Shown here: piece after piece, positions 1 through 64,000 of the stretch | How positions within the stretch are numbered: position 1 is the stretch's first letter | Layout: each line of letters opens with the position of its first letter | NCBI GenBank assembly: GCA_963797915.1 | Contig: CAWCRG010000017.1 | Location: forward strand, 107,074 to 171,073 | Origin: Candidatus Sericytochromatia bacterium | GTDB taxonomy: Bacteria > Cyanobacteriota > Sericytochromatia > UBA7694 | DNA length: 64,000 nt | Reading direction: 5' to 3' | Position numbers and translations under genes: made by a program | The notes under the pieces: generated by a model | Told to the model about the DNA's origin: nothing | The model's database searches: none | The model's input: the letters and a program-made list of their open reading frames with translations, nothing else

Positions 1-9722: not shown

Positions 9723-10996
9723 ATGTTAAATTTTGACCTCGTAGATATTGGTGAGCTACACAGCTTTGCCACCGACTTCTCTGGCCCGCTCACGCCCTCT
9801 CAAATCGCCCGGCACCTGCAACCCATTCGACAAGGGTTTCTACACATTCGAGAAGGTCGCGTGGCCGGTATGGGCTCCATGAGCGATTATCATAAACCCA
9901 CCAATGCCGATATTCCGCAGCAGAGCCTTGCGGGTAAGACCGTTCTGCCCGGCCTTGTGGATCCACACACCCATTTGGTTTTTGGGGGATCGCGTGAGCA
10001 TGAACTCGTGGCGCGCATTGAAAAACAACGGGATGAACAGCCTTCAAAAGGCGCGCGGATGCTGAGCGGGATTAATTACACCGTACAGTGTACCCGTGAC
10101 GCCTCTGCTGAGCAGCTGGCGACCGAGGCTTTAGGCCGCCTGGATCGTATGCTGCTTCACGGGACGACGACCGCAGAGGCCAAAAGTGGTTATGGCCTGC
10201 GTTTAGATCAAGAAATTAAACTCCTGGAAGTGGTGCAAGCCCTTCAATCGCAGCACCCCATACATTTGGTGTCTACATTTTGGGAGCTCATGCGGTGCCT
10301 CAGGGTATGGCGATGGACGACTACGTTGCACAGGTGTTGAAGATGATTCCTGTGATTGCAGAGCGCCAGCTGGCAAGTTTTTGCGATGTCTTTTGCGAGA
10401 CTGGTTTCTTTTCTGTAGAGGACAGTCGCCAAATCCTCAAGCTTGCCAGCTTTCACGGTTTAAAGTTGAAGGTCCATGCCGATGAGTTAGATCATTCCGG
10501 GGGGGCAGCACTTGCAGCAGAGCTGGGAGCGATCTCCGCTGACCATTTACAGTTTGCCAGTCAAGCTGATCTTGAGGCCATGAAAGCAGCGGGAACCATT
10601 CCGGTGCTTTTACCCGGTACCGCTTTTTATCTGGGTTTACCGTACGCCAACGCACAATTGATGCATCAGTTAGATATGCCCATTGCCATTTCTACCGACT
10701 TGAATCCCGGAGGCTGTTATTGTGAGTCTCAGGTCATGATGGCCGTTTTAGCCGTGACGCAAATGCATTTATTACCCGTCGAGGCTTTTGTGGGCATTAC
10801 CCGCAACGCGGCTTATGCTATTGATCGCGGCACTGAAGCCGGTACTTTGGCTGTGGGGCGCTCTGCTGATCTTGTGGTCGTTGACGCCCCCAATCTGGAC
10901 TATATTCCCTATCACTTTGGTGTGAACCTGGTGGAAGATGTCTATATTGGGGGACAAAAGCGAGTGTCAAAGGGCGTTTTAGAACCCGTCCTTTAA
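9723..10996 (+). CDS. hutI: Imidazolonepropionase (histidine utilisation), interrupted by a -1 frameshift at a T4 run (~10278..10284)
   Basis: VLPGLVDPHTHLVFGGSRE and HADELDHSGGAALAAELGA...AISTDLNPG motifs match HutI. ORF 9723..10340 (frame 0) and ORF 10280..10996 (frame 2) join as ...HLVSTF-LGAHAVPQG if a fifth T is inserted. Confidence 0.8.
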
Positions 10997-11472
10997 AGTC
11001 TGTTCTCCGGTGAACGTAATGGAGTAACTCATTTCCTTACTGCCCATAGGCGCGCTTTCCGTCAGCATATTTAATCCCACAAGACGATTTAAGGCTTGCT
11101 GCACATCGGTTTCGCTTTTGCCTAAACGCTCAAAAATCTGCGTTTCTAACAGATCGCTGCGACTGAACAAATTCATTTGCTTAAAGCGCTCTAAATAGAG
11201 GCCAATGACCAAAATCATATCGGTAATTTCTTTCGGGCCTTTGGTCTTGATAAATTCAGGGAGAGTAGGGAGCGCGCGCTGCGGTGCCGCCATTTTTCCC
11301 GGCGTGTTGTTTCCACCTTCAGACTCGCTCTGAAGTTCTGGAGGTAGCTCCTGCTGGAACAATTGCAACCATTTCTCCATTTGTGTTTCCACAAAGACCT
11401 GGTCACCTCCAAGATGAATTTCTTTGTTTCCGATTTTTAAACCAAATTGATACTGTATAGAATCTGACATAC
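10979..11472 (-). CDS. Hypothetical protein wedged between hutI and the hutF-like gene
   Basis: 184-aa ORF. The likely start is MSDSIQ at 11472, which has an AAGGA ribosome-binding site. No recognisable motif. Confidence 0.35.
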
Positions 11473-11507
11473 GGCTTTCCTTTACTGCAGGGATTAGGCT
11501 AGAATAC

Positions 11508-12890
11508 GTGCTGTTCAGTTTAGCAAATCCCACAAACCCCGGAGGTTTTTTGTTGACCTTACGTATTTATGCCCGCTATTTAGAAACCGGTAACGCGCTG
11601 TTCTGTGATCAACTTCTTGAGGTGGATTCCCACGGTCGTATTTCAACTTGTCGCTCCTTGCGGAAGGATGAGCCGATGCCCTCTTGTGTTTATGATTACG
11701 TGGTTCCCGGATGTGTAAATGCCCACAGCCACGCGTTTCAGGTGCTCTTACGCCCCACCACGGGGCAGCCGCAACATTTTAAGGATTGGGTCGATCGCTT
11801 TCTTTATCCTTGTGTACTCGCCTTAGATGAAGAACGCCTTTATGCCTCAGCAGTACTGGTTTTTCACGAAATGCTTCGGGCCGGGATTACCACGGTGGGC
11901 GAGTTTCACTATGTGAATAACTTGCCTGACGGTCAATCCAGTGAGCAGTTATACGCCCATACCCTGATTCGGGCCGCAGAAACCGTAGGTCTACGTATCT
12001 CTCTGATTCGCACCCTTTACGATCAGCGAAACAAGCCGGGGCAAATGCGTTTTCAAGAGTCGCTTGAGCAGGCGATGACACAAACCGAAGCGCTGGCTCG
12101 CCGTTATGCTGACAACCCGCTTGTATCGGTGCTGCCTGCGCCGCACTCTCTTCACGGTGCCAGCCGCGAGCTGGTGTGTGCGGGGGCCGAGCTGGCGAAA
12201 CGTTTGGGTACGCCCTGGCATATTCATCTTTCGGAACAGCCCGGTGATGCGGAATTTGCCATCGAGCGTTACGGCTTAAGGCCTCTGGCTTGTCTAGAGA
12301 GTTGGGGCATTTTAGACCAGGATGCCTGTATTATTCATGGCATCTGGTTCGATGATGACGATCTTGAACGCATGCAGACGCACGCCTGTCGTCAGGTGTA
12401 CAATCCCCTTACCAATATGGCTCTGGGAGACGGTATTGCGCGGCTGCCCGAATTATTAGCGCGCGGCGTGCCAGTGGCTTTAGGCACAGACGCCAATACC
12501 GACAGTTCCTTGTTTTTAGAAGCGCGCATGGCAGAATATCTGCAGCGCAGCCAACAGCTCTCGATGGGCCATGTGTCGGCAGAGCAATTGTTTGCCATGA
12601 CGAATCGCAACGGGGCTCACGCGCTGGGGCTTTCCACGGGTCACCTTGCTGTCGGTCAGGCTGCTGATTTTCTGGCCATAAACCTTTCGAGTCCCAGCAT
12701 GTTACCCGCCAGGGTGACAAAGGAGACGGGCCCGGACGCCTTACGGCAGGCGCTGTTAAACCAGCTCTTGTTCTCTGCCGTTCCGCAAGAGGCCATTCAG
12801 GCGGTTTATGTGGCGGGGCAAAAGCGCATCGAGTCGGGAAAGCATGTGCGTATTGATCTGGCCACTATTTTTCAGTCTGTTTTTGAATGA
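11508..12890 (+). CDS. Amidohydrolase-superfamily deaminase, HutF-like (formimidoylglutamate deiminase)
   Basis: Metal-binding HxH (VNAHSHAFQ) and HIHLSE motifs, ~460 aa, adjacent to hutI. Confidence 0.55.
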   Translation: MLFSLANPTNPGGFLLTLRIYARYLETGNALFCDQLLEVDSHGRISTCRSLRKDEPMPSCVYDYVVPGCVNAHSHAFQVLLRPTTGQPQHFKDWVDRFLYPCVLALDEERLYASAVLVFHEMLRAGITTVGEFHYVNNLPDGQSSEQLYAHTLIRAAETVGLRISLIRTLYDQRNKPGQMRFQESLEQAMTQTEALARRYADNPLVSVLPAPHSLHGASRELVCAGAELAKRLGTPWHIHLSEQPGDAEFAIERYGLRPLACLESWGILDQDACIIHGIWFDDDDLERMQTHACRQVYNPLTNMALGDGIARLPELLARGVPVALGTDANTDSSLFLEARMAEYLQRSQQLSMGHVSAEQLFAMTNRNGAHALGLSTGHLAVGQAADFLAINLSSPSMLPARVTKETGPDALRQALLNQLLFSAVPQEAIQAVYVAGQKRIESGKHVRIDLATIFQSVFE

Positions 12891-12908
12891 GGAATTGAGA
12901 GCCTTTTC

Positions 12909-14309
12909 ATGAAGACACTTTCCTGGTGGCAGCTGCGCTCAGAAATGCGAGCCACTGTTGTGCTTGCAGTGCCTATTGCCGGAGCGCAGCTGGCTCAGAT
13001 TGCGTTACAAGTGGTCGATAATATGATGTGTGGTCGTTTGGGGGCTCAGTCTCTGGCCGGTGTCGGATTGGGCTCAGCGGTATTGGCGACGCTCTTGTTA
13101 CCCCTTCTTGGCATTGTGAGTATTATTTCGGCGTTTATTTCTGAGTCCGAAGGACAACATATCGCCTCTGACACCCCCCGTCTGTTCTTTCAGCAAGGGC
13201 TATACCTGGCGCTCATTGTCGGGGTGCCCGCTACTTTTTTATTGGGCTTTTCGCCAGGGCTTTTGCGGTGGAGTGGTCAGCAAGAGGTGCTGGTGTCTAT
13301 TGCTGAAAGCTATCTTGAGACCGTGCGCTGGTGTATTGTTCCCGCTCTTTTGCTGGGCGTATTTAAAACCACCTTAGACAGTGTCTCTCGTCCCCAGCCC
13401 GGTTTTTGGATTGCCATCAGTGGCATTGTCTTTAATGTTTTTGCCAATCAGGTACTGATGTTTGGCGGCTGGGGAGAAGCGGTTTGGTTTGCGCCCCTGG
13501 GGGTGGCGGGTACGGGTTGGGCCACGGCCTTAACCAATATCTGGATGTTGGTTTTCTTAGGGGCTTTTTTACTGTGGGATCGTCGTTTGCGGCCTTATGG
13601 GTTCTTTGGACGTTTTGTGCCCGTTTCCTGGCCCGTGATTCTGCAATTGTGGCGTACGGGAGGGCCTGTGGGCGTTTCTATTCTATCGGAAGTTGGTCTG
13701 TTTGCGGGCATGACTTTTTTGATGGGTTATATTAGCCATACCGCTTTGGCGGCCCATCAAATTGCGCTCAATGTCGCCTCGCTAACGTTTATGTGCGCGC
13801 TGGGGATTTCTTACGCCACCACGGTGCGGGTGGGTGGCGCGATGGGCGCTAAAGATCCTCAAAAAGCCCGCCGTGCAGGAGGTTTGGGCATGGTTCTTGG
13901 CGTGTTAATTATGGGTGGAGCAGGCCTGTTGTTTTGGTTAATGCCCGCTCAGATTGTGGGGCTTTACTTAGATCTTGGAGAGCCTGAAAACAGAGCCGTG
14001 CTGGAGCTCGGCGGGCATCTTCTGCAACTGGCAGCCCTGTTTCAAGTGTTTGATGCTTTACAAGTGACGTCACAGGGGGGATTAAGAGGCCTTAAAGACA
14101 CCTTTGTTCCTATGGTTATTGGTTTCTGTTGTTATTGGGGAATTGGACTCGGCTCTGGTGTCCTGCTCGGGTTTGGGTTCAATTGGGGGGCAAGAGGGCT
14201 GTGGATGGGGCTTGTTTTGGGGCTTATGAGCGCCAGTCTTTTATTGTGTCGCCGCTTCTTTCGCTTCTTTGTATCTGCTGTTAGGCCTTCTCGCAATGTG
14301 TTAAGCTAG
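12909..14309 (+). CDS. MATE-family multidrug/sodium efflux transporter
   Basis: 466 aa, 12 predicted TM segments, NorM-like N-terminal pattern (IPIAGAQLAQIALQVVDNMMCGRLG). Confidence 0.8.
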   Translation: MKTLSWWQLRSEMRATVVLAVPIAGAQLAQIALQVVDNMMCGRLGAQSLAGVGLGSAVLATLLLPLLGIVSIISAFISESEGQHIASDTPRLFFQQGLYLALIVGVPATFLLGFSPGLLRWSGQQEVLVSIAESYLETVRWCIVPALLLGVFKTTLDSVSRPQPGFWIAISGIVFNVFANQVLMFGGWGEAVWFAPLGVAGTGWATALTNIWMLVFLGAFLLWDRRLRPYGFFGRFVPVSWPVILQLWRTGGPVGVSILSEVGLFAGMTFLMGYISHTALAAHQIALNVASLTFMCALGISYATTVRVGGAMGAKDPQKARRAGGLGMVLGVLIMGGAGLLFWLMPAQIVGLYLDLGEPENRAVLELGGHLLQLAALFQVFDALQVTSQGGLRGLKDTFVPMVIGFCCYWGIGLGSGVLLGFGFNWGARGLWMGLVLGLMSASLLLCRRFFRFFVSAVRPSRNVLS

Positions 14310-14393
14310 AGTTATCTGAAATCATGTTTTAACAGAACTTTTCACCCCATTTTAATTTCTAAGCAAACGCTTTCAGTACTTATTTATATAATT

Positions 14394-16556
14394 TTGGATA
14401 TTTTTATGACTTTACATTCCCCTTTGGCAGATAACAACGCTGATCAATTGTCAGCTGACTCTGCCGCCCCTGCGAGCACTCCTATGACTTTAGGCATGTC
14501 TGCTCCCCGCACTCTCGAACCCAAGGTTGAGCAGGCGGACGAAACCCAAGCTCCTCTTCCTGAGCCTTCTCCATCTCCTGAGGCCGCTTCTGAGCCTTCT
14601 CCTGAAGTCGCCCCTGAAATGTCTTCAGAAGCGCCTGTTGCAGCAGAGCCTGCTGTAGAAACATTACCTGTTGTAGAAGAAGCGCCAGGCAACCTTTTTG
14701 CTCAGTTTGATCTCCCTGAATCAGTGATGGCTGCCATCGAAAAATCTGGATACACGACACCTACACCCATTCAAGAAGCCATGATTCCCCACGTGTTGGC
14801 GGGTCGTGATGTCCTGGGTCAAGCCCAAACGGGTACGGGTAAAACCGCCGCTTTTGCACTGCCTTTACTGAGTGGTCTCAACACCCATCAAAAACACCCT
14901 CAAATTTTAGTGCTGACCCCTACCCGGGAATTAGCCATTCAGGTGTCTGAAGCCTTTTCTACTTACGGTCGCGGCTTGCCCGGCCTGCGCATGGCTACCC
15001 TCTATGGTGGACAGGGCTACGATACCCAACTGCGCCAGTTACGCAAAGGGGCTCAGATTGTTGTGGGTACTCCCGGTCGCGTAATGGACCATATGCGTAA
15101 AGGCTCATTGGCCGTAGATGACCTACAAACGCTGGTCTTAGATGAAGCCGATGAAATGTTACGCATGGGCTTTATTGAAGATGTGGAGTGGGTACTGGAT
15201 CAGATTCCTGACGAACGTCAACTGGCTCTGTTTTCTGCCACCATGCCCAGCGCTATTCATCGTCTCGCTCGCAAATACTTACAAAACCCTGTGGAAATCA
15301 AAATTGATGCCAAACAACTCACGGCTGACAATGTCAGACAGCGTTGGTGGTTGGTGCGTGGTTTTGATAAGCGTACCGCTCTGGTGCGTTTATTAGAGGG
15401 TGAAGATACCGATGGCGTATTGGTCTTTGTACGTACCAAGTCTGATACCGTTAAGGTTTCTGACTTCCTGGCCAATAAAGGTCTGCAATCCGTACCCCTT
15501 AATGGAGATATGCCCCAAAATCAACGGGAGCAAACCATTGAACGTCTGCGTAACGGAAAACTGGATATTGTTGTGGCTACTGATGTTGCCGCTCGTGGAC
15601 TGGATGTTCAACGCATTAGCCACGTCATTAACTACGACATTCCTTTTGATAGTGAGTCTTACGTTCACCGGATTGGTCGCACGGGCCGTGCCGGCCGTAG
15701 TGGCGATGCGATTTTGTTTGTTAACCGTAGTGAAATGCATTTGCTGCGTAACTTGCAACAGCATGCTGGCAACCAGTTTGAAACCCTTGAACTGCCTGAT
15801 GCAGAAGCCATTAACCAAAAACGTATTCAGCGCTTTGAAAGCCAAATTACCCGTTCTTTAGAAAAAGACACTGAATTTTATAAATACATGGTGATGGAAT
15901 ACATTCGTGAAAACGATGTGGAACTCGAAGAAGTGATCGGCGCGTTGGCCTATATGGCCCAGGGCGGCAAAAGCTTCTTATTGCCTCCTGATCCACCAGA
16001 GGTTTCAGAACCCGTAGAAAAAGCCCTGCTCAACAAAAAAGGCCGTAAAAAAACCATCGGCACCCGTGAGGATCGTGAAACCCTTGATAAAGGGCTCGTC
16101 ACTTTCCGCATCGAAGTGGGCCGCCGTCATGGGGCTAACCCCAGTCAGATTGTGGGCGCCATTGCCAATGAAGGCCAAATCCATAGTCGCAAAATTGGGC
16201 GGATTAAAATCTTTACGGATTTTAGCCTTGTTGATCTTCCTCAGTCTCAGGAAAATGACCTGATACGCGCGCTTTCCAATACTGAAGTTTCAGGCCAGGC
16301 CCTGAACCTGCGCCGAGACACCGGTGGCGGTGGTAGCAGCAGTAATTATAGTGCTGGATACAAAGACAGTGGTTCTGGATACAAAGACAGTGGTTCTGGA
16401 TACAGAGACAGCGGTTCTGGCTATAAAGACAAAAATGCCCGTCCGCCCCGCCGCAGTAAGGCTCCTCCTTCAGGAGGCAAGTTCAGTAGCTATAACAGCT
16501 CAAAGCCCTTCGCCGGAAACAAAAAACCCAAAAAGCAGCATCGCAAAGGCTTTTAA
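14394..16556 (+). CDS. DEAD-box ATP-dependent RNA helicase (DeaD/CsdA-like). It has a P/E/A-rich N-terminal extension and a GYKDSGS-repeat basic C-terminal tail
   Basis: Q-motif, AQTGTGKT, PTRELA, DEAD (VLDEADEML), SAT and HRIGRTGRAG motifs. The C-terminus reads GYKDSGSGYKDSGSGYRDSGSGYKDK...KKPKKQHRKGF. Confidence 0.9.
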   Translation: MDIFMTLHSPLADNNADQLSADSAAPASTPMTLGMSAPRTLEPKVEQADETQAPLPEPSPSPEAASEPSPEVAPEMSSEAPVAAEPAVETLPVVEEAPGNLFAQFDLPESVMAAIEKSGYTTPTPIQEAMIPHVLAGRDVLGQAQTGTGKTAAFALPLLSGLNTHQKHPQILVLTPTRELAIQVSEAFSTYGRGLPGLRMATLYGGQGYDTQLRQLRKGAQIVVGTPGRVMDHMRKGSLAVDDLQTLVLDEADEMLRMGFIEDVEWVLDQIPDERQLALFSATMPSAIHRLARKYLQNPVEIKIDAKQLTADNVRQRWWLVRGFDKRTALVRLLEGEDTDGVLVFVRTKSDTVKVSDFLANKGLQSVPLNGDMPQNQREQTIERLRNGKLDIVVATDVAARGLDVQRISHVINYDIPFDSESYVHRIGRTGRAGRSGDAILFVNRSEMHLLRNLQQHAGNQFETLELPDAEAINQKRIQRFESQITRSLEKDTEFYKYMVMEYIRENDVELEEVIGALAYMAQGGKSFLLPPDPPEVSEPVEKALLNKKGRKKTIGTREDRETLDKGLVTFRIEVGRRHGANPSQIVGAIANEGQIHSRKIGRIKIFTDFSLVDLPQSQENDLIRALSNTEVSGQALNLRRDTGGGGSSSNYSAGYKDSGSGYKDSGSGYRDSGSGYKDKNARPPRRSKAPPSGGKFSSYNSSKPFAGNKKPKKQHRKGF

Positions 16557-16663
16557 GCGACTGATGCTGTCGTTGAATCTTATTCTGATGCAGTTAGGCC
16601 TTCGTCCTGTGTTAGAATGAGGTTCGACTTAATCAGAAGTTAAAGAAAAGATCGATTTCAGCC

Positions 16664-18274
16664 ATGCCCACCATTAAAATAGATGATGTTGAATACGACG
16701 TTGAAGCAGGCCAAAATCTTATTCAGGCCGCTGCTAGCGTTGGTATAACAATCCCTCATTATTGTTATCATCCCGGCTTAAGTGTCTCCGGGAACTGTCG
16801 TATGTGCCTTGTGGAACAAAAAGGTCCACGGGGCATTATGGCGACCATTGCGTGTAATACTTTTGTTAACGACGGTATGGAGTTCCTTGTGGACAACGAT
16901 AACGTCAAAAAAATGCGTCAGGGCGTGATGGAGTTTTTACTGCTCAACCATCCCATTGACTGTCCCATTTGTGATCAGGCCGGAGAATGTGGCCTACAAG
17001 ATTACTATATGGATTATGGTCTATACACCAACCGCTCAACCGTACCCAAAGTTCACAAAGCAAAAGCTGTAGACGTGGGACCCCTGGTTAAGCTGGATCA
17101 GGAACGCTGCATTTTATGCTCTCGCTGCGTGCGTTTTTGCGAAGAAATTACGGGCACGCACGAACTGGTGATTACCCAGCGGGGCGAAAAAAGCCGCATT
17201 GAAACATTTCCCGGTCGTGAACTCGACAACCCATACTCAGCAAACGTCGTTGATATATGCCCTGTGGGCGCTTTGACCAGCAAAGACTTCCGCTTTAAAA
17301 AGCGGGTTTGGTTTCTCTCTACGACCCAATCTATTTGTACTGGTTGTGCTAAAGGCTGTAATACGTACCTTGATTTTGAACAGGGCACTACCTACCGCTA
17401 TCGTCCCCGCTTTAATGCGGATGTGAATGAGTGGTGGATGTGCGACGAAGGCCGCCTGAGCTATAAAGCCTTGCATCAGGATCGTCTGGATATTGCCATG
17501 CAAAAGGGTGCCGAGCTTCCTTTGGCTAAAGCAGTGACGACCGCAGCTGGCTTAATACAACGTACCATGCAGGATCACGGTAAAAACGCTGTATTGGCTG
17601 TCGCAAGCTCTACCGTTTCTTTAGAAGATAACTTTATGCTGAAGCATTTAATGTTTCAGGCGTTGGGATCAGAAGCTGTTCACAGTTATAATTATGATCA
17701 TATGGGCGAGGCCGACGCGTTTTTGCGTCTGGCTGACAAAACCCCCAATACGGCAGGGCTTCAACTCCTCAATGTTTCTACCGAACAAGACACCCTTGAA
17801 ACGGCTCTGGCGAACCCGGAAGTTAAACTGGTCATCAGTCTCGACGCAGACAGTGACGCCTTACGCCAGCAATTAAAAGATAAACAGGTGATTTACCTGG
17901 GCGTGCATCAAACTGTGCTGGCCCTGGACGCTGAGATTACCTTGCCCATCACGGCGCACGCCGAGCATGACGCAAGCTATATCAATGCTGAACAGCGCTT
18001 ACAGAAGGTCAACCAGGCTTACTTCCCCACCACCGAAGCGCGACCCGCCTGGAAACTAATCGCCGGTCTGTTTGCTCCCCTGCTCACTGCGCCTCCTCTT
18101 TATGATGATGTCGAAGATGTATGGAGCTTAATGAACACGAAAGTTGACGTGCTGAGTGCCCTCACCTTTTATGAGATTCCCGATACAGGCCGCTCCCTGC
18201 TTCCGTCAACAGAAGCTGAATCTGACGCCGACGCTGAGTCGCCTTTGGAAACCGAGGGGGCCGTCAATTCATGA
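16664..18274 (+). CDS. nuoG: NADH-quinone oxidoreductase subunit G (short ~536 aa form)
   Basis: N-terminal 2Fe-2S ferredoxin cysteine pattern, the HPIDCPICDQAGEC 4Fe-4S motif and CILCSRCVRFC. Confidence 0.85.
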   Translation: MPTIKIDDVEYDVEAGQNLIQAAASVGITIPHYCYHPGLSVSGNCRMCLVEQKGPRGIMATIACNTFVNDGMEFLVDNDNVKKMRQGVMEFLLLNHPIDCPICDQAGECGLQDYYMDYGLYTNRSTVPKVHKAKAVDVGPLVKLDQERCILCSRCVRFCEEITGTHELVITQRGEKSRIETFPGRELDNPYSANVVDICPVGALTSKDFRFKKRVWFLSTTQSICTGCAKGCNTYLDFEQGTTYRYRPRFNADVNEWWMCDEGRLSYKALHQDRLDIAMQKGAELPLAKAVTTAAGLIQRTMQDHGKNAVLAVASSTVSLEDNFMLKHLMFQALGSEAVHSYNYDHMGEADAFLRLADKTPNTAGLQLLNVSTEQDTLETALANPEVKLVISLDADSDALRQQLKDKQVIYLGVHQTVLALDAEITLPITAHAEHDASYINAEQRLQKVNQAYFPTTEARPAWKLIAGLFAPLLTAPPLYDDVEDVWSLMNTKVDVLSALTFYEIPDTGRSLLPSTEAESDADAESPLETEGAVNS

Positions 18275-19572
18275 GCACATTGATCGAAGTGGGTATTGTT
18301 CTGACCAAAGTGCTGGTCTTTATTCTGTTTCCTCTGTCTTTCGTACCACTTTTGGTGTGGTTAGAGCGCAAAGTCTCTGCTTTAATTCAGGATCGCCCTG
18401 GCCCTAACCGAGCCGCCATCGGCTTTATTCGCCTGGGTGGTCTGGTACACCTGTTTGCTGACACTTTTAAAATGCTCTCTAAAGAGCAGCTTATTCCGCG
18501 CAATGTGCGAATGTTTCATTATTTGGCGGCACCGATTATTATTGCCGCCGTCTCGCTGGTGGTTTTACCCGTCGTGCCTTTTGCTGACGTTATTCAATTA
18601 CCGGGCATGAGCATTTCTATGCAGGCTTTAAATATTGACGCGGGCTTATTGTGGTACTTTGCCATGACCTCTTTAATGGTCTACGGTGTAGTTTTGGCCG
18701 GTTGGGCCTCTAATAACAAATATGCTCTACTTGGCGGAGTTCGCTCCAGTGCACAGCTGATTTCCTATGAATTACCTCTCGGTTTATCGGTTGTGGGTTT
18801 AATTATGGTTTTTGGTACTGTACAGCTTAACGAAATTGTTCAGCAGCAAGGAGAGCTTATCTTCGGGTTTTTGCCCCGTTGGGGTATTTTTATCCAGCCC
18901 CTGGCTGCCATTGTCTTTATTATCTGCGCCTTTGCTGAAACCAATCGCGCGCCTTTTGATCTCGCTGAAGGCGAATCAGAGCTGGTGGCTGGTTTTCATA
19001 CTGAGTATAGCGGCATGTTGTTTGGAACCTTTTTTATGGCGGAGTATGTGGCGATGGTTGTTGCTTCGGCAATGATTATTACGCTTTTCTTTGGGGGATG
19101 GCAAATTCCTTTTTTAGATACGGCAACGCTGGTTAACCATGCTGCGGTACTCAGTAAAGCCGTGCTTGGCGGTACCGCTGCAGTACTCGGACTACTGGCG
19201 CTCTGGGCTTTTCGCTTATTTAAACGTCACGACGGTTATTATGGAGATATGCGCGATAAAGAATCCCTTATTTATGCCATTGTGCTGATTGCCGGTGCGC
19301 TGGGGGCGCTCGCGCTTCTCGCTATTGCCTTTGTGGTGCCTTTTCCACAAGCCTGGGGCGGTCCACTGTTTGCAGCTTCAATGCAGGTGGGTTCCTTTGT
19401 GACTAAAACCATGATCATGTGTCTGGTGTTTATTTGGGTGCGTTGGACGCTTCCTCGTTTTCGTTATGATCAACTCATGTTTTTGGGGTGGAAGTCGCTT
19501 TTACCCATCGCCTTAGCAAATATTTTCATCACCGGGATTATGATTTATCTCACCGGAGGTTTTAACTCATGA
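18271..19572 (+). CDS. nuoH: NADH-quinone oxidoreductase subunit H, an unusually long ~433 aa form with a ~90 aa internal hydrophobic insertion
   Basis: Conserved NuoH/ND1 blocks (GLLQ..ADxxK, NRAPFDLAEGESELVAGF, EY). Overlaps the nuoG stop (ATGA). Confidence 0.85.
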   Translation: MSTLIEVGIVLTKVLVFILFPLSFVPLLVWLERKVSALIQDRPGPNRAAIGFIRLGGLVHLFADTFKMLSKEQLIPRNVRMFHYLAAPIIIAAVSLVVLPVVPFADVIQLPGMSISMQALNIDAGLLWYFAMTSLMVYGVVLAGWASNNKYALLGGVRSSAQLISYELPLGLSVVGLIMVFGTVQLNEIVQQQGELIFGFLPRWGIFIQPLAAIVFIICAFAETNRAPFDLAEGESELVAGFHTEYSGMLFGTFFMAEYVAMVVASAMIITLFFGGWQIPFLDTATLVNHAAVLSKAVLGGTAAVLGLLALWAFRLFKRHDGYYGDMRDKESLIYAIVLIAGALGALALLAIAFVVPFPQAWGGPLFAASMQVGSFVTKTMIMCLVFIWVRWTLPRFRYDQLMFLGWKSLLPIALANIFITGIMIYLTGGFNS

Positions 19573-20167
19573 AAGACGTATCTGTAAGAAAAGTCAAACG
19601 CGAAAAGCTCAACTTCTGGGAACGTACCTATCTGCTGCCTATTTTTCAGGGAATGAGCATTACTCTTAAGCATTTATTGGCCAACCTTATTGGGGGGGCA
19701 ACCATGCCCGTTGTGGAATACCCCGATAAGAAAAAATCATGCCTGAAGGCTATCGGGGTAAGCACCGTCTTACCCAACGTGACGACGGCAGTGTAAAATG
19801 TGTTGCCTGTATGATGTGTGCGACCGTGTGTCCGGCAGATTGTATCCATATTGAAGCTGAAGAGCATGTGGATGACACGATTGAAAAAGTGCCTCAAATT
19901 TTTGAAATTGACCTGTTGCGATGTGTTTATTGTGGTTACTGTGTTGAGGCGTGCCCCTGTGACGCCATTCGGATGGACTCAGGAATCTACACTATTTTTG
20001 CGACCAAGCGCGAAGATTTTATTATCAATAAAGAACAATTACTGCAAATCGAACCTCAGGATCCCAGTGAAGCCCGTCCGAAACAGGGTATGCCTCCGTT
20101 ATCTCAAGGATCTGCCCAGGCCACTCCTCAAACCTATTATCCTGGTGCTTCGTCCGCACCCCAATGA
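19569..20167 (+). CDS. nuoI: NADH-quinone oxidoreductase subunit I (2x[4Fe-4S]), interrupted by a frameshift in an A6 run (19731..19736)
   Basis: ORF 19569..19796 carries the N-terminal part (LKHLL...VEYPDKKK). ORF 19739..20167 carries CVACMMCATVCP and CVYCGYCVEACP. Inserting one A gives the continuous ...YPDKKKIMPEGYRGKH... Confidence 0.8.
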
Positions 20168-21381
20168 GCGCTTCGGTAAAGCTTTCGCAGCACGGCTGTT
20201 TGGCTTGTGGTTTTTTATGGGCGATGCCGGCTTTCGATGGGGGGCAACAGCCTTTAGCCACGCTGGCCTGGCCAGAAAGTGCTCAGGCATCAGCTGATTT
20301 ACAGCGTTTTCCGCTGACCTTTGTGCGTTGTGGGCGTTGTGGACATATTTATAATCGTGACTTTGCCTATGCAGCTGTTCCTTATATTGATCATCCCAAT
20401 CGTATGTATAATGCCAGCCCACTCTGGAAAGCCCATACCGAGGCTTTGATTGCTAAATTATTGCCCCACTTGCCTGAAAATCCTGTCGTGGTCGAAATTG
20501 GCTGTGGGGAGGGCGCTTTTTTGCAGGCTCTTGCAGAGGCCTGTGGTTCGGGTCGATTTATTGGTTTTGATCCCAATCAAAATCCCGACCGAACGGATTA
20601 TACAACGATTGAGCGAAGATCAGAACTGTTTCTCCCAGCTGAGCATATGCATACCTTAAAGCCTGACCTGGTGTTAAGCCGTCATGTCTTAGAGCATCTG
20701 ATGAATCCTCTGGCTTTTGTTCAGGAAATTGCTTTTTATAGCGCTCTCCACGGTATTGATAGCGCCCTTTTTTTTGAGGTTCCCTGTATTGACCGGGTGT
20801 TGGCCTATGGGCGCATCGAAGATCTTTATTATGAGCATAACTCTCACTTTACCCGTCGCTCTTTTCGTACACTTTTGAGTCATTTACCTGGACAGACCCT
20901 GTTTGTGGAGCAAGGGTATAATGACGAAGTGATTTACGGTCTGGTGCGCCTTGAAGATAAAAGTACCCGTCAATTGGTAGATGAAACCTTGCACTTTACG
21001 CAACAAACCCGACGGGCACAAAAACAGGTTAAAGCGATGGTTCTGGAACTTCCAGCTCCTGTTGTTGTTTGGGGCGGGACAGGCAAGGCGGCCGCTTTTA
21101 TTCATCATTTTAAATTAGAACAGCAAAATCTTTATGTGGTGGATTCTGATCCCGAAAAGTGGGGTACCTTCGTGCCGGGCACTGCTTTTGAGATCAATGA
21201 TCCTGAAACGCTGAAGCAAAGACCTGCCGCTGCGATTTTAATTCCGCCCCAGTGGAGAGCTCATGATATTTATGAAGAAATAAAAAAGCGCCAACTTCCT
21301 TTTCAGTCGTTATATATTGAACATCAGGGATCGTTGATTCATTTTTTGACCGATTCTCATCCCTACCACAGTTACGAATAG
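20164..21381 (+). CDS. Class I SAM-dependent methyltransferase with an N-terminal Cys4 zinc ribbon (C-methyltransferase-like, TylCIII/NovU-type architecture)
   Basis: CxxC...CxxC pairs at the N-terminus. Motif I VEIGCGEGAFL. 405 aa. Overlaps the nuoI stop by 4 nt. Confidence 0.6.
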   Translation: MSASVKLSQHGCLACGFLWAMPAFDGGQQPLATLAWPESAQASADLQRFPLTFVRCGRCGHIYNRDFAYAAVPYIDHPNRMYNASPLWKAHTEALIAKLLPHLPENPVVVEIGCGEGAFLQALAEACGSGRFIGFDPNQNPDRTDYTTIERRSELFLPAEHMHTLKPDLVLSRHVLEHLMNPLAFVQEIAFYSALHGIDSALFFEVPCIDRVLAYGRIEDLYYEHNSHFTRRSFRTLLSHLPGQTLFVEQGYNDEVIYGLVRLEDKSTRQLVDETLHFTQQTRRAQKQVKAMVLELPAPVVVWGGTGKAAAFIHHFKLEQQNLYVVDSDPEKWGTFVPGTAFEINDPETLKQRPAAAILIPPQWRAHDIYEEIKKRQLPFQSLYIEHQGSLIHFLTDSHPYHSYE

Positions 21382-21399
21382 GCCATTTTTTTGAGAGTG

Positions 21400-21408
21400 T
21401 GCTATAAT
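21400..21408 (+). promoter_or_regulatory. Extended -10 promoter element (TGcTATAAT) ~75 nt upstream of pilD
   Basis: Seen directly as TG-n-TATAAT. No convincing -35 element, which is acceptable for extended -10 promoters. Confidence 0.3.
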
Positions 21409-21481
21409 TTGTTAAGATTTATTAAGACCCCATCCCGTTTTTGGTTTGATGATTTTATAGTGAGCGCTGTGTAATGATTAA

Positions 21482-22423
21482 ATGCTGACTTCTCCGACCC
21501 CCTGGATCTTGTTTCTATTAGGGACCATTATTGGCAGTTTTCTGAATGTCGTTATTTATCGTACCCCTGTCATCCTATTGGCAGGTTGGAACGATGAAGA
21601 CGATGACGCAGAAGAAGTACTGGAAATTCCAGAAGCTTTTGGACCCCGTCTGGGGTTTACGCTTCGCTACTTTTTTTCAGATGTGCTGTACTCTTTTTCT
21701 TATTTGCTCAAGGACTTTTGGGTGGAGATCTATCAGGTGCTGAAGGGTCTGTCTTTTCCAGGCTCTCGCTGTGGTCAATGTCAGCGAGATATTGCCTGGT
21801 ATGATAATCTTCCCGTTTTGAGCTGGTTTATTTTAAGAGGGCGTTGCCGGCATTGTCATACAAGCTACAGTTTTCGCTATCCGCTTATTGAGTTTCTGAC
21901 GGGACTGCTCTTCGTTTATACCTATAGTTTGTATCCCCAACCTCTAGACTTAATGTTCTGGATTCCGTTGGTGAGCTTGTTATGGGCTATTTTTTGGATT
22001 GACCTTGATACCGAGTTTGTCTTCAATGTGATGACATACCCAAGTATTTTGCTGGGGATCCTATATAATGGGTCTAAAGTTAATTTGGGCTGGGCCTTAA
22101 TGGGTGGTCTGATTGCCTGGTGTTTCTTTGAAGGTGTTGCACTTTTGAGTGTTTTCCTCCTTAAGAAACAAGGGATGGGAGGCGGCGACGTTAAACTCGC
22201 GATTCTCATGGGCATCTGGTTAGGTCCTGAACAATTACTGGTGGCATTGGCGATAGCCTTTGTGACTGGGAGCATCGTGGGGGTAACTCTGATGTTAAAA
22301 CAAGGCGAAAGCAAACCTTTTCCCTTTGGTCCCTTTCTGGTGGTAGGTATGTTACTTTCCATGGCGGTTGGGGAACAACTGTGGGCGTGGTATATTGGTA
22401 AGTCAGTTTTGTCACCGGTATGA
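21482..22423 (+). CDS. pilD: Type IV prepilin peptidase / N-methyltransferase (A24 family)
   Basis: CGQC...CRHC zinc-binding tetracysteine, the GGGDVKL catalytic Asp motif and multiple TM segments. Contains an unusual ~60 aa acidic insert (NDEDDDAEEVLE...) after TM1. Confidence 0.8.
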   Translation: MLTSPTPWILFLLGTIIGSFLNVVIYRTPVILLAGWNDEDDDAEEVLEIPEAFGPRLGFTLRYFFSDVLYSFSYLLKDFWVEIYQVLKGLSFPGSRCGQCQRDIAWYDNLPVLSWFILRGRCRHCHTSYSFRYPLIEFLTGLLFVYTYSLYPQPLDLMFWIPLVSLLWAIFWIDLDTEFVFNVMTYPSILLGILYNGSKVNLGWALMGGLIAWCFFEGVALLSVFLLKKQGMGGGDVKLAILMGIWLGPEQLLVALAIAFVTGSIVGVTLMLKQGESKPFPFGPFLVVGMLLSMAVGEQLWAWYIGKSVLSPV

Positions 22424-22460
22424 ACTATAAAGCAAAGCAAGAGGCTTTAAAGAAGAAAAA

Positions 22461-23621
22461 ATGAACTTATTTGGTCGTGAAATAAACACGAAGAGCTTCC
22501 TTCGCTCTTTCTCCAGCCGTTTTTCTAAAGAACCCCCCATTGGTATTGATATTACCAATGAGTTCATTATTGCCGCTGAGCTTGCTGAAGTGCAAAATCA
22601 ACCGGGTCAATATGAAATCATTCGTCTGGCTCTCACAGAGACGCCTGAAGGCGCTGTTCGCGACGGAGAAGTGGTGGACAGCCTCCGCGTGGCGGAAGCC
22701 CTAAAAAACTTTTTAGATGAACATCAGTTTAAATCCCGTCGGGTCATCACCGCGGTATCAGGTCAAGCGGCGATTATTCGCCCCCGCATTAAGTTTCCTG
22801 CCATTCCGATTAAGGAATTACAGGAAGTGGTTATGCATGACGCAGAGCGCTATATCCCTTTCCCTATTCAGGATGTATATATTGACTTCCAGGTGACCGG
22901 TACCGTTGAAGAAGACAATATGACAAAGTATGATGTGCTGTTGGTGACCGCACAAAAACAGCTCATTGACACCTATATCGAGACCTTTGCCCAGGCAGAG
23001 CTTACGCTTGTGGCCGTAGATGTGGCTTCTTTCGCTGTTATGCGTGCTATCGAAGAGCAATTGTCTCAAGAAGAGGGCGAAGAACAGCAGCTTAATGTTT
23101 TGATTCTGATCCGAGGAGAAACCACTGATCTTAACGTCGTGCAAAATGGTGCGCCCCTTTTCTCTCGGAGTATTCCCTTGGGTAGTAGCACCATGATTGA
23201 AACCATCGCTGCAGGCATGGGGCTTGAACTTCAAGAGGCTGTGGCGCTTTTTGATAAGCTGGTTATTCCTGTGGTGGGCGATGAAACCTTTGAAGATCCC
23301 ATGGTCGAGCGCGCTGCTGATGAGATTCGTATGTTATTACAGGAGCTGACGGGTGAGATTAATAAATCTATTGACTACTTTCATCAATCGCAACAAGAAT
23401 ATATGCGTATTCAGCAGCTGATTCTTTCAGATCGTGGTGCCAAAATTAAAAACCTTGACCAGTACTTTGCCCATAAGCTGGGCATGGATGTCGAAATTAG
23501 TAACCCGATTCGCTCACTCTCATTTGATGAGACCGTTTTTTCAGCGGCTTATCTTAATGAAAATGCGCCTCTGTTTGCTACTGCGATTGGACTTGCACGG
23601 AGAGGAATTGAAGAAAATTGA
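22461..23621 (+). CDS. pilM: Type IV pilus assembly protein PilM (actin-like ATPase fold)
   Basis: 386 aa with the PilM-like pattern (IGIDI..., acidic central region). First gene of the pilMNOPQ cluster. Confidence 0.8.
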   Translation: MNLFGREINTKSFLRSFSSRFSKEPPIGIDITNEFIIAAELAEVQNQPGQYEIIRLALTETPEGAVRDGEVVDSLRVAEALKNFLDEHQFKSRRVITAVSGQAAIIRPRIKFPAIPIKELQEVVMHDAERYIPFPIQDVYIDFQVTGTVEEDNMTKYDVLLVTAQKQLIDTYIETFAQAELTLVAVDVASFAVMRAIEEQLSQEEGEEQQLNVLILIRGETTDLNVVQNGAPLFSRSIPLGSSTMIETIAAGMGLELQEAVALFDKLVIPVVGDETFEDPMVERAADEIRMLLQELTGEINKSIDYFHQSQQEYMRIQQLILSDRGAKIKNLDQYFAHKLGMDVEISNPIRSLSFDETVFSAAYLNENAPLFATAIGLARRGIEEN

Positions 23622-24178
23622 CACGCATTAGCATTAACCTTCTCGGCATTGACCGAAAGGAAGCACTTCAGCGCTCAGGCCTTAACATTGATAAAGGGCT
23701 AGCGATTGCTATGACCTCTATCATTATTGCGCTCCTGCTTCTTTTTGGGTCCAACGCCCTCATGAGCAGCCAGCTGGCTGCCGCTGAAGAGCTTAAAGAA
23801 GAAAACACATTAAAAATAGCAGCTCTCGATAAACAAATTGAAGAGATTAAAAGTCTCGAAAAAGAAAAAGCGGATAAAGAGATGGAGGAGAAAATCCTTC
23901 GTTACGTGACCGGAGAAACCTATCGCTGGTCTTATTTACTCCAAGAAGTCCGTTTGCTCATGCCCGTTGATATTAAAATTGATCAGTTATCCTTTAATCC
24001 CCAGGGTGAGTTCTCTTTGCAGGGCTCAGCCACCGATCACCGTTCAGTAGCGATGTTCCTGGCAAACCTTAAAAACTCGAAGATGCTGCAAAACATTCAG
24101 TTGCAAAGCAGCGAAAAACCTTCTGCAGAGGAACCAACTGTGTTTAGCATTACGTGCAAATTGAAAGTGGGAAGCTAA
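23618..24178 (+). CDS. pilN: Type IV pilus assembly protein PilN
   Basis: N-terminal INLLG motif, a single TM and a coiled coil. Overlaps the pilM stop. Confidence 0.7.
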   Translation: MTRISINLLGIDRKEALQRSGLNIDKGLAIAMTSIIIALLLLFGSNALMSSQLAAAEELKEENTLKIAALDKQIEEIKSLEKEKADKEMEEKILRYVTGETYRWSYLLQEVRLLMPVDIKIDQLSFNPQGEFSLQGSATDHRSVAMFLANLKNSKMLQNIQLQSSEKPSAEEPTVFSITCKLKVGS

Positions 24179-24181
24179 GTT

Positions 24182-24835
24182 ATGCCAACTATCGAAGCTT
24201 TCGGCCGTTCCTTTAATACCGACAATATTACGACCTTTCACAAGGTTTTAATTGGCGGAGTTACAGCTGCCCTGATTGTTTTTGGGGGAGGCTATCAAAT
24301 GGTCTATCCCAAGTGGGAAAACCTGCAAGTCCTTAACGAAGAAACAGAGCAACAGCAAAGCGATATCGAAAAAAAGCAAATTCAGGTAAAAAATCTGGAT
24401 AAACTTAAAGAAGAGTTGAAGGTTGTTCAGGCCAGTCTGGTGGCGCTGCGTCGTAAGATCCCAACAACGGCCAATGAGTCTCCACTGCTTTTAGATGTCG
24501 AAGAAATTACAGAAAATAAAGCGTTGTACGGTAACTCTGCGGTTTTGAACACCTTTAAGCCTGGCGGAATTGTTGACTTTACTTTGCCTGCTGAGTTACA
24601 GAGTGCTTCTGAATCTCCTGCTGCAAAGCAACTCAAGCAATTACCCGTACAGATTCAATTGAGCAAGGTGTCTTATCCTGAATTGATTGAGATGCTACAA
24701 GATCTTGAAAACTATGAACGAACGTTGAGCATTGAAGGCTTAACGATCGAACCCCAAAATGATCCCCAGGCCTTGTATACACCGGTCAATGTTTCTTTCA
24801 CATTGAAGGCCTTTTTGATAGAAGGAGCAAGTTAA
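24182..24835 (+). CDS. pilO: Type IV pilus assembly protein PilO
   Basis: TM helix, coiled coil and C-terminal periplasmic domain. Position in the cluster supports the call. Confidence 0.65.
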   Translation: MPTIEAFGRSFNTDNITTFHKVLIGGVTAALIVFGGGYQMVYPKWENLQVLNEETEQQQSDIEKKQIQVKNLDKLKEELKVVQASLVALRRKIPTTANESPLLLDVEEITENKALYGNSAVLNTFKPGGIVDFTLPAELQSASESPAAKQLKQLPVQIQLSKVSYPELIEMLQDLENYERTLSIEGLTIEPQNDPQALYTPVNVSFTLKAFLIEGAS

Positions 24836-25563
24836 TGTTAGGACACGCTTTAATCCTATCAAGTATGTGTGTCGCAGCGACAGGTCTCTTACTTTACTCA
24901 TTAAGCTTACCGCCTGAAGATTTAGGTAATGACCCAACAGTTATTGTGGTTGCGACGCCGGAGCCGGTTGTCACCGCCTCGGGCACCCCTGATACTGGTG
25001 AGTCTCCTGATGCTACAGTGGTTGCTGTCGCATCAGCTACGCCTGCCCCAACACCCACTCCCACCCCAAAGCCCACGGTAGATCCTTTAACGTCTTATAA
25101 TATTGCCGCGAGTACGCCTCAGGCCGTGCTTAGACAAGCCCAGGTGCATGCCGGGCGGGTGGATCCTTTTAAGTCTGTTCAGCCCCCTGATCTGCCCGAT
25201 TTTGAACCGGCTATTTCAGCGAATCAGCTGGCCTTACCCGCTGCGTTTCCGATGGTTAAGTCCGATAAACCCGTGAATACCGTCCCCTCTCGCACACCTA
25301 ATATTATAGAAACACAACCGACGCCTCCACCGGCAAAACCCCTGACACATGGGCTTTCCTTAAAAGGTATTATGGATGGAGGAATCGATCCGATTGCGAT
25401 TATTGAAATCAATGGTCGCACAGAGCTCTTTCGTGTGGGCGAACGCCTGCCCAATAATATTCGCGTCACTTCAATTAACTATGAAGAACGACGTGTGACT
25501 TTGTCTCGTGGCCAGGCTACGGGAACCCTTTATCTTCCCGAACCAAATAGCCCTAATTTTTAG
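24835..25563 (+). CDS. pilP: PilP-like pilus assembly lipoprotein with a Pro/Thr-rich linker
   Basis: Hydrophobic N-terminus, PT-rich low-complexity segment and a C-terminal beta domain (IIEINGRTELFRVGERL...VTSINYEERRVTL). Confidence 0.55.
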   Translation: MLGHALILSSMCVAATGLLLYSLSLPPEDLGNDPTVIVVATPEPVVTASGTPDTGESPDATVVAVASATPAPTPTPTPKPTVDPLTSYNIAASTPQAVLRQAQVHAGRVDPFKSVQPPDLPDFEPAISANQLALPAAFPMVKSDKPVNTVPSRTPNIIETQPTPPPAKPLTHGLSLKGIMDGGIDPIAIIEINGRTELFRVGERLPNNIRVTSINYEERRVTLSRGQATGTLYLPEPNSPNF

Positions 25564-25575
25564 GAGGAAAGACAT

Positions 25576-27174
25576 ATGAAAATTTCTACATTTAAACGTA
25601 AAAGCACAACTGCTCTTGCCACTTTAACCTTGCTAACGACCATGACTTCCACGGCATGGGCCGATAACAGACAGGTCGTTAATCCTCCTGTAGCAGGTGC
25701 TACTGACGCATTAACGATTCGTAAAGCCTTTCGTTTAGAAAAAGACCCCCTGATTAGCATTGTGCAACGCAATGCGAATGTGGAGTTTATTTTACGGGGA
25801 CTGGCGCAAAAAGCGGGCTTGAACCTGGTTTTTATGGCTGGTGATAACGCTGCTGCGACAGCGCAAGCTGCCTCCCTGGCACCCGCTTCATCGGGTGGAG
25901 ATGACGCTGCGTTAATGGAGTTAGCAGCGCTTGCGGGTAATACAAACGCCGCTTCTTCAGGAGCCGCTCCCAGTGCTATGGTTGCAAAAATGACCATTCC
26001 CTATCTGGAGTTGCGAGACATTCCATTGAGCGAAGCCTTTTCGCTTATTCTGCAAATGAGTGGGTTGAGCGGACGTCGGGTGTATAATTCGCTTATTATT
26101 ACAACGCCAGCAAAAATGGATCAAATGGGCTTTGCTTCCCCGCTCATTAAAACCTACACGATTTATAACCAGGCAGCGACGCTTGCTGTACAGAGTGGTG
26201 CCGCTGGTGGTGCTGGTGGCTGGTAGCTGCTGGTGGTGCTGGTGGCGGAGCGTGGTGGTGCTGGTGGTGCTGGTGGTGGCGTTATGTCGCCCATTGTGCA
26301 ACAACTCCAGGCTGTTTTTAGACGCCGTGGTTTGAACCCTGCGCCTGAGCTATTGATTGACCAGCGTACGGCAACCCTGATTGTGATCGGGAGCCAGGAA
26401 GCAATCGATATTGCTGATCAGCTGGTTCCTATACTTGACCGTGCTTTGCCTCAGGTGAATGTAGAAGTGAAAATGATTGAGCTTACCCAACGGGCAAGCC
26501 AGGAACTTGGCTTGAGTTATGAAATTGGGCAGGGGCAGACCGCTGCCGCCTTTAACAACAGCGCGATTTTACCGGGCCAGGCGCCGAATCCTCCTGCCGC
26601 TGAGGGTGAGTCACTCGTCAGCTTTAGCACCCTTAATCGCTTGGCCCCCAACTTTAGTGCGCGCTTGAACGCGTTGATTCGAGACAGTCAGGCCAGAGTG
26701 TTGACCAGTCCACGCTTGACGATTCAGCACGGAGTTCAGGCGATCTTTGACTCTACCACAGCGTTTCCTATTATTAGCACCACAGCTACAGCCACTGCGG
26801 CTACGCAGACGGTTCAGAGTATCAATATTGGTGAAAAACTGACGATTACGCCTTTTGTTGATTTGGAAAAAGGCTTGATTACGATGAAGCTGGTGCCTGA
26901 AATTTCTACCCGCGGTGAGTTGGTAAGTGCCGGTGGCCAGACCATTCCCGAAGTCAACAATCGCAAAGTTGATACGATTTTGACTGTTGAAGACGGTGAG
27001 TCGGTGGTCATTGGCGGACTGATGCGCAAAACGGATACCGAAGTCAAAAACAAGATTCCTTTATTGGGCGATATTCCTTTACTGGGCGCATTGTTTTCTG
27101 ATACGGTAACCAGCAAAGAAGATGTTGAAATTCTAATTATGGTTACTCCCCGTATTTTAAAGAGTGGCCGGTAA
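25576..27174 (+). CDS. pilQ: Type IV pilus secretin PilQ, interrupted by an in-frame TAG (26224..26226) inside a Gly/Ala (GGTGCT)n microsatellite
   Basis: ORF 25576..26226 has the signal peptide and N-terminal secretin/STN-type domains. ORF 26233..27174 is in the same frame and holds the secretin_N plus C-terminal secretin domain (IPLLGDIPLLGALF). A 19-nt direct repeat flanks the stop, with the second copy in a shifted frame. Confidence 0.8.
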
Positions 27175-27186
27175 GGTTATATTGCA

Positions 27187-27861
27187 ATGGCCGTATTCTT
27201 TGTGGAGATTACGGGAGATGATCGATTAGCGGTTACTACCCGTATCCAAAACAACCAGCTAACAGCAATTCGCGTCAAGCGTCAGGTGTATCAGCGTTCT
27301 GATCGCGTCGTGACAGATATTAAAGGGTTTGAGCCCTTTAATATTGGCGAATGGCTGACGCTGGTTAAATACGATAATTGGAAAGGCGAAGCGGTAAAAG
27401 ACTCTCTTCGCCCCACTCCCGCTTCTTTTTCTCCTTTGGGGATTCATGTCAAAGAAAATTGGGGCTTTCTGGACTCCTATCGTTTGCTCGATAAAATCTT
27501 TGAAGATCTCAAGACAAAATGGGAAATAGACTATATTAACTACGGGGGACTGCCTACGATGGAGTCTGAGCGCATGGAGCACTTTCAGCGCAATTTGCCA
27601 TTTGTGGAGCGCCTGATTGCCTATGTGCTGAACGATCGCACGATATTAGAATTACTGCGTGAAGAGCAGGCGATTATGCCGATGCCTCATCCTGGCCAGG
27701 ATGATTGGTTAATCGAGGTGAATGCGAAGGCGATGAACCGCACTGAAAAGCTTGCCTTGCGTGGGCGATTAAGCATAGAAAATCTGGGCACCCAACAAAT
27801 TATTACCCACCATCCCCGTGTTGAGGGTGAAGATATCGTTTCGGCCCAGCAGATCCTTTGA
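27187..27861 (+). CDS. Hypothetical cytoplasmic protein, co-transcribed with pilQ and the MlaE-like permease
   Basis: 224 aa, no signal peptide, no recognisable motif. 12-nt gap after pilQ and a 4-nt overlap with the next gene. Confidence 0.45.
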   Translation: MAVFFVEITGDDRLAVTTRIQNNQLTAIRVKRQVYQRSDRVVTDIKGFEPFNIGEWLTLVKYDNWKGEAVKDSLRPTPASFSPLGIHVKENWGFLDSYRLLDKIFEDLKTKWEIDYINYGGLPTMESERMEHFQRNLPFVERLIAYVLNDRTILELLREEQAIMPMPHPGQDDWLIEVNAKAMNRTEKLALRGRLSIENLGTQQIITHHPRVEGEDIVSAQQIL

Positions 27862-28628
27862 TGAATCCTCTTGCTCCCGTCGGCGCTTTTATTGAGCAGG
27901 TAGGGCAATTGGGGCTCTTTGTCGCTTTAACCGTACGGGCCATGTTCCGTCGGCCTTTTTTTTGGCAAGAAACCCTTAAATGCATGTATAGCACGGGGTT
28001 TCAGTGCCTTTTGCCCGTCCTGGCTATTGTGGTTCCCACGGGAATGGTAACCACCTTGCAGGGCCTACAGGTCTTCGAAATGTTTGGTGCCCAACGCCTG
28101 TTAAGCAGTTTGTTAGCAGAGGCTGTCTTTCGCGAACTCTCTCCCACGCTCGTTAGCATTATGGTCGCCTCTCAAGCAGGCAGCGCTGTCTCAGGAGAAA
28201 TTGGAACCATGCGCGTGACGCAGGAAATTGATGCTCTGGAAGTCATGGCGGTCGATCCTTTTCAATACGTCATTGTCCCGCGTTTAATTGCGCTGATGGT
28301 TATGGTGCCCGTGATTAACGCCATCGCCAGCTTTGGCGGAATACTGGGCGGTTATGTGGTTGCCATTGGCCTTAAAGGCCTGAATTCAGGGGTGTTCTTA
28401 GCCAATCTGTTTAGCTTTACCAAAATGTCTCATATCTGGGGTGGAATGCTTAAAGCCTGTATATTTGGTGTGATCGTTGCTTTAATCAGCTGCTATAGAG
28501 GCTATAATGTTAGAGGTGGAGCCTTGGGTGTCGGTAAAGCAGCCAACACAACGGTGGTGCATTCTATTTTGCTCATTGTCTGTGTAAACTACTTTTTAAC
28601 CTCAGCGCTTGTGGCTCTTCTCGACTAA
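27858..28628 (+). CDS. MlaE/YrbE-family ABC transporter permease (orphan: no MlaF or MlaD adjacent)
   Basis: 256 aa, 5-6 TM segments, characteristic MlaE blocks (TGMVTTLQG, EIDALEVMAVDP). Confidence 0.75.
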   Translation: MMNPLAPVGAFIEQVGQLGLFVALTVRAMFRRPFFWQETLKCMYSTGFQCLLPVLAIVVPTGMVTTLQGLQVFEMFGAQRLLSSLLAEAVFRELSPTLVSIMVASQAGSAVSGEIGTMRVTQEIDALEVMAVDPFQYVIVPRLIALMVMVPVINAIASFGGILGGYVVAIGLKGLNSGVFLANLFSFTKMSHIWGGMLKACIFGVIVALISCYRGYNVRGGALGVGKAANTTVVHSILLIVCVNYFLTSALVALLD

Positions 28629-28656
28629 GCCGTCTTTGTAGAAAGCCTTTTGCACC

Positions 28657-30948
28657 ATGAAATATCTCTCTTCTTCATTTTTTGCCCTGAGCTTATGGGT
28701 GTTATCCGCTTGTTCTCCCGCTCCGGTTAAACAGGCCGAGTCTCTCATGGAGGACAAAAAATACACAGAAGCAGCGACCTTTTTGGAGAGCTACCTGACT
28801 CAGGAATCCGACAGCTTATTACAGGCTCGCGCCAAAGCGCTACAGGCCGAAGCACTTTTTTATGCCGAAGGCCCTCTGGAAGCAATCAAGGCGTTACGCG
28901 TGTTGAAGATGGAAGATAATAAAGAGTATGCGAATCTTGTGGAGCGTCTACGTGTTCCCTTTACCGCTCTCGATCAGCATATTCAGGGCAAAGTGACGCT
29001 AACCAAAGAAACCGCTCCTCACCCCTGGTTTTGGGAGCGGGCACAGTGGATCAGTGCTTTAAAACAATCCCCAGTTCCCTTTGACTCTCTTGAAAAAATT
29101 GAGTCCCCTTTTCTGCAGACGATGATTCAATGGGAGCAGGCACGTATTGCTCCAGAAAAATTTGCCACGCTGCTTAAAGATTTTCCCGAAAGTCCCTTTC
29201 GTTCGGCCTGGTATCAGCGTTATCTGGATTATTTAATAAAGAACGAAGAACTCCCTCAGGCTGAAAGCCTACTCGTGCAGTGGAAGGGCGAATTATCTTC
29301 TGCAGAGCCGATTCGGGCTTTTGTGCTTTTAAAGCAAGCTGAGCTGGCGACAAAAAAGCAGCCTCGCGCCGCTCTTTCCTATTATCGCAACTATCTTAAA
29401 ACTTACCCTGATCACCCCCTGGGACGCCCCACCATTTACAAGCTGCAGTCAGACTTTAAAGATAAACTTACCGCAGACGATCATCTCTTTCTCGCTGACG
29501 CCGCTTATCAGCGGTATATGTACCAAACCGCTTATAACGAGCTGGCGGTACATACGCCCGAAAATGCCAAAGAACTTCTCAAGCTGGGTGAGTACGCGTT
29601 GGAGGGCAAGTTTTACAGCCAGGCTGCTGAACATTTTTCAGCGCTACGCAACCGCTACCCTTCGACCACAGAAGCCGGCCTGGCCAGTGTGTATCAGGCG
29701 CAACTACAGCGACGGGGCAAAGCCTATACCGCGGCTCTAAATCAGCTGCAAGCGGTTCACCTGGCTTATAATAGCAATAAAGAGGTGAAGGCGGCAGCCC
29801 TTTGGGAAGAAGGCATTATTTATGACTTGCTCAATAAAGATGCACAACGCGCTAAGGTCTATCATCAGTTAGTGGCCTTCAATCCTGAATTTAAAGAAGC
29901 CATGCCAGCTCTTTGGTACGCCATCTGGCAAGATTTTATCGATAAAGATTACGCGCGTGTGATCTCCACGCTGGAGTCTCATAAAAAAGATTATGCAAAA
30001 CATGAGTTAGCCAGCCGTTTTGATTATTGGCTGGCCCGCGCTTACGAAGAAACAGAAGCCTTTGACAAAGCGGAAGTGCTCTACCAGGAACTCATCAAAA
30101 ATCCGCTCATGGACTATTATACCCACCGTGCACGGGCGCGTTTACAGCGGTTAAAAAAAGGCGGCGAAGATCATTACGCTACCGTTGCTTATGAAGGGCT
30201 GAGTGTGGGTACAGAAAAGTCGCCGCTTCCCCAACCGAGTTATACACAGGCTTTTACACAAGCCCTTGATGGAGATGAAAATGCTTTTGCTCCTTTGATG
30301 GAGCTTTATTATATGCAGCAGTATGTGCCCTTTATGGAAGTGGCGGAAGATCATCCTGAGCCGGTGGTGCAGGTGCTCAACGGGCTTCTCATGCAAAAAC
30401 AAAAACGTTATTACGAGACGGTCACGCGTTATCGGTATTTAGCGGCGAAAGACGATACGTATCTGCCCGCTGCTTTTCCGTTGGCCTTTTTTGACACCGT
30501 TGAAAAAGAAGCCAGTAAATACAAAATGAATCCTTTTTTACCCGCGGGTTTGATCTGGCAAGAAAGTCAGTACAATCCGGGGATTAAATCCTGGGTGGGA
30601 GCGACCGGGCTGATGCAGATCATGCCTGCCACCGGTGCACAAATTGCTCAGGACTTAGATCTGGGTAAGGATTATAGCCTGACGACACCCGCTGATAATA
30701 TAAAAATGGGCGTCTGGTATCTTAAGTCGCGCCATGATGTGTTTGACGGTAACTCATTATTGGCTGTGGCTTCGTATAATGCAGGAGCCGGCCCCGTCAA
30801 TCGTTGGCTCAAAGACTTTGGTCACTTGCCCTTGGATGCGCTGGCCGAGTCCATTACCTATCCTGAAACCCGTGGTTACGTTAAGCGGGTGTTTACGTCC
30901 TACTGGATCTATCAGCATCTTTACGGCAAGTCTCAAGGCGTTGAGTAA
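28657..30948 (+). CDS. Soluble lytic murein transglycosylase (Slt70-like: superhelical N-terminal domain plus SLT domain)
   Basis: Catalytic SLT motifs QESQYNP, GLMQIMPATG and SYNAG near the C-terminus. A long alpha-helical repeat region lies N-terminal. Signal/lipobox LSAC. Confidence 0.8.
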   Translation: MKYLSSSFFALSLWVLSACSPAPVKQAESLMEDKKYTEAATFLESYLTQESDSLLQARAKALQAEALFYAEGPLEAIKALRVLKMEDNKEYANLVERLRVPFTALDQHIQGKVTLTKETAPHPWFWERAQWISALKQSPVPFDSLEKIESPFLQTMIQWEQARIAPEKFATLLKDFPESPFRSAWYQRYLDYLIKNEELPQAESLLVQWKGELSSAEPIRAFVLLKQAELATKKQPRAALSYYRNYLKTYPDHPLGRPTIYKLQSDFKDKLTADDHLFLADAAYQRYMYQTAYNELAVHTPENAKELLKLGEYALEGKFYSQAAEHFSALRNRYPSTTEAGLASVYQAQLQRRGKAYTAALNQLQAVHLAYNSNKEVKAAALWEEGIIYDLLNKDAQRAKVYHQLVAFNPEFKEAMPALWYAIWQDFIDKDYARVISTLESHKKDYAKHELASRFDYWLARAYEETEAFDKAEVLYQELIKNPLMDYYTHRARARLQRLKKGGEDHYATVAYEGLSVGTEKSPLPQPSYTQAFTQALDGDENAFAPLMELYYMQQYVPFMEVAEDHPEPVVQVLNGLLMQKQKRYYETVTRYRYLAAKDDTYLPAAFPLAFFDTVEKEASKYKMNPFLPAGLIWQESQYNPGIKSWVGATGLMQIMPATGAQIAQDLDLGKDYSLTTPADNIKMGVWYLKSRHDVFDGNSLLAVASYNAGAGPVNRWLKDFGHLPLDALAESITYPETRGYVKRVFTSYWIYQHLYGKSQGVE

Positions 30949-30954
30949 CAAACC

Positions 30955-31770
30955 TCAAACCAATAATAAAATACGTTCTTTGTGTTTTTTCGGAATGAGC
31001 CGGTCCACGTAGGCATAAATTTCCCGGCGGGTATAGCGCATTGAAAAATGCATCAAAACAATATAAGGGCTTTCAATATCATCTAAGTACGGCACAATTT
31101 CTTTAAGATGCATGTGCTTACGCTTGCTGGCTTCCTCTAAATGTTCATCACTTAAAAAAGTGCATTCTGTAAGCAGTACTTCGCTCTTTAGAATTTCAGG
31201 GTGCCAGTCAAACACTTTAATGGTAGAGTCTCCTACATAGCTGATGCGTGGTAAGCGAATGGTTTCGGTGATCTCTGTGCCACTTCTTTTTAAAGCGACA
31301 ATCTCCTGTTGTCCCATGCCTTGAAACGCTGCTTTGAGCTTGTTTCGCTCTTCAATGACGGTATAGCCTACGGAGGGAATGCGGTGATCGGTGGCAAACA
31401 TACGCATAATATGATTGCGCTTAAAAGGCACCTCCATGCCGCTTTCTACGGGCACAAGGGTATACTCCCGATGGGCGCGCTCCACGGCTGCGTGGGCACG
31501 AATCAGAGCATGGGTCTGCTCCAGGGCTTCAGCCGGAATGTATATTTCGCCGGGGGGTAACTTTGCCAGACTGCGATGGGCAATATAGTAGGTTAACCCC
31601 AGGCTGTGATCTCCATGAAAATGAGAGATAAACACCTGGGGTACACTCACCAGACTCATCGGACATTTGCCGATATCAAAGCAGATATTCAGTTCGTTGA
31701 CGCGCACATAGGTTTCTATGGTGCTACGGGAGAACCCCTCTAAGGTGTAGGGGCCACTTTTCAGTTCCAT
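30955..31770 (-). CDS. Metallo-beta-lactamase-fold hydrolase (RNase Z/BN-like)
   Basis: HFHGDH (HxHxDH) motif. 271 aa. Confidence 0.6.
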   Translation of the reverse strand: MELKSGPYTLEGFSRSTIETYVRVNELNICFDIGKCPMSLVSVPQVFISHFHGDHSLGLTYYIAHRSLAKLPPGEIYIPAEALEQTHALIRAHAAVERAHREYTLVPVESGMEVPFKRNHIMRMFATDHRIPSVGYTVIEERNKLKAAFQGMGQQEIVALKRSGTEITETIRLPRISYVGDSTIKVFDWHPEILKSEVLLTECTFLSDEHLEEASKRKHMHLKEIVPYLDDIESPYIVLMHFSMRYTRREIYAYVDRLIPKKHKERILLLV

Positions 31771-31776
31771 CTTTAA

Positions 31777-32838
31777 TTAGGCATTGCTTGTTTTAAGCGG
31801 GGTTTCACCGGGGTAGAGGTGGCAAGCGACATATTGTCCATTACCGGTGTCTAACAGCGGGGGCTCCTGCGTCTTACAGACATCCATGACTTCCCAGCAG
31901 CGGGTGTGAAAACGGCAGCCAGAGGGTGGGTTTACGGGACTGGGGATATCGCCTTCCAATACAATGCGTTTTGCGAGATGTTCAGAGCTGCGCATGAGCA
32001 CGGGATCGGGCTCTGGTACCGCTGACATCAGCGCACGGGTGTAGGGGTGCTTGGGGCTTGCGTACAGGGTTCTGTTGCTGGCAAGCTCTACCACTTTACC
32101 CAGGTACATCACCGCTACACGATCTGAAATATGGTTAACGGTGCTGAGGTTGTGGGCAATAAAAATATAGGTGAGACCAAATTCTGCCTGCAGGTCGTTC
32201 ATCAGGTTCAGTACCTGGGCCTGTACCGATACGTCAAGGGCAGAAACCGGCTCATCGGCGATAATCAGTTTTGGATTGAGGGCAAGCGCTCGGGCTATCC
32301 CGATCCGTTGCCGCTGTCCCCCTGAAAATTCGTGGGGAAAGCGCTCGGTATAAGAGGGGTTGAGGCCGACGCAGTCGAGAAGCTCTCGCACGCGCTTCTT
32401 GAGCTCTTTTGAGCTAGAAAACACATGGTGTACCCGCAGGGGCTCTGCCACAATATCACCAACAGTCATGCGGGGATCCAGAGAAGCATAAGGGTTCTGA
32501 AAAACCATTTGGATTTTTTTACGCATGTTTCGCATGTCAGGCTTGTTTAAAGAGAGTACATCTACGCCATCAAACATCACTTTTCCCGCCGTGGGCTCGA
32601 TGAGGCGTAAAATAAGACGTCCGGTGGTGGATTTACCACAGCCCGACTCGCCAACCATACCCAGGGTTTCGCCTTCGCGCACAAAGAGGTCCAGACCATC
32701 AACGGCTTTGACCGCTCCCACTTGTTTTGAAAACAGGATGCCTTTTTTAATAGGGAAGTGTTTCTTTAGGCCTTTGACATCCAATAAGATTTTATCTGAT
32801 TTGGTTTTTTCCTGTGACATTATACGTCTGCTTTCCAT
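31777..32838 (-). CDS. Oligopeptide/dipeptide ABC transporter ATP-binding protein (OppF/DppF-like)
   Basis: Walker [18 protein letters not shown] signature, Walker B IIADEP and the C-terminal oligopeptide-ABC extension. Confidence 0.8.
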
Positions 32839-33809
32839 TCTTCACGTTTGAGACAGCGGGCATAGTGGTTCACACCCACCTGTTTGAGTTCAGGTTCTTG
32901 TTGACGACAGATATCTTCTGCTTCGGGGCACCGGGCTGCAAAACTACAGCCTTTGGGCAACTTGCTTAAGCTTGGGGGCTGACCGTCAATAGGTTCAAGG
33001 CGATCTTTTACGTCGTCTAAACGGGGGATTGATTTGAGCAAGCCGACAGTATAGGGGTGACTCGGTGTCTTAAAGAGACTCACCACATCGGTAGCCTCAA
33101 CCACTTTGCCTGCGTACATGACGCAAACATGGTCGCACATTTCAGCCACAACGCCCAAATCGTGGGTGATGAACAAAATACCGGCGTTTTCTTTTTCCTT
33201 GATTTCACGCATTAAATCCAGAATCTGAGCCTGAATGGTTACATCCAGCGCGGTCGTGGGCTCATCAGCAATGAGCAGTTCAGGCTCGCAAGAGAGGGCC
33301 ATTGCAATAATGGCCCGCTGACGCATTCCGCCAGAGAACTGGTGAGGATACTCGTCTACACGCTTTTCTGGCGAGGGGATACCCACCTTTTTGAGCATGA
33401 GAATGGCTTTGTCTTTAGCGGCTTTTTTATCTAAGCCCTGGTGCAGTTGGATGGCTTCCATAATCTGCTCTCCCACAGTTAAAACAGGGTTTAGAGAAGT
33501 CATTGGATCTTGTGAAATCAGGGCAATACGGTTGCCCCGGATTTTGCGCATTTCTTCTTCGGAGAGCGATAAGAGGTCTTTGCCTGCAAAAATAAGCTGA
33601 CCGCGCACGATTTTACCCTGGGGTTTGGGAACCAGGCGCAAAATAGACATAGAGGTCATACTCTTGCCGCAGCCAGACTCTCCTACCACGCCGACAACCT
33701 CACCACGACGGACTTCAAAATCTACGCCATCTACGGCTTTTACCACACCCTCTTCTGTATGAAAGTGGGTCGCAAGGTCTGTCACCTTCAGCAATACTTC
33801 TTCAGCCAC
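32820..33809 (-). CDS. Oligopeptide/dipeptide ABC transporter ATP-binding protein (OppD/DppD-like)
   Basis: Walker [19 protein letters not shown] and [11 protein letters not shown]. Confidence 0.8.
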
Positions 33810-33884
33810 AGGGGCCTCCTTTTAAATTCATCCTAATAAGGCATAATACCGGATTCACAGGGGAATGTCCACGTCTAGCGGGTT

Positions 33885-34685
33885 TCAAAAGTACGCTGTA
33901 AAACCGAGATTAACACCATGAAACATATCTTGTAACGTGCGATTCAGGGTTAAAGACTGCCCTGTTTGAGAGTTTTGTGCCGCGGTTTCTCCGGCCGCAT
34001 TAAAAAAGTTGAAACGGTAACCGGCGTTAAAAGCCAGTGATGGGTTGATAAACCAGCGCGTGTTAAACTCGCTCAGCAGACCCAGTCCGTCGGGGAGCGG
34101 ATTGGGGGTGCGAGAGCTGGGCACATAAACCAACTTAAAACTGGCTTCTCCGATATCGAAAATGGGATGTTTACCTTCCAGGCCAATTCCGGCACCAAAA
34201 AAAGGGGCCGCCGTGGTTAGTAGCAAACTATCATAAACGGTATTGAAATAAGAAACATAATGCCCTGAAACCGTGAGCGTACGGCTAAAACTCTCATCGT
34301 GCAATACCGTGAGTTTAGCGAACTGAAAGTCCATCATATAGGTCATCAGACGCACATCTTGTATCAGTTGGTCGGCGTAATCAAGGGAGAATCCCAACCC
34401 AAAGACGGAGCCTAAAAACCCCAGTCCCTGAGGCGTTAAAATGCCAAACCAGTGGTCACTGGTAATGTTGAGCAGCCCCAGAGAGGTTTTGGTATTGACA
34501 AAAGAGTCGACACCACTGCCTTTAAAGTTTTGGTCAATGCTGTTATTGCCATACCAGTAGCGCAGGGTAAACTGTCCTTGATATTCTCGATTGCCAAAGT
34601 CCACCCGTGTTTCGGGGAGTTCGGCACCGTGCGCAGGTAAGCTCAGTAAGCACAAACCAAGCAAAAGACTCAAACATTTAGGCAT
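33885..34685 (-). CDS. Outer-membrane beta-barrel protein
   Basis: Signal peptide (LLSLPAHG), alternating amphipathic strands and a C-terminal aromatic residue (…FTAYF). Confidence 0.55.
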   Translation of the reverse strand: MPKCLSLLLGLCLLSLPAHGAELPETRVDFGNREYQGQFTLRYWYGNNSIDQNFKGSGVDSFVNTKTSLGLLNITSDHWFGILTPQGLGFLGSVFGLGFSLDYADQLIQDVRLMTYMMDFQFAKLTVLHDESFSRTLTVSGHYVSYFNTVYDSLLLTTAAPFFGAGIGLEGKHPIFDIGEASFKLVYVPSSRTPNPLPDGLGLLSEFNTRWFINPSLAFNAGYRFNFFNAAGETAAQNSQTGQSLTLNRTLQDMFHGVNLGFTAYF

Positions 34686-34709
34686 TAAAAACTTCCTTTA
34701 AATTGCAGA

Positions 34710-36968
34710 TTACTCAACGACCTCAAAGGGAATATGGGTGACGCGAGAAAGATCGGACCAGACGGCCTGATATCCTGGGTGAGCAGAAACATTATTGCTT
34801 TTGTTAACCACGGGTTTGAGACCTTTTAATGCGGAGACTGCGAGTACATAAGTTTCCTGCTCTTTTAAACGCAGTTTACGAGAGGTAAAAGGATAATCGA
34901 TCTGTGTCGATTTGGTCCACCCCTCCCAGATGACCTTACGCCCGGCATTGTTGCCTTCGGTGAGCGTCACATGATAAATTTCAGCGCCTGAGACGGCGTC
35001 CCAGGCCATGGTTGGCGTGGCGGGAATGGTGTTGTCACTCTCTCCCTGAATTTCGAGTTTACTCATGACGGGTAAAAAGTCTACACTCAGGCTATCAGCG
35101 GCGTCTGCTAGATTGTAGATGTGATGGTAGGTGAGTCCACCATCAACGTGGGTCGCGGTAAATTGCAGGTGATACTTTTGTCCACCGGAAAGTACAGGGA
35201 GGTTAACCCGAAAGCTTTGCGGCTCTTTGCTTCCCTTTTTACTCTCTGTTGCCGTTGAAGGGGAGGGAGTTGGAGAAGGTGTGCTCTTCTGATTGCCCTT
35301 GCTAATCAAGCTTTTGTCAGCAGTGGGGGGGGCGGTAAAGGTTTTGGTCAACAAATAGGCCTCTTCGGGGTGGGCGCCTTTTTCTTCAGGCTCAAGACTG
35401 ATGTACACATCCATAGACTTTAAAGTGTAGCCCTCAGGAACTTGCACCTTACCGCTCAGGACCATATTCTCTAGGACAGAGCGCAGGGAGATCACGGGTG
35501 CTATTTTAATGGCTTCGCTTTCGTCTTCTTTTTCACCGGTAAAAAAGTTTTTTACGGTATCAAAAACGTTAGTGCCCTTCTTTTCTTCGACAGCCTCCTG
35601 ATTCTCCTCGATGGTTTGAGGGTTTTCTGATGCTGCTGAAGGGGTGGGATACGGTTCTATCGGCGGAGAAATAATTGGGCTTTCAATCGTCTCTGGTGTA
35701 CTGCTCGCATAAGGAGAAACGTCTTTGTCGATCGCAGGACTTTCGGTTGCTGCGGGGCTTTCTGCTTCCGCAGGGCCTGGCGTTGCTTCGCTGAGTATTT
35801 TGTTGACGTTCTCAATGAGCTCTTCGGCAGTGGGTTTGGGGGTGCCGTCAGGACCCGGCAGCGTGCTGGGCTTCTCTTTGAAGACCAGTTCCTGGTCTTT
35901 AATACTTTTGTTGTTGACAATAATGTTTTTGAGTAAACCCATTTGTCGGATATCACCGTCGGGGTTTTGCACAAAGGCCACAAAACTTCTCCGTCCAAAA
36001 GGCACAGCCGGCAGCTTAAACTCGCCCAGGCTATTGCTGGTAGCCGGTATGCCAATGGCTGAGCCCATCGGAAAAGAAGAGCTAACCAGGGCGTCGGCAA
36101 TGGGGGTGTCGGTGGGAGATAGAACACTGCCGACAATATCCATCATTTGATCGTTATTTAGCGGTACCAACGGAATTTCTAAGCGGTTGGGGTCCACATC
36201 GGTCAGGGTAATACTGCGATAACCGGGTGCTGAAACGCTAATGGTATGCTTGCCTTCGGGCACGTCATTAATAAAGAATTTGCCACGGTTATTGCTGTTG
36301 GTTTCAAAAAGATTCAAGGTGCTGTTTGCCGCCGCATTCACGGGCGTTACGGCCTGAGACCCGACATAGCGAGTCAGTACTTCTGTGGGTGCTGCTCCCA
36401 GAGTGCTCACGCCTGAGTTATCGGGCTGCACAGCATCAGAGCCGCCAGGTATACCCGTCCCAGGAAGACCAGGGCCCACCGGTGCTGAGCCCGGCGGTGT
36501 GCTGGTGGCATTCGGAAGGGTGGGGATACTGCCGTTTACAGAAAAACCGGTGGATGGGCTGGCTGAGGGGGCTGTGATTGAAGGCTGTGCTGAGGGCGCT
36601 TTGACGGCTGTAGGCACTGCGTTGGGAAAAGGCGTTGAGCTGCTATTGGGATTGCTACTGGGGGGAGATGGGTTGTTTTGGCCTGTGTTGTTCGGCGGTG
36701 TGGCCGATGCAGCGGGTGCCGGCTCGGCCTGTATTTTAAGCGTGATTTCGGCATTATCAACGGGCTCCAGCGTGTATCCGTTAATTACCGTTCCTGTAAA
36801 ACGCTGCGTTTTAAGGGTGCTGGCCTGGGCTGAGGGCTTGGCCGCGAGGTTCGGAATATTACCGGCGGCGGGATTGGGTGAGCTGCTGTTAGAGCTTCCA
36901 CAAGCTGTTAAAAACAGGCTGCTGGCGAGTAAATACAACACCACAGAATGACGTACGGTTGCTTTCAT
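34710..36968 (-). CDS. Large secreted lipoprotein with carboxypeptidase-regulatory-like (Ig/transthyretin-like) domains and long Pro/Ser/Thr/Ala-rich low-complexity regions
   Basis: The likely start is the internal Met (MKATVRHSVVLYLLASSLFLTACGSS, lipobox). Repeated motifs of the type GTVINGYTLEPVDNAEITL and GKFFINDVPEGKHTISVSAPGY. Confidence 0.6.
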   Translation of the reverse strand: MKATVRHSVVLYLLASSLFLTACGSSNSSSPNPAAGNIPNLAAKPSAQASTLKTQRFTGTVINGYTLEPVDNAEITLKIQAEPAPAASATPPNNTGQNNPSPPSSNPNSSSTPFPNAVPTAVKAPSAQPSITAPSASPSTGFSVNGSIPTLPNATSTPPGSAPVGPGLPGTGIPGGSDAVQPDNSGVSTLGAAPTEVLTRYVGSQAVTPVNAAANSTLNLFETNSNNRGKFFINDVPEGKHTISVSAPGYRSITLTDVDPNRLEIPLVPLNNDQMMDIVGSVLSPTDTPIADALVSSSFPMGSAIGIPATSNSLGEFKLPAVPFGRRSFVAFVQNPDGDIRQMGLLKNIIVNNKSIKDQELVFKEKPSTLPGPDGTPKPTAEELIENVNKILSEATPGPAEAESPAATESPAIDKDVSPYASSTPETIESPIISPPIEPYPTPSAASENPQTIEENQEAVEEKKGTNVFDTVKNFFTGEKEDESEAIKIAPVISLRSVLENMVLSGKVQVPEGYTLKSMDVYISLEPEEKGAHPEEAYLLTKTFTAPPTADKSLISKGNQKSTPSPTPSPSTATESKKGSKEPQSFRVNLPVLSGGQKYHLQFTATHVDGGLTYHHIYNLADAADSLSVDFLPVMSKLEIQGESDNTIPATPTMAWDAVSGAEIYHVTLTEGNNAGRKVIWEGWTKSTQIDYPFTSRKLRLKEQETYVLAVSALKGLKPVVNKSNNVSAHPGYQAVWSDLSRVTHIPFEVVE

Positions 36969-37073
36969 GGAGATACTTTCCCAAAAATTTTTGGTATTAT
37001 ACCAGATTCCTTGGAAGCGAAGCACTGGCGCGACTTCGTGTTAAAATCTAAAGCATAAGGAGACGCCTATTTC

Positions 37074-38990
37074 ATGACACAATCTTCAGCTCCCCCCGAT
37101 TTAAACCGTATTGGTGATTTGCTCGTAAAAGAAGGGCTTCTTACCCCGGATGCTTTACAAAAAGCCTTAAAGTATCAAAAGGACTCTGAGGGGTATAAAC
37201 CCCTCGGACGGGTTTGTGTCGATCTTAAGCTACTCTCTAAAGTCGATTTGCAACGCTTTTTGCGTAAACATCAAAAAAGTATTCACCTGGGAGATATCCT
37301 CTTGAATATGGGTTTGATTACCCATGAGCAGTTGAATCATGTTCTCGAACAGCAAAAAGTCACCCAATTGCGCTTTGGAGACTTGCTCGTTAGACACAAC
37401 GTGATTTCTGAGTCGCAATTGGTGGAGGCTTTAAGCTTACAGCTTGATTTGCCCCGTATTGTGCCCTCTCCGGAATTGGTTGACCGCGAACTATTGAAAG
37501 CCCTCGATGAAGGCTTTTTGAGATCTTATGAGTGCTTGCCGATCCATAAATACGAAAATCAAATGGTGGTGGTCATGTCGGACCCGCTCAACGGGGAGCT
37601 GATCCAGCGTTTGATCGATGTGTTTAAATGTAAAATTATGCCGTCTATTGCTACGCCCACAGAGATTTTGGCCTGTATCAGTGCGTTATTTGATGCCGAG
37701 TCCACCCGTTTGAACAATTTAAACATGGACCATGACTTACTGCAGGTGACCCACCAACATCATCTGAGTGAAGAAAAACTCATGCCCGTGGCTCAGTTTT
37801 TGGTGCGTTCTGCTGTAGAGGCTGGAGCCACGGCGCTGCATGTGGAGACCCATGAAAATTATGTGCGTGTTCGCTATCGTATTGACGGTGTCTTGCAGCA
37901 TAAAACCGATCTTCCTCAGCGCATGGCCCCCATGCTCATTCAGTGTATGAAAACACCGTTTCGCTTAAAACGTCAGCGGTATTGGGAAGAACATATCACC
38001 ACGCAAGTGGGAACGAAGAAAGTGAATTTGTCGATCTCCTTTTTTCCAGGCATCTGGGGCGAAAGCCTTGTGATGCATATTTCTCATCCCAAAGCAAATT
38101 TTATTGGTTTAGAATATCTGGGCTTGTCTCCCTTTGTGCAAGGGCAGTTGAATAGAGGCTTGTCTCGTGCCGGTGGCTTAATGATTGCCGTCAGCCCCAT
38201 TCGTAACGGCAAGACCACCCTGCTCTATTCTTGGTTGGCTCACGTGGGGAAAGCGCATCACAATACCCTAACCCTCGAAGATAATATTGAGCATCAGTTG
38301 CCTGGCACAACCCAGTACCAATACCCTCCTAACTCCACCGACAGTTATGAATCCATGATCGAAGCGATGATTGATTATGACTCTGATGTCATGATGGTGA
38401 GTGCCGTTAAAAATAAAGAAGTGGCGTTGCGCTTGAATCGCGCTGCATTGGTGGGCAAAAAAGTTTTTTCTTCGGTGGCCTCAAACGATACAACGACAGC
38501 CATTTATCAGCTCATGGAGATGGAGGCCAATGCGCTATTGGCAACTCCAGCGCCGGTCATGCTGGTGGCGCAGAAGCTTTTGCGTAAACTCTGCGAGCAT
38601 TGCCGTGAGGCGGTTCCTCTGGCGGCTGTTCAATTGCAGAAACTGGGCGTGACGCTAAAGCAGACAGAAAAGCGTTCGGTATATGAGGCGCGCGGGTGCG
38701 AAGCGTGTGAGCACCTGGGATACTCAGGAATGACAGCTCTACATGAAGTGTTTGAAATCTCTGAAGCCGATCGCCAGGTGATTTTGAAAGGCGGAACCGC
38801 CTCTGCGATTCGAGAACAGGCACGCCAGCACCGGCGTCTGATGTCAATGGTTGAAGACGGTGTTTATAAATCATTGATTGGTTTGACTAGCCTCGAAGAG
38901 GTATTGAATACCGTGCTGATTTATGAGGAAGATCTTAACACCCCGCGCAATGTGGAAGACATTTATTATTTGTGTAACGGTGAGGCTTAA
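37074..38990 (+). CDS. Catalytically degenerate GspE/MshE-family pseudo-ATPase with two tandem MshEN-type c-di-GMP-binding modules, a GspE_N domain and the C-terminal Cys4 zinc site
   Basis: Four copies of the 24-residue MshEN motif RLGxxLLxxGLLxxxxLxxxLxxQ (for example RIGDLLVKEGLLTPDALQKALKYQ). Walker A is degraded (SPIRNGKT vs GPTGSGKST), Walker B GEIRD is replaced by SAVKN, and both His-box histidines are lost (VGKKVFSSVASN). The CxxC...CxxC zinc site is retained. Confidence 0.7.
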   Translation: MTQSSAPPDLNRIGDLLVKEGLLTPDALQKALKYQKDSEGYKPLGRVCVDLKLLSKVDLQRFLRKHQKSIHLGDILLNMGLITHEQLNHVLEQQKVTQLRFGDLLVRHNVISESQLVEALSLQLDLPRIVPSPELVDRELLKALDEGFLRSYECLPIHKYENQMVVVMSDPLNGELIQRLIDVFKCKIMPSIATPTEILACISALFDAESTRLNNLNMDHDLLQVTHQHHLSEEKLMPVAQFLVRSAVEAGATALHVETHENYVRVRYRIDGVLQHKTDLPQRMAPMLIQCMKTPFRLKRQRYWEEHITTQVGTKKVNLSISFFPGIWGESLVMHISHPKANFIGLEYLGLSPFVQGQLNRGLSRAGGLMIAVSPIRNGKTTLLYSWLAHVGKAHHNTLTLEDNIEHQLPGTTQYQYPPNSTDSYESMIEAMIDYDSDVMMVSAVKNKEVALRLNRAALVGKKVFSSVASNDTTTAIYQLMEMEANALLATPAPVMLVAQKLLRKLCEHCREAVPLAAVQLQKLGVTLKQTEKRSVYEARGCEACEHLGYSGMTALHEVFEISEADRQVILKGGTASAIREQARQHRRLMSMVEDGVYKSLIGLTSLEEVLNTVLIYEEDLNTPRNVEDIYYLCNGEA

Positions 38991-38992
38991 GG

Positions 38993-41347
38993 TTAATCGG
39001 GCTTCACTTTAGAAAGGGCCTCTTCAAGGGAGGTTAGGCCTTCTTTAACCTTGCCCATGGCATCCCAGTAGAGGGTAATCATGCCCTCTGCAACGGCCAT
39101 CTTTTTAAGGGCTTCAGCCGAAATACCTGGCTGTGTGATGGCGTTGCGAATGCTCTCATTGGGCACCAGTAGCTCATGAATGCCTGTCCGACCGCGGTAA
39201 CCCGTGTCATTGCAGGCCTTACACCCCTCTGCCTTATAAAGCGTTAACGGCGTACCGTTGGTGTGTCCCAATTGATTCATTTCTAGCTCGCCAGCCTCAT
39301 AGGGTGATTTGCATTCTGTACATAAGCGGCGTATCAGGCGTTGGGCACAAATCATGAGTACGGAAGGGCTAATCATAAAGGGAGAAATGCCCATTTCAAT
39401 AAATCGCGTCAGGGTAGAAGCTGCATCATTGGTATGCAGCGTAGATAAAAGCAGATGACCCGTAAGGGCTGCCTCGACGGCAATATGTGCGGTTTCGTGA
39501 TCTCGAATTTCTCCCACGAGGATCACGTCGGGATCCTGGCGAAGGTAAGCGCGTAAGGCGCGGGCAAACGTGAGTCCAATTTCGGGCTGGACCTGGAGCT
39601 GGTTAATATTAGGCAGGGTGTACTCAATGGGATCTTCAGCGGTTTGAATATTAATGTGGGGTTGATTAATTTCATTGAGGGCTGAATACAGCGTCATTGA
39701 CTTACCTGAGCCGGTGGGTCCCACATGTAAAATCATACCGTAGGGGCTTTGCAATAGCTCGCGATAACGCTTTAGGTTATAGTCTGAAAAACCAAGTGAT
39801 GACAGCGGTAGCATGCTTTTTTGCTTGTCTAAAATACGCATGACCACTTTTTCGCCATAGTTCATGGGGGCTGTCGAAATACGCAGGTCAAAGTCTAAGC
39901 CTTTGCGATTAAACTGTTTATAGACAATGCGACCATCCTGGGGCAAGCGCCGCTCCGCAATATTGAGCTGTGCCATGATTTTTAAACGGGCCGAGAGGGG
40001 CTGGATCAAACTGGCCGGTGTGAGCTGATGATAGTCTTTTAAGATCCCGTCTACGCGGTAACGCACCCTCACGTTGTGCTCCCGGCTCTCAATATGAATA
40101 TCTGAGGCTTTTGCCTCATAAGCTTCCTCGATTAAACGATTCACTAAGCGAATCATGGGAGCGCTTGTGGGATCGTCTAAGCCGACGACTTCTTTCGCGC
40201 TGTTGCTATCGCTGACATACTGAGACTGCAACTCATCCATGAGATCTTCCATCTCATGCGCCTTTTGTTTGGGGGTCTTGGGTGCCGCGGGCACTGTTAC
40301 AGCTCCAGCTGCTGCGGGCGTTTGTTGAAACAAGCGTTGTAAGACCGCTGGAATGGCAATGAACCGTGACGCTTTACGATAGTTAAGGAGGGTGTCCTGA
40401 ACTTCAATTTGAAAGGGATGAGCGAGGGCAAAGCTCAATTGGTTTTTGTCGTTATCAAAAGGAACCACGCTGTACTTACGACAAAAGGGCATGGGGAGAA
40501 CGCCGGGTCTAAGCTGTTGGGTTTCTACATCGGTTAAAAAAGGCAAGCCGGTATAGGTCGAGACCATTCCTGCGGTTTGGCTGGCGCTGACGCCGTGTAA
40601 AAGCAGTTGCTCGTAAACATTGTCTGGCTTGAGATCCTTGACGATTTCCTGAGGAAGACTTTCTTCTAGAAATTTGCAAAATCCGGCAAAACTTGCGCGA
40701 TCGGCCTGGGAGCTTGACTGCGTTTTTTGTGGGCTTTGGGGGACTAAGCTGAGTTCTTTGGCTGCGGGTACAAACAGGTTTTCGGCAACGGCTGCGGTTT
40801 GGGGCTGCGCGGCTGCAAAAGCCGGTAAAGGGGGAGTAGATACCTGGGGCGCTTTTTCAATCTGACTTTGTTCAGCAGTCTTTGCCAGGGGAGGCTCTGG
40901 TTTAGTAGGGGCTTTAGCAGGGGCTGAGGGTGTCTGAGCGACAAAATTGCTGCGCCACTGTTTTTCGACTTCCAGTGCCTTTTTGACTTGCTCACTCAAT
41001 ACCTCTAGCGTCAGTGGTTTATTTAAGAAACCCACGGCGCCCATTTGAAAAGCCTGTAGACGATTTTCAGCTTGTAAACTCGCGGTAATCATAATGATCG
41101 GAATCAGAGCCAGCCGAGGATCTGACTGTAGCTCTTCACACACCTCATAACCCGACATACCCGGCATCTCAATATCCAGTAAGATCAAGCGGGCTTCGAG
41201 ATGATGCTGGCGTAAAAGCTGCAGTGCTCTTTTGCCGTTATCTATCGCTTCTACGGTAAACCCGGAATGACTGAGCATGCTCTTGACGAGCGTGCTCATG
41301 TCCTTATCATCATCTATAACGAGAATATCTACGTTCTGCATATACAA
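38993..41347 (-). CDS. Response-regulator receiver (REC) domain fused to a GspE/PilB-type secretion/pilus assembly ATPase
   Basis: N-terminal REC with the phospho-acceptor context (LILLDIEMPGMSG). GspE_N domain. Intact Walker A (GPTGSGKS), Asp box, Walker B (VGEIRD), His box (TGHLLLSTLHTN) and Cys4 zinc site. Confidence 0.8.
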   Translation of the reverse strand: MYMQNVDILVIDDDKDMSTLVKSMLSHSGFTVEAIDNGKRALQLLRQHHLEARLILLDIEMPGMSGYEVCEELQSDPRLALIPIIMITASLQAENRLQAFQMGAVGFLNKPLTLEVLSEQVKKALEVEKQWRSNFVAQTPSAPAKAPTKPEPPLAKTAEQSQIEKAPQVSTPPLPAFAAAQPQTAAVAENLFVPAAKELSLVPQSPQKTQSSSQADRASFAGFCKFLEESLPQEIVKDLKPDNVYEQLLLHGVSASQTAGMVSTYTGLPFLTDVETQQLRPGVLPMPFCRKYSVVPFDNDKNQLSFALAHPFQIEVQDTLLNYRKASRFIAIPAVLQRLFQQTPAAAGAVTVPAAPKTPKQKAHEMEDLMDELQSQYVSDSNSAKEVVGLDDPTSAPMIRLVNRLIEEAYEAKASDIHIESREHNVRVRYRVDGILKDYHQLTPASLIQPLSARLKIMAQLNIAERRLPQDGRIVYKQFNRKGLDFDLRISTAPMNYGEKVVMRILDKQKSMLPLSSLGFSDYNLKRYRELLQSPYGMILHVGPTGSGKSMTLYSALNEINQPHINIQTAEDPIEYTLPNINQLQVQPEIGLTFARALRAYLRQDPDVILVGEIRDHETAHIAVEAALTGHLLLSTLHTNDAASTLTRFIEMGISPFMISPSVLMICAQRLIRRLCTECKSPYEAGELEMNQLGHTNGTPLTLYKAEGCKACNDTGYRGRTGIHELLVPNESIRNAITQPGISAEALKKMAVAEGMITLYWDAMGKVKEGLTSLEEALSKVKPD

Positions 41348-41370
41348 GCCTTTAGCACGAGTTAGGAGGT

Positions 41371-42687
41371 CTAGGGGTTTTCCGGAGCCGACACAGCGGG
41401 TGTGTCAGGGATTTCTGCTGCCGGGGCAGTTTCGGGGGTCCATAAAATGCCTGCGATGGTAGCGGTCATAAAGCAGGCCAAAGAGCCGGCGATAACGGCA
41501 CGAATCCCGAGTCGAGCAAGATCCCCTCGGCGATTGGGAGCAATACCGCCAATTCCACCGATTTGGATAGCAATGGAACTCAGGTTTGAAAATCCACACA
41601 GGGCATACGTGGCGATAATCTCAGACTTCTCGCTGAGTATTACGCCTGAATCAGGTTTGACCATTTGAGCCAAATGCGAATAAGCGACAAATTCGTTAAT
41701 CATGGTTTTTTCGCCCAGGAGGGCACCAATTTTGGTGGCGTCTTCCCAGGGAACGCCCATTAAAAAGGCCAGTGGCGAAAAGACCCATCCAAAGATCATT
41801 TCTAAAGAAAGTCCTGGAAAACCAAGTTTAGCTCCCGCAAACCCAATAATGCCGTTAATCATGGCAATAATAGCAATAAAAGCCAGCAGCATGGCGGCGA
41901 CGTTTAGCGCTAAGGTCAAGCCTTCGCCGGCACCTCGTGCTGCGGCATCAATAACGTTGGCGTCAATTTGTTCTGTAGACAGATTGACGTTTTCTCCGGC
42001 CGTTTCCGACACTTCGGTTTCCGGGATCATAATTTTAGCCATGACGAGTGCTGCGGGTGCCGACATCACGCTCGCGGCCATTAAATGCCCTGCAATGGTG
42101 GGAATGTCTCTCTGTAAGAGACCCACATAAGAGGCCATCACTCCGCCCGCCACAGTGGCCATACCGCCGACCATAACGGCCATGAGTTCAGAGTTTGTCA
42201 TTTTGTTTACAAAAGGCTTAATCACCAGAGGAGCTTCGGTTTGTCCTACAAAAATATTGGCAGCAGCAGAGAGCGTTTCAGAGCCGCTGGTTTTCAGGGT
42301 TTTTACCATAAATTTCGCGATGACATTTACAATGAGTTGCATAATGCCGAGGTAGTAAAAGACGGTCATCAAAGAAGAGAAAAAGATAATCGTTGGCAGA
42401 ACTTGCACCGCAAAAATAAAACCATTGCTGTCAATATTCATCATTGAACCAAAAATAAACTCAGACCCTTTATTGGTAAAGCCGAGTAGAGAGGTTACTG
42501 CGTCGTTTGCGTAGGTAAAAAGGATCTTTACCGGTGTTTTGAGAATCAGGATAGCGAAAATGATTTGAAGTAGGGTCCCTCCGATAACCACGCGTAAGTT
42601 AATGTGTTTACGATGTTCGGGCTTACAAAACAAGAATGCAATCCCCAACATAACAAAGAGTCCCAGAACACCCACCAATTTATCCAT
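41371..42687 (-). CDS. Concentrative nucleoside transporter (NupC/CNT family)
   Basis: ~440 aa polytopic membrane protein with CNT-family blocks. The likely start is MDKLVG. Confidence 0.75.
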   Translation of the reverse strand: MDKLVGVLGLFVMLGIAFLFCKPEHRKHINLRVVIGGTLLQIIFAILILKTPVKILFTYANDAVTSLLGFTNKGSEFIFGSMMNIDSNGFIFAVQVLPTIIFFSSLMTVFYYLGIMQLIVNVIAKFMVKTLKTSGSETLSAAANIFVGQTEAPLVIKPFVNKMTNSELMAVMVGGMATVAGGVMASYVGLLQRDIPTIAGHLMAASVMSAPAALVMAKIMIPETEVSETAGENVNLSTEQIDANVIDAAARGAGEGLTLALNVAAMLLAFIAIIAMINGIIGFAGAKLGFPGLSLEMIFGWVFSPLAFLMGVPWEDATKIGALLGEKTMINEFVAYSHLAQMVKPDSGVILSEKSEIIATYALCGFSNLSSIAIQIGGIGGIAPNRRGDLARLGIRAVIAGSLACFMTATIAGILWTPETAPAAEIPDTPAVSAPENP

Positions 42688-43663
42688 GAACTTCGTCCTT
42701 TTCTTTCTCGTGTAAAAACGCATCTTCGACTACTGTATGCTCTTCGGGTTTTGGTGGCCAAATAAGAGAGGCTAAGATCGACAGCCCCAATGCACCCAAA
42801 ACCATACTCAGAGTAACCCAGGATGGCACATCATGCAAAAATTCTTTGGCGAGCATTTTGACACCGATTAAGGTGAGTACCACCGCCAGACCATATTTGA
42901 GGTAGTGAAAGGTGTCGATAATGGCTGCTAAGGCAAAGTAGAGAGAGCGCAATCCCAAAATCGCCAGGACGTTAGAGGTGTAGACAATAAAAGGATCCTG
43001 GGTAACCGCAAAAACCGCAGGAATGGAGTCTACTGCAAAAATAAGATCGGAAAGCTCTATCACCAGAAGGGCTATGAATAAGGGGGTGGCATGACGTTTG
43101 CCCTTTTCGATAATGAAAAAGGCGGCCCCATGAAAGTCACGGGTCACGGGCATGAGTTTTTTAAAGCCTTTAACCAGTGGGTTGTTATCGGGCTCGACTT
43201 CAGCTTCTCCGTCATCAAACAACATTTTGATACCGGTATAGATTAAAAAGGCGCCGAATAAGTACAAGATCCACTCAAAGCGATGAATGAGGGCCGCACC
43301 GACTAAAATCAGGCTGCCTCTCATCAGTAGAGCACCGAGTATGCCCCAAAATAGCACTTTATGTTGGTATTTTGCAGGAATTTTAAAGTAGTTAAAAATA
43401 AGCAGCATCACAAAGAGATTATCGACGCTGAGGGATTTTTCTAAGAGGTAGGCGGTCATAAAGTCACCGCCAGACTGAACACCCCTGAAGTAGTACACAC
43501 CTGCGCCAAAGAGCAGTGAAAGGGTGATCCAAAAGGCACTCCAGCTTAAGGCTTCTTTAACGCCAATCACATGGTTTTTGCGATTGAACACGCCCAAATC
43601 CAGGGCCAGTAAAAAAAGCACAAATAGGTTAAATACGATCCAGATGGTCATGTTATTTTGCAT
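42680..43663 (-). CDS. TerC-family integral membrane protein
   Basis: 327 aa, ~9 TM segments, TerC/Alx-like conserved acidic residues in TM segments. Confidence 0.7.
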   Translation of the reverse strand: MQNNMTIWIVFNLFVLFLLALDLGVFNRKNHVIGVKEALSWSAFWITLSLLFGAGVYYFRGVQSGGDFMTAYLLEKSLSVDNLFVMLLIFNYFKIPAKYQHKVLFWGILGALLMRGSLILVGAALIHRFEWILYLFGAFLIYTGIKMLFDDGEAEVEPDNNPLVKGFKKLMPVTRDFHGAAFFIIEKGKRHATPLFIALLVIELSDLIFAVDSIPAVFAVTQDPFIVYTSNVLAILGLRSLYFALAAIIDTFHYLKYGLAVVLTLIGVKMLAKEFLHDVPSWVTLSMVLGALGLSILASLIWPPKPEEHTVVEDAFLHEKEKDEVHG

Positions 43664-43714
43664 GGGTAAAATCTCTTTTATATTCGGTCAGCTCACGTTA
43701 TATTGTACAGAACT

Positions 43715-44509
43715 TTATCTGAGTTTAAACAAAATCCTGGCATTGTGTGTCGTTATTTCCGCAATTTCTTCGAGCGTTACACCGCGAAGTTGGGCCAGCT
43801 TTTCAGCAATATGTTTGATATATGCCGGGGCATTACGTTGACCCCGGTAAGGCTCAGGGGTGAGCCAGGGACTATCTGTTTCTAAAACAATATGCTGAAG
43901 ATCGATGGCTTGTGCCACCTGATGAAGATGACGGGCGTTTTTAAAGGTGAGCACGCCTCCAAAGGCTATTTTGAAGTTGAGGGCAATGGCTGCGTGAGCA
44001 AATTCCAGGGTTCCTGAAAAGCAATGCATGACGCCGCCTACGGTATGGGCCTTTTCTTCTTTCAGGATCCTTAATATATCATCGTAGGCGCGCTCCGAAC
44101 CCTGTTTATCTCGGATATGTAAGATGAGGGGGAGCTGGGTTGCTTTGGCCAATTGAATCTGTTGTCGTAAGCTATGCTGCTGCGTTTCCTCTGGGCACTG
44201 ATCCCAATAATAGTCCAGGCCGGTTTCTCCAATAGCGACAATACCTTCAAGGGTTGAGGCATCGAGAAACTGTTCATAAGCCGCTGGTGTAAATTGTTGG
44301 GCTTCTGTAGGATGGACGCCCAGGGCACAAAATAAGATGCCGGGATATTTTTTATTTAAAGCCAAAGCGCTGGAAAAGCTCTCAAGGGTAACCCCGGGGG
44401 TTACGATCTGGTTTACACCAGCCTTGAGAGCTTCTTCAATAATTTCCGCTTGATCGGTCTCATATTGACCGAGATTAAGATGGCAGTGGGTATCGATAAG
44501 TTGAAACAA
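43715..44509 (-). CDS. TatD-family metal-dependent deoxyribonuclease/hydrolase
   Basis: IDTHCHL N-terminal motif plus downstream His/Glu/Asp ligand motifs. The ORF overlaps the rplL 3' end, and the start is probably a TTG just after the rplL stop. Confidence 0.7.
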   Translation of the reverse strand: MFQLIDTHCHLNLGQYETDQAEIIEEALKAGVNQIVTPGVTLESFSSALALNKKYPGILFCALGVHPTEAQQFTPAAYEQFLDASTLEGIVAIGETGLDYYWDQCPEETQQHSLRQQIQLAKATQLPLILHIRDKQGSERAYDDILRILKEEKAHTVGGVMHCFSGTLEFAHAAIALNFKIAFGGVLTFKNARHLHQVAQAIDLQHIVLETDSPWLTPEPYRGQRNAPAYIKHIAEKLAQLRGVTLEEIAEITTHNARILFKLR

Positions 44510-44510
44510 C

Positions 44511-44891
44511 TTACTTGATTTCCACTTTACCGCCTTCAGCTTCGAGTTTTGCTTTGATGTCGTCAGCTTCTGCTTGATCAACGCCTTCTTTAACGTTGGC
44601 AGGCAGTGAATCTACCATAGCTTTGGCTTCTTTTAAGCCTAAACCGGTAATTTCGCGAACAACTTTTAATACTTTAATTTTGCTGGCACCGGCGTCGGTG
44701 AGTACAACATCAAAGTCGGTTTTCTCTTCAGCACCACCACCAGCAGCTCCGCCGCCAGCAGCTGCTACTGCAACGGGTGCTGCAGCAGAAACGCCGAATT
44801 TTTCTTCAAACATGCTGACAAGGTCTGCTACTTCTAGCAGGCTCATGCTTCCAACAGCTTCTACGATATCTTCTTTGGTCAGAGTAGACAT
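44511..44891 (-). CDS. rplL: 50S ribosomal protein L7/L12
   Basis: Canonical L7/L12 sequence (Ala/Gly hinge, C-terminal [18 protein letters not shown]). Confidence 0.92.
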
Positions 44892-44915
44892 TTTAATGCA
44901 ATGCTCCTAAATAGT

Positions 44916-45446
44916 TTAAGAATTTTCTTTTTGCGCTCGAATTGCTTCGAGGGCGTATACCAGATTGCGTGCGACGCCAGACAGGGTAATAACAACACCT
45001 TGAGCAGGTGACTGCATAGAACCCATTAACTTGGCTATCATTTCTTCGCGAGAAGGCAATGTAGCAATCTGTTTAATTTCATCAATCGTTACGACTTTTC
45101 CATCGAGGATGCCGCCGCGAACTTCTTGATCTTTTTTGTTTGCCTTGAGGAAATCCATCAATGCTTTGACAGGTGCAACAGGATCTTCGTAACCCACCAC
45201 TAAAGCGGTAGGGCCTTTGAGGACCTCGTCAATTGCTGGCATACCTTCAGTACTGTTGATGACCCGACGAATCAGTGAGTTCTTTGCCACTGTTACGTCG
45301 CCGCCAGCTTCTTGTACCTTACGGCGCAGCTCTGTCAGTTCTTTGACAGAGAGACCTCGGTAATCGGAAACAATCGCAACCTTGGAGCGTGAAAGTTGAT
45401 CACTTAAAGCAATCACGCGCTCTTGTTTTTGCGCTAGTGTAACCAT
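44916..45446 (-). CDS. rplJ: 50S ribosomal protein L10
   Basis: 176 aa L10 family. Lies between rplA and rplL. Confidence 0.9.
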   Translation of the reverse strand: MVTLAQKQERVIALSDQLSRSKVAIVSDYRGLSVKELTELRRKVQEAGGDVTVAKNSLIRRVINSTEGMPAIDEVLKGPTALVVGYEDPVAPVKALMDFLKANKKDQEVRGGILDGKVVTIDEIKQIATLPSREEMIAKLMGSMQSPAQGVVITLSGVARNLVYALEAIRAQKENS

Positions 45447-45462
45447 AACCGTTTCTCCTTAT

Positions 45463-46185
45463 TTATTCAACAGAAGCCAGTTCTGAGAGTTTTGTTGTGT
45501 CAAGACGTAAACCTGGGCCCATGGTGGACGACAGAGCAAAGGTTTTGATGTATTGACCTTTCGCAGAAGAAGGTTTCATACGCATAATAGCACCATGAAT
45601 GGCAGCTAAGTTGCGTGCGAGCTTTTCTTTCTCAAAAGATGACTTTCCGACAATAACGTGTACGTTACCCTGGCGATCGTTACGAAACTCAACTTTTCCG
45701 CCCTGGAATTCAGCTACTGCTTTTGCAATCGCATCTGGAGATGGTGCAACAACGGTACCCGCTTTAGGGTTTGGCATGAGTTTCTTAGGACCAAGAATTT
45801 TACCCAATCGGGAAAGTTGGCCCATCATATCGGCGGTAGCAACGAGAACGTCAAATTCAAACCAGCCGCCTTGAATTTTTTCCAGAACTTCTTCAGCTCC
45901 GGCTTCAATAGCGCCTGCTTCTTTTGCAGCTTGAGCAGCTGCACCTTTAGCAACGGCTACCACACGAACGGTTTGACCCGTTCCTTCGGGCAGGGTTACT
46001 GTTGAACGCACCTGTTGGTCAGCATGCTTGGGGTTAATGCCAAGGTAAAATGCTGCCTCGATCGTCTCATCAAACTTGGCGTTAGCCGTTTCTTTGATAA
46101 GCTCCAGAGCTTCAAGCGGGGAAAAATCACGACGATCTCCCACTTTTTCCTGGAGTGCTTTTTGTCTTTTGCTTAAACGTGCCAT
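45463..46185 (-). CDS. rplA: 50S ribosomal protein L1
   Basis: L1 family blocks. The likely start is MARLSKRQKAL. Confidence 0.9.
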   Translation of the reverse strand: MARLSKRQKALQEKVGDRRDFSPLEALELIKETANAKFDETIEAAFYLGINPKHADQQVRSTVTLPEGTGQTVRVVAVAKGAAAQAAKEAGAIEAGAEEVLEKIQGGWFEFDVLVATADMMGQLSRLGKILGPKKLMPNPKAGTVVAPSPDAIAKAVAEFQGGKVEFRNDRQGNVHVIVGKSSFEKEKLARNLAAIHGAIMRMKPSSAKGQYIKTFALSSTMGPGLRLDTTKLSELASVE

Positions 46186-46209
46186 AACTGTCACTCGCTT
46201 TACTTGATT

Positions 46210-46653
46210 CTAAGAGGCTTGCTCAACAACAATTCCCATGCTGTGAGCAGTGCCTTCAACCATCTTGATGGCCGCTTCAATATCACGGGCATTAAGATCT
46301 GGCATTTTAACTTCGGCAATTTCTCTCACTTGCTTAGCAGTGATATTGCCACCGTTCTTTGACTGGGGGGTCGAAGAACCGCTTTTAATGTTTAGAGCGC
46401 GTTTAATTAACGCAGATGCTGGAGGCGTCTTGGTGATAAAAGTGAAAGAGCGATCGCCCATAACACTAATTTCAACAGGAATAATCATTCCAGCATGCTC
46501 TTTGGTTTGTTCGTTGTAAGCTTTGCAGAACTCCATGATGTTTACACCATGTTGCCCTAAAGCAGGACCGATCGGAGGAGCAGGATTAGCTTTACCCGCT
46601 TCAATCTGGAGCTTAATAACTCCAACGACTTCTTTATCTTTAGCTTTGGCCAT
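46210..46653 (-). CDS. rplK: 50S ribosomal protein L11
   Basis: [26 protein letters not shown] motif. AAGGAGG Shine-Dalgarno just upstream. Confidence 0.92.
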
Positions 46654-47073
46654 AATTATACGGGCGACGCAGAAAGAGTGGTAAGCGCCGCTGACCTCCT
46701 TTTAAATCTCTATTAAAGTTTAAATGTGTATTGTGTTTTAACAGGTGTGCATAAGTGTTTAGAACAGCTTACGCGCAGAACTGTGAAGACACAGGGGGAT
46801 CTGGTAAAAGGTGAAGCGCGATATACTCTTGCTTTTTCTTTACCAACAGATAAAATCTGTAGCTCGGACTCGGTATTCTAGCACCTGTGAAGGTGACTCA
46901 CAACCCGATACGTGAACAAACTTTAATTCTATTGAGTAAACAGTATACCGCACTTCATTAATAAAACAACAGCTTAAACTTAAACAAATCTTATTTTTAG
47001 AGGCTTTTCTGTGTGAAATACATGCCGCAAAGCGGCTGTGGCCTGTTAAACTGAGAAAAAAGGAAAAATAACA

Positions 47074-48141
47074 ATGAAAACTCACCCCATTGACCGCGAT
47101 GTTTTACTTCGCCTCCCCAAAACCGATCTGCATGTGCACTTAGATGGTTCGATGCGCGTAGAGACCGTCATCGATATTGCTCAAAAAAAGGGCGTTGAGC
47201 TCCCCAGTACTGACCCCACTGAATTGTTGAAGTACGTTCAGATGAGTGAAAGTTGTGAAAGCCTCGAAGAATATTTGCGAGCCTTTGATATTACCTGCTC
47301 GGTCTTACAGGACTTTGACTCTTTGCGTCGCGCGGCTTTTGAACTGGCCGAAGATGCGGCGACCGAAAACGTAAAATATATGGAGGTCCGCTTTTGCCCC
47401 CTCTTACATACCAATGAAGGTCTCTCTCTGGAAAAAATCGTCAAGGCAGTACTGATCGGTCTGGCCGATGCTGAGCGCCAGTATGATATTACTACCGGTG
47501 TCATTATCTGTGGCATTCGCCATATGTCTCCCGAGAGCTCTGATAAGCTAGCAGATCTAACCATTGCTTTTAAAAATCGCGGTGTTGTGGCCTTTGATTT
47601 AGCGGGTGCCGAGTACGATAACCCGGCAAAATATCACCGCGAAGCGTTTCACAAAATTCTAAATAAGAATATTAACTGTACGATTCACGCAGGCGAAGCG
47701 TTTGGTCCTCGCAGTATTTCTCAGGCATTACATTATTGTGGTGCGCACCGGATTGGCCACGGCACCCGTTTGATTGAGGATCGCGATCTGATGAACTATA
47801 TGAATGATCACCGCATCCCTTTGGAGGTCTGTCTGATTTCTAATCTGCAGACCAAAGCGATTGATAGTTTAGAGTCTCATCCCATCAAAAAGTATTATGA
47901 CCTTGGTCTACGTGTCACCATCAATACCGACAATCGCCTGGTGTCAGGCACCACGGTCACTGATGAGCTTAAGCTCGTGGCGGACACTTTTGAGTTTGAT
48001 ATTAATGACATGGCCAATATGATTATTAATGGATTTAAGAGTGCGTTTTTGCCCCACAATAAAAAAACCCGTTTGTTACGCTCGGTCATGGCTGAAATTG
48101 ACGAAATTCTTGGGGTGCGCCGCTCCAAGTACGGTTATTAA
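47074..48141 (+). CDS. add: Adenosine deaminase
   Basis: LPKTDLHVHLDGS and TINTDN metal/catalytic motifs. 355 aa. Confidence 0.85.
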   Translation: MKTHPIDRDVLLRLPKTDLHVHLDGSMRVETVIDIAQKKGVELPSTDPTELLKYVQMSESCESLEEYLRAFDITCSVLQDFDSLRRAAFELAEDAATENVKYMEVRFCPLLHTNEGLSLEKIVKAVLIGLADAERQYDITTGVIICGIRHMSPESSDKLADLTIAFKNRGVVAFDLAGAEYDNPAKYHREAFHKILNKNINCTIHAGEAFGPRSISQALHYCGAHRIGHGTRLIEDRDLMNYMNDHRIPLEVCLISNLQTKAIDSLESHPIKKYYDLGLRVTINTDNRLVSGTTVTDELKLVADTFEFDINDMANMIINGFKSAFLPHNKKTRLLRSVMAEIDEILGVRRSKYGY

Positions 48142-48150
48142 AATACCCTT

Positions 48151-49188
48151 GTGACGGTTTTTAAAGACAAGCGCTTTTGTTCGGATGTTTTTCAATTTAT
48201 CAAACACCATGATTTGATCCTTCCGCAAAAGCGCTATCTTTTGGCCGTTTCTGGAGGTTTAGACTCCATGGTGCTGCTGCATTTTTTTCAGCGCTTTGCT
48301 CATAAACGTTATGGCTGTACTTTTGCCGTGGCTCATTTGGATCATGGCTTAAGGGCGGAGTCTTCTGCTCAGGCCCAGGCTCTTGCGGATTATTGTCAGC
48401 GCGAACAGATTTTGTTTTATAGTGAGCGACGGATACCGCTTCGATCGGTGACGCAAAGTTCCTTAGAGGCCCAGGCTCGCTCGGTGCGTTACGCCTGGTT
48501 GGCGCAACAGGCAAAAAACCACGGTTTTGATGGGGTGATAACGGCCCACCATGCCACGGATCAGCTAGAAACCAGCTCTGATGCAGTGGATACGTGGAAC
48601 TTCAGTACCTCAGGGAATGCGCCCACTGAAAAATCTTTTGGTGGATGGCTTTTCTTTAACCGTCACCCGTCCTTTCTTATCGGTTTCTCGGAGTGACTTA
48701 GCACACTATCATCAGCATTACATGCTGCCCTGCTGGGAAGATCATCGAATCAGGATCCCGCTTTTATGCGCAATCGTCTACGCGCTCAGGTACTGCCTTT
48801 ACTCATCGACGAAAACCCCAATCTGGAATCCACAATAGTGGAACATACTGTCGTTATTCAGCAGGAGCAGGACTATTTGCGAAATTGTATGCTCCAGCAT
48901 TACCCTGAATGCGTATCCGTGACAGACCCAGACACAGCGCAGGAAAACACGCTTGTTTTAAATCTGCCCCCCTTTGCTGAGCTTCATGGGGCGATTCAAC
49001 GCTTATTGCTAAAAGAAATGCTGACTCGGCTAAGTGCCGGAAGTTGGAAGGTATTTAGCGCCCGACATATTGAGGCCTTACAGCAGCTAAGCACGGCACA
49101 AAGCCACAAAACGCTGCATTTACCACTCAACGTGGTCGTTACTAAAGCGAGGCGACACCTCCTGTTTCAAAAAGTATGTTATCACTGA
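48151..49188 (+). CDS. tilS: tRNA(Ile)-lysidine synthetase, interrupted by two frameshifts (~48560-48600 and ~48735-48770)
   Basis: PP-loop SGGLDSMVL in ORF 48151..48696. The middle conserved block (RPFLSVSRSDLAHY...WEDHR) exists only in ORF 48581..48838, which is in another frame. The downstream block DPAFMRNRLRAQVLPLL lies in ORF 48766..49188. Confidence 0.7.
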
Positions 49189-49260
49189 TAAGTAAAACGA
49201 TTATTTATTTGAAAGATATGGTTTAACCTATGATGTCTCAAGCCCCTATTTCCCCTCTTT

Positions 49261-50139
49261 TTGACGCCAGAATCCTGGAATGAAGTGCCCGGCTTTGATT
49301 TTACGGATATCACTTATCACCGGGCCAAATCTCAGGGCACAGTGCGCATTGCCTTTGATCGTCCTGAAGTGCGTAACGCCTTCCGCCCCCACACCGTTGA
49401 TGAACTTTTTCAGGCCCTTGAACATGCCCGCCAAAGCTCAGATGTTGGGTGTGTGTTGATTACAGGCAATGGCCCCTCTGCCAAAGATGGAGGCTGGGCT
49501 TTTTGCTCCGGTGGTGATCAGCGCATTCGCGGTAAAGATGGTTATAAGTACGAGAACGCCCCGCTCGAAAAAGATCTGGGCCGTTTGGGTCGCCTGCATA
49601 TTTTAGAAGTACAGCGACTGATTCGCTTTATGCCCAAAGTCGTCATTGCCGTGGTGCCCGGCTGGGCGGTGGGAGGCGGCCATAGTTTGCATGTGGTGTG
49701 TGATATGACCATCGCTTCGCAAGAACACGCTATTTTTAAACAGACAGATCCCGATGTTGCTAGCTTTGATTCCGGTTTTGGATCTGCTTATCTGGCCCGC
49801 CAGTGCGGTCAAAAACGTGCCCGAGAGGTTTTCTTTTTGGGACTCAATTACTCTGCCCAGGAAGCTTTTGAGATGGGAATGGTAAATAAAGTCGTGCCCC
49901 ATGCCGATCTCGAAAAAGTAGCCCTGGAGTGGGGAGCCCTGATTAACGGAAAATCACCCACGGCCATGCGCATGCTCAAATTTGGCTTTAATCTTTTAGA
50001 TGATGGCTTAGTGGGGCAACAGTTATTTGCGGGTGAAGCCACGCGTCTGGCTTACGGTACGGATGAAGCTCAGGAAGGCCGAGACGCCTTTTTAGAAAAG
50101 CGCGCCCCGGACTATGAAGGCTACCCCTGGCATTATTAA
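49261..50139 (+). CDS. menB: 1,4-dihydroxy-2-naphthoyl-CoA synthase (crotonase superfamily)
   Basis: Near-consensus MenB blocks: RPEVRNAFRP, AFCSGGDQ, GWAVGGGHSLHVVCD, KQTDPDVASFDSG and the C-terminal EGRDAFLEKRAPD. TTG start. Confidence 0.9.
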   Translation: MTPESWNEVPGFDFTDITYHRAKSQGTVRIAFDRPEVRNAFRPHTVDELFQALEHARQSSDVGCVLITGNGPSAKDGGWAFCSGGDQRIRGKDGYKYENAPLEKDLGRLGRLHILEVQRLIRFMPKVVIAVVPGWAVGGGHSLHVVCDMTIASQEHAIFKQTDPDVASFDSGFGSAYLARQCGQKRAREVFFLGLNYSAQEAFEMGMVNKVVPHADLEKVALEWGALINGKSPTAMRMLKFGFNLLDDGLVGQQLFAGEATRLAYGTDEAQEGRDAFLEKRAPDYEGYPWHY

Positions 50140-50155
50140 GGGGATGGTATTTGGT

Positions 50156-50674
50156 CTAAAAAAGGTAGCGAACACCCAGCTGGCTGCGAATCCAACTGGC
50201 AGTGGAGGCGTTGAGTTGCCCACTGAGCGCCCAATTGTGGCTAAATTGCCAGTGAGAACCAGCACTGAGGCCCACATAAACGGGAGAGGTAACTGCCGAA
50301 CTCAGGCCCTGAGCGTAGGTGTACCCAAGACCTGCTCCCACAAAGGGTTGCCAGGTGTTTTGAGTGGACCATGGATACCAACGGCTCTCTAAAACAGCGG
50401 AGGCGTTCCATCCCTCAAAACGACCTTTTGTACCGTTATCGTCTTCTACGGGCGTTGAGAAAACGGAGCCGAGACCCAATAGTGCCACGTCGAAGTGCGC
50501 GTTAAGTTGTTTGCCCACACGAAGACCTCCTGTAAATAGAGGGGTGCTGGTCTGAAGCTCAATACTCCAGGGATTGTCAAGATTATAGGCTTCTTCGCTT
50601 CCCTGCGCCCATACAGGGCTTGCCAGAGTAAGTAAAAAAAGAGAAGCTGATAGTAGTGTGCTGTAGATATTCAT
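50156..50674 (-). CDS. Small outer-membrane beta-barrel protein (OmpW/OmpA-like 8-strand barrel)
   Basis: Signal peptide ending VWAQ, alternating amphipathic strands and a terminal ...RYLF. Confidence 0.5.
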   Translation of the reverse strand: MNIYSTLLSASLFLLTLASPVWAQGSEEAYNLDNPWSIELQTSTPLFTGGLRVGKQLNAHFDVALLGLGSVFSTPVEDDNGTKGRFEGWNASAVLESRWYPWSTQNTWQPFVGAGLGYTYAQGLSSAVTSPVYVGLSAGSHWQFSHNWALSGQLNASTASWIRSQLGVRYLF

Positions 50675-50776
50675 GAAAGAATCTTTCGTGTATTTTTAGT
50701 GTGATGTATGACTGAATCAAGTATAGGTCTAAGTAACAGAAATTGTTGCATTTCAAAAAAAACCACACTGCAACAT

Positions 50777-51453
50777 TTAAGGGGCTTGCATTTTTGCCAC
50801 AAACCCCCGTGTAATCACTTGAGGACGTGTAATTGCTGAGCCCACCACCACCGCATGAGCCCCCAACTTAAGTGCTTTAGCTGCTTCTTCTGGTGTAGAG
50901 ATGCGCCCTTCCGCGATCACGGGAATGTTAAGTTGTTGTGCCATAGTGTGCAATAGGTCAAAATCTGGCCCTTCCGGTGCGAACTGTTCCCTCCATTGAC
51001 GTAACCCGCCAATGTCGTCCCTGCGCAATCAAAACCTAACTGTTCCGCCCATAATGCCTCTTCAAGACAAGAAATATCGGCCATCAAACACACTTTTCCT
51101 TTGAGCTGCTCCACGATGCTTGCCAGTGATTCTTGCGGCCGGGGACGTTGTGTCGCATCCAGGGCGATAATATCTGCGCCCGCCTCCAGTAGAGCCAGGG
51201 CTTCTTTGAGGGTGGGCGTAATATAGACTTCTGAACCCGCGTATTGCTGTTTCCAAATACCAATGACCGGGGCATCGGTCATTTGTTTGACTGCAGCGAT
51301 GTTTTCTGGGCCACTGAGGCGCAGTCCACCCGCGCCCCCAAGCATTGCTGCTTGTGCCATTCCGGCCACAAATGCGGTATTATAAAAGGACTCCTGTGCC
51401 TCGGGTTGGCAAGAAACCAGGAGTTTTTGCCAGATTTTCTCAATGTTAAACAA
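50777..51453 (-). CDS. nanE: N-acetylmannosamine-6-phosphate 2-epimerase, interrupted by a frameshift (~50950-51028)
   Basis: ORF 50917..51453 has the LLVSCQ..., PVIGIWK and IALDAT...LMADIS blocks. ORF 50777..51028 has the C-terminal PDFDLL...IPVIAEGRI...[10 protein letters not shown]. The two are in different frames. Confidence 0.7.
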
Positions 51454-51556
51454 ATTTTAACCTCATCTAATAGTTTTCTTTAAAAATAAAACGTCAGTTC
51501 ATCCTATAATAAAACTATAAGAGAGATTAGATAAGTAGAGAGCCGGGACACATATT

Positions 51557-52951
51557 ATGAAAAAAGTAACCAACACCTTCGCTAAAACCCTTTTGCTGGC
51601 CACCATGGGCAGTGTCATCTTCACATCTTGTGGTAAATCAGACCTCGCTTCTCAAGTGAGCGCTCCTGCTATCGGCAATGCCCAGGGTGCGGGTGGTACC
51701 GGCGGCGGCAATGCTTACACCGGACCCACCACCAATAATCAATATGGCGATATGCTTCCCGTAGAGCAGTCTCCTGAACAACCTCTCGATACCCCTGAAC
51801 CTCTTCCTGCTCCTCAACAACCCGCTCAACCCGGTGAGGTCTTTCAAATCAAAGCCGTGGGCAACACCACAGCCTTCGCCGTTCCTCAAATCAGCAAGTA
51901 CGTACAACTCAACGGTGTTTATGTTTATATTCACCTGACCTGGCAGCCCGTCAACGGCGCTGCTGAATACTGGATCTATAAAAATGACATTCCCGAGTGG
52001 AATGAAGTCGGTCGTGAGAAGGCATTTGCCATTGTAGAAGCCAAAGACTCTCAGGGCTACAATACCGGTCTGGCTGGATTTAAAGACGGCATGGCCGCTC
52101 CTAACTTAAAAGACGGAAACCTCTGGGATCGCATTAAACGCGGTTTTCAAACCATTACCAATCGCCCCAATGTCGATTACGTATACAAAATCGTTGCGGT
52201 AGACCCTAACGGTATTCCCATGTCTCAGTCCAGCGTAACCACCGGTCGTGCCATGAGTTCTGTGAGCACTCCCGTTATGTTAGATGCTGCGATGACATCG
52301 ACCGTTACCCCTGTACTCCCCTGGAAGAAGTCCACTGACGGCATGGAGCCTCACGGTTACTACGTCAGCGTATTTCCTTCTGTTCAGGGATTGAGCCAGG
52401 GCATTCTGCCTCCGACCTCTCTGGCGGCATGGACCACCTATATGAATAACCAATACAATAGTGTGCAACAGGTGACCTACGGTAAAAACAAAGGCAACTT
52501 GCTTTCTTACGCCGGTGTATTGCCCTTCGATATTACCTTTAATCTAAAGCCCGGTGCCAACTACTCCTGGTCAGTCATCAGTATTCGCACCGATACCGGT
52601 AATATGCAAACGGCAAAGCAAATTTCTCGCACCTGGAGTGGTTTTGGTCACTTCCAAATTGCTCCAAATGCTAAGCCAGTGGACCCCCGCCAGAACCCTG
52701 AAGCGGAATCGGTCGCTGCCCAACGCGTCAATGCTCAACGCACTTATCCGAACTATCCCACCAACACGGGCTATAATAGTTACAACGCAGGATCTCAATA
52801 CCCTCAGACCACTTACCCTCAGTCTGGAAACTACGGTAATGCTTACCCCGCACAGACAGGCTACCCTGCGCAAACGGGTTACAACCAGTACGGTTCTGCT
52901 TACCCCCAACAAGCTTATGGAGCTTACCCTGAGCAACGCCAACGCTATTAA
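51557..52951 (+). CDS. Secreted lipoprotein with a C-terminal Q/N/Y/P-rich prion-like low-complexity tail
   Basis: Lipobox (IFTSCG). The globular middle region is followed by ~75 aa of YPxxTGY-type degenerate repeats (NYPTNTGYNSYNAGSQYPQTTYPQSGNYGNAYPAQTGYPAQTGYNQYG...). Confidence 0.55.
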   Translation: MKKVTNTFAKTLLLATMGSVIFTSCGKSDLASQVSAPAIGNAQGAGGTGGGNAYTGPTTNNQYGDMLPVEQSPEQPLDTPEPLPAPQQPAQPGEVFQIKAVGNTTAFAVPQISKYVQLNGVYVYIHLTWQPVNGAAEYWIYKNDIPEWNEVGREKAFAIVEAKDSQGYNTGLAGFKDGMAAPNLKDGNLWDRIKRGFQTITNRPNVDYVYKIVAVDPNGIPMSQSSVTTGRAMSSVSTPVMLDAAMTSTVTPVLPWKKSTDGMEPHGYYVSVFPSVQGLSQGILPPTSLAAWTTYMNNQYNSVQQVTYGKNKGNLLSYAGVLPFDITFNLKPGANYSWSVISIRTDTGNMQTAKQISRTWSGFGHFQIAPNAKPVDPRQNPEAESVAAQRVNAQRTYPNYPTNTGYNSYNAGSQYPQTTYPQSGNYGNAYPAQTGYPAQTGYNQYGSAYPQQAYGAYPEQRQRY

Positions 52952-52983
52952 GCGCTGAGAAGTTCTAACGGAGAAACCCTGAC

Positions 52984-54513
52984 GTGGCACAACACAACAA
53001 GATATTTCGTACGCTAACCCTCCTACTTTGGGGGGCGGGCGTTTTCTTGCTGCTGGGTTGTCCAAATTCGGGCGGCCCGAATGGCGGAATTGTTCCCGGT
53101 ACCACAGCCAACCTAACGATTCGTGTTATTAATGCTGTAGACCAGAGCCCCATTCAGAATGCGCGGGTTTCGCTTAAGCTTAACGGTGAAGTGGTCGGTG
53201 GCGAGCAGGGCAGTGACGCTAACGGTGTTGCCACCTTTCCGGCTTTGCCCGCTGCTATTGGATACAAAGCTTTTGCTTCAAGCGTAAATGGTTTTGCGCC
53301 TGGCGCTTCTCCCAGTATTAAGCTGGTCAGTGATCAAACCGTGGTCATCCCCATGCAGCCCAGTCTCTCCCAGGGGGCCGGTCTTTTAGCGGGCTCTGTT
53401 AAAGATGGCCGAAGCAAACTTCCGTTGCCGGGTGTCTCTGTCTCGCTGAGTCCAGCAGGTGTTGTCGCCGCACAGCGCTTTAATCCAGGCATTCGCCAGC
53501 AGAACGTCCCTTATTATGCGCCTCCCTATCGTATTCAACAGGTGGCGCAAAGTGCGATCAGTGATGATGCCGGACAGTTTACCTTTGAGCAGGTGCCTCC
53601 AGGAGCTTACTCCCTTACGTTTACCCTTTCGGGTTATCCCGATGCCCAGCGAAATGTTCAGGTGATTCAGGGTGAGCCGAGTATTGTTGAGACCGTTTTT
53701 TTGGGCGCTTCTACGAGTTTAACGCCAGGAACCGGTAACGTCGCCACTCGGGGCCATGTGCTTATTACCGATGCTCAGGGCGTTTACCAGCTTTCGAATA
53801 CAGGAGAGCGGGTGTTCTTTGTGCCCACTCGCAACGCTGCTTCGGCCACGCGTCTTCCTGATGACACCACGCTCATTGCTGACGAGGGTGCCAATCAGGT
53901 GCGCATTGTCAGTCTCGCCGGAGATATCCTCTGGGATATGGCCGGACTTTTCAGTCGGTTAAATCGCCCAAGCTGGGTGGATGCGGCGCGTGACGGCCAG
54001 TCTTTCCTGGTGACGGACTCCGGCAACGGTCGCATTATTGAGGTGGAAAATAAGCAGCGTGTGTGGGAGTTTCCTGGCTTAAATAATCCTCGCTCTGCCA
54101 CTTATGTCGCAGGGACCGGAACAGTACTGATTGCGGACACGGGAAACGCCCGCGTGGTCGAGGTTGATCGCTCTACCAACACCGTGGTATGGGATTACAC
54201 TTTAAGTATGCAAGCACCTTCTCATGCGGTACGTCTGACTGACGGCGACACCCTTATTACCGATGCTGCCTATAACCGGGTTATTCGGGTGAAGCCCAAC
54301 AAACAGGTCAGCCTCTTTTTTGATGGTGGCGTGAGTGAGGGCGGTGATCCCGCTGCCGGACTTTTACGTCCTACCAGCACGATTGCTACACGTTTCGGAA
54401 CCTTTTTGATTTCGGATACGGGGCATAATCGTGTGGTAGAAGTGGATGCCAATGGCCAGGTTGTGAATCAAATCAACGGACTTTCGAGTCCTAAAATCAT
54501 TGAGCGCCTTTAA
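52984..54513 (+). CDS. Secreted protein with a carboxypeptidase-regulatory-like domain and NHL-repeat beta-propeller
   Basis: Hydrophobic N-terminus with LLGC. NHL-like repeats (TDSGNGRIIEV, ADTGNARVVEV, SDTGHNRVVEV). Confidence 0.6.
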   Translation: MAQHNKIFRTLTLLLWGAGVFLLLGCPNSGGPNGGIVPGTTANLTIRVINAVDQSPIQNARVSLKLNGEVVGGEQGSDANGVATFPALPAAIGYKAFASSVNGFAPGASPSIKLVSDQTVVIPMQPSLSQGAGLLAGSVKDGRSKLPLPGVSVSLSPAGVVAAQRFNPGIRQQNVPYYAPPYRIQQVAQSAISDDAGQFTFEQVPPGAYSLTFTLSGYPDAQRNVQVIQGEPSIVETVFLGASTSLTPGTGNVATRGHVLITDAQGVYQLSNTGERVFFVPTRNAASATRLPDDTTLIADEGANQVRIVSLAGDILWDMAGLFSRLNRPSWVDAARDGQSFLVTDSGNGRIIEVENKQRVWEFPGLNNPRSATYVAGTGTVLIADTGNARVVEVDRSTNTVVWDYTLSMQAPSHAVRLTDGDTLITDAAYNRVIRVKPNKQVSLFFDGGVSEGGDPAAGLLRPTSTIATRFGTFLISDTGHNRVVEVDANGQVVNQINGLSSPKIIERL

Positions 54514-54569
54514 AACGTAGCTCTCTAAAGTCCTTCTCTGCCTTCATGTTTGACCTCTTTATGTCTGAC

Positions 54570-54980
54570 TTACTGAACGCTGGGCTCAGGCAGTGCTTCT
54601 TCTCGGGTTAGCCATTTTTTAAACGTGCGGAGACTTTTCGTTTCGTCCAAAGGGTACTCCTCGTCAGGCTCTAACCAGTAGTGACAAACATCAGAGATTA
54701 AGTCATCATCCCAACTTATTTTTTCTGCGTGCAAAAGACTTTCCGCGATCAAGGTCAGGCTTTCTGCACGCATGTCTCCCTCAAGGCTTGCTTCGCAAAA
54801 CACGACAAGATCTGCGGGCTCAATGGTGTGTACTGAGTCCATGTCTTGAAATGTGTAGTGATAGCTGGCCTCTTCTTCATCTTCTTCATCCCGATAAAAC
54901 TCTTCATCCAGGGCGTCTTGAAGTTCTTGTAAATCAATTTGTTCCTGAAAGAAGTGTAAGAGAATGTTTTCGTTCAGCAT
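54570..54980 (-). CDS. Small highly acidic hypothetical protein, immediately downstream of menC
   Basis: 136 aa, about a quarter Asp/Glu, no recognisable motif. 0-nt gap to the menC stop. Confidence 0.4.
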   Translation of the reverse strand: MLNENILLHFFQEQIDLQELQDALDEEFYRDEEDEEEASYHYTFQDMDSVHTIEPADLVVFCEASLEGDMRAESLTLIAESLLHAEKISWDDDLISDVCHYWLEPDEEYPLDETKSLRTFKKWLTREEALPEPSVQ

Positions 54981-55962
54981 TTAATCTATTTTCCTGATAT
55001 ATGTAGTATTCCATTTTAACTGGTGTTGGAGCTCGGCAGTAAAGAAGGCTTGCTCAAAGCGGAGCTTCCCTTGTTTTATCTGGATTTGAGGTGTCCAAAC
55101 ATCGGTCTGAAAAGACTGATGGGTATCCAGTCCACAAGGGGTTTCGGGTGCGTGTTCTGCCGCGTATTTTGCGAGATAACTCAAACCCACACTGGTTTCA
55201 AAACAAGCACTAAAAACAATTTTCTTCTGACTGTGCTTCGCCCATTGAAGCAGTTGAGCTAAGCGATCCGGTCCCAACACCATTGGCTTAATCACAAAAG
55301 CGCTGGCCTGAAGCAAAAAAGACGGGTCCGCGCTGGTCAGTGATTCATCTAAAGCAATGTATTGCCAATGTTCCAATTTCAACTTAGCATATTCTGCTAT
55401 GTCTCGAAAAGGTTCTTCAAAATACTCCACGCGACGTAAATCAAAAGCTTCTGTAAAGGCATTAAACGTTCGACTGTTCCAGCTGCGATTGGCGTCGAGT
55501 CTGAGCGTAATATCAGGGTAATCGTTGAGTACGTCCCGTATACGCTGAATTTCGAGGGAAAGTGTTTTAAGACCGACTTTAATTTTAAAACACCTGTACC
55601 CCTGGGTGTAACGTTCACGAACACACCCATGAAAGGCATCGGTATCCAGTCCGCTAATCAAAGTGTTAATGGGCAGGGGAGAGTAGGAAGGGCGAACCAC
55701 ACGTGGGGTTTGAAGTTGATGTAATCCCCATGCCACTGAAGGGAAGAGAATGTCAGGAGGCTTACCTTTTTGGATCTGCTTTAGCTGCTGAACACAGTCC
55801 GCTAGTGTTTCGGGTTGTAGGCCGGGAAAGGGAGCGACTTCGGCAAAATGCGGCCCATTGTCACCCTCAACACAAAGGATCAATCCGTCGCGATCGGAAA
55901 AACGCCCCTGCTGCAGCTGAATGGGCTGGTGGTAGGGGCGTTTATACCGATAGATACTCAGG

Positions 55963-55982
<20 letters not shown>
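54981..55982 (-). CDS. menC: o-Succinylbenzoate synthase (enolase superfamily)
   Basis: KIKVG, RLDANRSW, EEP and ALDES metal-ligand blocks. 333 aa. Menaquinone context with menB nearby. Confidence 0.7.
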
Positions 55983-58023
<2,041 letters not shown>

Positions 58024-58399
58024 AATTGAAGAAATCCCTTCTGAATTGAACCGCGGCGACAACGATTCTTTTTTTCATAGTACGTGGTGCCAGAGTGCTT
58101 TGTAAATTTAAAATAATCTAAGGTATACATTTAAAAAACATAAGTTAAAAAACATAAGTAAACGTTAGGCAAGCTTAATGTTCCTTGGTTAAAGCATGGC
58201 TTCACATATATCTTCTCGTTGTTCCAACGTGTGAGTGACGTACTTAAACACATTTTTAACCGATCTTTAATAGATAAGTAAAAGTATCTCGTTGTCTACT
58301 GACGCGGTTTATTTAAGATTTGACAAGATCGGGTTAATCCATGCTAGATTCAAGAATAGGGTCGATGTTCTCATTACAACGACTTAAAGGGAGTTCAAT

Positions 58400-58933
58400 A
58401 TGAATTACATTTTACGTTTCAGTGCGCTGCTAATCGGATTAATCCTTTTGATCGCCTGTCGTGTTGAGACGTCTTCCGATACGCCGCAAGACAAATCGAA
58501 GCATGTATATCAGGCCTCTTATACTGACCCTAAGGTTTCTTACGAAGACATCAGTCCTATTTTATCGATGAGTTGTATGCCTTGTCATAACCGTCACACC
58601 ATAGGAACGGTTATTGAGCGCTTAGAAAATCACCCTGTGCAAACCCTTGACGGAGAAACGCGAGAGCGGGTTCTCGCTGAAATTGGTGAGCTGCGTCAAT
58701 ATATGCGGGATGGCGTGCCTGTTAGTTTTACGAGCCAACAAGAAATTGAAAAGTTTTTTAAAGCGGCGCCCGGCGAGTTTTATACAATGTTACAAAAAGG
58801 AGTGATGCCCCCAGGGTTTGCTCCAGAGTTGATGCAGCAGATAGGTTTTTCAGATTATAGACCACTGACCTGGGAAAATCGAATCAAGCTTTTACAATAT
58901 GCGAAGCCTTACTCCAAGGCTTATATGAGATAA
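58400..58933 (+). CDS. Small lipoprotein with a single CxxCH haem-binding motif (putative c-type cytochrome-like)
   Basis: Lipobox LIAC. SCMPCHN contains CMPCH. Confidence 0.45.
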   Translation: MNYILRFSALLIGLILLIACRVETSSDTPQDKSKHVYQASYTDPKVSYEDISPILSMSCMPCHNRHTIGTVIERLENHPVQTLDGETRERVLAEIGELRQYMRDGVPVSFTSQQEIEKFFKAAPGEFYTMLQKGVMPPGFAPELMQQIGFSDYRPLTWENRIKLLQYAKPYSKAYMR

Positions 58934-59085
58934 GCTTAAATTTAAGTTTTTCTTTCTTTAACCTCCACGAAGTGATCAAACTTAGTGTACAATACACGTT
59001 GACTTGTAGTCTTATATCATTTTATTCAAGTGACTCTTATCATAAAGCTACTGCAAACTATTAATTACGCAATGGATGGAATACC

Positions 59086-59517
59086 ATGAACACAACATAT
59101 TCTGCTAAAAAAGAAGACGCTCAGAGAGAGTGGTTTGTTGTTGATGCAGAGGGTCAAACCCTTGGTAAATTGGCCGTTAAAGTTGCCAGTGTCCTGCGCG
59201 GCAAGCATCGCCCTACCTTTACACCCCATGTAGACACCGGAGATTTTGTTGTCGTCATCAACGCCGAAAAAATTCAGGTCAGCGGTAAAAAACGCGACCA
59301 GAAACTGTACCGTCACCACACCGGATTTCCCGGTGGTATCAAAACCCGCACTTTCCGACAAATGCAAGAAAAGCACCCTGATCGCATCATTAAAAAAGCG
59401 ATTAAAGGTATGATTCCGCACACCCGTCTGGGAAATGAACAAATCAAAAAGCTGAAAATCTATGCAGGTGCCGAGCATCCGCATCAGGCGCAACAGCCTC
59501 AGCCTCTAACTATTTAA
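59086..59517 (+). CDS. rplM: 50S ribosomal protein L13
   Basis: Canonical L13 N-terminus ([23 protein letters not shown]...). Confidence 0.92.
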
Positions 59518-59531
59518 AAGGAACCGGATAT

Positions 59532-59930
59532 ATGAGTAAAGAATATTACTGGGGAACAGGCCGCCGCAAAACTGCTGTCGCCCGTGTTCGACTTCTTCCT
59601 GGCGGAGAAGGCAAAATTATGATCAATAACCGTGAGTGGAAGAGCTATGTTGGTGGTAATCCCCGTGTACAAGCTCAACTATTGGCGCCTTTAAAGCTGT
59701 TAGGCTTTGAAACCAAGTACGATATATTTGTAAACGTCAATGGCGGTGGTATTCACGGTCAGGTTGGCGCTATCAAGCACGGCATTTCTCGTGCCCTTTT
59801 AGAAGTTGATCCCACCTATCGACCACAGCTCAAGGCAGCGGGTCACCTTACCCGTGATCCCCGTATGAAAGAGCGTAAGAAGTACGGTCAGAAGAAAGCC
59901 CGGAAGCGCTTTCAGTTCTCCAAACGCTAA
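59532..59930 (+). CDS. rpsI: 30S ribosomal protein S9
   Basis: [14 protein letters not shown]... and C-terminal [17 protein letters not shown]. Confidence 0.92.
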
Positions 59931-60050
59931 GACGTATTCGCTCTCACAACCTGCACAATCAATTTTATGTTATATTCAACAACAGATTTTGTGCGGGTTT
60001 TTAATTTTTCAGAGTTTTTTAAAAAAAGATCAAAAAAGTTTTCCAAAAAC

Positions 60051-60080
60051 GTTTAGACTTTAAAAATTCTGGGAATATAC
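60051..60080 (+). promoter_or_regulatory. Candidate sigma70-type promoter (TTTAGA-18-TATACT) in the AT-rich leader of the pilin gene
   Basis: Hexamers seen directly. No sigma54 GG-N10-GC element was found upstream of the pilin. Confidence 0.25.
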
Positions 60081-60159
60081 TATTAGATTTTAAAAAGACA
60101 TTTGTTTTAAAGACATTTTTTAAAGTAAATGGCTACTCAATATTCAGAGGTAAAAAGAT

Positions 60160-60408
60160 ATGATTAAGTCTCTCAAAAAGCAACAGGGCGGTTTCACCCT
60201 GATTGAATTAATGGTTGTAATTGTTATTATTGGTATTCTGGTTGCCATCGCGCTTCCTAACTTTATTGGTGCTCAAGATCGCGCCAAAGTTGCCAGTGTT
60301 AAAGCAAATATGCACACCTTCCAAACTGCTCTTGAAACCTACGCAGTAGATTGGGGTGGTCAATATCCTGGTGACTTTGGCGCCGCCAGAAGCTCAAGCG
60401 ACAACTGA
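60160..60408 (+). CDS. pilA: Type IVa major pilin, a short Geobacter-type form (class III signal peptide G|FTLIELMVV...)
   Basis: KKQQGGFTLIELMVVIVIIGILVAIALPNF prepilin signature. 71-aa mature length ending ...TYAVDWGGQYPGDFGAARSSSDN, which parallels the truncated Geobacter PilA-N. Confidence 0.75.
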   Translation: MIKSLKKQQGGFTLIELMVVIVIIGILVAIALPNFIGAQDRAKVASVKANMHTFQTALETYAVDWGGQYPGDFGAARSSSDN

Positions 60409-60598
60409 TGGCTATTGGAAAGAATTTGTCAATCCAGTAGATAAAGCCCAGGCTAACCTGGTTGCTGTCGGAACTGCAACCCCCGGTGCTGTTATGTATG
60501 ATGCCGTTAACACCACTCGTTATTATATTTACGGTGGAGACAAGCAGGGTGCTCAAATTAGAGATAAAGGTCAACCTTTCGTACTTGGCAATAGCTAA
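60356..60598 (+). CDS. Pilin globular-domain ORF overlapping the pilA 3' end in the +1 frame. Either a separate PilA-C-like protein or the frame-shifted C-terminus of a full-length pilin
   Basis: 80-aa ORF (GTG start) opening at 60350, right next to a GGGG run (60353..60356). The sequence YIYGGDKQGAQIRDKGQPFVLGNS is compatible with a pilin C-terminal beta-sheet domain. No Cys pair. Confidence 0.4.
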   Translation: MVNILVTLAPPEAQATTDGYWKEFVNPVDKAQANLVAVGTATPGAVMYDAVNTTRYYIYGGDKQGAQIRDKGQPFVLGNS

Positions 60599-60641
60599 GA
60601 AGCTAAACGCACCCTTCAAGCCCCATTTAAAAATCATAAAA

Positions 60642-60676
60642 ACAGAGTAGAAGCTTAATCTTTTACTCTGTTTTTT
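60642..60676 (+). terminator. Rho-independent terminator downstream of the pilin locus
   Basis: 12-bp stem (acagagtagaag / cttttactctgt), 6-nt loop, then TTTTTT. Confidence 0.55.
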
Positions 60677-60746
60677 AGTGATCTTCGCTGTGGTATCTGT
60701 GCCGTTATCTCTTGGGTAATTAATGTCCACAATTCAAGAGACGCTT

Positions 60747-60788
60747 CTAGCCGATGTTATTCTAGCCGTGTTATTCTAGCCGTGTTAA
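60747..60788. repeat. Three tandem copies of a 14-nt unit (ctagccgtgttatt) upstream of the YfhO-family gene
   Basis: ctagccgatgttatt / ctagccgtgttatt / ctagccgtgttaa read directly. Confidence 0.6.

Positions 60789-64000: not shown

Follow-up and report, generated by a model that had tools for sequence, protein, structure and literature searches.

Type IVa pilus secretins (PilQ) are represented by the structures from Vibrio cholerae (6w6m), Pseudomonas aeruginosa (6ve2/6ve4) and Neisseria meningitidis (4ar0). They combine an N0/STN-like domain and one N1-like domain with a C-terminal secretin domain, and their genes stand at the end of a pilM-pilN-pilO-pilP-like cluster. AMIN domains are typical of proteobacterial PilQ, though not universal among pilus secretins. 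Neisseria PilQ carries small basic repeats, with in-frame polymorphism of the repeat number in the secretin linker. Null alleles of pilus secretins are common in nature because pili are phage receptors. For long-read assemblies, two reports describe indels that fragment genes (PMC9262707, PMC12007338).

Here we analyse a PilQ-like secretin gene that appears as two open reading frames (ORFs) in a stretch of 64,000 nucleotides from a Candidatus Sericytochromatia assembly (the window, throughout). Its predicted domain order and its place in the gene cluster are those of type IVa PilQ, and V. cholerae PilQ is the top structural match to the model of a homologue. Unlike type IVa PilQ, it has no AMIN domain, it scores under the NCBIfam PilQ cut-off and about equally on GspD, and it belongs to a clade of proteins of about 500-540 aa that is specific to Sericytochromatia and Melainabacteria. 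It also differs in having two low-complexity inserts, one rich in Ala/Ser within N0 and one rich in Gly/Ala, which is predicted to separate strand 1 from helix 1 in the N1-like domain. As with the Neisseria repeats, the latter is a periplasmic low-complexity repeat with a copy number that varies in frame across strains or species; here, however, it is composed of Gly and Ala, probably lies inside the N1-like domain and is out of frame in the window. The interruption resembles gene-fragmenting indels in draft and long-read metagenome-assembled genomes, being unique to one assembly, set in a low-complexity tract and accompanied on the same contig by further frameshifts at short homopolymers (hutI, nanE, tilS). 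It departs from them in that one of these frameshifts at least, the one in hutI, also occurs in an independent assembly.

Results

Together the two ORFs make up a single PilQ-like secretin gene (Table 1). Both share one frame (25576 and 26233 are each 1 mod 3), and the original prediction was right that this frame is continuous across the TAG and that the GTG-initiated downstream ORF follows it. The repaired translation aligned at 100% coverage and 83-88% identity with single proteins of 515-537 aa, and also end to end with P0122 (524 aa); the closest homologues come from Candidatus Sericytochromatia and Melainabacteria assemblies and are unsplit proteins of 498-540 aa. The public record holds two separate proteins, P0123 and P0006, the latter a 310-aa version of the downstream ORF. 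A strong AGGAGG Shine-Dalgarno sequence stands 9 nt upstream of the upstream ORF, which opens with a Sec-type signal peptide (MKISTFKRKSTTALATLTLLTTMTSTAWA/D, judged by eye) and closes with the codons GGT GGC TGG TAG. At the N-terminus of the downstream ORF (MVLVAERGGAGG...) we recognized no signal peptide by eye, the basic n-region and hydrophobic core being absent, and no Shine-Dalgarno sequence precedes GTG 26233 or GTG 26242.

Table 1 Positions of the secretin gene, its linker, the pil cluster and other interrupted genes in the window
Feature	Position	Strand	Remarks
hutI (imidazolonepropionase), split in two ORFs	9723..10996	+	1-nt deletion, T-run 10278-10281
pilD (prepilin peptidase)	21482..22423	+	Pfam match; intact
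pilM	22461..23621	+	PilM_2 Pfam match; intact
pilN	23618..24178	+	PilN Pfam match; intact
pilO	24182..24835	+	PilO Pfam match; intact
pilP-like gene, in the pilP position	24835..25563	+	only weak T2SSC match; intact
PilQ-like secretin gene, one	25576..27174	+	about 531 codons after repair; split into two ORFs as assembled
Upstream ORF, 216 aa	25576..26226	+	signal peptide, putative N0/STN, strand IKTYTIY, start of Gly/Ala linker; ends in TAG
GGT/GCT-rich low-complexity tract coding for the Gly/Ala linker	26195..26283	+	Tandem Repeats Finder, composition
18-nt repeat, copy 1	26203..26220	+	in frame, reads AGGAGG
Stretch out of the Gly/Ala frame, about 32 nt	26221..26253	+	offsetting indels near 26221 and 26252/26253
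In-frame TAG	26224..26226	+	same bases are part of GTA GCT (Val-Ala) in the Gly/Ala frame
18-nt repeat, copy 2	26229..26246	+	out of frame, reads LVVLVA
Downstream ORF, 313 aa, GTG start	26233..27174	+	rest of linker, rest of N1-like domain, secretin barrel domain
18-nt repeat, copy 3	26260..26277	+	one mismatch, in frame again
tilS (tRNA(Ile)-lysidine synthetase)	48151..49188	+	offsetting +1/-1 pair, 171 nt apart
nanE (N-acetylmannosamine-6-phosphate epimerase)	51453..~50730	-	frame change ~50990-51000, short homopolymer GGAGGGAAC

Profile searches placed a complete Pfam secretin domain in the downstream ORF (PF00263; 144.6 bits, cut-off 27.5, the whole profile from position 1 to 169), where the match to Secretin_N (PF03958) begins only at profile position 27. 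The STN profile (PF07660) matched residues 134-176 of the upstream ORF at 23.5 bits, under the gathering score of 28.4. No match to AMIN (PF11741) was found in the ORFs of the window or in the intact homologues P0001 and P0122. With the downstream ORF, a fragment and not the repaired protein, as the query, the NCBIfam PilQ model (TIGR02515) scored 149.9 bits against a cut-off of 284.35, about the same as the GspD model (TIGR02517; 157.7 bits, cut-off 351.35). The earlier designation of the gene as a PilQ secretin was supported with a qualification: the name PilQ rests on gene context and fold, and the NCBIfam PilQ score lies below its cut-off. We call the protein PilQ-like by context because pilD, pilM, pilN, pilO and a gene in the pilP position lie directly upstream. 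The secretin gene closes this pilD-pilM-pilN-pilO-pilP-like operon, and the gene order is the same in the relative L005 and in other relatives.

Structure prediction was carried out with AlphaFold2 on P0001, a homologue of 88% identity (mean pLDDT 68.7). The model places a putative N0 at residues 59-174 as a beta-alpha-beta-beta-alpha-beta unit with a disordered insert at 90-135, followed by the strand IKTYTIY at 188-193 and a disordered Gly/Ala loop at 206-219. After the loop come a helix (222-234), two strands, a second helix (257-270) and the barrel. Foldseek returned V. cholerae PilQ (6w6m) as the top match (E=1.7e-19) and 42 PDB matches at E<=0.001, and nearly all of the matches listed are secretins; the N0 domain of N. 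meningitidis PilQ (4ar0) matched weakly (E=6.6e-3). The predicted structure thus has the secretin fold of N-domains and a double beta-barrel. The intact homologues align to the Secretin_N profile only beyond the loop, beginning at profile position 15-16, so strand 1 of the N1-like fold probably precedes the loop, and the break in the window probably falls inside this fold. The second low-complexity insert, Ala/Ser-rich and about 45 residues long, lies in N0 (window ~25840..25990, residues ~88-135); it is predicted to be disordered, and its length differs among the relatives in this secretin clade.

The linker tract is G-rich (68.5% G+C and 54% G over 26195-26283; 48.5% G+C in the window as a whole). 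Tandem Repeats Finder describes it as an imperfect array of period 9 (GCTGGTGGT) with 8.1 copies, 75% matches and an underlying period of 3. The original prediction of a (GGTGCT)n microsatellite therefore stands as to a repeat-rich Gly/Ala tract, but the array is an imperfect one of period 9/3 and not a clean (GGTGCT)n. The direct repeat that it reported is real: ccgctggtggtgctggtggc (26201-26220) recurs 26 nt further on as ctgctggtggtgctggtggc (26227-26246), with one mismatch in 20 nt and a stretch of 18 nt identical, and the number of such matches expected from shuffles of the window is 0. Its statement that the second copy is read out of frame, as LLVVLVA in place of AAGGAGG, was likewise correct. 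The third copy is back in frame because it lies 57 nt from the first.

The frame shift in the secretin is local. Three-frame translation followed the Gly/Ala reading in frame 1 up to 26220, in the -1/+2 frame from 26223 to 26252 (VAAGGAGGGA) and in frame 1 again from 26254, and the TAG exists only within the shifted stretch. The net length change of the indel pair is a multiple of 3. Alignment of the window with L001 gave indels of +2 and -2, and alignment with L005 gave +20, +1 and +3; their exact positions are ambiguous in this repetitive sequence. Alignment to relatives therefore bears out the proposal of two compensating indels; the accompanying idea of simple slippage does not hold for a repeat of period 3/9. 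We rejected other readings of the break. In a tandem duplication of 25-26 nt the lengths do not fit, and the copies differ at five of the first eight positions. Slippage, or an out-of-register assembly join within the repeat, would yield only in-frame changes at a period of 3. A phase-variable on/off repeat is incompatible with the period of 3/9 and with the length differences among relatives, all of which are in frame. The indels in the window are not whole repeat units.

We compared the locus with ten related alleles that span the linker (L001-L005, L008, L009/L010, L014, L018 and L019). All ten are uninterrupted, with a linker of 16 to 37 residues that is always in frame and differs in length in every relative. 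DNA identity to the window is 95.07% over 10.6 kb for L005, about 80-83% for L008, L009/L010, L014 and L019, 79% for L002 and 74-76% for L001, L003, L004 and L018. Apparent breaks in L009 and L010, considered as further split secretins, were runs of N. On this comparison the interruption is unique to this assembly. Linker apart, only three indels separate the window from L005 over the 10.6 kb: the pilP-like gene differs by 9 nt, in frame, and two indels of a single base lie between genes. When changes were polarised with L008 and L002 as outgroups, the branch of the window received 2 nonsynonymous and 21 synonymous ones, and that of L005 received 6 and 16. Codon differences between the two are 5 nonsynonymous to 23 synonymous in the upstream half and 10 to 50 in the downstream half. 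Judged by these counts, both halves are under strong purifying selection and neither has decayed, which would make the break either very recent or not real.

Searches for the same allele elsewhere covered several collections. A protein-pattern scan of JGI metagenome contigs gave no match, an exact 20-mer scan matched only L007, which is unrelated and matched by chance, and a scan of GTDB genomes returned only L001 at 85% identity. A look-up of contigs with the exact P0006 sequence returned none, and these scans gave no second, independent sequence of this genotype's secretin region. Among nine truncated contigs from other assemblies, four stop at or in the linker, one at its end (L006, in which the last ~27 nt have no match to the secretin) and three at their starts (L011, L012 and L013). 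These four come from independent short-read assemblies of relatives. Because four of the nine truncated contigs end at or inside the linker, the tract is hard to assemble and is a recurrent break point of assemblies.

As a gauge of assembly quality, we searched the window for further broken genes and found three. The hutI gene has four T in the window where the relative L020 has five; one added T restores a product of 424 aa with a TIGR01224 score of 408 bits, and the gene is intact in relatives at 87-89% identity. The same frameshift is present in the Logan contig L022 (run ERR12040027), which matches the window at 99.914% identity over 5,844 bp with no gaps. Logan drops k-mers that are seen once in a run and keeps those seen at least twice (PMC12424806). 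Four of the five differences between L022 and the window are synonymous, which suggests a separate genotype and not noise, and hutI is probably a true pseudogene. Since the frameshift recurs in this independent k-mer assembly, at least one of the inactivating indels of the lineage looks real. We found nothing relevant in the literature on run ERR12040027.

The tilS gene, which is essential to nearly all bacteria, carries one additional base at ~48574 and lacks one after ~48745, with an in-frame TGA (48694-48696) in between. Its TIGR02432 score rises from 116 to 175.5 bits when the middle 57 codons are read in the other frame, and the indel pattern is of the same kind as in the secretin. The third gene, nanE, is intact at 225 aa in relatives that are at least 90% identical (P0261, P0262). 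Altogether the 64 kb contain at least six frame-breaking indels, clustered and mostly at short homopolymers, with no excess of nonsynonymous changes, a profile that fits consensus error. An ORF pair tested as a further frameshift (1445..2542 and 2346..5075, +) overlaps by 197 nt and has no Pfam matches; the first of these ORFs (365 aa) has no homologue except itself in 5.8 billion proteins, in a database that includes close relatives of the genome. In a MenC-like gene (54981..55982, within 54570..55982, -) the stop is followed directly by the same-frame start of a 136-aa ORF that has no Pfam match, and these are probably two normal adjacent genes.

Discussion

We put at even chances that the indel pair is a sequencing, consensus or assembly error and that a full-length secretin is made. 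As assembled, two offsetting indels about 32 nt apart push part of the Gly/Ala-coding tract out of frame, and GTA GCT is read as ..G TAG CT.., giving the stop. Past the second indel the frame is restored, so that one gene looks like two ORFs in the same frame. On the technical reading the pair would have arisen when the G-rich, low-complexity tract was sequenced, assembled or reduced to a consensus, and the cells would make a normal full-length secretin. We infer this technical origin because the interruption is unique, the halves are undecayed, nanE is frameshifted and the linker troubles assemblers, and because tilS, normally essential, bears the same pattern of offsetting indels. It is also quite possible, if short of an even chance, that the indels are real and that the strain or population carries a very recent loss-of-function allele. 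The cell would then export an N0 fragment and make at most a cytoplasmic, non-exportable barrel fragment; it would lack type IV pili and could not take up DNA by way of this channel. The hutI frameshift on the same contig, found again in an independently assembled, slightly different genotype, argues that the lineage has real pseudogenes; low-complexity tracts are mutation hot spots, the length of this linker varies from relative to relative, and the public record has the same two ORFs. However, two independent indels 32 nt apart in an otherwise undisrupted and unrelaxed gene are improbable except as the product of a single complex event. The second would have had no selective value as compensation, since it lies downstream of the stop. 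The genes pilD, pilM, pilN, pilO and pilP are all intact, none of the ten relatives shares the break, and a biological origin is hard to credit for the same indel pattern in tilS. An offsetting pair with the correct net length fits a mis-phased consensus better. We think it very improbable that the interruption is real and the Gly/Ala tract a hypermutable hot spot, where complex indels switch the secretin off and possibly on again. Such switching would take place in a Sericytochromatia population, for example one under attack by pilus-dependent phages, and the offsetting pair would be the trace of an off event followed by partial reversion.

Two further readings would leave the sequence as it is and still allow a working protein. 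That the secretin is genuinely split, its N0 module and its N1-plus-barrel module forming a working channel as separate polypeptides, had been offered in the original prediction as the alternative to indels; we consider it very improbable and reject it. The downstream ORF is in frame, starts with a GTG 7 nt past the stop and contains a complete secretin domain. The barrel half, however, could not reach the outer membrane because it has no export signal and no Shine-Dalgarno sequence, and the break probably lies within the N1-like fold, with IKTYTIY before the loop and helix 1 after it. The LLVVLVA that replaces Gly/Ala between the indels looks like a frame error and not a designed boundary. 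Comparison with close relatives had been proposed as the check for a real split, and the stop is absent from all ten; nor is the arrangement conserved in any of about 40 family members of 498-540 aa. Literature searches on split secretins and on Sericytochromatia pilQ returned nothing relevant. Least probable of all is recoding, by which read-through or suppression of the TAG, or a -1 followed by a +1 ribosomal frameshift, would give the full-length protein. The continuity of the frame across the stop would allow it, but TAG also terminates eight further ORFs in the set of the 62 largest in the window, one of them the pilP-like gene immediately upstream. We rejected reassignment or read-through of the stop codon, since TAG is a normal stop here and the window contains no tRNA gene and no Rfam element. 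A programmed origin is opposed by the lack of a slippery heptamer at GGC TGG TAG and of any such site in the relatives, and restoring the Gly/Ala sequence would take two separate shifts.

The main consequence is for annotation: the two ORFs are best counted as a single secretin gene, whether mis-assembled or a pseudogene, and should not be read as evidence for a two-part secretin. Nothing at the locus departs from known kinds of event, since a recent knock-out and an assembly error are both ordinary. A real allele would mean no more than a recent loss of pilus and DNA-uptake function in this strain, which is a common event. The same contig carries at least three more broken genes (hutI, nanE and tilS), and inferences of gene content from this genome therefore need to be checked against reads.

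The gene next downstream of the secretin in all related contigs examined (27187..27861, +, in the window) encodes a 224-aa protein without a Pfam or NCBIfam match and is followed by mlaE and a gene for a lytic transglycosylase; the cluster of this protein at 90% has 13 members, and the protein could be an unrecognized partner of the secretin. Farther downstream, two convergent genes encode PilB/GspE-type ATPases with T2SSE and MshEN domains (37074..38990, +, and 38993..41347, -), and the 784-aa ATPase carries a response-regulator receiver domain at its N-terminus.

Follow-up and report, generated by a model that had tools for sequence, protein, structure and literature searches.

A catalytically degenerate PilB/GspE-family protein with tandem MshEN-type modules in Sericytochromatia, a putative c-di-GMP-sensing pseudo-ATPase encoded tail-to-tail with a REC-fused ATPase

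The ATPases that power assembly in type IV pilus and type II secretion systems are treated as homohexameric motors, and their control by c-di-GMP through MshEN domains has been studied on active motors only. V. cholerae MshE, C. perfringens PilB2 and M. xanthus PilB each combine an MshEN receptor with a PilB/GspE core and a tetracysteine (Cys4) site. All three are active, with a single MshEN_N module and canonical Walker A, Walker B, His-box and arginine-finger motifs. For MshE, the isolated MshEN_N is sufficient to bind c-di-GMP; Gly-3 and the hydrophobic positions of its motif are critical, while substitution of Arg-1 or Gln-24 lowers affinity fivefold or less (Wang et al. 2016). The same study already recorded "(MshEN_N)2" arrays and associations with REC domains. 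T. thermophilus PilF carries three GSPII domains ahead of an active ATPase. Of these, GSPII-B and GSPII-C bind c-di-GMP, GSPII-C with nanomolar affinity (PMC12002112), but GSPII-A does not, so that small deviations from the motif can abolish binding.

Control by a second protein, and the use of two paralogues on one machine, are also known. In the FimX-PilZ-PilB system of Xanthomonas and Pseudomonas, a separate and enzymatically degenerate c-di-GMP receptor controls the pilus extension ATPase; its folds (a degenerate GGDEF-EAL protein and a PilZ adaptor) are unrelated to those considered here, and receptor and motor are not paralogues. Acinetobacter PilB/TfpB, as well as PilT/PilU, place two paralogous PilT-superfamily ATPases on one machine, both of them catalytically competent. 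A recent review of PilB (PMC11656802) raised as an open question whether distinct PilB-like ATPases can combine into functional hetero-oligomers. Outside this superfamily, the AdoMetDC prozyme of T. brucei is a dead paralogue that selection has retained and that works on the live enzyme or together with it (PMC5201418). We found no published description of a PilB/GspE-type pseudo-ATPase in the literature searched, and nothing relevant on pili or c-di-GMP in Sericytochromatia.

We analyzed a 64,000-nucleotide stretch of a contig from a Candidatus Sericytochromatia bacterium (the window). A forward-strand gene at 37074..38990 (+) encodes a degenerate PilB/GspE-family protein, a putative pseudo-ATPase, in a frame that is intact over 638 codons, in agreement with the position, strand and length given in the original prediction. 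ORF, Pfam and NCBIfam matches resolved the product into two N-terminal MshEN_N modules, a GSPII/MshEN C-subdomain (N1 domain; 37443..37703, +; PF05157, residues 124-210, 54.6 bits) and the N2D and CTD core of a PilB/GspE-type ATPase (T2SSE; 37776..38906, +; PF00437, residues 235-611, E 2.6e-58, 197.9 bits against a cutoff of 24.9). The predicted succession of a GspE_N-type domain and an ATPase core is borne out. PF05157 models the C-half of MshEN/GSPII, which presumably serves for docking to a platform of the PilM/GspL type.

The fold and the family assignment agreed with this arrangement. The best PDB sequence match was T. thermophilus PilF (6f8l, E 1.6e-82), and sequence alignments placed both PilF and PilB over the N2D and CTD core. 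An AF2 model (pLDDT 81.6) retrieved GspE, PilF and PilB in Foldseek at E values of about 1e-35 to 1e-28, with GspE in complex with GspL (4pht) as the top match. A narrower identity as "PilB" or "TadA" was considered and rejected, as the equivalog scores lay far below their cutoffs (TIGR02538, PilB, 288 bits against 675.65; TIGR02533, GspE, 256 bits against 630.25) and the protein belongs to the PilB/GspE clade by its Cys4 site. The names "PilB", "TadA" and "GspE/PulE" carried by homologues should thus be read at family level only, and automated names such as "PilB", "TadA" and "GspE" credit these Sericytochromatia proteins with too much function.

We next consider the N-terminal modules, which had been predicted as two tandem MshEN modules. 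NF053729 ("c-di-GMP_motif", NCBIfam; curated cutoff 38 bits) matched two stretches of the protein. When the halves were scanned separately, each exceeded the cutoff alone: residues 1-69 scored 53.4 bits (module 1, residues 12-66; 37107..37271, +) and residues 69-130 scored 66.0 bits (module 2, residues 71-123; 37284..37442, +). An MshEN unit comprises 53 residues, made up of two 24-residue half-sites and a short spacer; in MshE and similar ATPases it forms a four-helix bundle ahead of a GSPII C-subdomain. In the AF2 model, two four-helix units (12-65 and 72-124) lead into an alpha/beta subdomain, with helices at 12-19, 25-37, 44-50 and 56-65 in module 1 and at 72-78, 84-96, 101-107 and 113-124 in module 2. 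MshEN_C directly follows module 2 only; module 1 is a bare four-helix unit that lacks a GSPII C-subdomain of its own. This differs from PilF, which likewise places several c-di-GMP-type modules ahead of its ATPase but repeats whole GSPII domains, whereas only the four-helix N-subdomain is duplicated here.

Used alone as a profile, module 1 retrieved T. thermophilus PilF (298-358) and V. cholerae MshE (7-60). Its best alignment was to PilF GSPII-C, across both half-sites and including the Lys-Pro-Leu-Gly start of the second, and its spacer has seven residues rather than five, as in GSPII-C. Module 2 matched MshE (5htl) and PilF c-di-GMP-domain entries. By the curated HMM, both qualify as bona fide MshE-type c-di-GMP-binding domains.

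The four half-sites, named 1a and 1b in module 1 and 2a and 2b in module 2, were then scored against the relaxed motif of Wang et al. The original prediction had counted four consecutive motif matches. This held at the domain level but was approximate for 1b. Only 1a (residues 12-35) passed in full; 1b (residues 43-66) deviated at three positions (Cys6, Lys10 and His24), 2a (residues 71-94) at one (His for the position-1 Arg) and 2b (residues 100-123) at one (Asn at the turn Gly). Against the strict motif RLGxx[LVI][LVI]xxG[LVI][LVI]xxxxLxxxLxxQ, mismatches numbered one in 1a, four in 1b, one in 2a and two in 2b. The deviations of 1b are all fixed in the family, whose variant residues there are P1, C6, K10 and H24, and position 1 of 2a is Gln, His or Ser in the family and never Arg, Lys, Pro or Asn. 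Gly-3 of every half-site (G14, G45, G73 and G102) was invariant in all 32 clade members, and positions 2, 11, 12, 17 and 21 were hydrophobic in all 32. Cys at position 6 of 1b was the lone exception among the critical positions.

Because one half-site in each module is deviant (1b and 2a), c-di-GMP binding is likely but not assured. The modules may instead have lost the ligand and persist as structural or protein-interaction helices, as in PilF GSPII-A, which would leave a ligand-independent paralogue. The three departures of 1b and the residues at position 1 of 2a are what would be expected in that case, and His24 and a lost position-1 Arg are also among the deviations of the non-binding GSPII-A. 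However, both modules exceed the cutoff of an HMM curated for c-di-GMP-binding MshE-type domains, Gly-3 and the hydrophobic residues, the critical ones, do not vary, MshE loses at most fivefold in affinity when its charged residues are substituted, and GSPII-C, which does bind, likewise starts its second half-site with Pro-Leu-Gly. We consider a loss of binding in both modules unlikely.

The tandem array in itself was set aside as a novel element, given its presence in canonical relatives and its mention by Wang et al. (2016). The nearest canonical relatives were uncharacterized (MshEN_N)2-ATPases of Desulfobacterota and Nitrospinota (among them P0036, P0076 and L032 of Desulfacinum hydrothermale; 34-37% identity), which share the 1a-1b-2a-2b array and a "G-H/K-K-V" flavour of the His box. 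Unlike the Sericytochromatia protein, they have canonical GPTGSGKT, GEIRD and TGHKV..FHTxD motifs, many carry a C-terminal extension of ~200 aa, and in 8 of the 13 loci retrieved a gene for a REC and degenerate-GGDEF protein precedes them, in place of a pairing with a REC-ATPase. Judged by these comparisons, the 638-aa protein inherited its double receptor array from Desulfobacterota relatives with an intact catalytic site, and the array is not new to it. The expectation that the whole combination is undescribed therefore stands for the pseudo-ATPase, within the literature searched, but not for the array.

Motif states of the ATPase core were read from alignments to the convergent neighbour, PilF and PilB. 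In Walker A (residues 374-381; 38193..38216, +), GPTGSGKS is replaced by SPIRNGKT, which departs from the consensus GxxxxGK[ST] by Ser at Gly1 and retains the G-K-T core. In alignment A1, P375, R377 and G379 were invariant and K380 was conserved in at least 90%; the Arg at position 4 is derived and invariant in the clade, and the pattern S-P-x-R-x-G-K/R-S/T is nearly invariant across it. In the degenerate Walker B (38379..38414, +), DPDVILVGEIRD is replaced by DSDVMMVSAVKN, so that hhhhGE reads VMMVSA, with Gly changed to Ser and the catalytic Glu to Ala444. In the His box (38451..38489, +; VGKKVFSSVASND), TGH...LHTND is changed to VGK...VASND, the two histidines being replaced by Lys462 and Ala469. 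The predicted substitutions of the catalytic Glu and of both histidines were thereby confirmed. The G-K-K of the His box is fixed in the clade. Its first His was absent from all 32 members, while the second column is variable, with a His in P0027.

Both arginine fingers of the N2D (37971..38039, +) are also lost: RRLPQDGR is changed to RQRYWEEH (residues 300-307) and DLRIS to NLSIS (residues 318-322), which converts the QDGR column to EEH(I) and DLR(I/V)S to NLSIS. The Asp-box Glu (LEDNIEH, E402), which serves in Mg coordination, is kept and conserved in at least 90%. Neither the loss of the fingers nor the retention of E402 had been part of the original prediction. The roles of the two arginine fingers and of the other catalytic residues were described by McCallum et al., and mutation of these motifs abolishes activity in characterized PilT-like ATPases (McCallum et al.). 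The tetracysteine zinc site (38592..38708, +; C507, C510, C542 and C545) is retained, as predicted, and is invariant in 32 of 32 clade members.

Walker A had been predicted to be substituted, which is correct, but the motif is not dead, since its G-K-T is kept and the variant is conserved. Nucleotide binding may therefore survive, and binding without hydrolysis would be a better reading of these residues than a dead site. In the closest orthologue (P0002), Arg stands in place of the Walker A Lys, which makes nucleotide binding less certain. A step further would be a working ATPase with non-canonical or relocated catalytic residues. The conserved G-K-[ST] core and Asp-box Glu are compatible with this, as is the Glu found at the catalytic position in some clade members, e.g. 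VGEVKD in subclade B. We nevertheless judge it highly improbable: the catalytic Glu, both histidines and both arginine fingers are missing together, mutations of such motifs inactivate the characterized enzymes, and the catalytic-Glu column (A, S, Q, R, K, E, D or H among orthologues) varies freely, the pattern expected of an unconstrained site.

We then asked how widely the degeneracy is distributed. It was common to ~48 protein clusters, apparently from Sericytochromatia only, and independent assemblies contributed the 32 clusters, at 90% identity, in which the same catalytic substitutions recurred. Among sequences 41-93% identical to the 638-aa protein, 99 alignment columns were invariant. 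In comparison with the 93%-identical orthologue, dN was 0.045 and pS 0.72, with synonymous sites saturated. The dN of the active partner was 0.089, so the 638-aa protein is under the tighter constraint. With a dN/dS of about 0.02-0.07, the gene is under strong purifying selection. The catalytic residues are lost while selection preserves the remainder of the protein, as expected of a pseudoenzyme.

The possibility that motif substitutions were sequencing artefacts had been raised at the outset. Decay into a pseudogene, or an error of sequencing or assembly, would account for the motif losses themselves and for nothing further, and we give this explanation practically no weight: the frame of 638 codons is intact, 32 clusters share the substitutions, dN/dS is low and 99 columns are invariant. 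The catalytic degeneracy is a conserved, selected state and not an error. An NJ tree placed all degenerate sequences in one group, a topology that could reflect long-branch attraction; the derived Arg at position 4 of Walker A independently supports their apparent common descent.

The convergent neighbour was predicted to encode an active ATPase, and its sequence conforms to this. The gene (38993..41347, -) encodes a REC-fused ATPase of 784 aa, in which a REC domain (residues 8-121; D12/D13, D58, T88 and K110) and a P/A/Q-rich linker precede GSPII-C and T2SSE, with all PilB/GspE catalytic motifs canonical. No MshEN_N or c-di-GMP motif (NF053729) was found in this protein. The sensors are split over the pair, with REC in the partner and the c-di-GMP modules in the 638-aa protein, which has no REC.

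The two genes lie tail-to-tail with stop codons 2 bp apart. This arrangement was found in all 13 subclade-A loci with flanking sequence, the window included (the others being L001/L002, which are two records of one contig, L004, L005, L008-L011, L017, L019, L020 and L023). Stop codons abutted or overlapped across these pairs, which are 48-93% identical. The outer flanks, on both sides, were rearranged at least twice, and the pairing was kept in at least three otherwise unrelated genomic contexts. Since convergent genes are not co-transcribed, such adjacency is weaker evidence than an operon. A scan for promoters and terminators around the pair gave matches at chance level. The invariant convergent adjacency in the orthologue group backs a link between the 638-aa protein and the active REC-ATPase.

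The pairing was not reciprocal. When we tested 21 REC-ATPase relatives from other lineages (metagenomes), none had an adjacent pseudo-ATPase; a hybrid histidine kinase lay next to one of these orphans and an HDOD protein next to another. The partner therefore does not need the pseudo-ATPase, and the family may use other targets. Two paralogous degenerate subclades, B and C, occur in the same genomes and also lack an adjacent partner. These observations suit a stand-alone c-di-GMP effector that is independent of the neighbouring ATPase, for instance a dead hexamer that plugs or holds the place on the platform, or a scaffold for another output such as exopolysaccharide, in line with the signalling role proposed for M. 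xanthus PilB. The retained docking GSPII-C, with a PF05157 score (54.6 bits) above that of the partner (37.7 bits), fits such a role, and PilB as a signalling protein has a precedent (PMC5544727, PMC6957770). What it leaves unexplained is subclade A, always found with the partner and with abutting stops in spite of the rearranged outer flanks. We regard a stand-alone effector as a tentative alternative.

In the wider window, a cluster of candidate machine genes (21482..27174, +) was recognized from Pfam matches; it comprises pilD, pilM (22461-23621), pilN, pilO, a PilP/T2SSC-like gene, an ORF with an STN domain and a secretin gene. The cluster contains neither an ATPase gene nor a platform gene, and it is a candidate for the machine served by the ATPase pair. 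A tblastn search with GGDEF and EAL probe sequences detected neither domain in the window or in Sericytochromatia flanks totalling about 0.35 Mb, and an earlier GGDEF search with the GGDEF-like protein of L007 as the probe matched Desulfobacterota neighbours only. An Rfam scan of the window, c-di-GMP riboswitches included, returned zero matches, and the Sericytochromatia flanks examined likewise showed no c-di-GMP riboswitch. These absences from the window and flanks count against the reading preferred below.

The reading we prefer, at roughly even odds (a probability of about 0.5), is that the 638-aa protein is a catalytically inactive PilB/GspE paralogue kept as a signal receptor that acts with the REC-ATPase. 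At least one of its two MshE-type four-helix modules, and probably both, would bind cyclic di-GMP. With the GSPII C-subdomain, N2D, CTD and zinc site intact, the protein should fold, oligomerize and dock as motor subunits do. The nucleotide site of this protein, with the variant P-loop and the Asp-box Glu, would possibly hold nucleotide, but a hydrolysis cycle should be impossible without the catalytic Glu, both His-box histidines and both arginine fingers. The protein could then join mixed rings with the REC-ATPase, or the two could compete for the platform of a machine resembling a type IV pilus. In either case, motor output would integrate the c-di-GMP level, read by the dead paralogue, with a phosphorelay signal received by the REC of the live one.

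Heteromerization is a conjectural step of this proposal; subclades B and C are partnerless, and REC-ATPase relatives in other lineages have no pseudo-ATPase. In F1-ATPase, the non-catalytic alpha subunits still bind nucleotide. A ring built like its alpha3-beta3 assembly, in which non-catalytic subunits that sense c-di-GMP and might also hold nucleotide alternate with phosphorylation-controlled catalytic ones, is an unlikely version of the model. If true, the PilT/GspE superfamily would have its first heteromeric motor, in which second-messenger and phosphorelay inputs are wired into separate subunits.

The dead core, the c-di-GMP modules and the constant tail-to-tail motor gene together indicate that the gene product is probably a signal-sensing regulator of the adjoining REC motor. 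As the c-di-GMP and two-component inputs would lie on two paralogous chains, their integration should be experimentally separable. If a conserved dead paralogue has retained the parts for reception, docking and oligomerization, these machines would gain a regulator of a new class, in which a motor subunit has become the sensor, and such a pseudo-ATPase would bear on the question, raised in the PilB review, of functional hetero-oligomers among different PilB-like ATPases.

We analyzed an ORF of 638 amino acids at 37074..38990 on the plus strand, whose product belongs by homology to the T2SSE superfamily. The two tandem c-di-GMP receptor modules of the original prediction were recovered as two matches to the curated NCBIfam model 'c-di-GMP_motif' (NF053729; 53 positions, cutoff 38 bits). 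Scored as separate fragments, residues 1-69 (53.4 bits) and 69-130 (66.0 bits) each exceeded the cutoff. Pfam placed a PF05157 domain at residues 124-210 and, as expected downstream of the modules, the T2SSE ATPase core at 235-611 (E 2.6e-58). A profile built from module 1 alone, using 16 family members, found residues 298-358 of PilF (GSPII-C), the N-terminus of Geobacter PilB, and residues 7-60 of V. cholerae MshE. In the AlphaFold2 model (mean pLDDT 81.6), two successive four-helix units (12-65 and 72-124) were followed by an alpha/beta GSPII C-subdomain, N2D, and then CTD, and Foldseek matched this model to GspE (4pht, complexed with GspL), PilF, and PilB.

The protein failed five of the motif features defining active PilB/GspE and scored far under the equivalog cutoffs of both. 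Motif states were taken from alignments to its canonical neighbor, PilF, and PilB, with roles following McCallum et al. As originally predicted, the catalytic Glu of Walker B is substituted (VGEIRD to VSAVKN, now Ala444), both His-box histidines are replaced (TGH..LHTND to VGK..VASND), and the Cys4 zinc site (CxxC...CxxC) is retained at C507/510/542/545. Walker A is likewise substituted (GPTGSGKS to SPIRNGKT), but it was found to be altered rather than destroyed, as its G-K-T core is kept. The Asp box (AEDPIEY to LEDNIEH) preserves the Mg-binding Glu. Both arginine fingers are lost (RRLPQDGR to RQRYWEEH; DLRIS to NLSIS), which the prediction had missed. Across the 32 degenerate homologue clusters of this branch (hereafter the clade), the catalytic-Glu column varies freely (A, S, Q, R, K, E, D, H), and Pro375, Arg377, Gly379, Lys380 (Arg in two members), and Ser/Thr381 are fixed. 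Because the catalytic column is free and the variant P-loop is fixed, this pattern fits a site that may no longer hydrolyze but would still bind something, most simply nucleotide.

A pseudogene or a sequencing artefact was excluded as the source of these substitutions, because dN relative to the 93%-identical orthologue was only 0.045 despite saturated synonymous sites (pS 0.72), and the degenerate signature was common to the first 32 listed homologues (41-93% identity). Selection on the gene is strong; the dN of the active partner was higher (0.089). A related signature (GPxRxGK[ST], AENPIE, xGAKV..PAFD) marks a second branch, made up of 16 clusters. Wherever members of either branch are named, they are Candidatus Sericytochromatia or Blackallbacteria, with a single MAG labelled Melainabacteria as the exception. 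A neighbor-joining tree of the core grouped all degenerate sequences together, separate from canonical ATPases, a topology subject to long-branch attraction. Independently of the tree, their common descent is supported by a derived Arg that they share at position 4 of Walker A. Single Sericytochromatia MAGs contain up to three degenerate PilB-like paralogues, in subclades A (the orthologue group of the present gene), B, and C. Two of them stand in tandem on one contig (L012:2622-4547 and 4826-6697), and elsewhere a subclade C gene lies ~7.5 kb upstream of a subclade A gene with its partner (L023:531-2438 and 10001-11878).

The c-di-GMP half-sites of the 32 clade members were scored against the relaxed search form of Wang et al. 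(2016), [RKPN]hGxxhhxx[GAS]hhxxxxhxxxhxx[QNKRYWST], the strict motif being RLGxx[LVI][LVI]xxG[LVI][LVI]xxxxLxxxLxxQ. Half-site 1a (residues 12-35) satisfied it in 32/32 and 2b (100-123) in 19/32, the present protein having Asn at the turn Gly. Half-site 1b (43-66) shows the family-fixed deviations Cys6, Lys/Arg10, and His/Tyr24, and position 1 of 2a (71-94) is never a permitted residue (Gln, His, or Ser instead). Gly-3 of all four half-sites (G14, G45, G73, and G102) is invariant in the clade, and contact positions 2, 11, 12, 17, and 21 are hydrophobic in every member. In MshE, mutating Gly-3 or hydrophobic contact residues costs >10-fold in affinity or abolishes binding; substitutions at Arg9, Asp12, and Gln32 lower affinity by no more than fivefold. 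The binding-competent GSPII-C of PilF also has a 7-residue spacer, with Lys-Pro-Leu-Gly then opening the second half-site; the homologous GSPII-A, with His at position 24 and Ser at position 1, does not bind, for reasons beyond the motif. Judging from these motifs, the modules likely bind c-di-GMP, more so in the case of module 2 (2a and 2b), the one with an MshEN_C subdomain of its own.

The closest relatives with a canonical catalytic site (34-37% identity; GPTGSGKT, GEIRD, TGHKV..FHTxD) belong to Desulfobacterales, Desulfacinum, Syntrophaceae, and Nitrospinota. As they already carry the 1a-1b-2a-2b array, the double receptor array is inherited; Wang et al. had reported both '(MshEN_N)2' arrangements and associations with REC. 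The dead catalytic site and the pairing with a REC-ATPase, in turn, are derived. In eight Desulfobacterota loci, a REC-GGDEF gene lies directly 5' of the canonical (MshEN_N)2-ATPase relative (L007:8504-9994, with equivalent positions in L025, L026, L027, L030, L031, L034, and L042), and the two appear to form a conserved, apparently uncharacterized two-gene module. The L007 copy, the only one whose sequence was read, has GGNFA instead of GGDEF and looks degenerate.

The active ATPase predicted to be encoded convergently next door was identified at 38993..41347 (-), with 2 bp between the two stop codons. Its canonical receiver domain (D12/D13, D58, T88, K110) is followed by a P/A/Q-rich linker (~residues 135-215), a GSPII C-subdomain, and a PilB/GspE core whose motifs are all canonical and which has a Cys4 site; no c-di-GMP motif was found in the pre-ATPase region. 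In the window it is a single 784-aa ORF with a TTG start, whereas in a 93%-identical relative (L005:11914-14288) gene calling yields separate REC (163 aa) and MshEN-T2SSE (628 aa) genes. Either the split or fusion is a real polymorphism, or the low-complexity linker contains a frameshift or was handled differently by gene calling.

Within subclade A, the convergent arrangement was present in the window, L001/L002 (two records of one contig), L004, L005, L008, L009, L010, L011, L017, L019, L020, and L023, at 48-93% identity, with stop-codon spacing in relatives from a 6-bp gap to a 39-nt overlap. At 38988-38995 (as in L001, L004, and L005), an intergenic terminator would not fit, and the transcripts of the two genes hence probably run antisense to each other where their 3' ends overlap. 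In the window-type context, a CarboxypepD_reg lipoprotein gene plus ABC ATPase genes border the pair on one side, with genes for NupC, TerC, TatD, and ribosomal proteins bordering it on the opposite side. Blackallbacteria have phospholipid-synthesis genes on one side and glycosyltransferase, CvpA, TadE, TadG, prepilin peptidase, and Flp genes on the other, and L010 matches neither arrangement. The pair alone is constant across these differing flanks.

Counting against the pairing, no adjacent REC-ATPase was present at subclade B and C loci, nor any pseudo-ATPase beside 21 REC-ATPase relatives from other metagenomic lineages (41-52% identity). Going by these 21 relatives, the REC-ATPase evidently does not need the dead paralogue in order to function, and that paralogue is apparently an addition peculiar to Sericytochromatia. 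Two orphan loci examined in high-GC lineages placed REC-fused GspE/PilB ATPases outside pilus operons, one alongside a CHASE8-PAS hybrid histidine kinase (L062:3053-5980) and one alongside an HDOD protein (L055:4809-5744).

The window contains two large secreted or lipoprotein-like ORFs with CarboxypepD_reg domains, at 34710-37025 (-) and 52984-54513 (+). The former is divergent from the degenerate gene and is its conserved neighbor in window-type contexts. It contains long low-complexity stretches rich in Pro, Ser, and Ala together with a likely lipobox (LTAC), and its true start probably lies ~19 codons downstream of the annotated GTG. ORFs 2346-5075 (+, 909 aa) and 51557-52951 (+, 464 aa) had no Pfam match at E <= 0.001.

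A candidate machine cluster lies 10 kb upstream of the degenerate gene (21482-27174, +), encoding prepilin peptidase (A24; pilD), PilM, PilN, PilO, a T2SSC/PilP-like ORF, an STN-domain ORF (25576-26226, +), and a Secretin ORF (26233-27174, +; GTG start). As the last two are separate neighboring ORFs, the secretin appears split or frameshifted. No ATPase, platform, or pilin gene was found within the cluster. In Blackallbacteria GCA_002781665.1 (L001:14362-19593), the REC-fused ATPase ends a run of Flp pilin, prepilin peptidase, TadE, TadG-like (PF13400), TadE, CvpA, and glycosyltransferase genes, so that Tad-type pilins here accompany an ATPase of the PilB/GspE rather than the TadA/CpaF type.

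The sensor half of the protein resembles MshE/PilF-type c-di-GMP-responsive ATPases, and its logic resembles FimX-PilZ, in which a degenerate enzyme serves as the c-di-GMP receptor for PilB. In the literature searched, no PilB/GspE pseudo-ATPase was described, in agreement with the predicted novelty of the combination, and a 2024 review of PilB cofactors (PMC11656802) leaves open whether PilB-like ATPases form hetero-oligomers. The window and the Sericytochromatia flanks examined yielded neither a c-di-GMP turnover gene nor a c-di-GMP riboswitch.

All conclusions draw on sequence, predicted structure, and synteny, and all organisms compared are uncultured MAGs. The protein retains its receptor modules, docking domain, oligomerization core, and zinc site and has lost its hydrolysis residues; within subclade A, its adjacency to a live paralogue with REC and no c-di-GMP motif is invariant. 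We give roughly even odds (about 0.5) to the reading that it is a c-di-GMP-sensing pseudo-ATPase modulating the REC-ATPase. It would bind c-di-GMP, and possibly nucleotide, and would act on the REC-ATPase by co-assembly or by competition for the same platform, the pil/secretin cluster being the candidate machine served. Motor activity in these bacteria may then be a joint readout of c-di-GMP and phosphorelay signals.

What the first reader, a model, noticed from the sequence alone, without database searches (positions are those of the whole stretch)
38993..41347. REC-GspE fusion: a pilus/secretion ATPase with its own phospho-receiver domain
A full CheY-like receiver (conserved D-D-...-D-...-T-...-K pattern around LLDIEMPGMSG) is joined through a ~230-aa Pro/Ala/Gln-rich linker and a GspE_N domain to an intact hexameric ATPase core. 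Phosphorylation and c-di-GMP (through the neighbouring pseudo-ATPase) could jointly gate pilus extension. The two genes are convergent and separated by only 2 nt.
Basis: partly seen in the sequence, partly recalled or inferred. Interest (0 to 1): 0.5.

Follow-up and report, generated by a model that had tools for sequence, protein, structure and literature searches.

The report
Receiver-fused pilus ATPase with pseudo-ATPase partner
A bacterium related to the cyanobacteria encodes a pilus/secretion motor ATPase with a built-in two-component phospho-receiver, always next to a dead copy of the motor that keeps cyclic-di-GMP-binding motifs; the fusion is already catalogued but unstudied, and the pairing seems not to have been described.

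Summary
ORF 38993..41341(-) encodes a 782-aa protein with four parts:
- a complete receiver domain (REC)
- a GspE_N/MshEN-type N1 domain
- an intact PilB/GspE-type ATPase

The convergent neighbour, 2 nt away, is a conserved pseudo-ATPase. It carries two c-di-GMP-binding MshEN_N modules.

The fusion is not new. REC-MshEN-T2SSE was catalogued in 2016 (Geobacter Gmet_3473). I found at least 57 relatives in Sericytochromatia/Melainabacteria, Acidobacteriota, Planctomycetota and Deltaproteobacteria. They form one clade in an ATPase-core tree, and the phospho-acceptor residues are almost invariant. In other phyla, six of the seven relatives I examined sit beside hybrid kinase/Hpt genes, three of them next to or inside Che-type gene clusters. 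This supports real phospho-control.

This clade lacks the c-di-GMP motif. In the Sericytochromatia/Melainabacteria lineage the pseudo-ATPase partner supplies that motif. Six gene maps show the pair adjacent, and 11 matched pairs lie on shared contigs.

Most likely this is a response-regulator-type pilus extension (or T2SS-like) motor with a c-di-GMP-sensing regulatory paralogue. HMMs cannot tell PilB from GspE here. The window holds no kinase and no pilC or pilT. I could not check whether the rest of the genome has other PilB genes. I found no experimental study. Moderate interest.

The parts
38993..41341 (-). REC-N1-ATPase gene (782 aa plus stop codon): a response-regulator-type PilB/GspE-family ATPase
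   Evidence: ORF list and translation. ATG start at 41341. Identical to the public gene call P0001. Pfam finds REC, MshEN and T2SSE. AlphaFold2 mean pLDDT 84.
40943..41341 (-). Receiver (REC) domain, residues 1-133. The phospho-acceptor is D56 (codon 41174-41176). Other active-site and switch residues are D10/D11, T86, F105 and K108.
   Evidence: PF00072 E 7.5e-28. Active-site columns are conserved in 54-57 of 57 homologues. The model shows a (beta-alpha)5 fold with pLDDT above 90.
40706..40942 (-). Disordered Pro/Ala/Gln-rich tether, about residues 134-212
   Evidence: Column conservation 0.11-0.20 and 44-69% gaps; the segment between alignment columns of residues 125 and 262, which contains the tether, is 65-196 aa in the family. 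pLDDT is about 30 for residues 135-210.
40322..40705 (-). N1 domain (helical subdomain 213-264 plus MshEN_C/GspE_N fold 265-340). [quoted passage not shown]
   Evidence: PF05157 at 265-343. pLDDT above 90. No NF053729 hit at E<=1 once REC is removed. The regex motif is absent in 59/59 family members.
38996..40165 (-). N2 domain plus C-terminal ATPase core, residues 393-782. Walker A is at 541-548 (39698-39721), the Asp box at 569-574, Walker B with Glu611, the His box at 632-640, the Arg fingers at 464-471, and the zinc Cys residues at 674/677/707/710.
   Evidence: PF00437 E 1e-126. Motifs are invariant in 57 homologues. PDB sequence matches to PilF, PilB and GspE at E of about 1e-116.
37074..38990 (+). 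Convergent partner gene: a 638-aa pseudo-ATPase of the PilB/GspE family
   Evidence: PF05157 and PF00437. The motifs are degenerate: RRLPQDGR becomes RQRYWEEH, GPTGSGKS becomes SPIRNGKT, VGEIRD becomes VSAVKN, and LHTN becomes VASN. Similar losses recur in the orthologues from L001, L002 and L034 and across the 32-cluster clade.
37107..37442 (+). Two tandem MshEN_N c-di-GMP-binding modules in the partner. They comprise four 24-residue motifs, around residues 12-65 and 71-123.
   Evidence: NF053729 c-di-GMP_motif E 2.6e-30, 103.9 bits against a cut-off of 38, two stretches. The orthologues show the same. Regex copies start at residues 13, 44, 72 and 101.

Best explanation
The gene encodes a response regulator whose output domain is a PilB/GspE-type hexameric ATPase. 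The ATPase most likely powers a type IV pilus-like machine.

**Proposed mechanism (inferred)**
- A histidine-kinase/Hpt phosphorelay, encoded outside this window, phosphorylates Asp56 of the N-terminal receiver.
- The receiver is held on a flexible tether of about 80 residues. Its phosphorylation state then changes how the N1/N2-ATPase body assembles, docks on the platform (PilM/PilC-like) or turns over ATP.
- This would do in cis what separate CheY-like regulators (PilG/PilH, PatA-type PixG/PixE) do in trans to PilB in other bacteria.

**c-di-GMP input**
- This ATPase clade has lost the c-di-GMP-binding MshEN_N motif.
- In the Sericytochromatia/Melainabacteria lineage the adjacent, convergently transcribed paralogue has lost its catalytic residues but keeps two c-di-GMP-binding modules.
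- That paralogue probably acts as a c-di-GMP-sensing regulatory subunit or competitor of the active motor. Phosphorylation and c-di-GMP would then be integrated on one machine.

**Shown versus inferred**
- Shown here: domain anatomy, residue conservation, monophyly of the fusion clade, kinase/Che neighbourhoods in relatives, and conservation of the gene pair.
- Inferred: phosphorylation itself, c-di-GMP binding, physical interaction of the two proteins, and the identity of the machine.
For: **Anatomy and conservation**
- Domain hits and intact motifs. AlphaFold2 domain boundaries.
- The receiver active site is under selection in 57 homologues that share only 45-88% identity with the target.
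- The REC-bearing ATPases form one clade on the ATPase core: 49/50 NJ bootstraps, and 54 REC tips within a 56-tip clade.

**Kinase neighbourhoods in relatives**
- The gene lies next to hybrid HK-REC-Hpt or stand-alone Hpt genes in L003, L004, L005, L038 and L040, and between two hybrid HK-REC genes in L039. In L045 a PAS-HATPase_c (kinase-like) gene lies directly downstream.
- It lies within or at the edge of a CheW/CheR/CheA/CheB gene cluster in L039 and L040 (an MCP gene is also called in L039), and a CheR gene lies downstream in L004.

**The partner**
- Two c-di-GMP modules score above the curated cut-off.
- Catalytic degeneration runs throughout a 32-cluster clade at 41-93% identity, while the zinc Cys residues are retained in the four orthologues aligned.
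- The gene maps of the window, L001, L002, L034, L041 and L044 all show the pair adjacent and convergent. Flanking genes differ in L002 and L034.
- Eleven pairs share a contig or have adjacent locus tags.
- The c-di-GMP motif is absent in 59/59 REC-family and 60/60 sister-clade proteins but present in 32/32 partner-clade proteins.

**Machine context**
- The window also holds pilD, pilM, pilN, pilO, a PilP-like gene, a secretin and a prepilin gene. No T2SS-specific genes were found.
Against: - No histidine kinase, Hpt, second receiver, pilC, pilT or other T2SSE gene lies in the 64-kb window.
- The PilB and GspE equivalog HMMs score the same (535 and 532 bits) and both miss their cut-offs of 676 and 630.
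- None of the 14 relative loci examined (L001-L005, L034, L036, L038-L041, L044, L045 and the decayed copy in L007) places the gene beside platform or pilin-assembly genes. The one near exception is a Flp/TadE set in L034.
- The pilMNOPQ genes lie 12-17 kb away and are not shown to be linked to this ATPase.
- One subclade, with shorter linkers (L036, L045), has no partner gene next to it.
- A canonical pilB-pilT-pilC operon elsewhere in the genome cannot be excluded.
- No experiment on any member of this family was found.
Confidence: 0.6

Rival explanations
1. It is the ATPase of a type II secretion-like (or pilus-like protein-export) system rather than of a motility/adhesion pilus. The receiver would gate secretion. 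A separate canonical PilB would serve the pilMNOPQ machine.
For: The GspE model TIGR02533 aligns over its full length with the same score as the PilB model. Vibrio GspE structures are the best PDB sequence hits for the core, by a negligible margin (396 against 393 bits). The gene is never adjacent to pilC or pilT in the loci seen.
Against: No gspC/F/G-M genes were found in the window, and the only assembly genes present are of the PilM/N/O type. In the NJ tree the Vibrio GspE references do not group with the REC clade (7/50 bootstraps). In relatives the gene lies next to or inside Che-type gene clusters, a context typical of motility control.
Confidence: 0.2
2. The protein is mainly a signalling or localisation device. 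The receiver would serve as a phosphate sink or a polar-targeting module. The ATPase would act as a nucleotide-dependent switch, as proposed for M. xanthus PilB in exopolysaccharide control, and would not drive a filament.
For: The gene has an orphan position away from machine genes. It has a long flexible tether. In relatives it is embedded in multi-kinase/Che clusters that contain several other receivers. There is a precedent for PilB acting as a signalling protein (PMC5544727, listed).
Against: All catalytic, Arg-finger and zinc-motif residues are invariant across 57 homologues. This fits a working motor better than a switch. The receiver keeps every residue needed for phosphorylation and for the T/F switch.
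Confidence: 0.12
3. The neighbouring pseudo-ATPase is functionally unrelated, or is a decaying duplicate. Under this reading the adjacency is an accident of synteny.
For: The two genes are convergent and so not co-transcribed. Some REC-ATPase relatives lack the partner. Most of the paired loci also share wider synteny.
Against: The pair persists where the flanking genes differ (L002, L034). The partner keeps its full length and its c-di-GMP modules. Its identity to the window protein declines in step with that of the active ATPase (90/83, 74/72, 57/57, 52/52 and 48/52%). Its zinc Cys residues are retained in the four orthologues aligned. It has no frameshifts, although several other genes in this window are split.
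Confidence: 0.08

Closest known systems
REC-MshEN-T2SSE architecture (Geobacter metallireducens Gmet_3473), catalogued by Wang et al. 2016, Nat Commun, Supplementary Table 4 (PMC5013675)
   Same: The domain order is the same: receiver, then N1/MshEN region, then T2SSE ATPase. That paper reports it in beta-, gamma- and delta-proteobacteria. Deltaproteobacterial members also turn up in my family (L003, L004).
   Different: The table gives only an entry, with no reference and no experiment. The present protein comes from the Sericytochromatia lineage. It lacks the c-di-GMP motif. It is paired with a c-di-GMP-binding pseudo-ATPase, which the paper does not describe. I did not test whether Gmet_3473 belongs to the same clade.
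PilB/PilF type IVa pilus extension ATPases (G. metallireducens PilB 5tsg, T. thermophilus PilF 6f8l/5oiu, M. xanthus PilB 3jc8)
   Same: N1-N2-CTD layout, all catalytic motifs and the tetracysteine zinc site. Sequence matches reach E 1e-113 to 1e-121.
   Different: It falls below the TIGR02538 cut-off (535 bits against 676). It has an N-terminal receiver and no c-di-GMP motif. Its clade is separate from canonical PilB (P0234-P0242) in the NJ tree.
GspE/EpsE type II secretion ATPases (V. cholerae 1p9r, V. vulnificus 4pht)
   Same: Equal sequence similarity (392-396 bits on the core) and a full-length match to the GspE HMM.
   Different: It falls below the TIGR02533 cut-off (532 bits against 630). 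There are no gsp genes nearby. The Vibrio GspE references do not group with the REC clade.
CheY-like regulators acting in trans on PilB: P. aeruginosa PilG/PilH (Pil-Chp) and the cyanobacterial PatA-type PixG/PixE/LsiR
   Same: A receiver domain fed by a chemosensory or kinase pathway controls the extension motor. In relatives the fused gene lies next to or inside Che-type gene clusters. PatA-type regulators bind the N-terminal region of PilB1 (bioRxiv 10.1101/2021.06.11.447907).
   Different: Here the receiver is covalently fused to the motor and there is no PATAN domain. For PilG/PilH no direct interaction with PilB has been reported (PMC11656802).
MshE / MshEN c-di-GMP receptors (V. cholerae MshE, T. 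thermophilus PilF with several MshEN copies)
   Same: The partner protein carries tandem 24-residue RLGxxLVxxGLIxxxxLxxxLxxQ-type motifs ahead of an MshEN_C plus T2SSE body.
   Different: In MshE and PilF the sensor sits on an active ATPase. Here it sits on a catalytically degenerate paralogue, and the active ATPase next door has no sensor motif.
Two-motor or motor-inhibitor arrangements (Acinetobacter baylyi PilB/TfpB with the inhibitor CpiA); NtrC-type REC-AAA+ regulators as a mechanistic analogue
   Same: More than one PilB-family protein, or a dedicated protein modulator, acts on one pilus machine (cited in PMC11656802). Phosphorylation of a receiver controlling assembly of a ring ATPase is established for NtrC-type proteins (my own knowledge, not tested here).
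   Different: TfpB is an active motor and CpiA is unrelated to ATPases. NtrC uses an AAA+ ring and regulates transcription. None of these is a PilB-family pseudo-ATPase.

Membership tests
Response regulator receiver (CheY-like REC, PF00072) | HMM match above the curated cut-off and a (beta-alpha)5 fold | tested here: met
   97.4 bits against a cut-off of 30.2. The AlphaFold2 model shows five strand/helix pairs with pLDDT above 90.
Response regulator receiver (CheY-like REC, PF00072) | Acidic pocket (DD), phospho-acceptor Asp, and the Thr/Ser, aromatic and Lys switch residues | tested here: met
   D10, D11, D56, T86, F105 and K108 are present and conserved in 54-57 of 57 homologues.
Response regulator receiver (CheY-like REC, PF00072) | Actual phosphorylation by a cognate kinase or Hpt | not testable with these tools
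   No kinase lies in the window. Kinase/Hpt/Che genes lie next to relatives.
GspE/PilB-type secretion ATPase superfamily (T2SSE, PF00437) | Walker A, Asp box, atypical Walker B with catalytic Glu, His box and Arg fingers | tested here: met
   All are present and invariant in 57 homologues. PF00437 E 1e-126.
GspE/PilB-type secretion ATPase superfamily (T2SSE, PF00437) | Tetracysteine zinc motif, which separates the PilB/GspE subgroup from PilT | tested here: met
   C674, C677, C707 and C710 are conserved in 55-56 of 57.
Type IVa pilus assembly ATPase PilB (TIGR02538 equivalog) | Score at or above the curated equivalog cut-off (675.65 bits) | tested here: not met
   535-536 bits.
Type IVa pilus assembly ATPase PilB (TIGR02538 equivalog) | Genomic association with pilC, pilT or pilM and a role in pilus extension | tested here: inconclusive
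   pilD-pilMNOP-secretin lie 12-17 kb away and a prepilin gene about 19 kb away. There is no pilC or pilT in the window or next to relatives.
Type II secretion ATPase GspE (TIGR02533 equivalog) | Score at or above the curated equivalog cut-off (630.25 bits) | tested here: not met
   532-533 bits.
Type II secretion ATPase GspE (TIGR02533 equivalog) | Association with gspC/D/F/G-M genes | tested here: inconclusive
   None lie in the 64-kb window or in the relative loci examined. The rest of the genome was not available.
MshEN c-di-GMP receptor (NF053729, 53-residue double motif) - target protein | Tandem 24-residue RLGxx(L/V/I)(L/V/I)xxG(L/V/I)(L/V/I)xxxxLxxxLxxQ motifs | tested here: not met
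   No hit at E<=1 with the receiver removed. The regex is absent in 59/59 family members.
MshEN c-di-GMP receptor (NF053729) - partner protein 37074..38990 | Tandem 24-residue motifs scoring above the curated cut-off | tested here: met
   103.9 bits against a cut-off of 38, two stretches. Four motif copies start at residues 13, 44, 72 and 101. Orthologues score 96-98 bits. Binding itself was not tested.
REC-MshEN-T2SSE architecture (Wang et al. 2016, Suppl. Table 4) | Domain order REC, then MshEN/N1, then T2SSE in one polypeptide | tested here: met
   Pfam domain order.

The most novel reading that the evidence does not exclude
The receiver-fused active ATPase and the c-di-GMP-binding pseudo-ATPase assemble into one mixed ring, or alternate on one platform. 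The dead subunits lack Arg fingers and the catalytic Glu. They would act as c-di-GMP-controlled brakes or adaptors, while phosphorylation of the tethered receivers sets the activity of the live subunits. This would be the first heteromeric PilB-family motor with a dedicated pseudo-enzyme sensor subunit. It would also be natural 'Rosetta stone' evidence that CheY-like regulators act directly on the extension motor.
Probability: 0.15. Interest if true: 0.7.

Novelty: new variant of a known kind. Interest (0 to 1): 0.4.

Why it matters
How chemosensory and two-component signals reach the type IV pilus extension motor is still unresolved. A 2024 review notes that no PilG/PilH-PilB interaction has been reported (PMC11656802).

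This monophyletic family has the receiver covalently fused to the motor, and several members in other phyla lie next to or inside Che-type gene clusters. That argues the motor itself can be the direct target of phospho-signalling. It also offers a simpler system for biochemistry.

The Sericytochromatia/Melainabacteria pairing adds a second idea. c-di-GMP sensing can be moved to a catalytically dead paralogue of the motor. If that holds, the set of known PilB cofactors would grow. It would also say something about surface behaviour in the non-photosynthetic relatives of cyanobacteria, which remain largely uncultured.

The practical impact is limited. The organism is known only from metagenomes, and the architecture is already in the databases.

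Tried and rejected
1. **PilB versus GspE by HMM.** NCBIfam and PDB scores are equal within noise. An NJ tree only shows that the REC clade is separate from both the Vibrio GspE references and a set of canonical PilB-like proteins.
2. **Cognate kinase in the window.** A tblastn search with receiver, HK, hybrid-HK and Hpt queries found only the target's own receiver.
3. **Hidden c-di-GMP motif in the target.** None was found by HMM at E<=1 or by regex.
4. **Other PilB paralogues in the same genome.** The single genome-contig scan did not return the window's own genome, so this could not be checked. The cluster look-up gave no names or accessions.
5. **Promoter and terminator scan of 36.8-43.8 kb.** Counts were at the level of shuffled sequence and gave no information.
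6. **Literature.** Eight searches for a characterised receiver-fused PilB/GspE or a PilB-family pseudo-ATPase found only the 2016 catalogue entry.
7. **Context of the nearest non-REC sister (P0075) and of a second degenerate paralogue (P0180).** No machine genes lie nearby.
8. **The weak DUF4388/PATAN hit in the partner (E 8e-4, below cut-off).** I treated this as motif-level similarity, not as a domain.
Full report
**Observation**

The window has an ORF at 38993..41347 on the minus strand. The probable start is the ATG at 41341, two codons inside the listed TTG. It is preceded by AAAGG, and it agrees with the public gene call and with homologue N-termini.

The 782-aa product matches three Pfam families:
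- Response_reg at residues 6-119 (E 7.5e-28)
- MshEN at residues 265-343 (E 2e-9)
- T2SSE at residues 393-776 (E 1e-126)

The partner ORF 37074..38990(+) ends in TAA at 38990. The target's stop codon occupies 38993-38995.

**Anatomy**

I aligned 57 receiver-bearing homologues, which share 45-88% identity with the target. The receiver's key positions are conserved as follows:
- D10: acidic in 57/57
- D11: 54/57
- D56, the phospho-acceptor: 55/57
- T86: Thr or Ser in 57/57
- F105, the switch aromatic: Phe or Tyr in 56/57
- K108: 57/57

Walker A, the Asp box, Walker B with its catalytic Glu, the His box and the Arg fingers are essentially invariant. The four zinc cysteines are present in 55-56 of the 57.

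Column conservation and an AlphaFold2 model (mean pLDDT 84) give these boundaries:
- receiver, residues 1-133
- disordered tether, residues 135-210 (pLDDT about 30; the region varies greatly in length across the family)
- folded N1 domain, residues 213-340
- short disordered stretches at 342-354 and 377-388
- N2 plus C-terminal ATPase, residues 395-778

The '~230-aa linker' is therefore about 80 aa of true linker followed by a conserved N1 domain.

**The neighbour**

The 638-aa partner has MshEN (residues 124-210) and T2SSE (residues 235-611) domains. It also has two stretches of the NCBIfam c-di-GMP_motif model NF053729, scoring 103.9 bits against a cut-off of 38. These correspond to four 24-residue motif copies starting at residues 13, 44, 72 and 101. 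The published consensus is RLGxx(L/V/I)(L/V/I)xxG(L/V/I)(L/V/I)xxxxLxxxLxxQ (PMC5013675).

Its catalytic apparatus is gone:
- The Arg-finger block RRLPQDGR reads RQRYWEEH.
- Walker A reads SPIRNGKT.
- VGEIRD reads VSAVKN.
- The His-box His is Ala.

Three orthologues at 48-71% identity show the same kind of degeneration. So does a clade of 32 sequence clusters at 41-93% identity, although a minority keep the Walker B Gly-Glu or a His-box His. The zinc cysteines are retained in the four orthologues aligned, and the c-di-GMP modules are retained across the clade. This is a maintained pseudo-enzyme, not a decaying gene.

**Distribution and origin of the fusion**

Of the 120 best database clusters, 57 carry the receiver. 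Two further receiver-bearing proteins came from the cluster look-up, which gives the 59 used in the motif count below. The named clusters come from Candidatus Sericytochromatia, Melainabacteria, Blackallbacteria, Acidobacteriota and Planctomycetota. Genome loci add Deltaproteobacteria.

On the ATPase core alone, 54 receiver-bearing sequences fall in one NJ clade of 56 tips. That clade is recovered in 49/50 bootstraps. Its sister is a group of Opitutae-type PilB-like proteins, some of them GAF-fused, recovered in 50/50. Vibrio GspE references fall outside, joining the clade in only 7/50. The fusion therefore appears to have arisen once.

Neither this clade (0/59) nor its sister (0/60) has the c-di-GMP motif. 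All 32 partner-clade proteins have 2-4 copies. The target with its receiver removed gives no NF053729 hit at E<=1.

**Evidence that the receiver is used**

Outside the Sericytochromatia, the gene sits next to kinase and chemosensory genes:
- It is flanked by hybrid HK-REC-Hpt or stand-alone Hpt genes in L003, L004, L005, L038 and L040, and by two hybrid HK-REC genes in L039.
- It lies within or at the edge of a CheW/CheR/CheA/CheB gene cluster in L039 and L040, with an MCP gene also called in L039. A CheR gene lies downstream in L004.
- In L045, a subclade member without a partner has a PAS-HATPase_c (kinase-like) gene directly downstream.
- In the MAG that carries L001, a decayed second copy of the fusion lies directly upstream of a REC-HK and a PAS-HK-REC-REC-Hpt gene (L007).

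The window itself holds no kinase, no Hpt and no other receiver.

**Evidence that the pair is functional**

The convergent pair is adjacent in all of these loci:
- the window
- L001 (67% identity, 4-nt overlap)
- L002 (58%)
- L034, Blackallbacteria (52%, 39-nt overlap)
- L041 and L044, the JACYMC01 lineage (52-54%)

Flanking genes differ in L002 and L034.

Eleven receiver-ATPase/partner pairs share a contig length or have adjacent locus tags. One of these is a Melainabacteria pair, CVV27_06035 and CVV27_06040. Identities to the window decline in step for the two proteins. One Sericytochromatia-type subclade with shorter linkers (L036, L045) has no partner gene next to it.

**Which machine?**

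This remains open.
- PilB (TIGR02538) and GspE (TIGR02533) models score 535 and 532 bits, both under their cut-offs.
- PDB matches to PilF, PilB and GspE are equal within noise.
- The window contains pilD (21482-22423), pilM, pilN, pilO, a PilP-like gene and a secretin (22461-27174). It also contains a prepilin gene with a GFTLIE motif at 60160.
- I found no pilC, no pilT and no gsp-specific genes.

I favour a type IV pilus-like machine, but only weakly. The genome scan did not return this genome.

**Mechanism**

Most likely this is a response regulator whose output is the extension-type motor. Phosphorylation of D56 would alter the tethered receiver's contacts, and with them ring assembly, docking or turnover. 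The partner would be a c-di-GMP sensor that modulates or competes with the active motor.

The steps shown here are anatomy, conservation, neighbourhood and co-occurrence. Phosphorylation, ligand binding and interaction are inferred.

Residues conserved only in the fusion clade could mark a receiver docking surface. They include W129 (100%, at the receiver/tether junction), Y243, G280, P331, R732 and W759. This is speculation.

**Comparison with the literature**

REC-MshEN-T2SSE is listed as an architecture, with Gmet_3473 as the example, in Wang et al. 2016, Supplementary Table 4. The entry has no reference and no experiment, and no paper mentions that locus tag.

A 2024 review of PilB cofactors does not mention receiver-fused PilB. 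It states that no PilG/PilH-PilB interaction has been reported. In Synechocystis, PatA-type regulators bind the N-terminal part of PilB1 through their PATAN domain.

I found no description of a PilB-family pseudo-ATPase with c-di-GMP modules paired with an active paralogue.

**Verdict**

The fusion itself is a catalogued but uncharacterised architecture. Four findings here were not found in the literature I could search:
- the monophyly of the fusion clade
- its loss of the c-di-GMP motif
- its kinase/Che neighbourhoods in other phyla
- the conserved pseudo-ATPase partner in Sericytochromatia and Melainabacteria

I rate it a new variant of a known kind, with moderate interest (0.4).

Noticed in passing
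window 9723-10996; 25576-27174; 48151-49188; 60160-60598: Several genes appear split by frameshifts or stops. These are an amidohydrolase (two overlapping ORFs), the secretin (STN part and Secretin part as separate ORFs), TilS (181 + 140 aa, against an intact 345-aa gene in L041) and the prepilin gene (which continues in another frame). This suggests indel errors in the assembly, or pseudogenes. The target and its partner are intact.
   Followed up: partly
window 21482-27174: A type IV pilus assembly cluster lies here: prepilin peptidase PilD, PilM, PilN, PilO, a PilP/T2SSC-like protein and a short secretin. No pilB, pilC or pilT gene lies beside it. It is followed by an unknown ORF, an MlaE permease and an SLT transglycosylase.
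   Followed up: partly
window 60160-60598 (+): A short prepilin-like gene (MIKSLKKQQG|GFTLIELMVVIVIIGILVAIALPNF...) lies upstream of a large YfhO-like membrane protein (60880-63438). Its C-terminal part seems to continue in a different frame.
   Followed up: partly
L007 about 9870-11200, with 11235-16326: The Sericytochromatia MAG that carries L001 has a decayed second copy of the receiver-ATPase fusion, with frameshifts and most of the C-terminal domain deleted. It lies directly upstream of a REC-HisKA-HATPase kinase and a PAS-HK-REC-REC-Hpt hybrid kinase. Orthologues of these kinases are candidate partners for the intact protein.
   Followed up: partly
proteins P0155-P0157, P0172, P0180, P0183, P0186, P0189, P0197, P0199, P0205, P0209, P0212, P0213, P0219 and P0224; L043: A second, distinct family of degenerate PilB-like proteins exists (Walker A GPxxxGK[ST], most often GPARSGKT; MVSE-type Walker B; 'YPAF'-like sequence in place of the His box; 640-750 aa). 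It includes one from the same Sericytochromatia MAG lineage (JACYMC01). These organisms therefore carry several PilB-family pseudo-ATPases.
   Followed up: no
L034 4773-8138: In Candidatus Blackallbacteria the ATPase pair lies just downstream of Flp pilin, A24 peptidase, TadE, Tad and TadE genes. No TadA/CpaF, TadB/C or secretin gene lies within 10 kb.
   Followed up: no
window 33885-37025 (-): A 771-aa CarboxypepD_reg-domain protein and a 266-aa protein with no family match lie divergent from the partner gene. They keep this position in L001, L041 and L044. They may belong with the pair or may simply share synteny.
   Followed up: no
target residues 129, 243, 280, 331, 732, 759: These residues are conserved in at least 85% of receiver-fused ATPases but differ in non-fused relatives. 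W129, at the receiver/tether junction, is conserved in 100%. They may mark a clade-specific interaction surface.
   Followed up: no
window 41342-41370; L044 5599: Only about 29 nt separate the upstream nucleoside-transporter gene from the target's start. In L044 the two genes abut. The target may therefore be co-transcribed with nupC/terC/tatD downstream of the rplKAJL genes, and this order is conserved in L037, L041 and L044.
   Followed up: partly

Follow-up and report, generated by a model that had tools for sequence, protein, structure and literature searches.

In a non-photosynthetic member of the Cyanobacteriota (Sericytochromatia), two overlapping open reading frames (ORF1 and ORF2) very probably form, judging from sequence comparison, a single gene for an ordinary major type IV pilin, split in two by one extra base. 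Analysis of the 64-kb stretch of DNA that holds them (the window) established a one-gene architecture and the position of the lesion, and turned up nothing to suggest that ORF2 is expressed on its own or through recoding. In its intact form the gene has 145 codons, 11 for the leader and 134 for the mature protein. It sits in a conserved place after rplM-rpsI, where a promoter-like site and a GAGG ribosome-binding site of its own precede it and a single terminator follows. The extra base, seven codons into the variable region, would shift the frame onto a stop six codons further on. The predicted product is a 71-aa mature stub, made up of the alpha-1 helix plus the first part of the alpha-beta loop, and the beta-sheet head would be left untranslated in the +1 frame. 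Since this is one broken gene and not a two-gene pilin, the finding is ordinary.

The pilin locus and its two frames

ORF1 (60160-60408, plus strand) is the 5' part of the pilin gene and encodes 82 aa, of which 71 form the mature peptide, as a preliminary description of this DNA had reported. Its 11-aa leader (60160-60192) reads MIKSLKKQQGG/FTLIEL, where the slash marks the cleavage site; the cleavage context is MIKSLKKQQGG/FTLIELMVVIVIIGILVAIALP, or MIKSLKKQQGG/FTLIELMVVIVIIGILVAIALPNF in a longer reading. All the hallmarks of a class III signal are present: a short basic leader, Gly-1, Phe+1, Glu+5, and a hydrophobic stretch of about 20 residues. ORF1 matched the N_methyl family PF07963 with 41.2 bits (cut-off 21.2; E 1e-10) and TIGR02532 with 35.3 bits (cut-off 16.3). 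It scored under the cut-offs of the GspG, PilA, and ComGC models, reaching on its own 61.2 bits against TIGR01710 (GspG; cut-off 88.85) and 17 bits against PF08334 (cut-off 21). These scores suggest that it may not be a T2SS GspG.

Downstream from the leader, ORF1 contains the alpha-1 helix and six to seven codons of the variable region. From about 60389 to the TGA stop it is an out-of-frame reading whose last six residues are RSSSDN; the mature peptide ends in GDFGAARSSSDN, and the end of the ORF reads YPGDFGAARSSSDN-TGA. The first out-of-frame codon, AGA, is rare here (2.2 per 1000) and the +1 frame uses common codons, which fits an accidental frame for the ORF1 tail.

ORF2, as listed mechanically (60356-60598, plus strand), encodes 80 aa in the +1 frame relative to ORF1. 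It overlaps ORF1 by 53 nt and opens with a GTG immediately after a GGGG run at 60353-60356. The preliminary description had correctly placed such an 80-aa ORF inside the pilin ORF, in another frame and beside the GGGG run. The native 3' part of the gene is shorter (60389..60598, plus strand, +1 frame relative to ORF1), as a tblastn search with the restored protein indicated; it encodes the remainder of the alpha-beta loop, four predicted beta strands, and the conserved C-terminus KDKGQPFVLGNS.

One set of expression signals brackets the whole gene. A promoter-like -35/-10 pair (TTTAGA or TAGACT ... TATACT; 60052..60081, plus strand) had nine out of 12 matches in a consensus scan, which is weak evidence. 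Direct reading of the sequence found a Shine-Dalgarno GAGG at 60147..60150 (plus strand), 9 nt 5' of the pilin ATG, within a block (CTCAATATTCAGAGGTAAAAA) that is the same in the DNA alignment of the window with two intact loci, L001 and L002. An intrinsic terminator hairpin with a U-run follows the full-length gene (60633..60682, plus strand; RNA fold -21 kcal/mol, z -6.9). The intact gene of L002 has a hairpin of other sequence at the same position (z -7.1), and in both cases there is only one terminator, 3' of the whole gene.

The window also carries machinery that could handle a pilin. Genes for pilD, pilM, pilN, pilO, a pilP-like protein, and pilQ lie at 21482..27174 on the plus strand (Pfam A24_N_bact/Peptidase_A24, PilM_2, PilN, PilO, STN, and Secretin), so the machinery beside the pilin is of the PilMNOPQ type and not Gsp, and both a prepilin peptidase and assembly machinery are found within the 64 kb. 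There are two PilB/GspE-type ATPases, arranged back to back (Pfam T2SSE, MshEN, and Response_reg; NCBIfam TIGR02538): one with an MshEN (c-di-GMP-binding) N-terminus (37074-38990, plus strand) and a 784-aa protein with an N-terminal response-regulator receiver domain (38993-41347, minus strand). We found no other prepilin motif within the window, and thus the broken gene is the only pilin that the window offers to its PilD/PilMNOPQ machinery. Rfam and tRNA scans of the window returned no match.

Intact relatives and the restored protein

Using a conceptual fusion of both frames as a query against a collection of 5.8 billion proteins, we recovered more than 100 single-ORF pilins, 143-181 aa long, that cover 94%-100% of the fusion. 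The best matches were P0001 (144 aa, 82%), P0002 (149 aa, 80%), and P0003 (145 aa, 78%), and the named matches were pilins of Candidatus Sericytochromatia, Melainabacteria, or Blackallbacteria. Intact homologues in metagenome-assembled genomes (MAGs) of Sericytochromatia and Melainabacteria are annotated as "type IV pilin protein" or "type II secretion system protein G". The sole short match, P0087, was ORF2 itself, from the 363-kb source record.

Gene order supports the same correspondence. The loci of P0002 (L001/L003, MAG CAXRDE01) and of P0001 (L002, with L076) have the order rplM-rpsI-pilin-(YfhO)-Mpo1, as in the window, with an intact pilin of 144-149 aa. Among the loci fetched from other Sericytochromatia assemblies, the pilin next to rplM-rpsI was intact in all 13 complete genes (13/13). 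Scanning a single genome for each species yielded 73 loci; 70 of the 72 complete loci of other genomes were in frame, the exceptions being paralogues in L015 and L017, and about 70 ended in the family C-terminus LxN(S/Q/G).

Conservation along the family is uneven. Residues 1-70 are 100% identical in the window and P0001-P0004 and nearly so across Sericytochromatia. The full identity coexists with synonymous DNA changes between the three aligned genes. The middle of the protein is hypervariable in sequence and length, and the C-terminal pattern Y.[IVL]YG..K....DKG..F.L.N[SQ] is kept as far as Melainabacteria/Obscuribacterales. The pilin has no cysteine and therefore no D-region disulfide.

Aligning the window gene with the DNA of L002 and L001 revealed a single one-column gap in both orthologues, opposite GCCGCC-A-GAAGCT, which places the frameshift, one extra base, at 60386..60392 (plus strand). 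The context is GCCGCCAGAAGCT, and the exact extra base is ambiguous within about 60386-60392. There is no homopolymer and no tandem repeat at this site (longest run 2 nt); an allele one base shorter would read GCCGCCGAAGCT or GCCGCAGAAGCT. Deleting any one base of 60386-60388 yields a 145-aa protein with the stretch YPGDFGAAEAQATTDGYWKEF (WGGQYPGDFGAAEAQATTDGYWKEFVNPVDK when extended), and this stretch agrees in length and pattern with YPTNSANAKTQATTDGYWKEF of P0001 (extended, WGGQYPTNSANAKTQATTDGYWKEFVNPVDK).

As its second reading, the preliminary description had proposed a single pilin of ~145 aa broken by a homopolymer error at the GGGG run. The single broken gene stands; the site does not, and sequencing error is not established as the cause. 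The extra base lies 30-36 nt 3' of the run. Moreover, the aligned window gene and both intact orthologues share GATTGGGGTGGTCAA, which includes the run, without change; it encodes D64, W65, G66, and G67, all but W65 being invariant among 57 family members. Removing a G there destroys the invariant WGGQYP, so the check that had been suggested, looking for reads with three Gs, would mislead.

Beyond the one base, the restored pilin showed no sign of decay. It keeps all of the invariant columns (48/48) of the 57-sequence alignment, and nine of the 48 (Y85, K87, N91, P92, G109, Y121, Y124, L142, and N144) fall in the share encoded by ORF2. Restored residues 77-145 map to 60389-60595 in frame 2 with 100% identity (tblastn). 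AlphaFold2, given the family alignment, confidently predicted a type IV pilin fold for the restored protein (pLDDT 88.8, pTM 0.73). In the model, residues 14-64 form a helix and residues 73-83 a short one, and the four strands lie in the region from 100 to 143. The shift occurs at codon 77, within the alpha-beta loop, and this leaves ORF1 as a helix-only stub with the entire predicted sheet in ORF2. As the gene now reads, helix and beta sheet are not joined in one polypeptide.

In other respects the gene resembles known major type IV pilins. The class III signal peptide G/FTLIE is shared with Thermus thermophilus PilA4 (6xxd), Myxococcus xanthus PilA (8tj2), and the MAG pilins; the restored reading has an alpha-1 helix of roughly 50 residues followed by a predicted four-stranded beta head; and pilD, pilMNOPQ, and pilB genes are nearby in the window. 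Unlike these pilins, which are intact, the window gene is interrupted by one base, and only the helix would be made as written.

Alternatives to a single interrupted gene

The first reading in the preliminary description was a PilA-N/PilA-C two-gene pilin, as in Geobacter. In such an arrangement, ORF1 would be a functional pilin of the PilA-N type and ORF2 a separately expressed PilA-C-type domain acting as a filament partner or chaperone. In the Desulfuromonadales, pilA-N and pilA-C are separate conserved genes of one operon, and fission of a full-length pilin has been proposed as their origin (PMC6201914). The likeness to the Geobacter sulfurreducens pair PilA-N (GSU1496)/PilA-C (GSU1497) is superficial: a short helical prepilin ORF with a similar alpha-1 precedes a beta-rich ORF, ORF1 retains Glu5, an undamaged leader, and the complete alpha-1 helix, the mature length of its product (71 aa) is near that of Geobacter PilA-N (61 aa), and all four predicted beta strands of the pilin head are encoded by ORF2. 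ORF1 also matches geopilin chains (7tgg, 9egp, and 2m7g/6vk9; E 1.7e-9 to 7e-8). However, this similarity is limited to residues 3-64, the generic alpha-1 helix, and leaves the 18-residue tail unaligned, contrary to the earlier impression that the tail resembles the C-terminus of Geobacter PilA-N; in the same PDB search Myxococcus PilA matched better (3.6e-10) than 7tgg (2e-9) or 2m7g/6vk9 (7e-8).

The relatives also argue against a split, which was seen in none of them: the >100 homologues and the 13/13 complete syntenic orthologues are single ORFs. Whereas the Geobacter genes are separate and conserved within an operon, the split in the window occurs in one record, with a 53-nt overlap between different frames, and ORF2, unlike PilA-C, has neither translation signals nor PilA-C similarity. 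There was no Shine-Dalgarno-like motif within 20 nt of any of its possible starts (GTG 60356, GTG 60371, and TTG 60377); ORF2 also lacks a signal peptide and any ATG ahead of codon 47. A search of ORF2 against the PDB at E<=10 returned only noise and no PilA-C chain, even though 6vk9 was present among the structures searched. The opening 11 codons of ORF2 (the VNILVTLAPPE region) are an out-of-frame reading of the pilin codons WGGQYPGDFGAA; homology to intact pilins begins at 60389, 3' of every ORF2 start, and so the extra N-terminal codons are out-of-frame pilin sequence, just as the last six residues of ORF1 are. As a separate gene ORF2 was found in no record besides the source, and the downstream ORF with its own ribosome-binding site and separate conservation that had been named as a way to distinguish the readings was not found: it has no Shine-Dalgarno motif and is conserved in no relative. 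On the sequence evidence the Geobacter-style two-gene reading is refuted, and we give a functional split of this kind hardly any chance.

Two further readings would keep the shifted gene in service. Full-length pilin might be made from it by a programmed +1 ribosomal frameshift, as RF2 is from prfB. Rare A-site codons can favour +1 slippage (as in prfB and in shifting at rare Arg codons), and here the shift needed is indeed +1 and the rare AGA codon (2.2 per 1000) lies in the shift region; the trans-frame peptide across GAA/EAQ would be GDFGAAEAQATTDGYWK. But GCC GCC AGA AGC offers the P-site tRNA no slippery re-pairing (GCC to CCA, AGA to GAA, or AAC to ACU at the stop), the shift site lacks both a Shine-Dalgarno-like stimulator upstream and any RNA structure of its own (z +1.3), and the shift is conserved in no orthologue, all of which have one frame. 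With no tRNA re-pairing and no shifted relative, recoding is exceedingly unlikely. Alternatively, the pilin could be phase-variable, a contingency locus switched by slipped-strand mispairing. Pilins are classic phase-variable genes, and the paralogous pilin of L017, another Sericytochromatia MAG, is shifted inside a G8 run (GATTGGGGGGGGCC). Against this, the lesion in GCCGCCAGAAGCT has runs of <=2 nt and no tandem repeat, the GGGG run of the window has its wild-type length, and 70/72 complete loci elsewhere are in frame; we consider phase variation highly improbable. A single gene interrupted by one extra base thus remains our preferred reading. The frameshifted paralogues themselves (L017 2260-2815 and L015 4078-4620) have the C-terminus LSNG and are not adjacent to rpsI; the G8 run GATTGGGGGGGGCC of L017 corresponds to GATTGGGGTGGCC in L015, which has an extra G at CTGCGGCCTGG.

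Origin of the extra base and its consequences

We were also interested in whether the extra base is a real mutation. We lean slightly toward a genuine, very recent loss-of-function allele over an assembly error in a strain-variable island. Four Logan contigs, an independent assembly of run ERR12040027, could be compared with the window over 14,359 nt, with seven mismatches and no indels. One of the other broken genes provided a direct comparison. The hutI gene (imidazolonepropionase; 9723-10996, plus strand) is split into ORFs of 205 aa and 238 aa that match profile positions 3-148 and 148-376, with one base missing at about 10278-10284 (ACATTTTGGGAGC, STF/LGAHAVP). This frameshift is repeated base for base in Logan contig L079 (2682-3955; five mismatches, no gaps), and therefore at least the hutI lesion is present in the reads. 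The hutI match, the lack of indels in Logan, and a pilin site that is not a homopolymer together favour a real allele. The idea that the whole assembly is riddled with indels was weakened by the L079 match and by the absence of indels over 14.4 kb.

On the other hand, coverage by the Logan contigs ends at 60326 and begins again at 63403, both edges of the island that holds the pilin, and the lesion is 62 nt inside it. These breaks indicate that the island is polymorphic in that sample and prone to assembly error. In addition, four of about 57 window genes are broken, each by a minimal lesion without further decay, a pattern that, taken by itself, would point to consensus errors. Besides the pilin and hutI, the gene of a roughly 1215-aa protein (1445-5075, plus strand; no Pfam or NCBIfam family) is divided between an ORF of 365 aa (1445-2542) and one of 909 aa, with a 197-nt overlap. 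The homologue P0142 (1205 aa) covers both, which places the junction near 2366-2376 (SLLQL / NIQPGEREAL), and relatives are 1200-1400 aa long. The pilQ secretin gene (25576-27174, plus strand) is also interrupted, with positions 40-78 and 135-428 of the NCBIfam PilQ model on two pieces. It has an in-frame TAG inside a Gly/Ala-coding GGT/GCT repeat (26195-26280), which appears to hold two compensating one-base shifts around the TAG (GAAGGAGGW-stop-LLVVLVAERGGAGGAGGGV). Logan contig L078 ends at 26213, just 5' of that TAG. Look-ups of the 365-aa ORF, the hutI-adjacent amidohydrolase, and a minus-strand ORF at 10979-11533 returned no record. We noted AGCT 3-5 nt 3' of three out of five inferred indel sites (60391, 10285, and 26225; background 7% of positions, nominal p 0.003). 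This 4-mer was singled out post hoc from about 136, however, and the enrichment is not significant.

The strain-variable island (60327-63402) consists of the variable 3' half of the pilin gene and a gene for an 852-aa YfhO-like polytopic membrane protein (60880..63438, plus strand). The latter matches PF09586 on its C-terminal part with an E of 1.6e-6 and 27.2 bits, slightly below the cut-off of 28.5. It is 57% identical to the copy in L002/L076, and the flanking S9 is 97%-100% identical; the gene is absent from L001, L003, and L004. The last 85 residues of the pilin have 69% identity to the best relative, and a search with this variable C-terminal part found only P0087 and three intact pilins (<=69% identity). 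Exact look-ups of ORF1, ORF2, and YfhO in a contig index returned no record, both ORFs occurring only in the source record, and a 29-nt exact scan of JGI metagenomes for the window allele, intact or broken, had no matches.

Pilin allele groups of Pseudomonas aeruginosa carry linked accessory genes 3' of pilA (tfpO/pilO, tfpW, and others), and their loci appear alike in organisation, with a conserved pilin N-terminus, a hypervariable C-terminal half, and, directly 3' of it, a variable and at times missing gene for a polytopic membrane protein, all lying between conserved flanks. The analogy is one of locus organisation only, as YfhO has no sequence relationship to TfpO/TfpW and no evidence of glycosylation was seen. 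One could speculate that the YfhO-like protein modifies the pilin. In several loci of Obscuribacterales, too, a YfhO-like gene is found at a distance of about 1 kb from the pilin.

The significance of these results beyond annotation hygiene is small. The 82-aa and 80-aa proteins of the source record are spurious; a single pilin gene with a frameshift flag should replace them. Were the lesion real, the population would lack a full-length product of the rpsI-adjacent pilin gene, and possibly PilQ as well, with a predicted loss of twitching motility, DNA uptake, and sensitivity to pilus phages; this would be routine variation. It is a long shot that a real frameshift has left a stub that PilD still processes and that enters the pilus, which would make the lineage a natural snapshot of the first step on the fission route proposed for the short pilins of Geobacter, with a full-length pilin newly reduced to a helix-only one of 71 aa and its beta domain left behind downstream. 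The same faint odds apply to a milder version, in which the lineage, its pilA and pilQ each being interrupted, would be losing its type IV pili, for instance as a result of pressure from pilus-specific phages. More generally, a helix-only pilin ORF followed by a beta-rich ORF should not be taken as evidence for a Geobacter-type nanowire unless the split is conserved.
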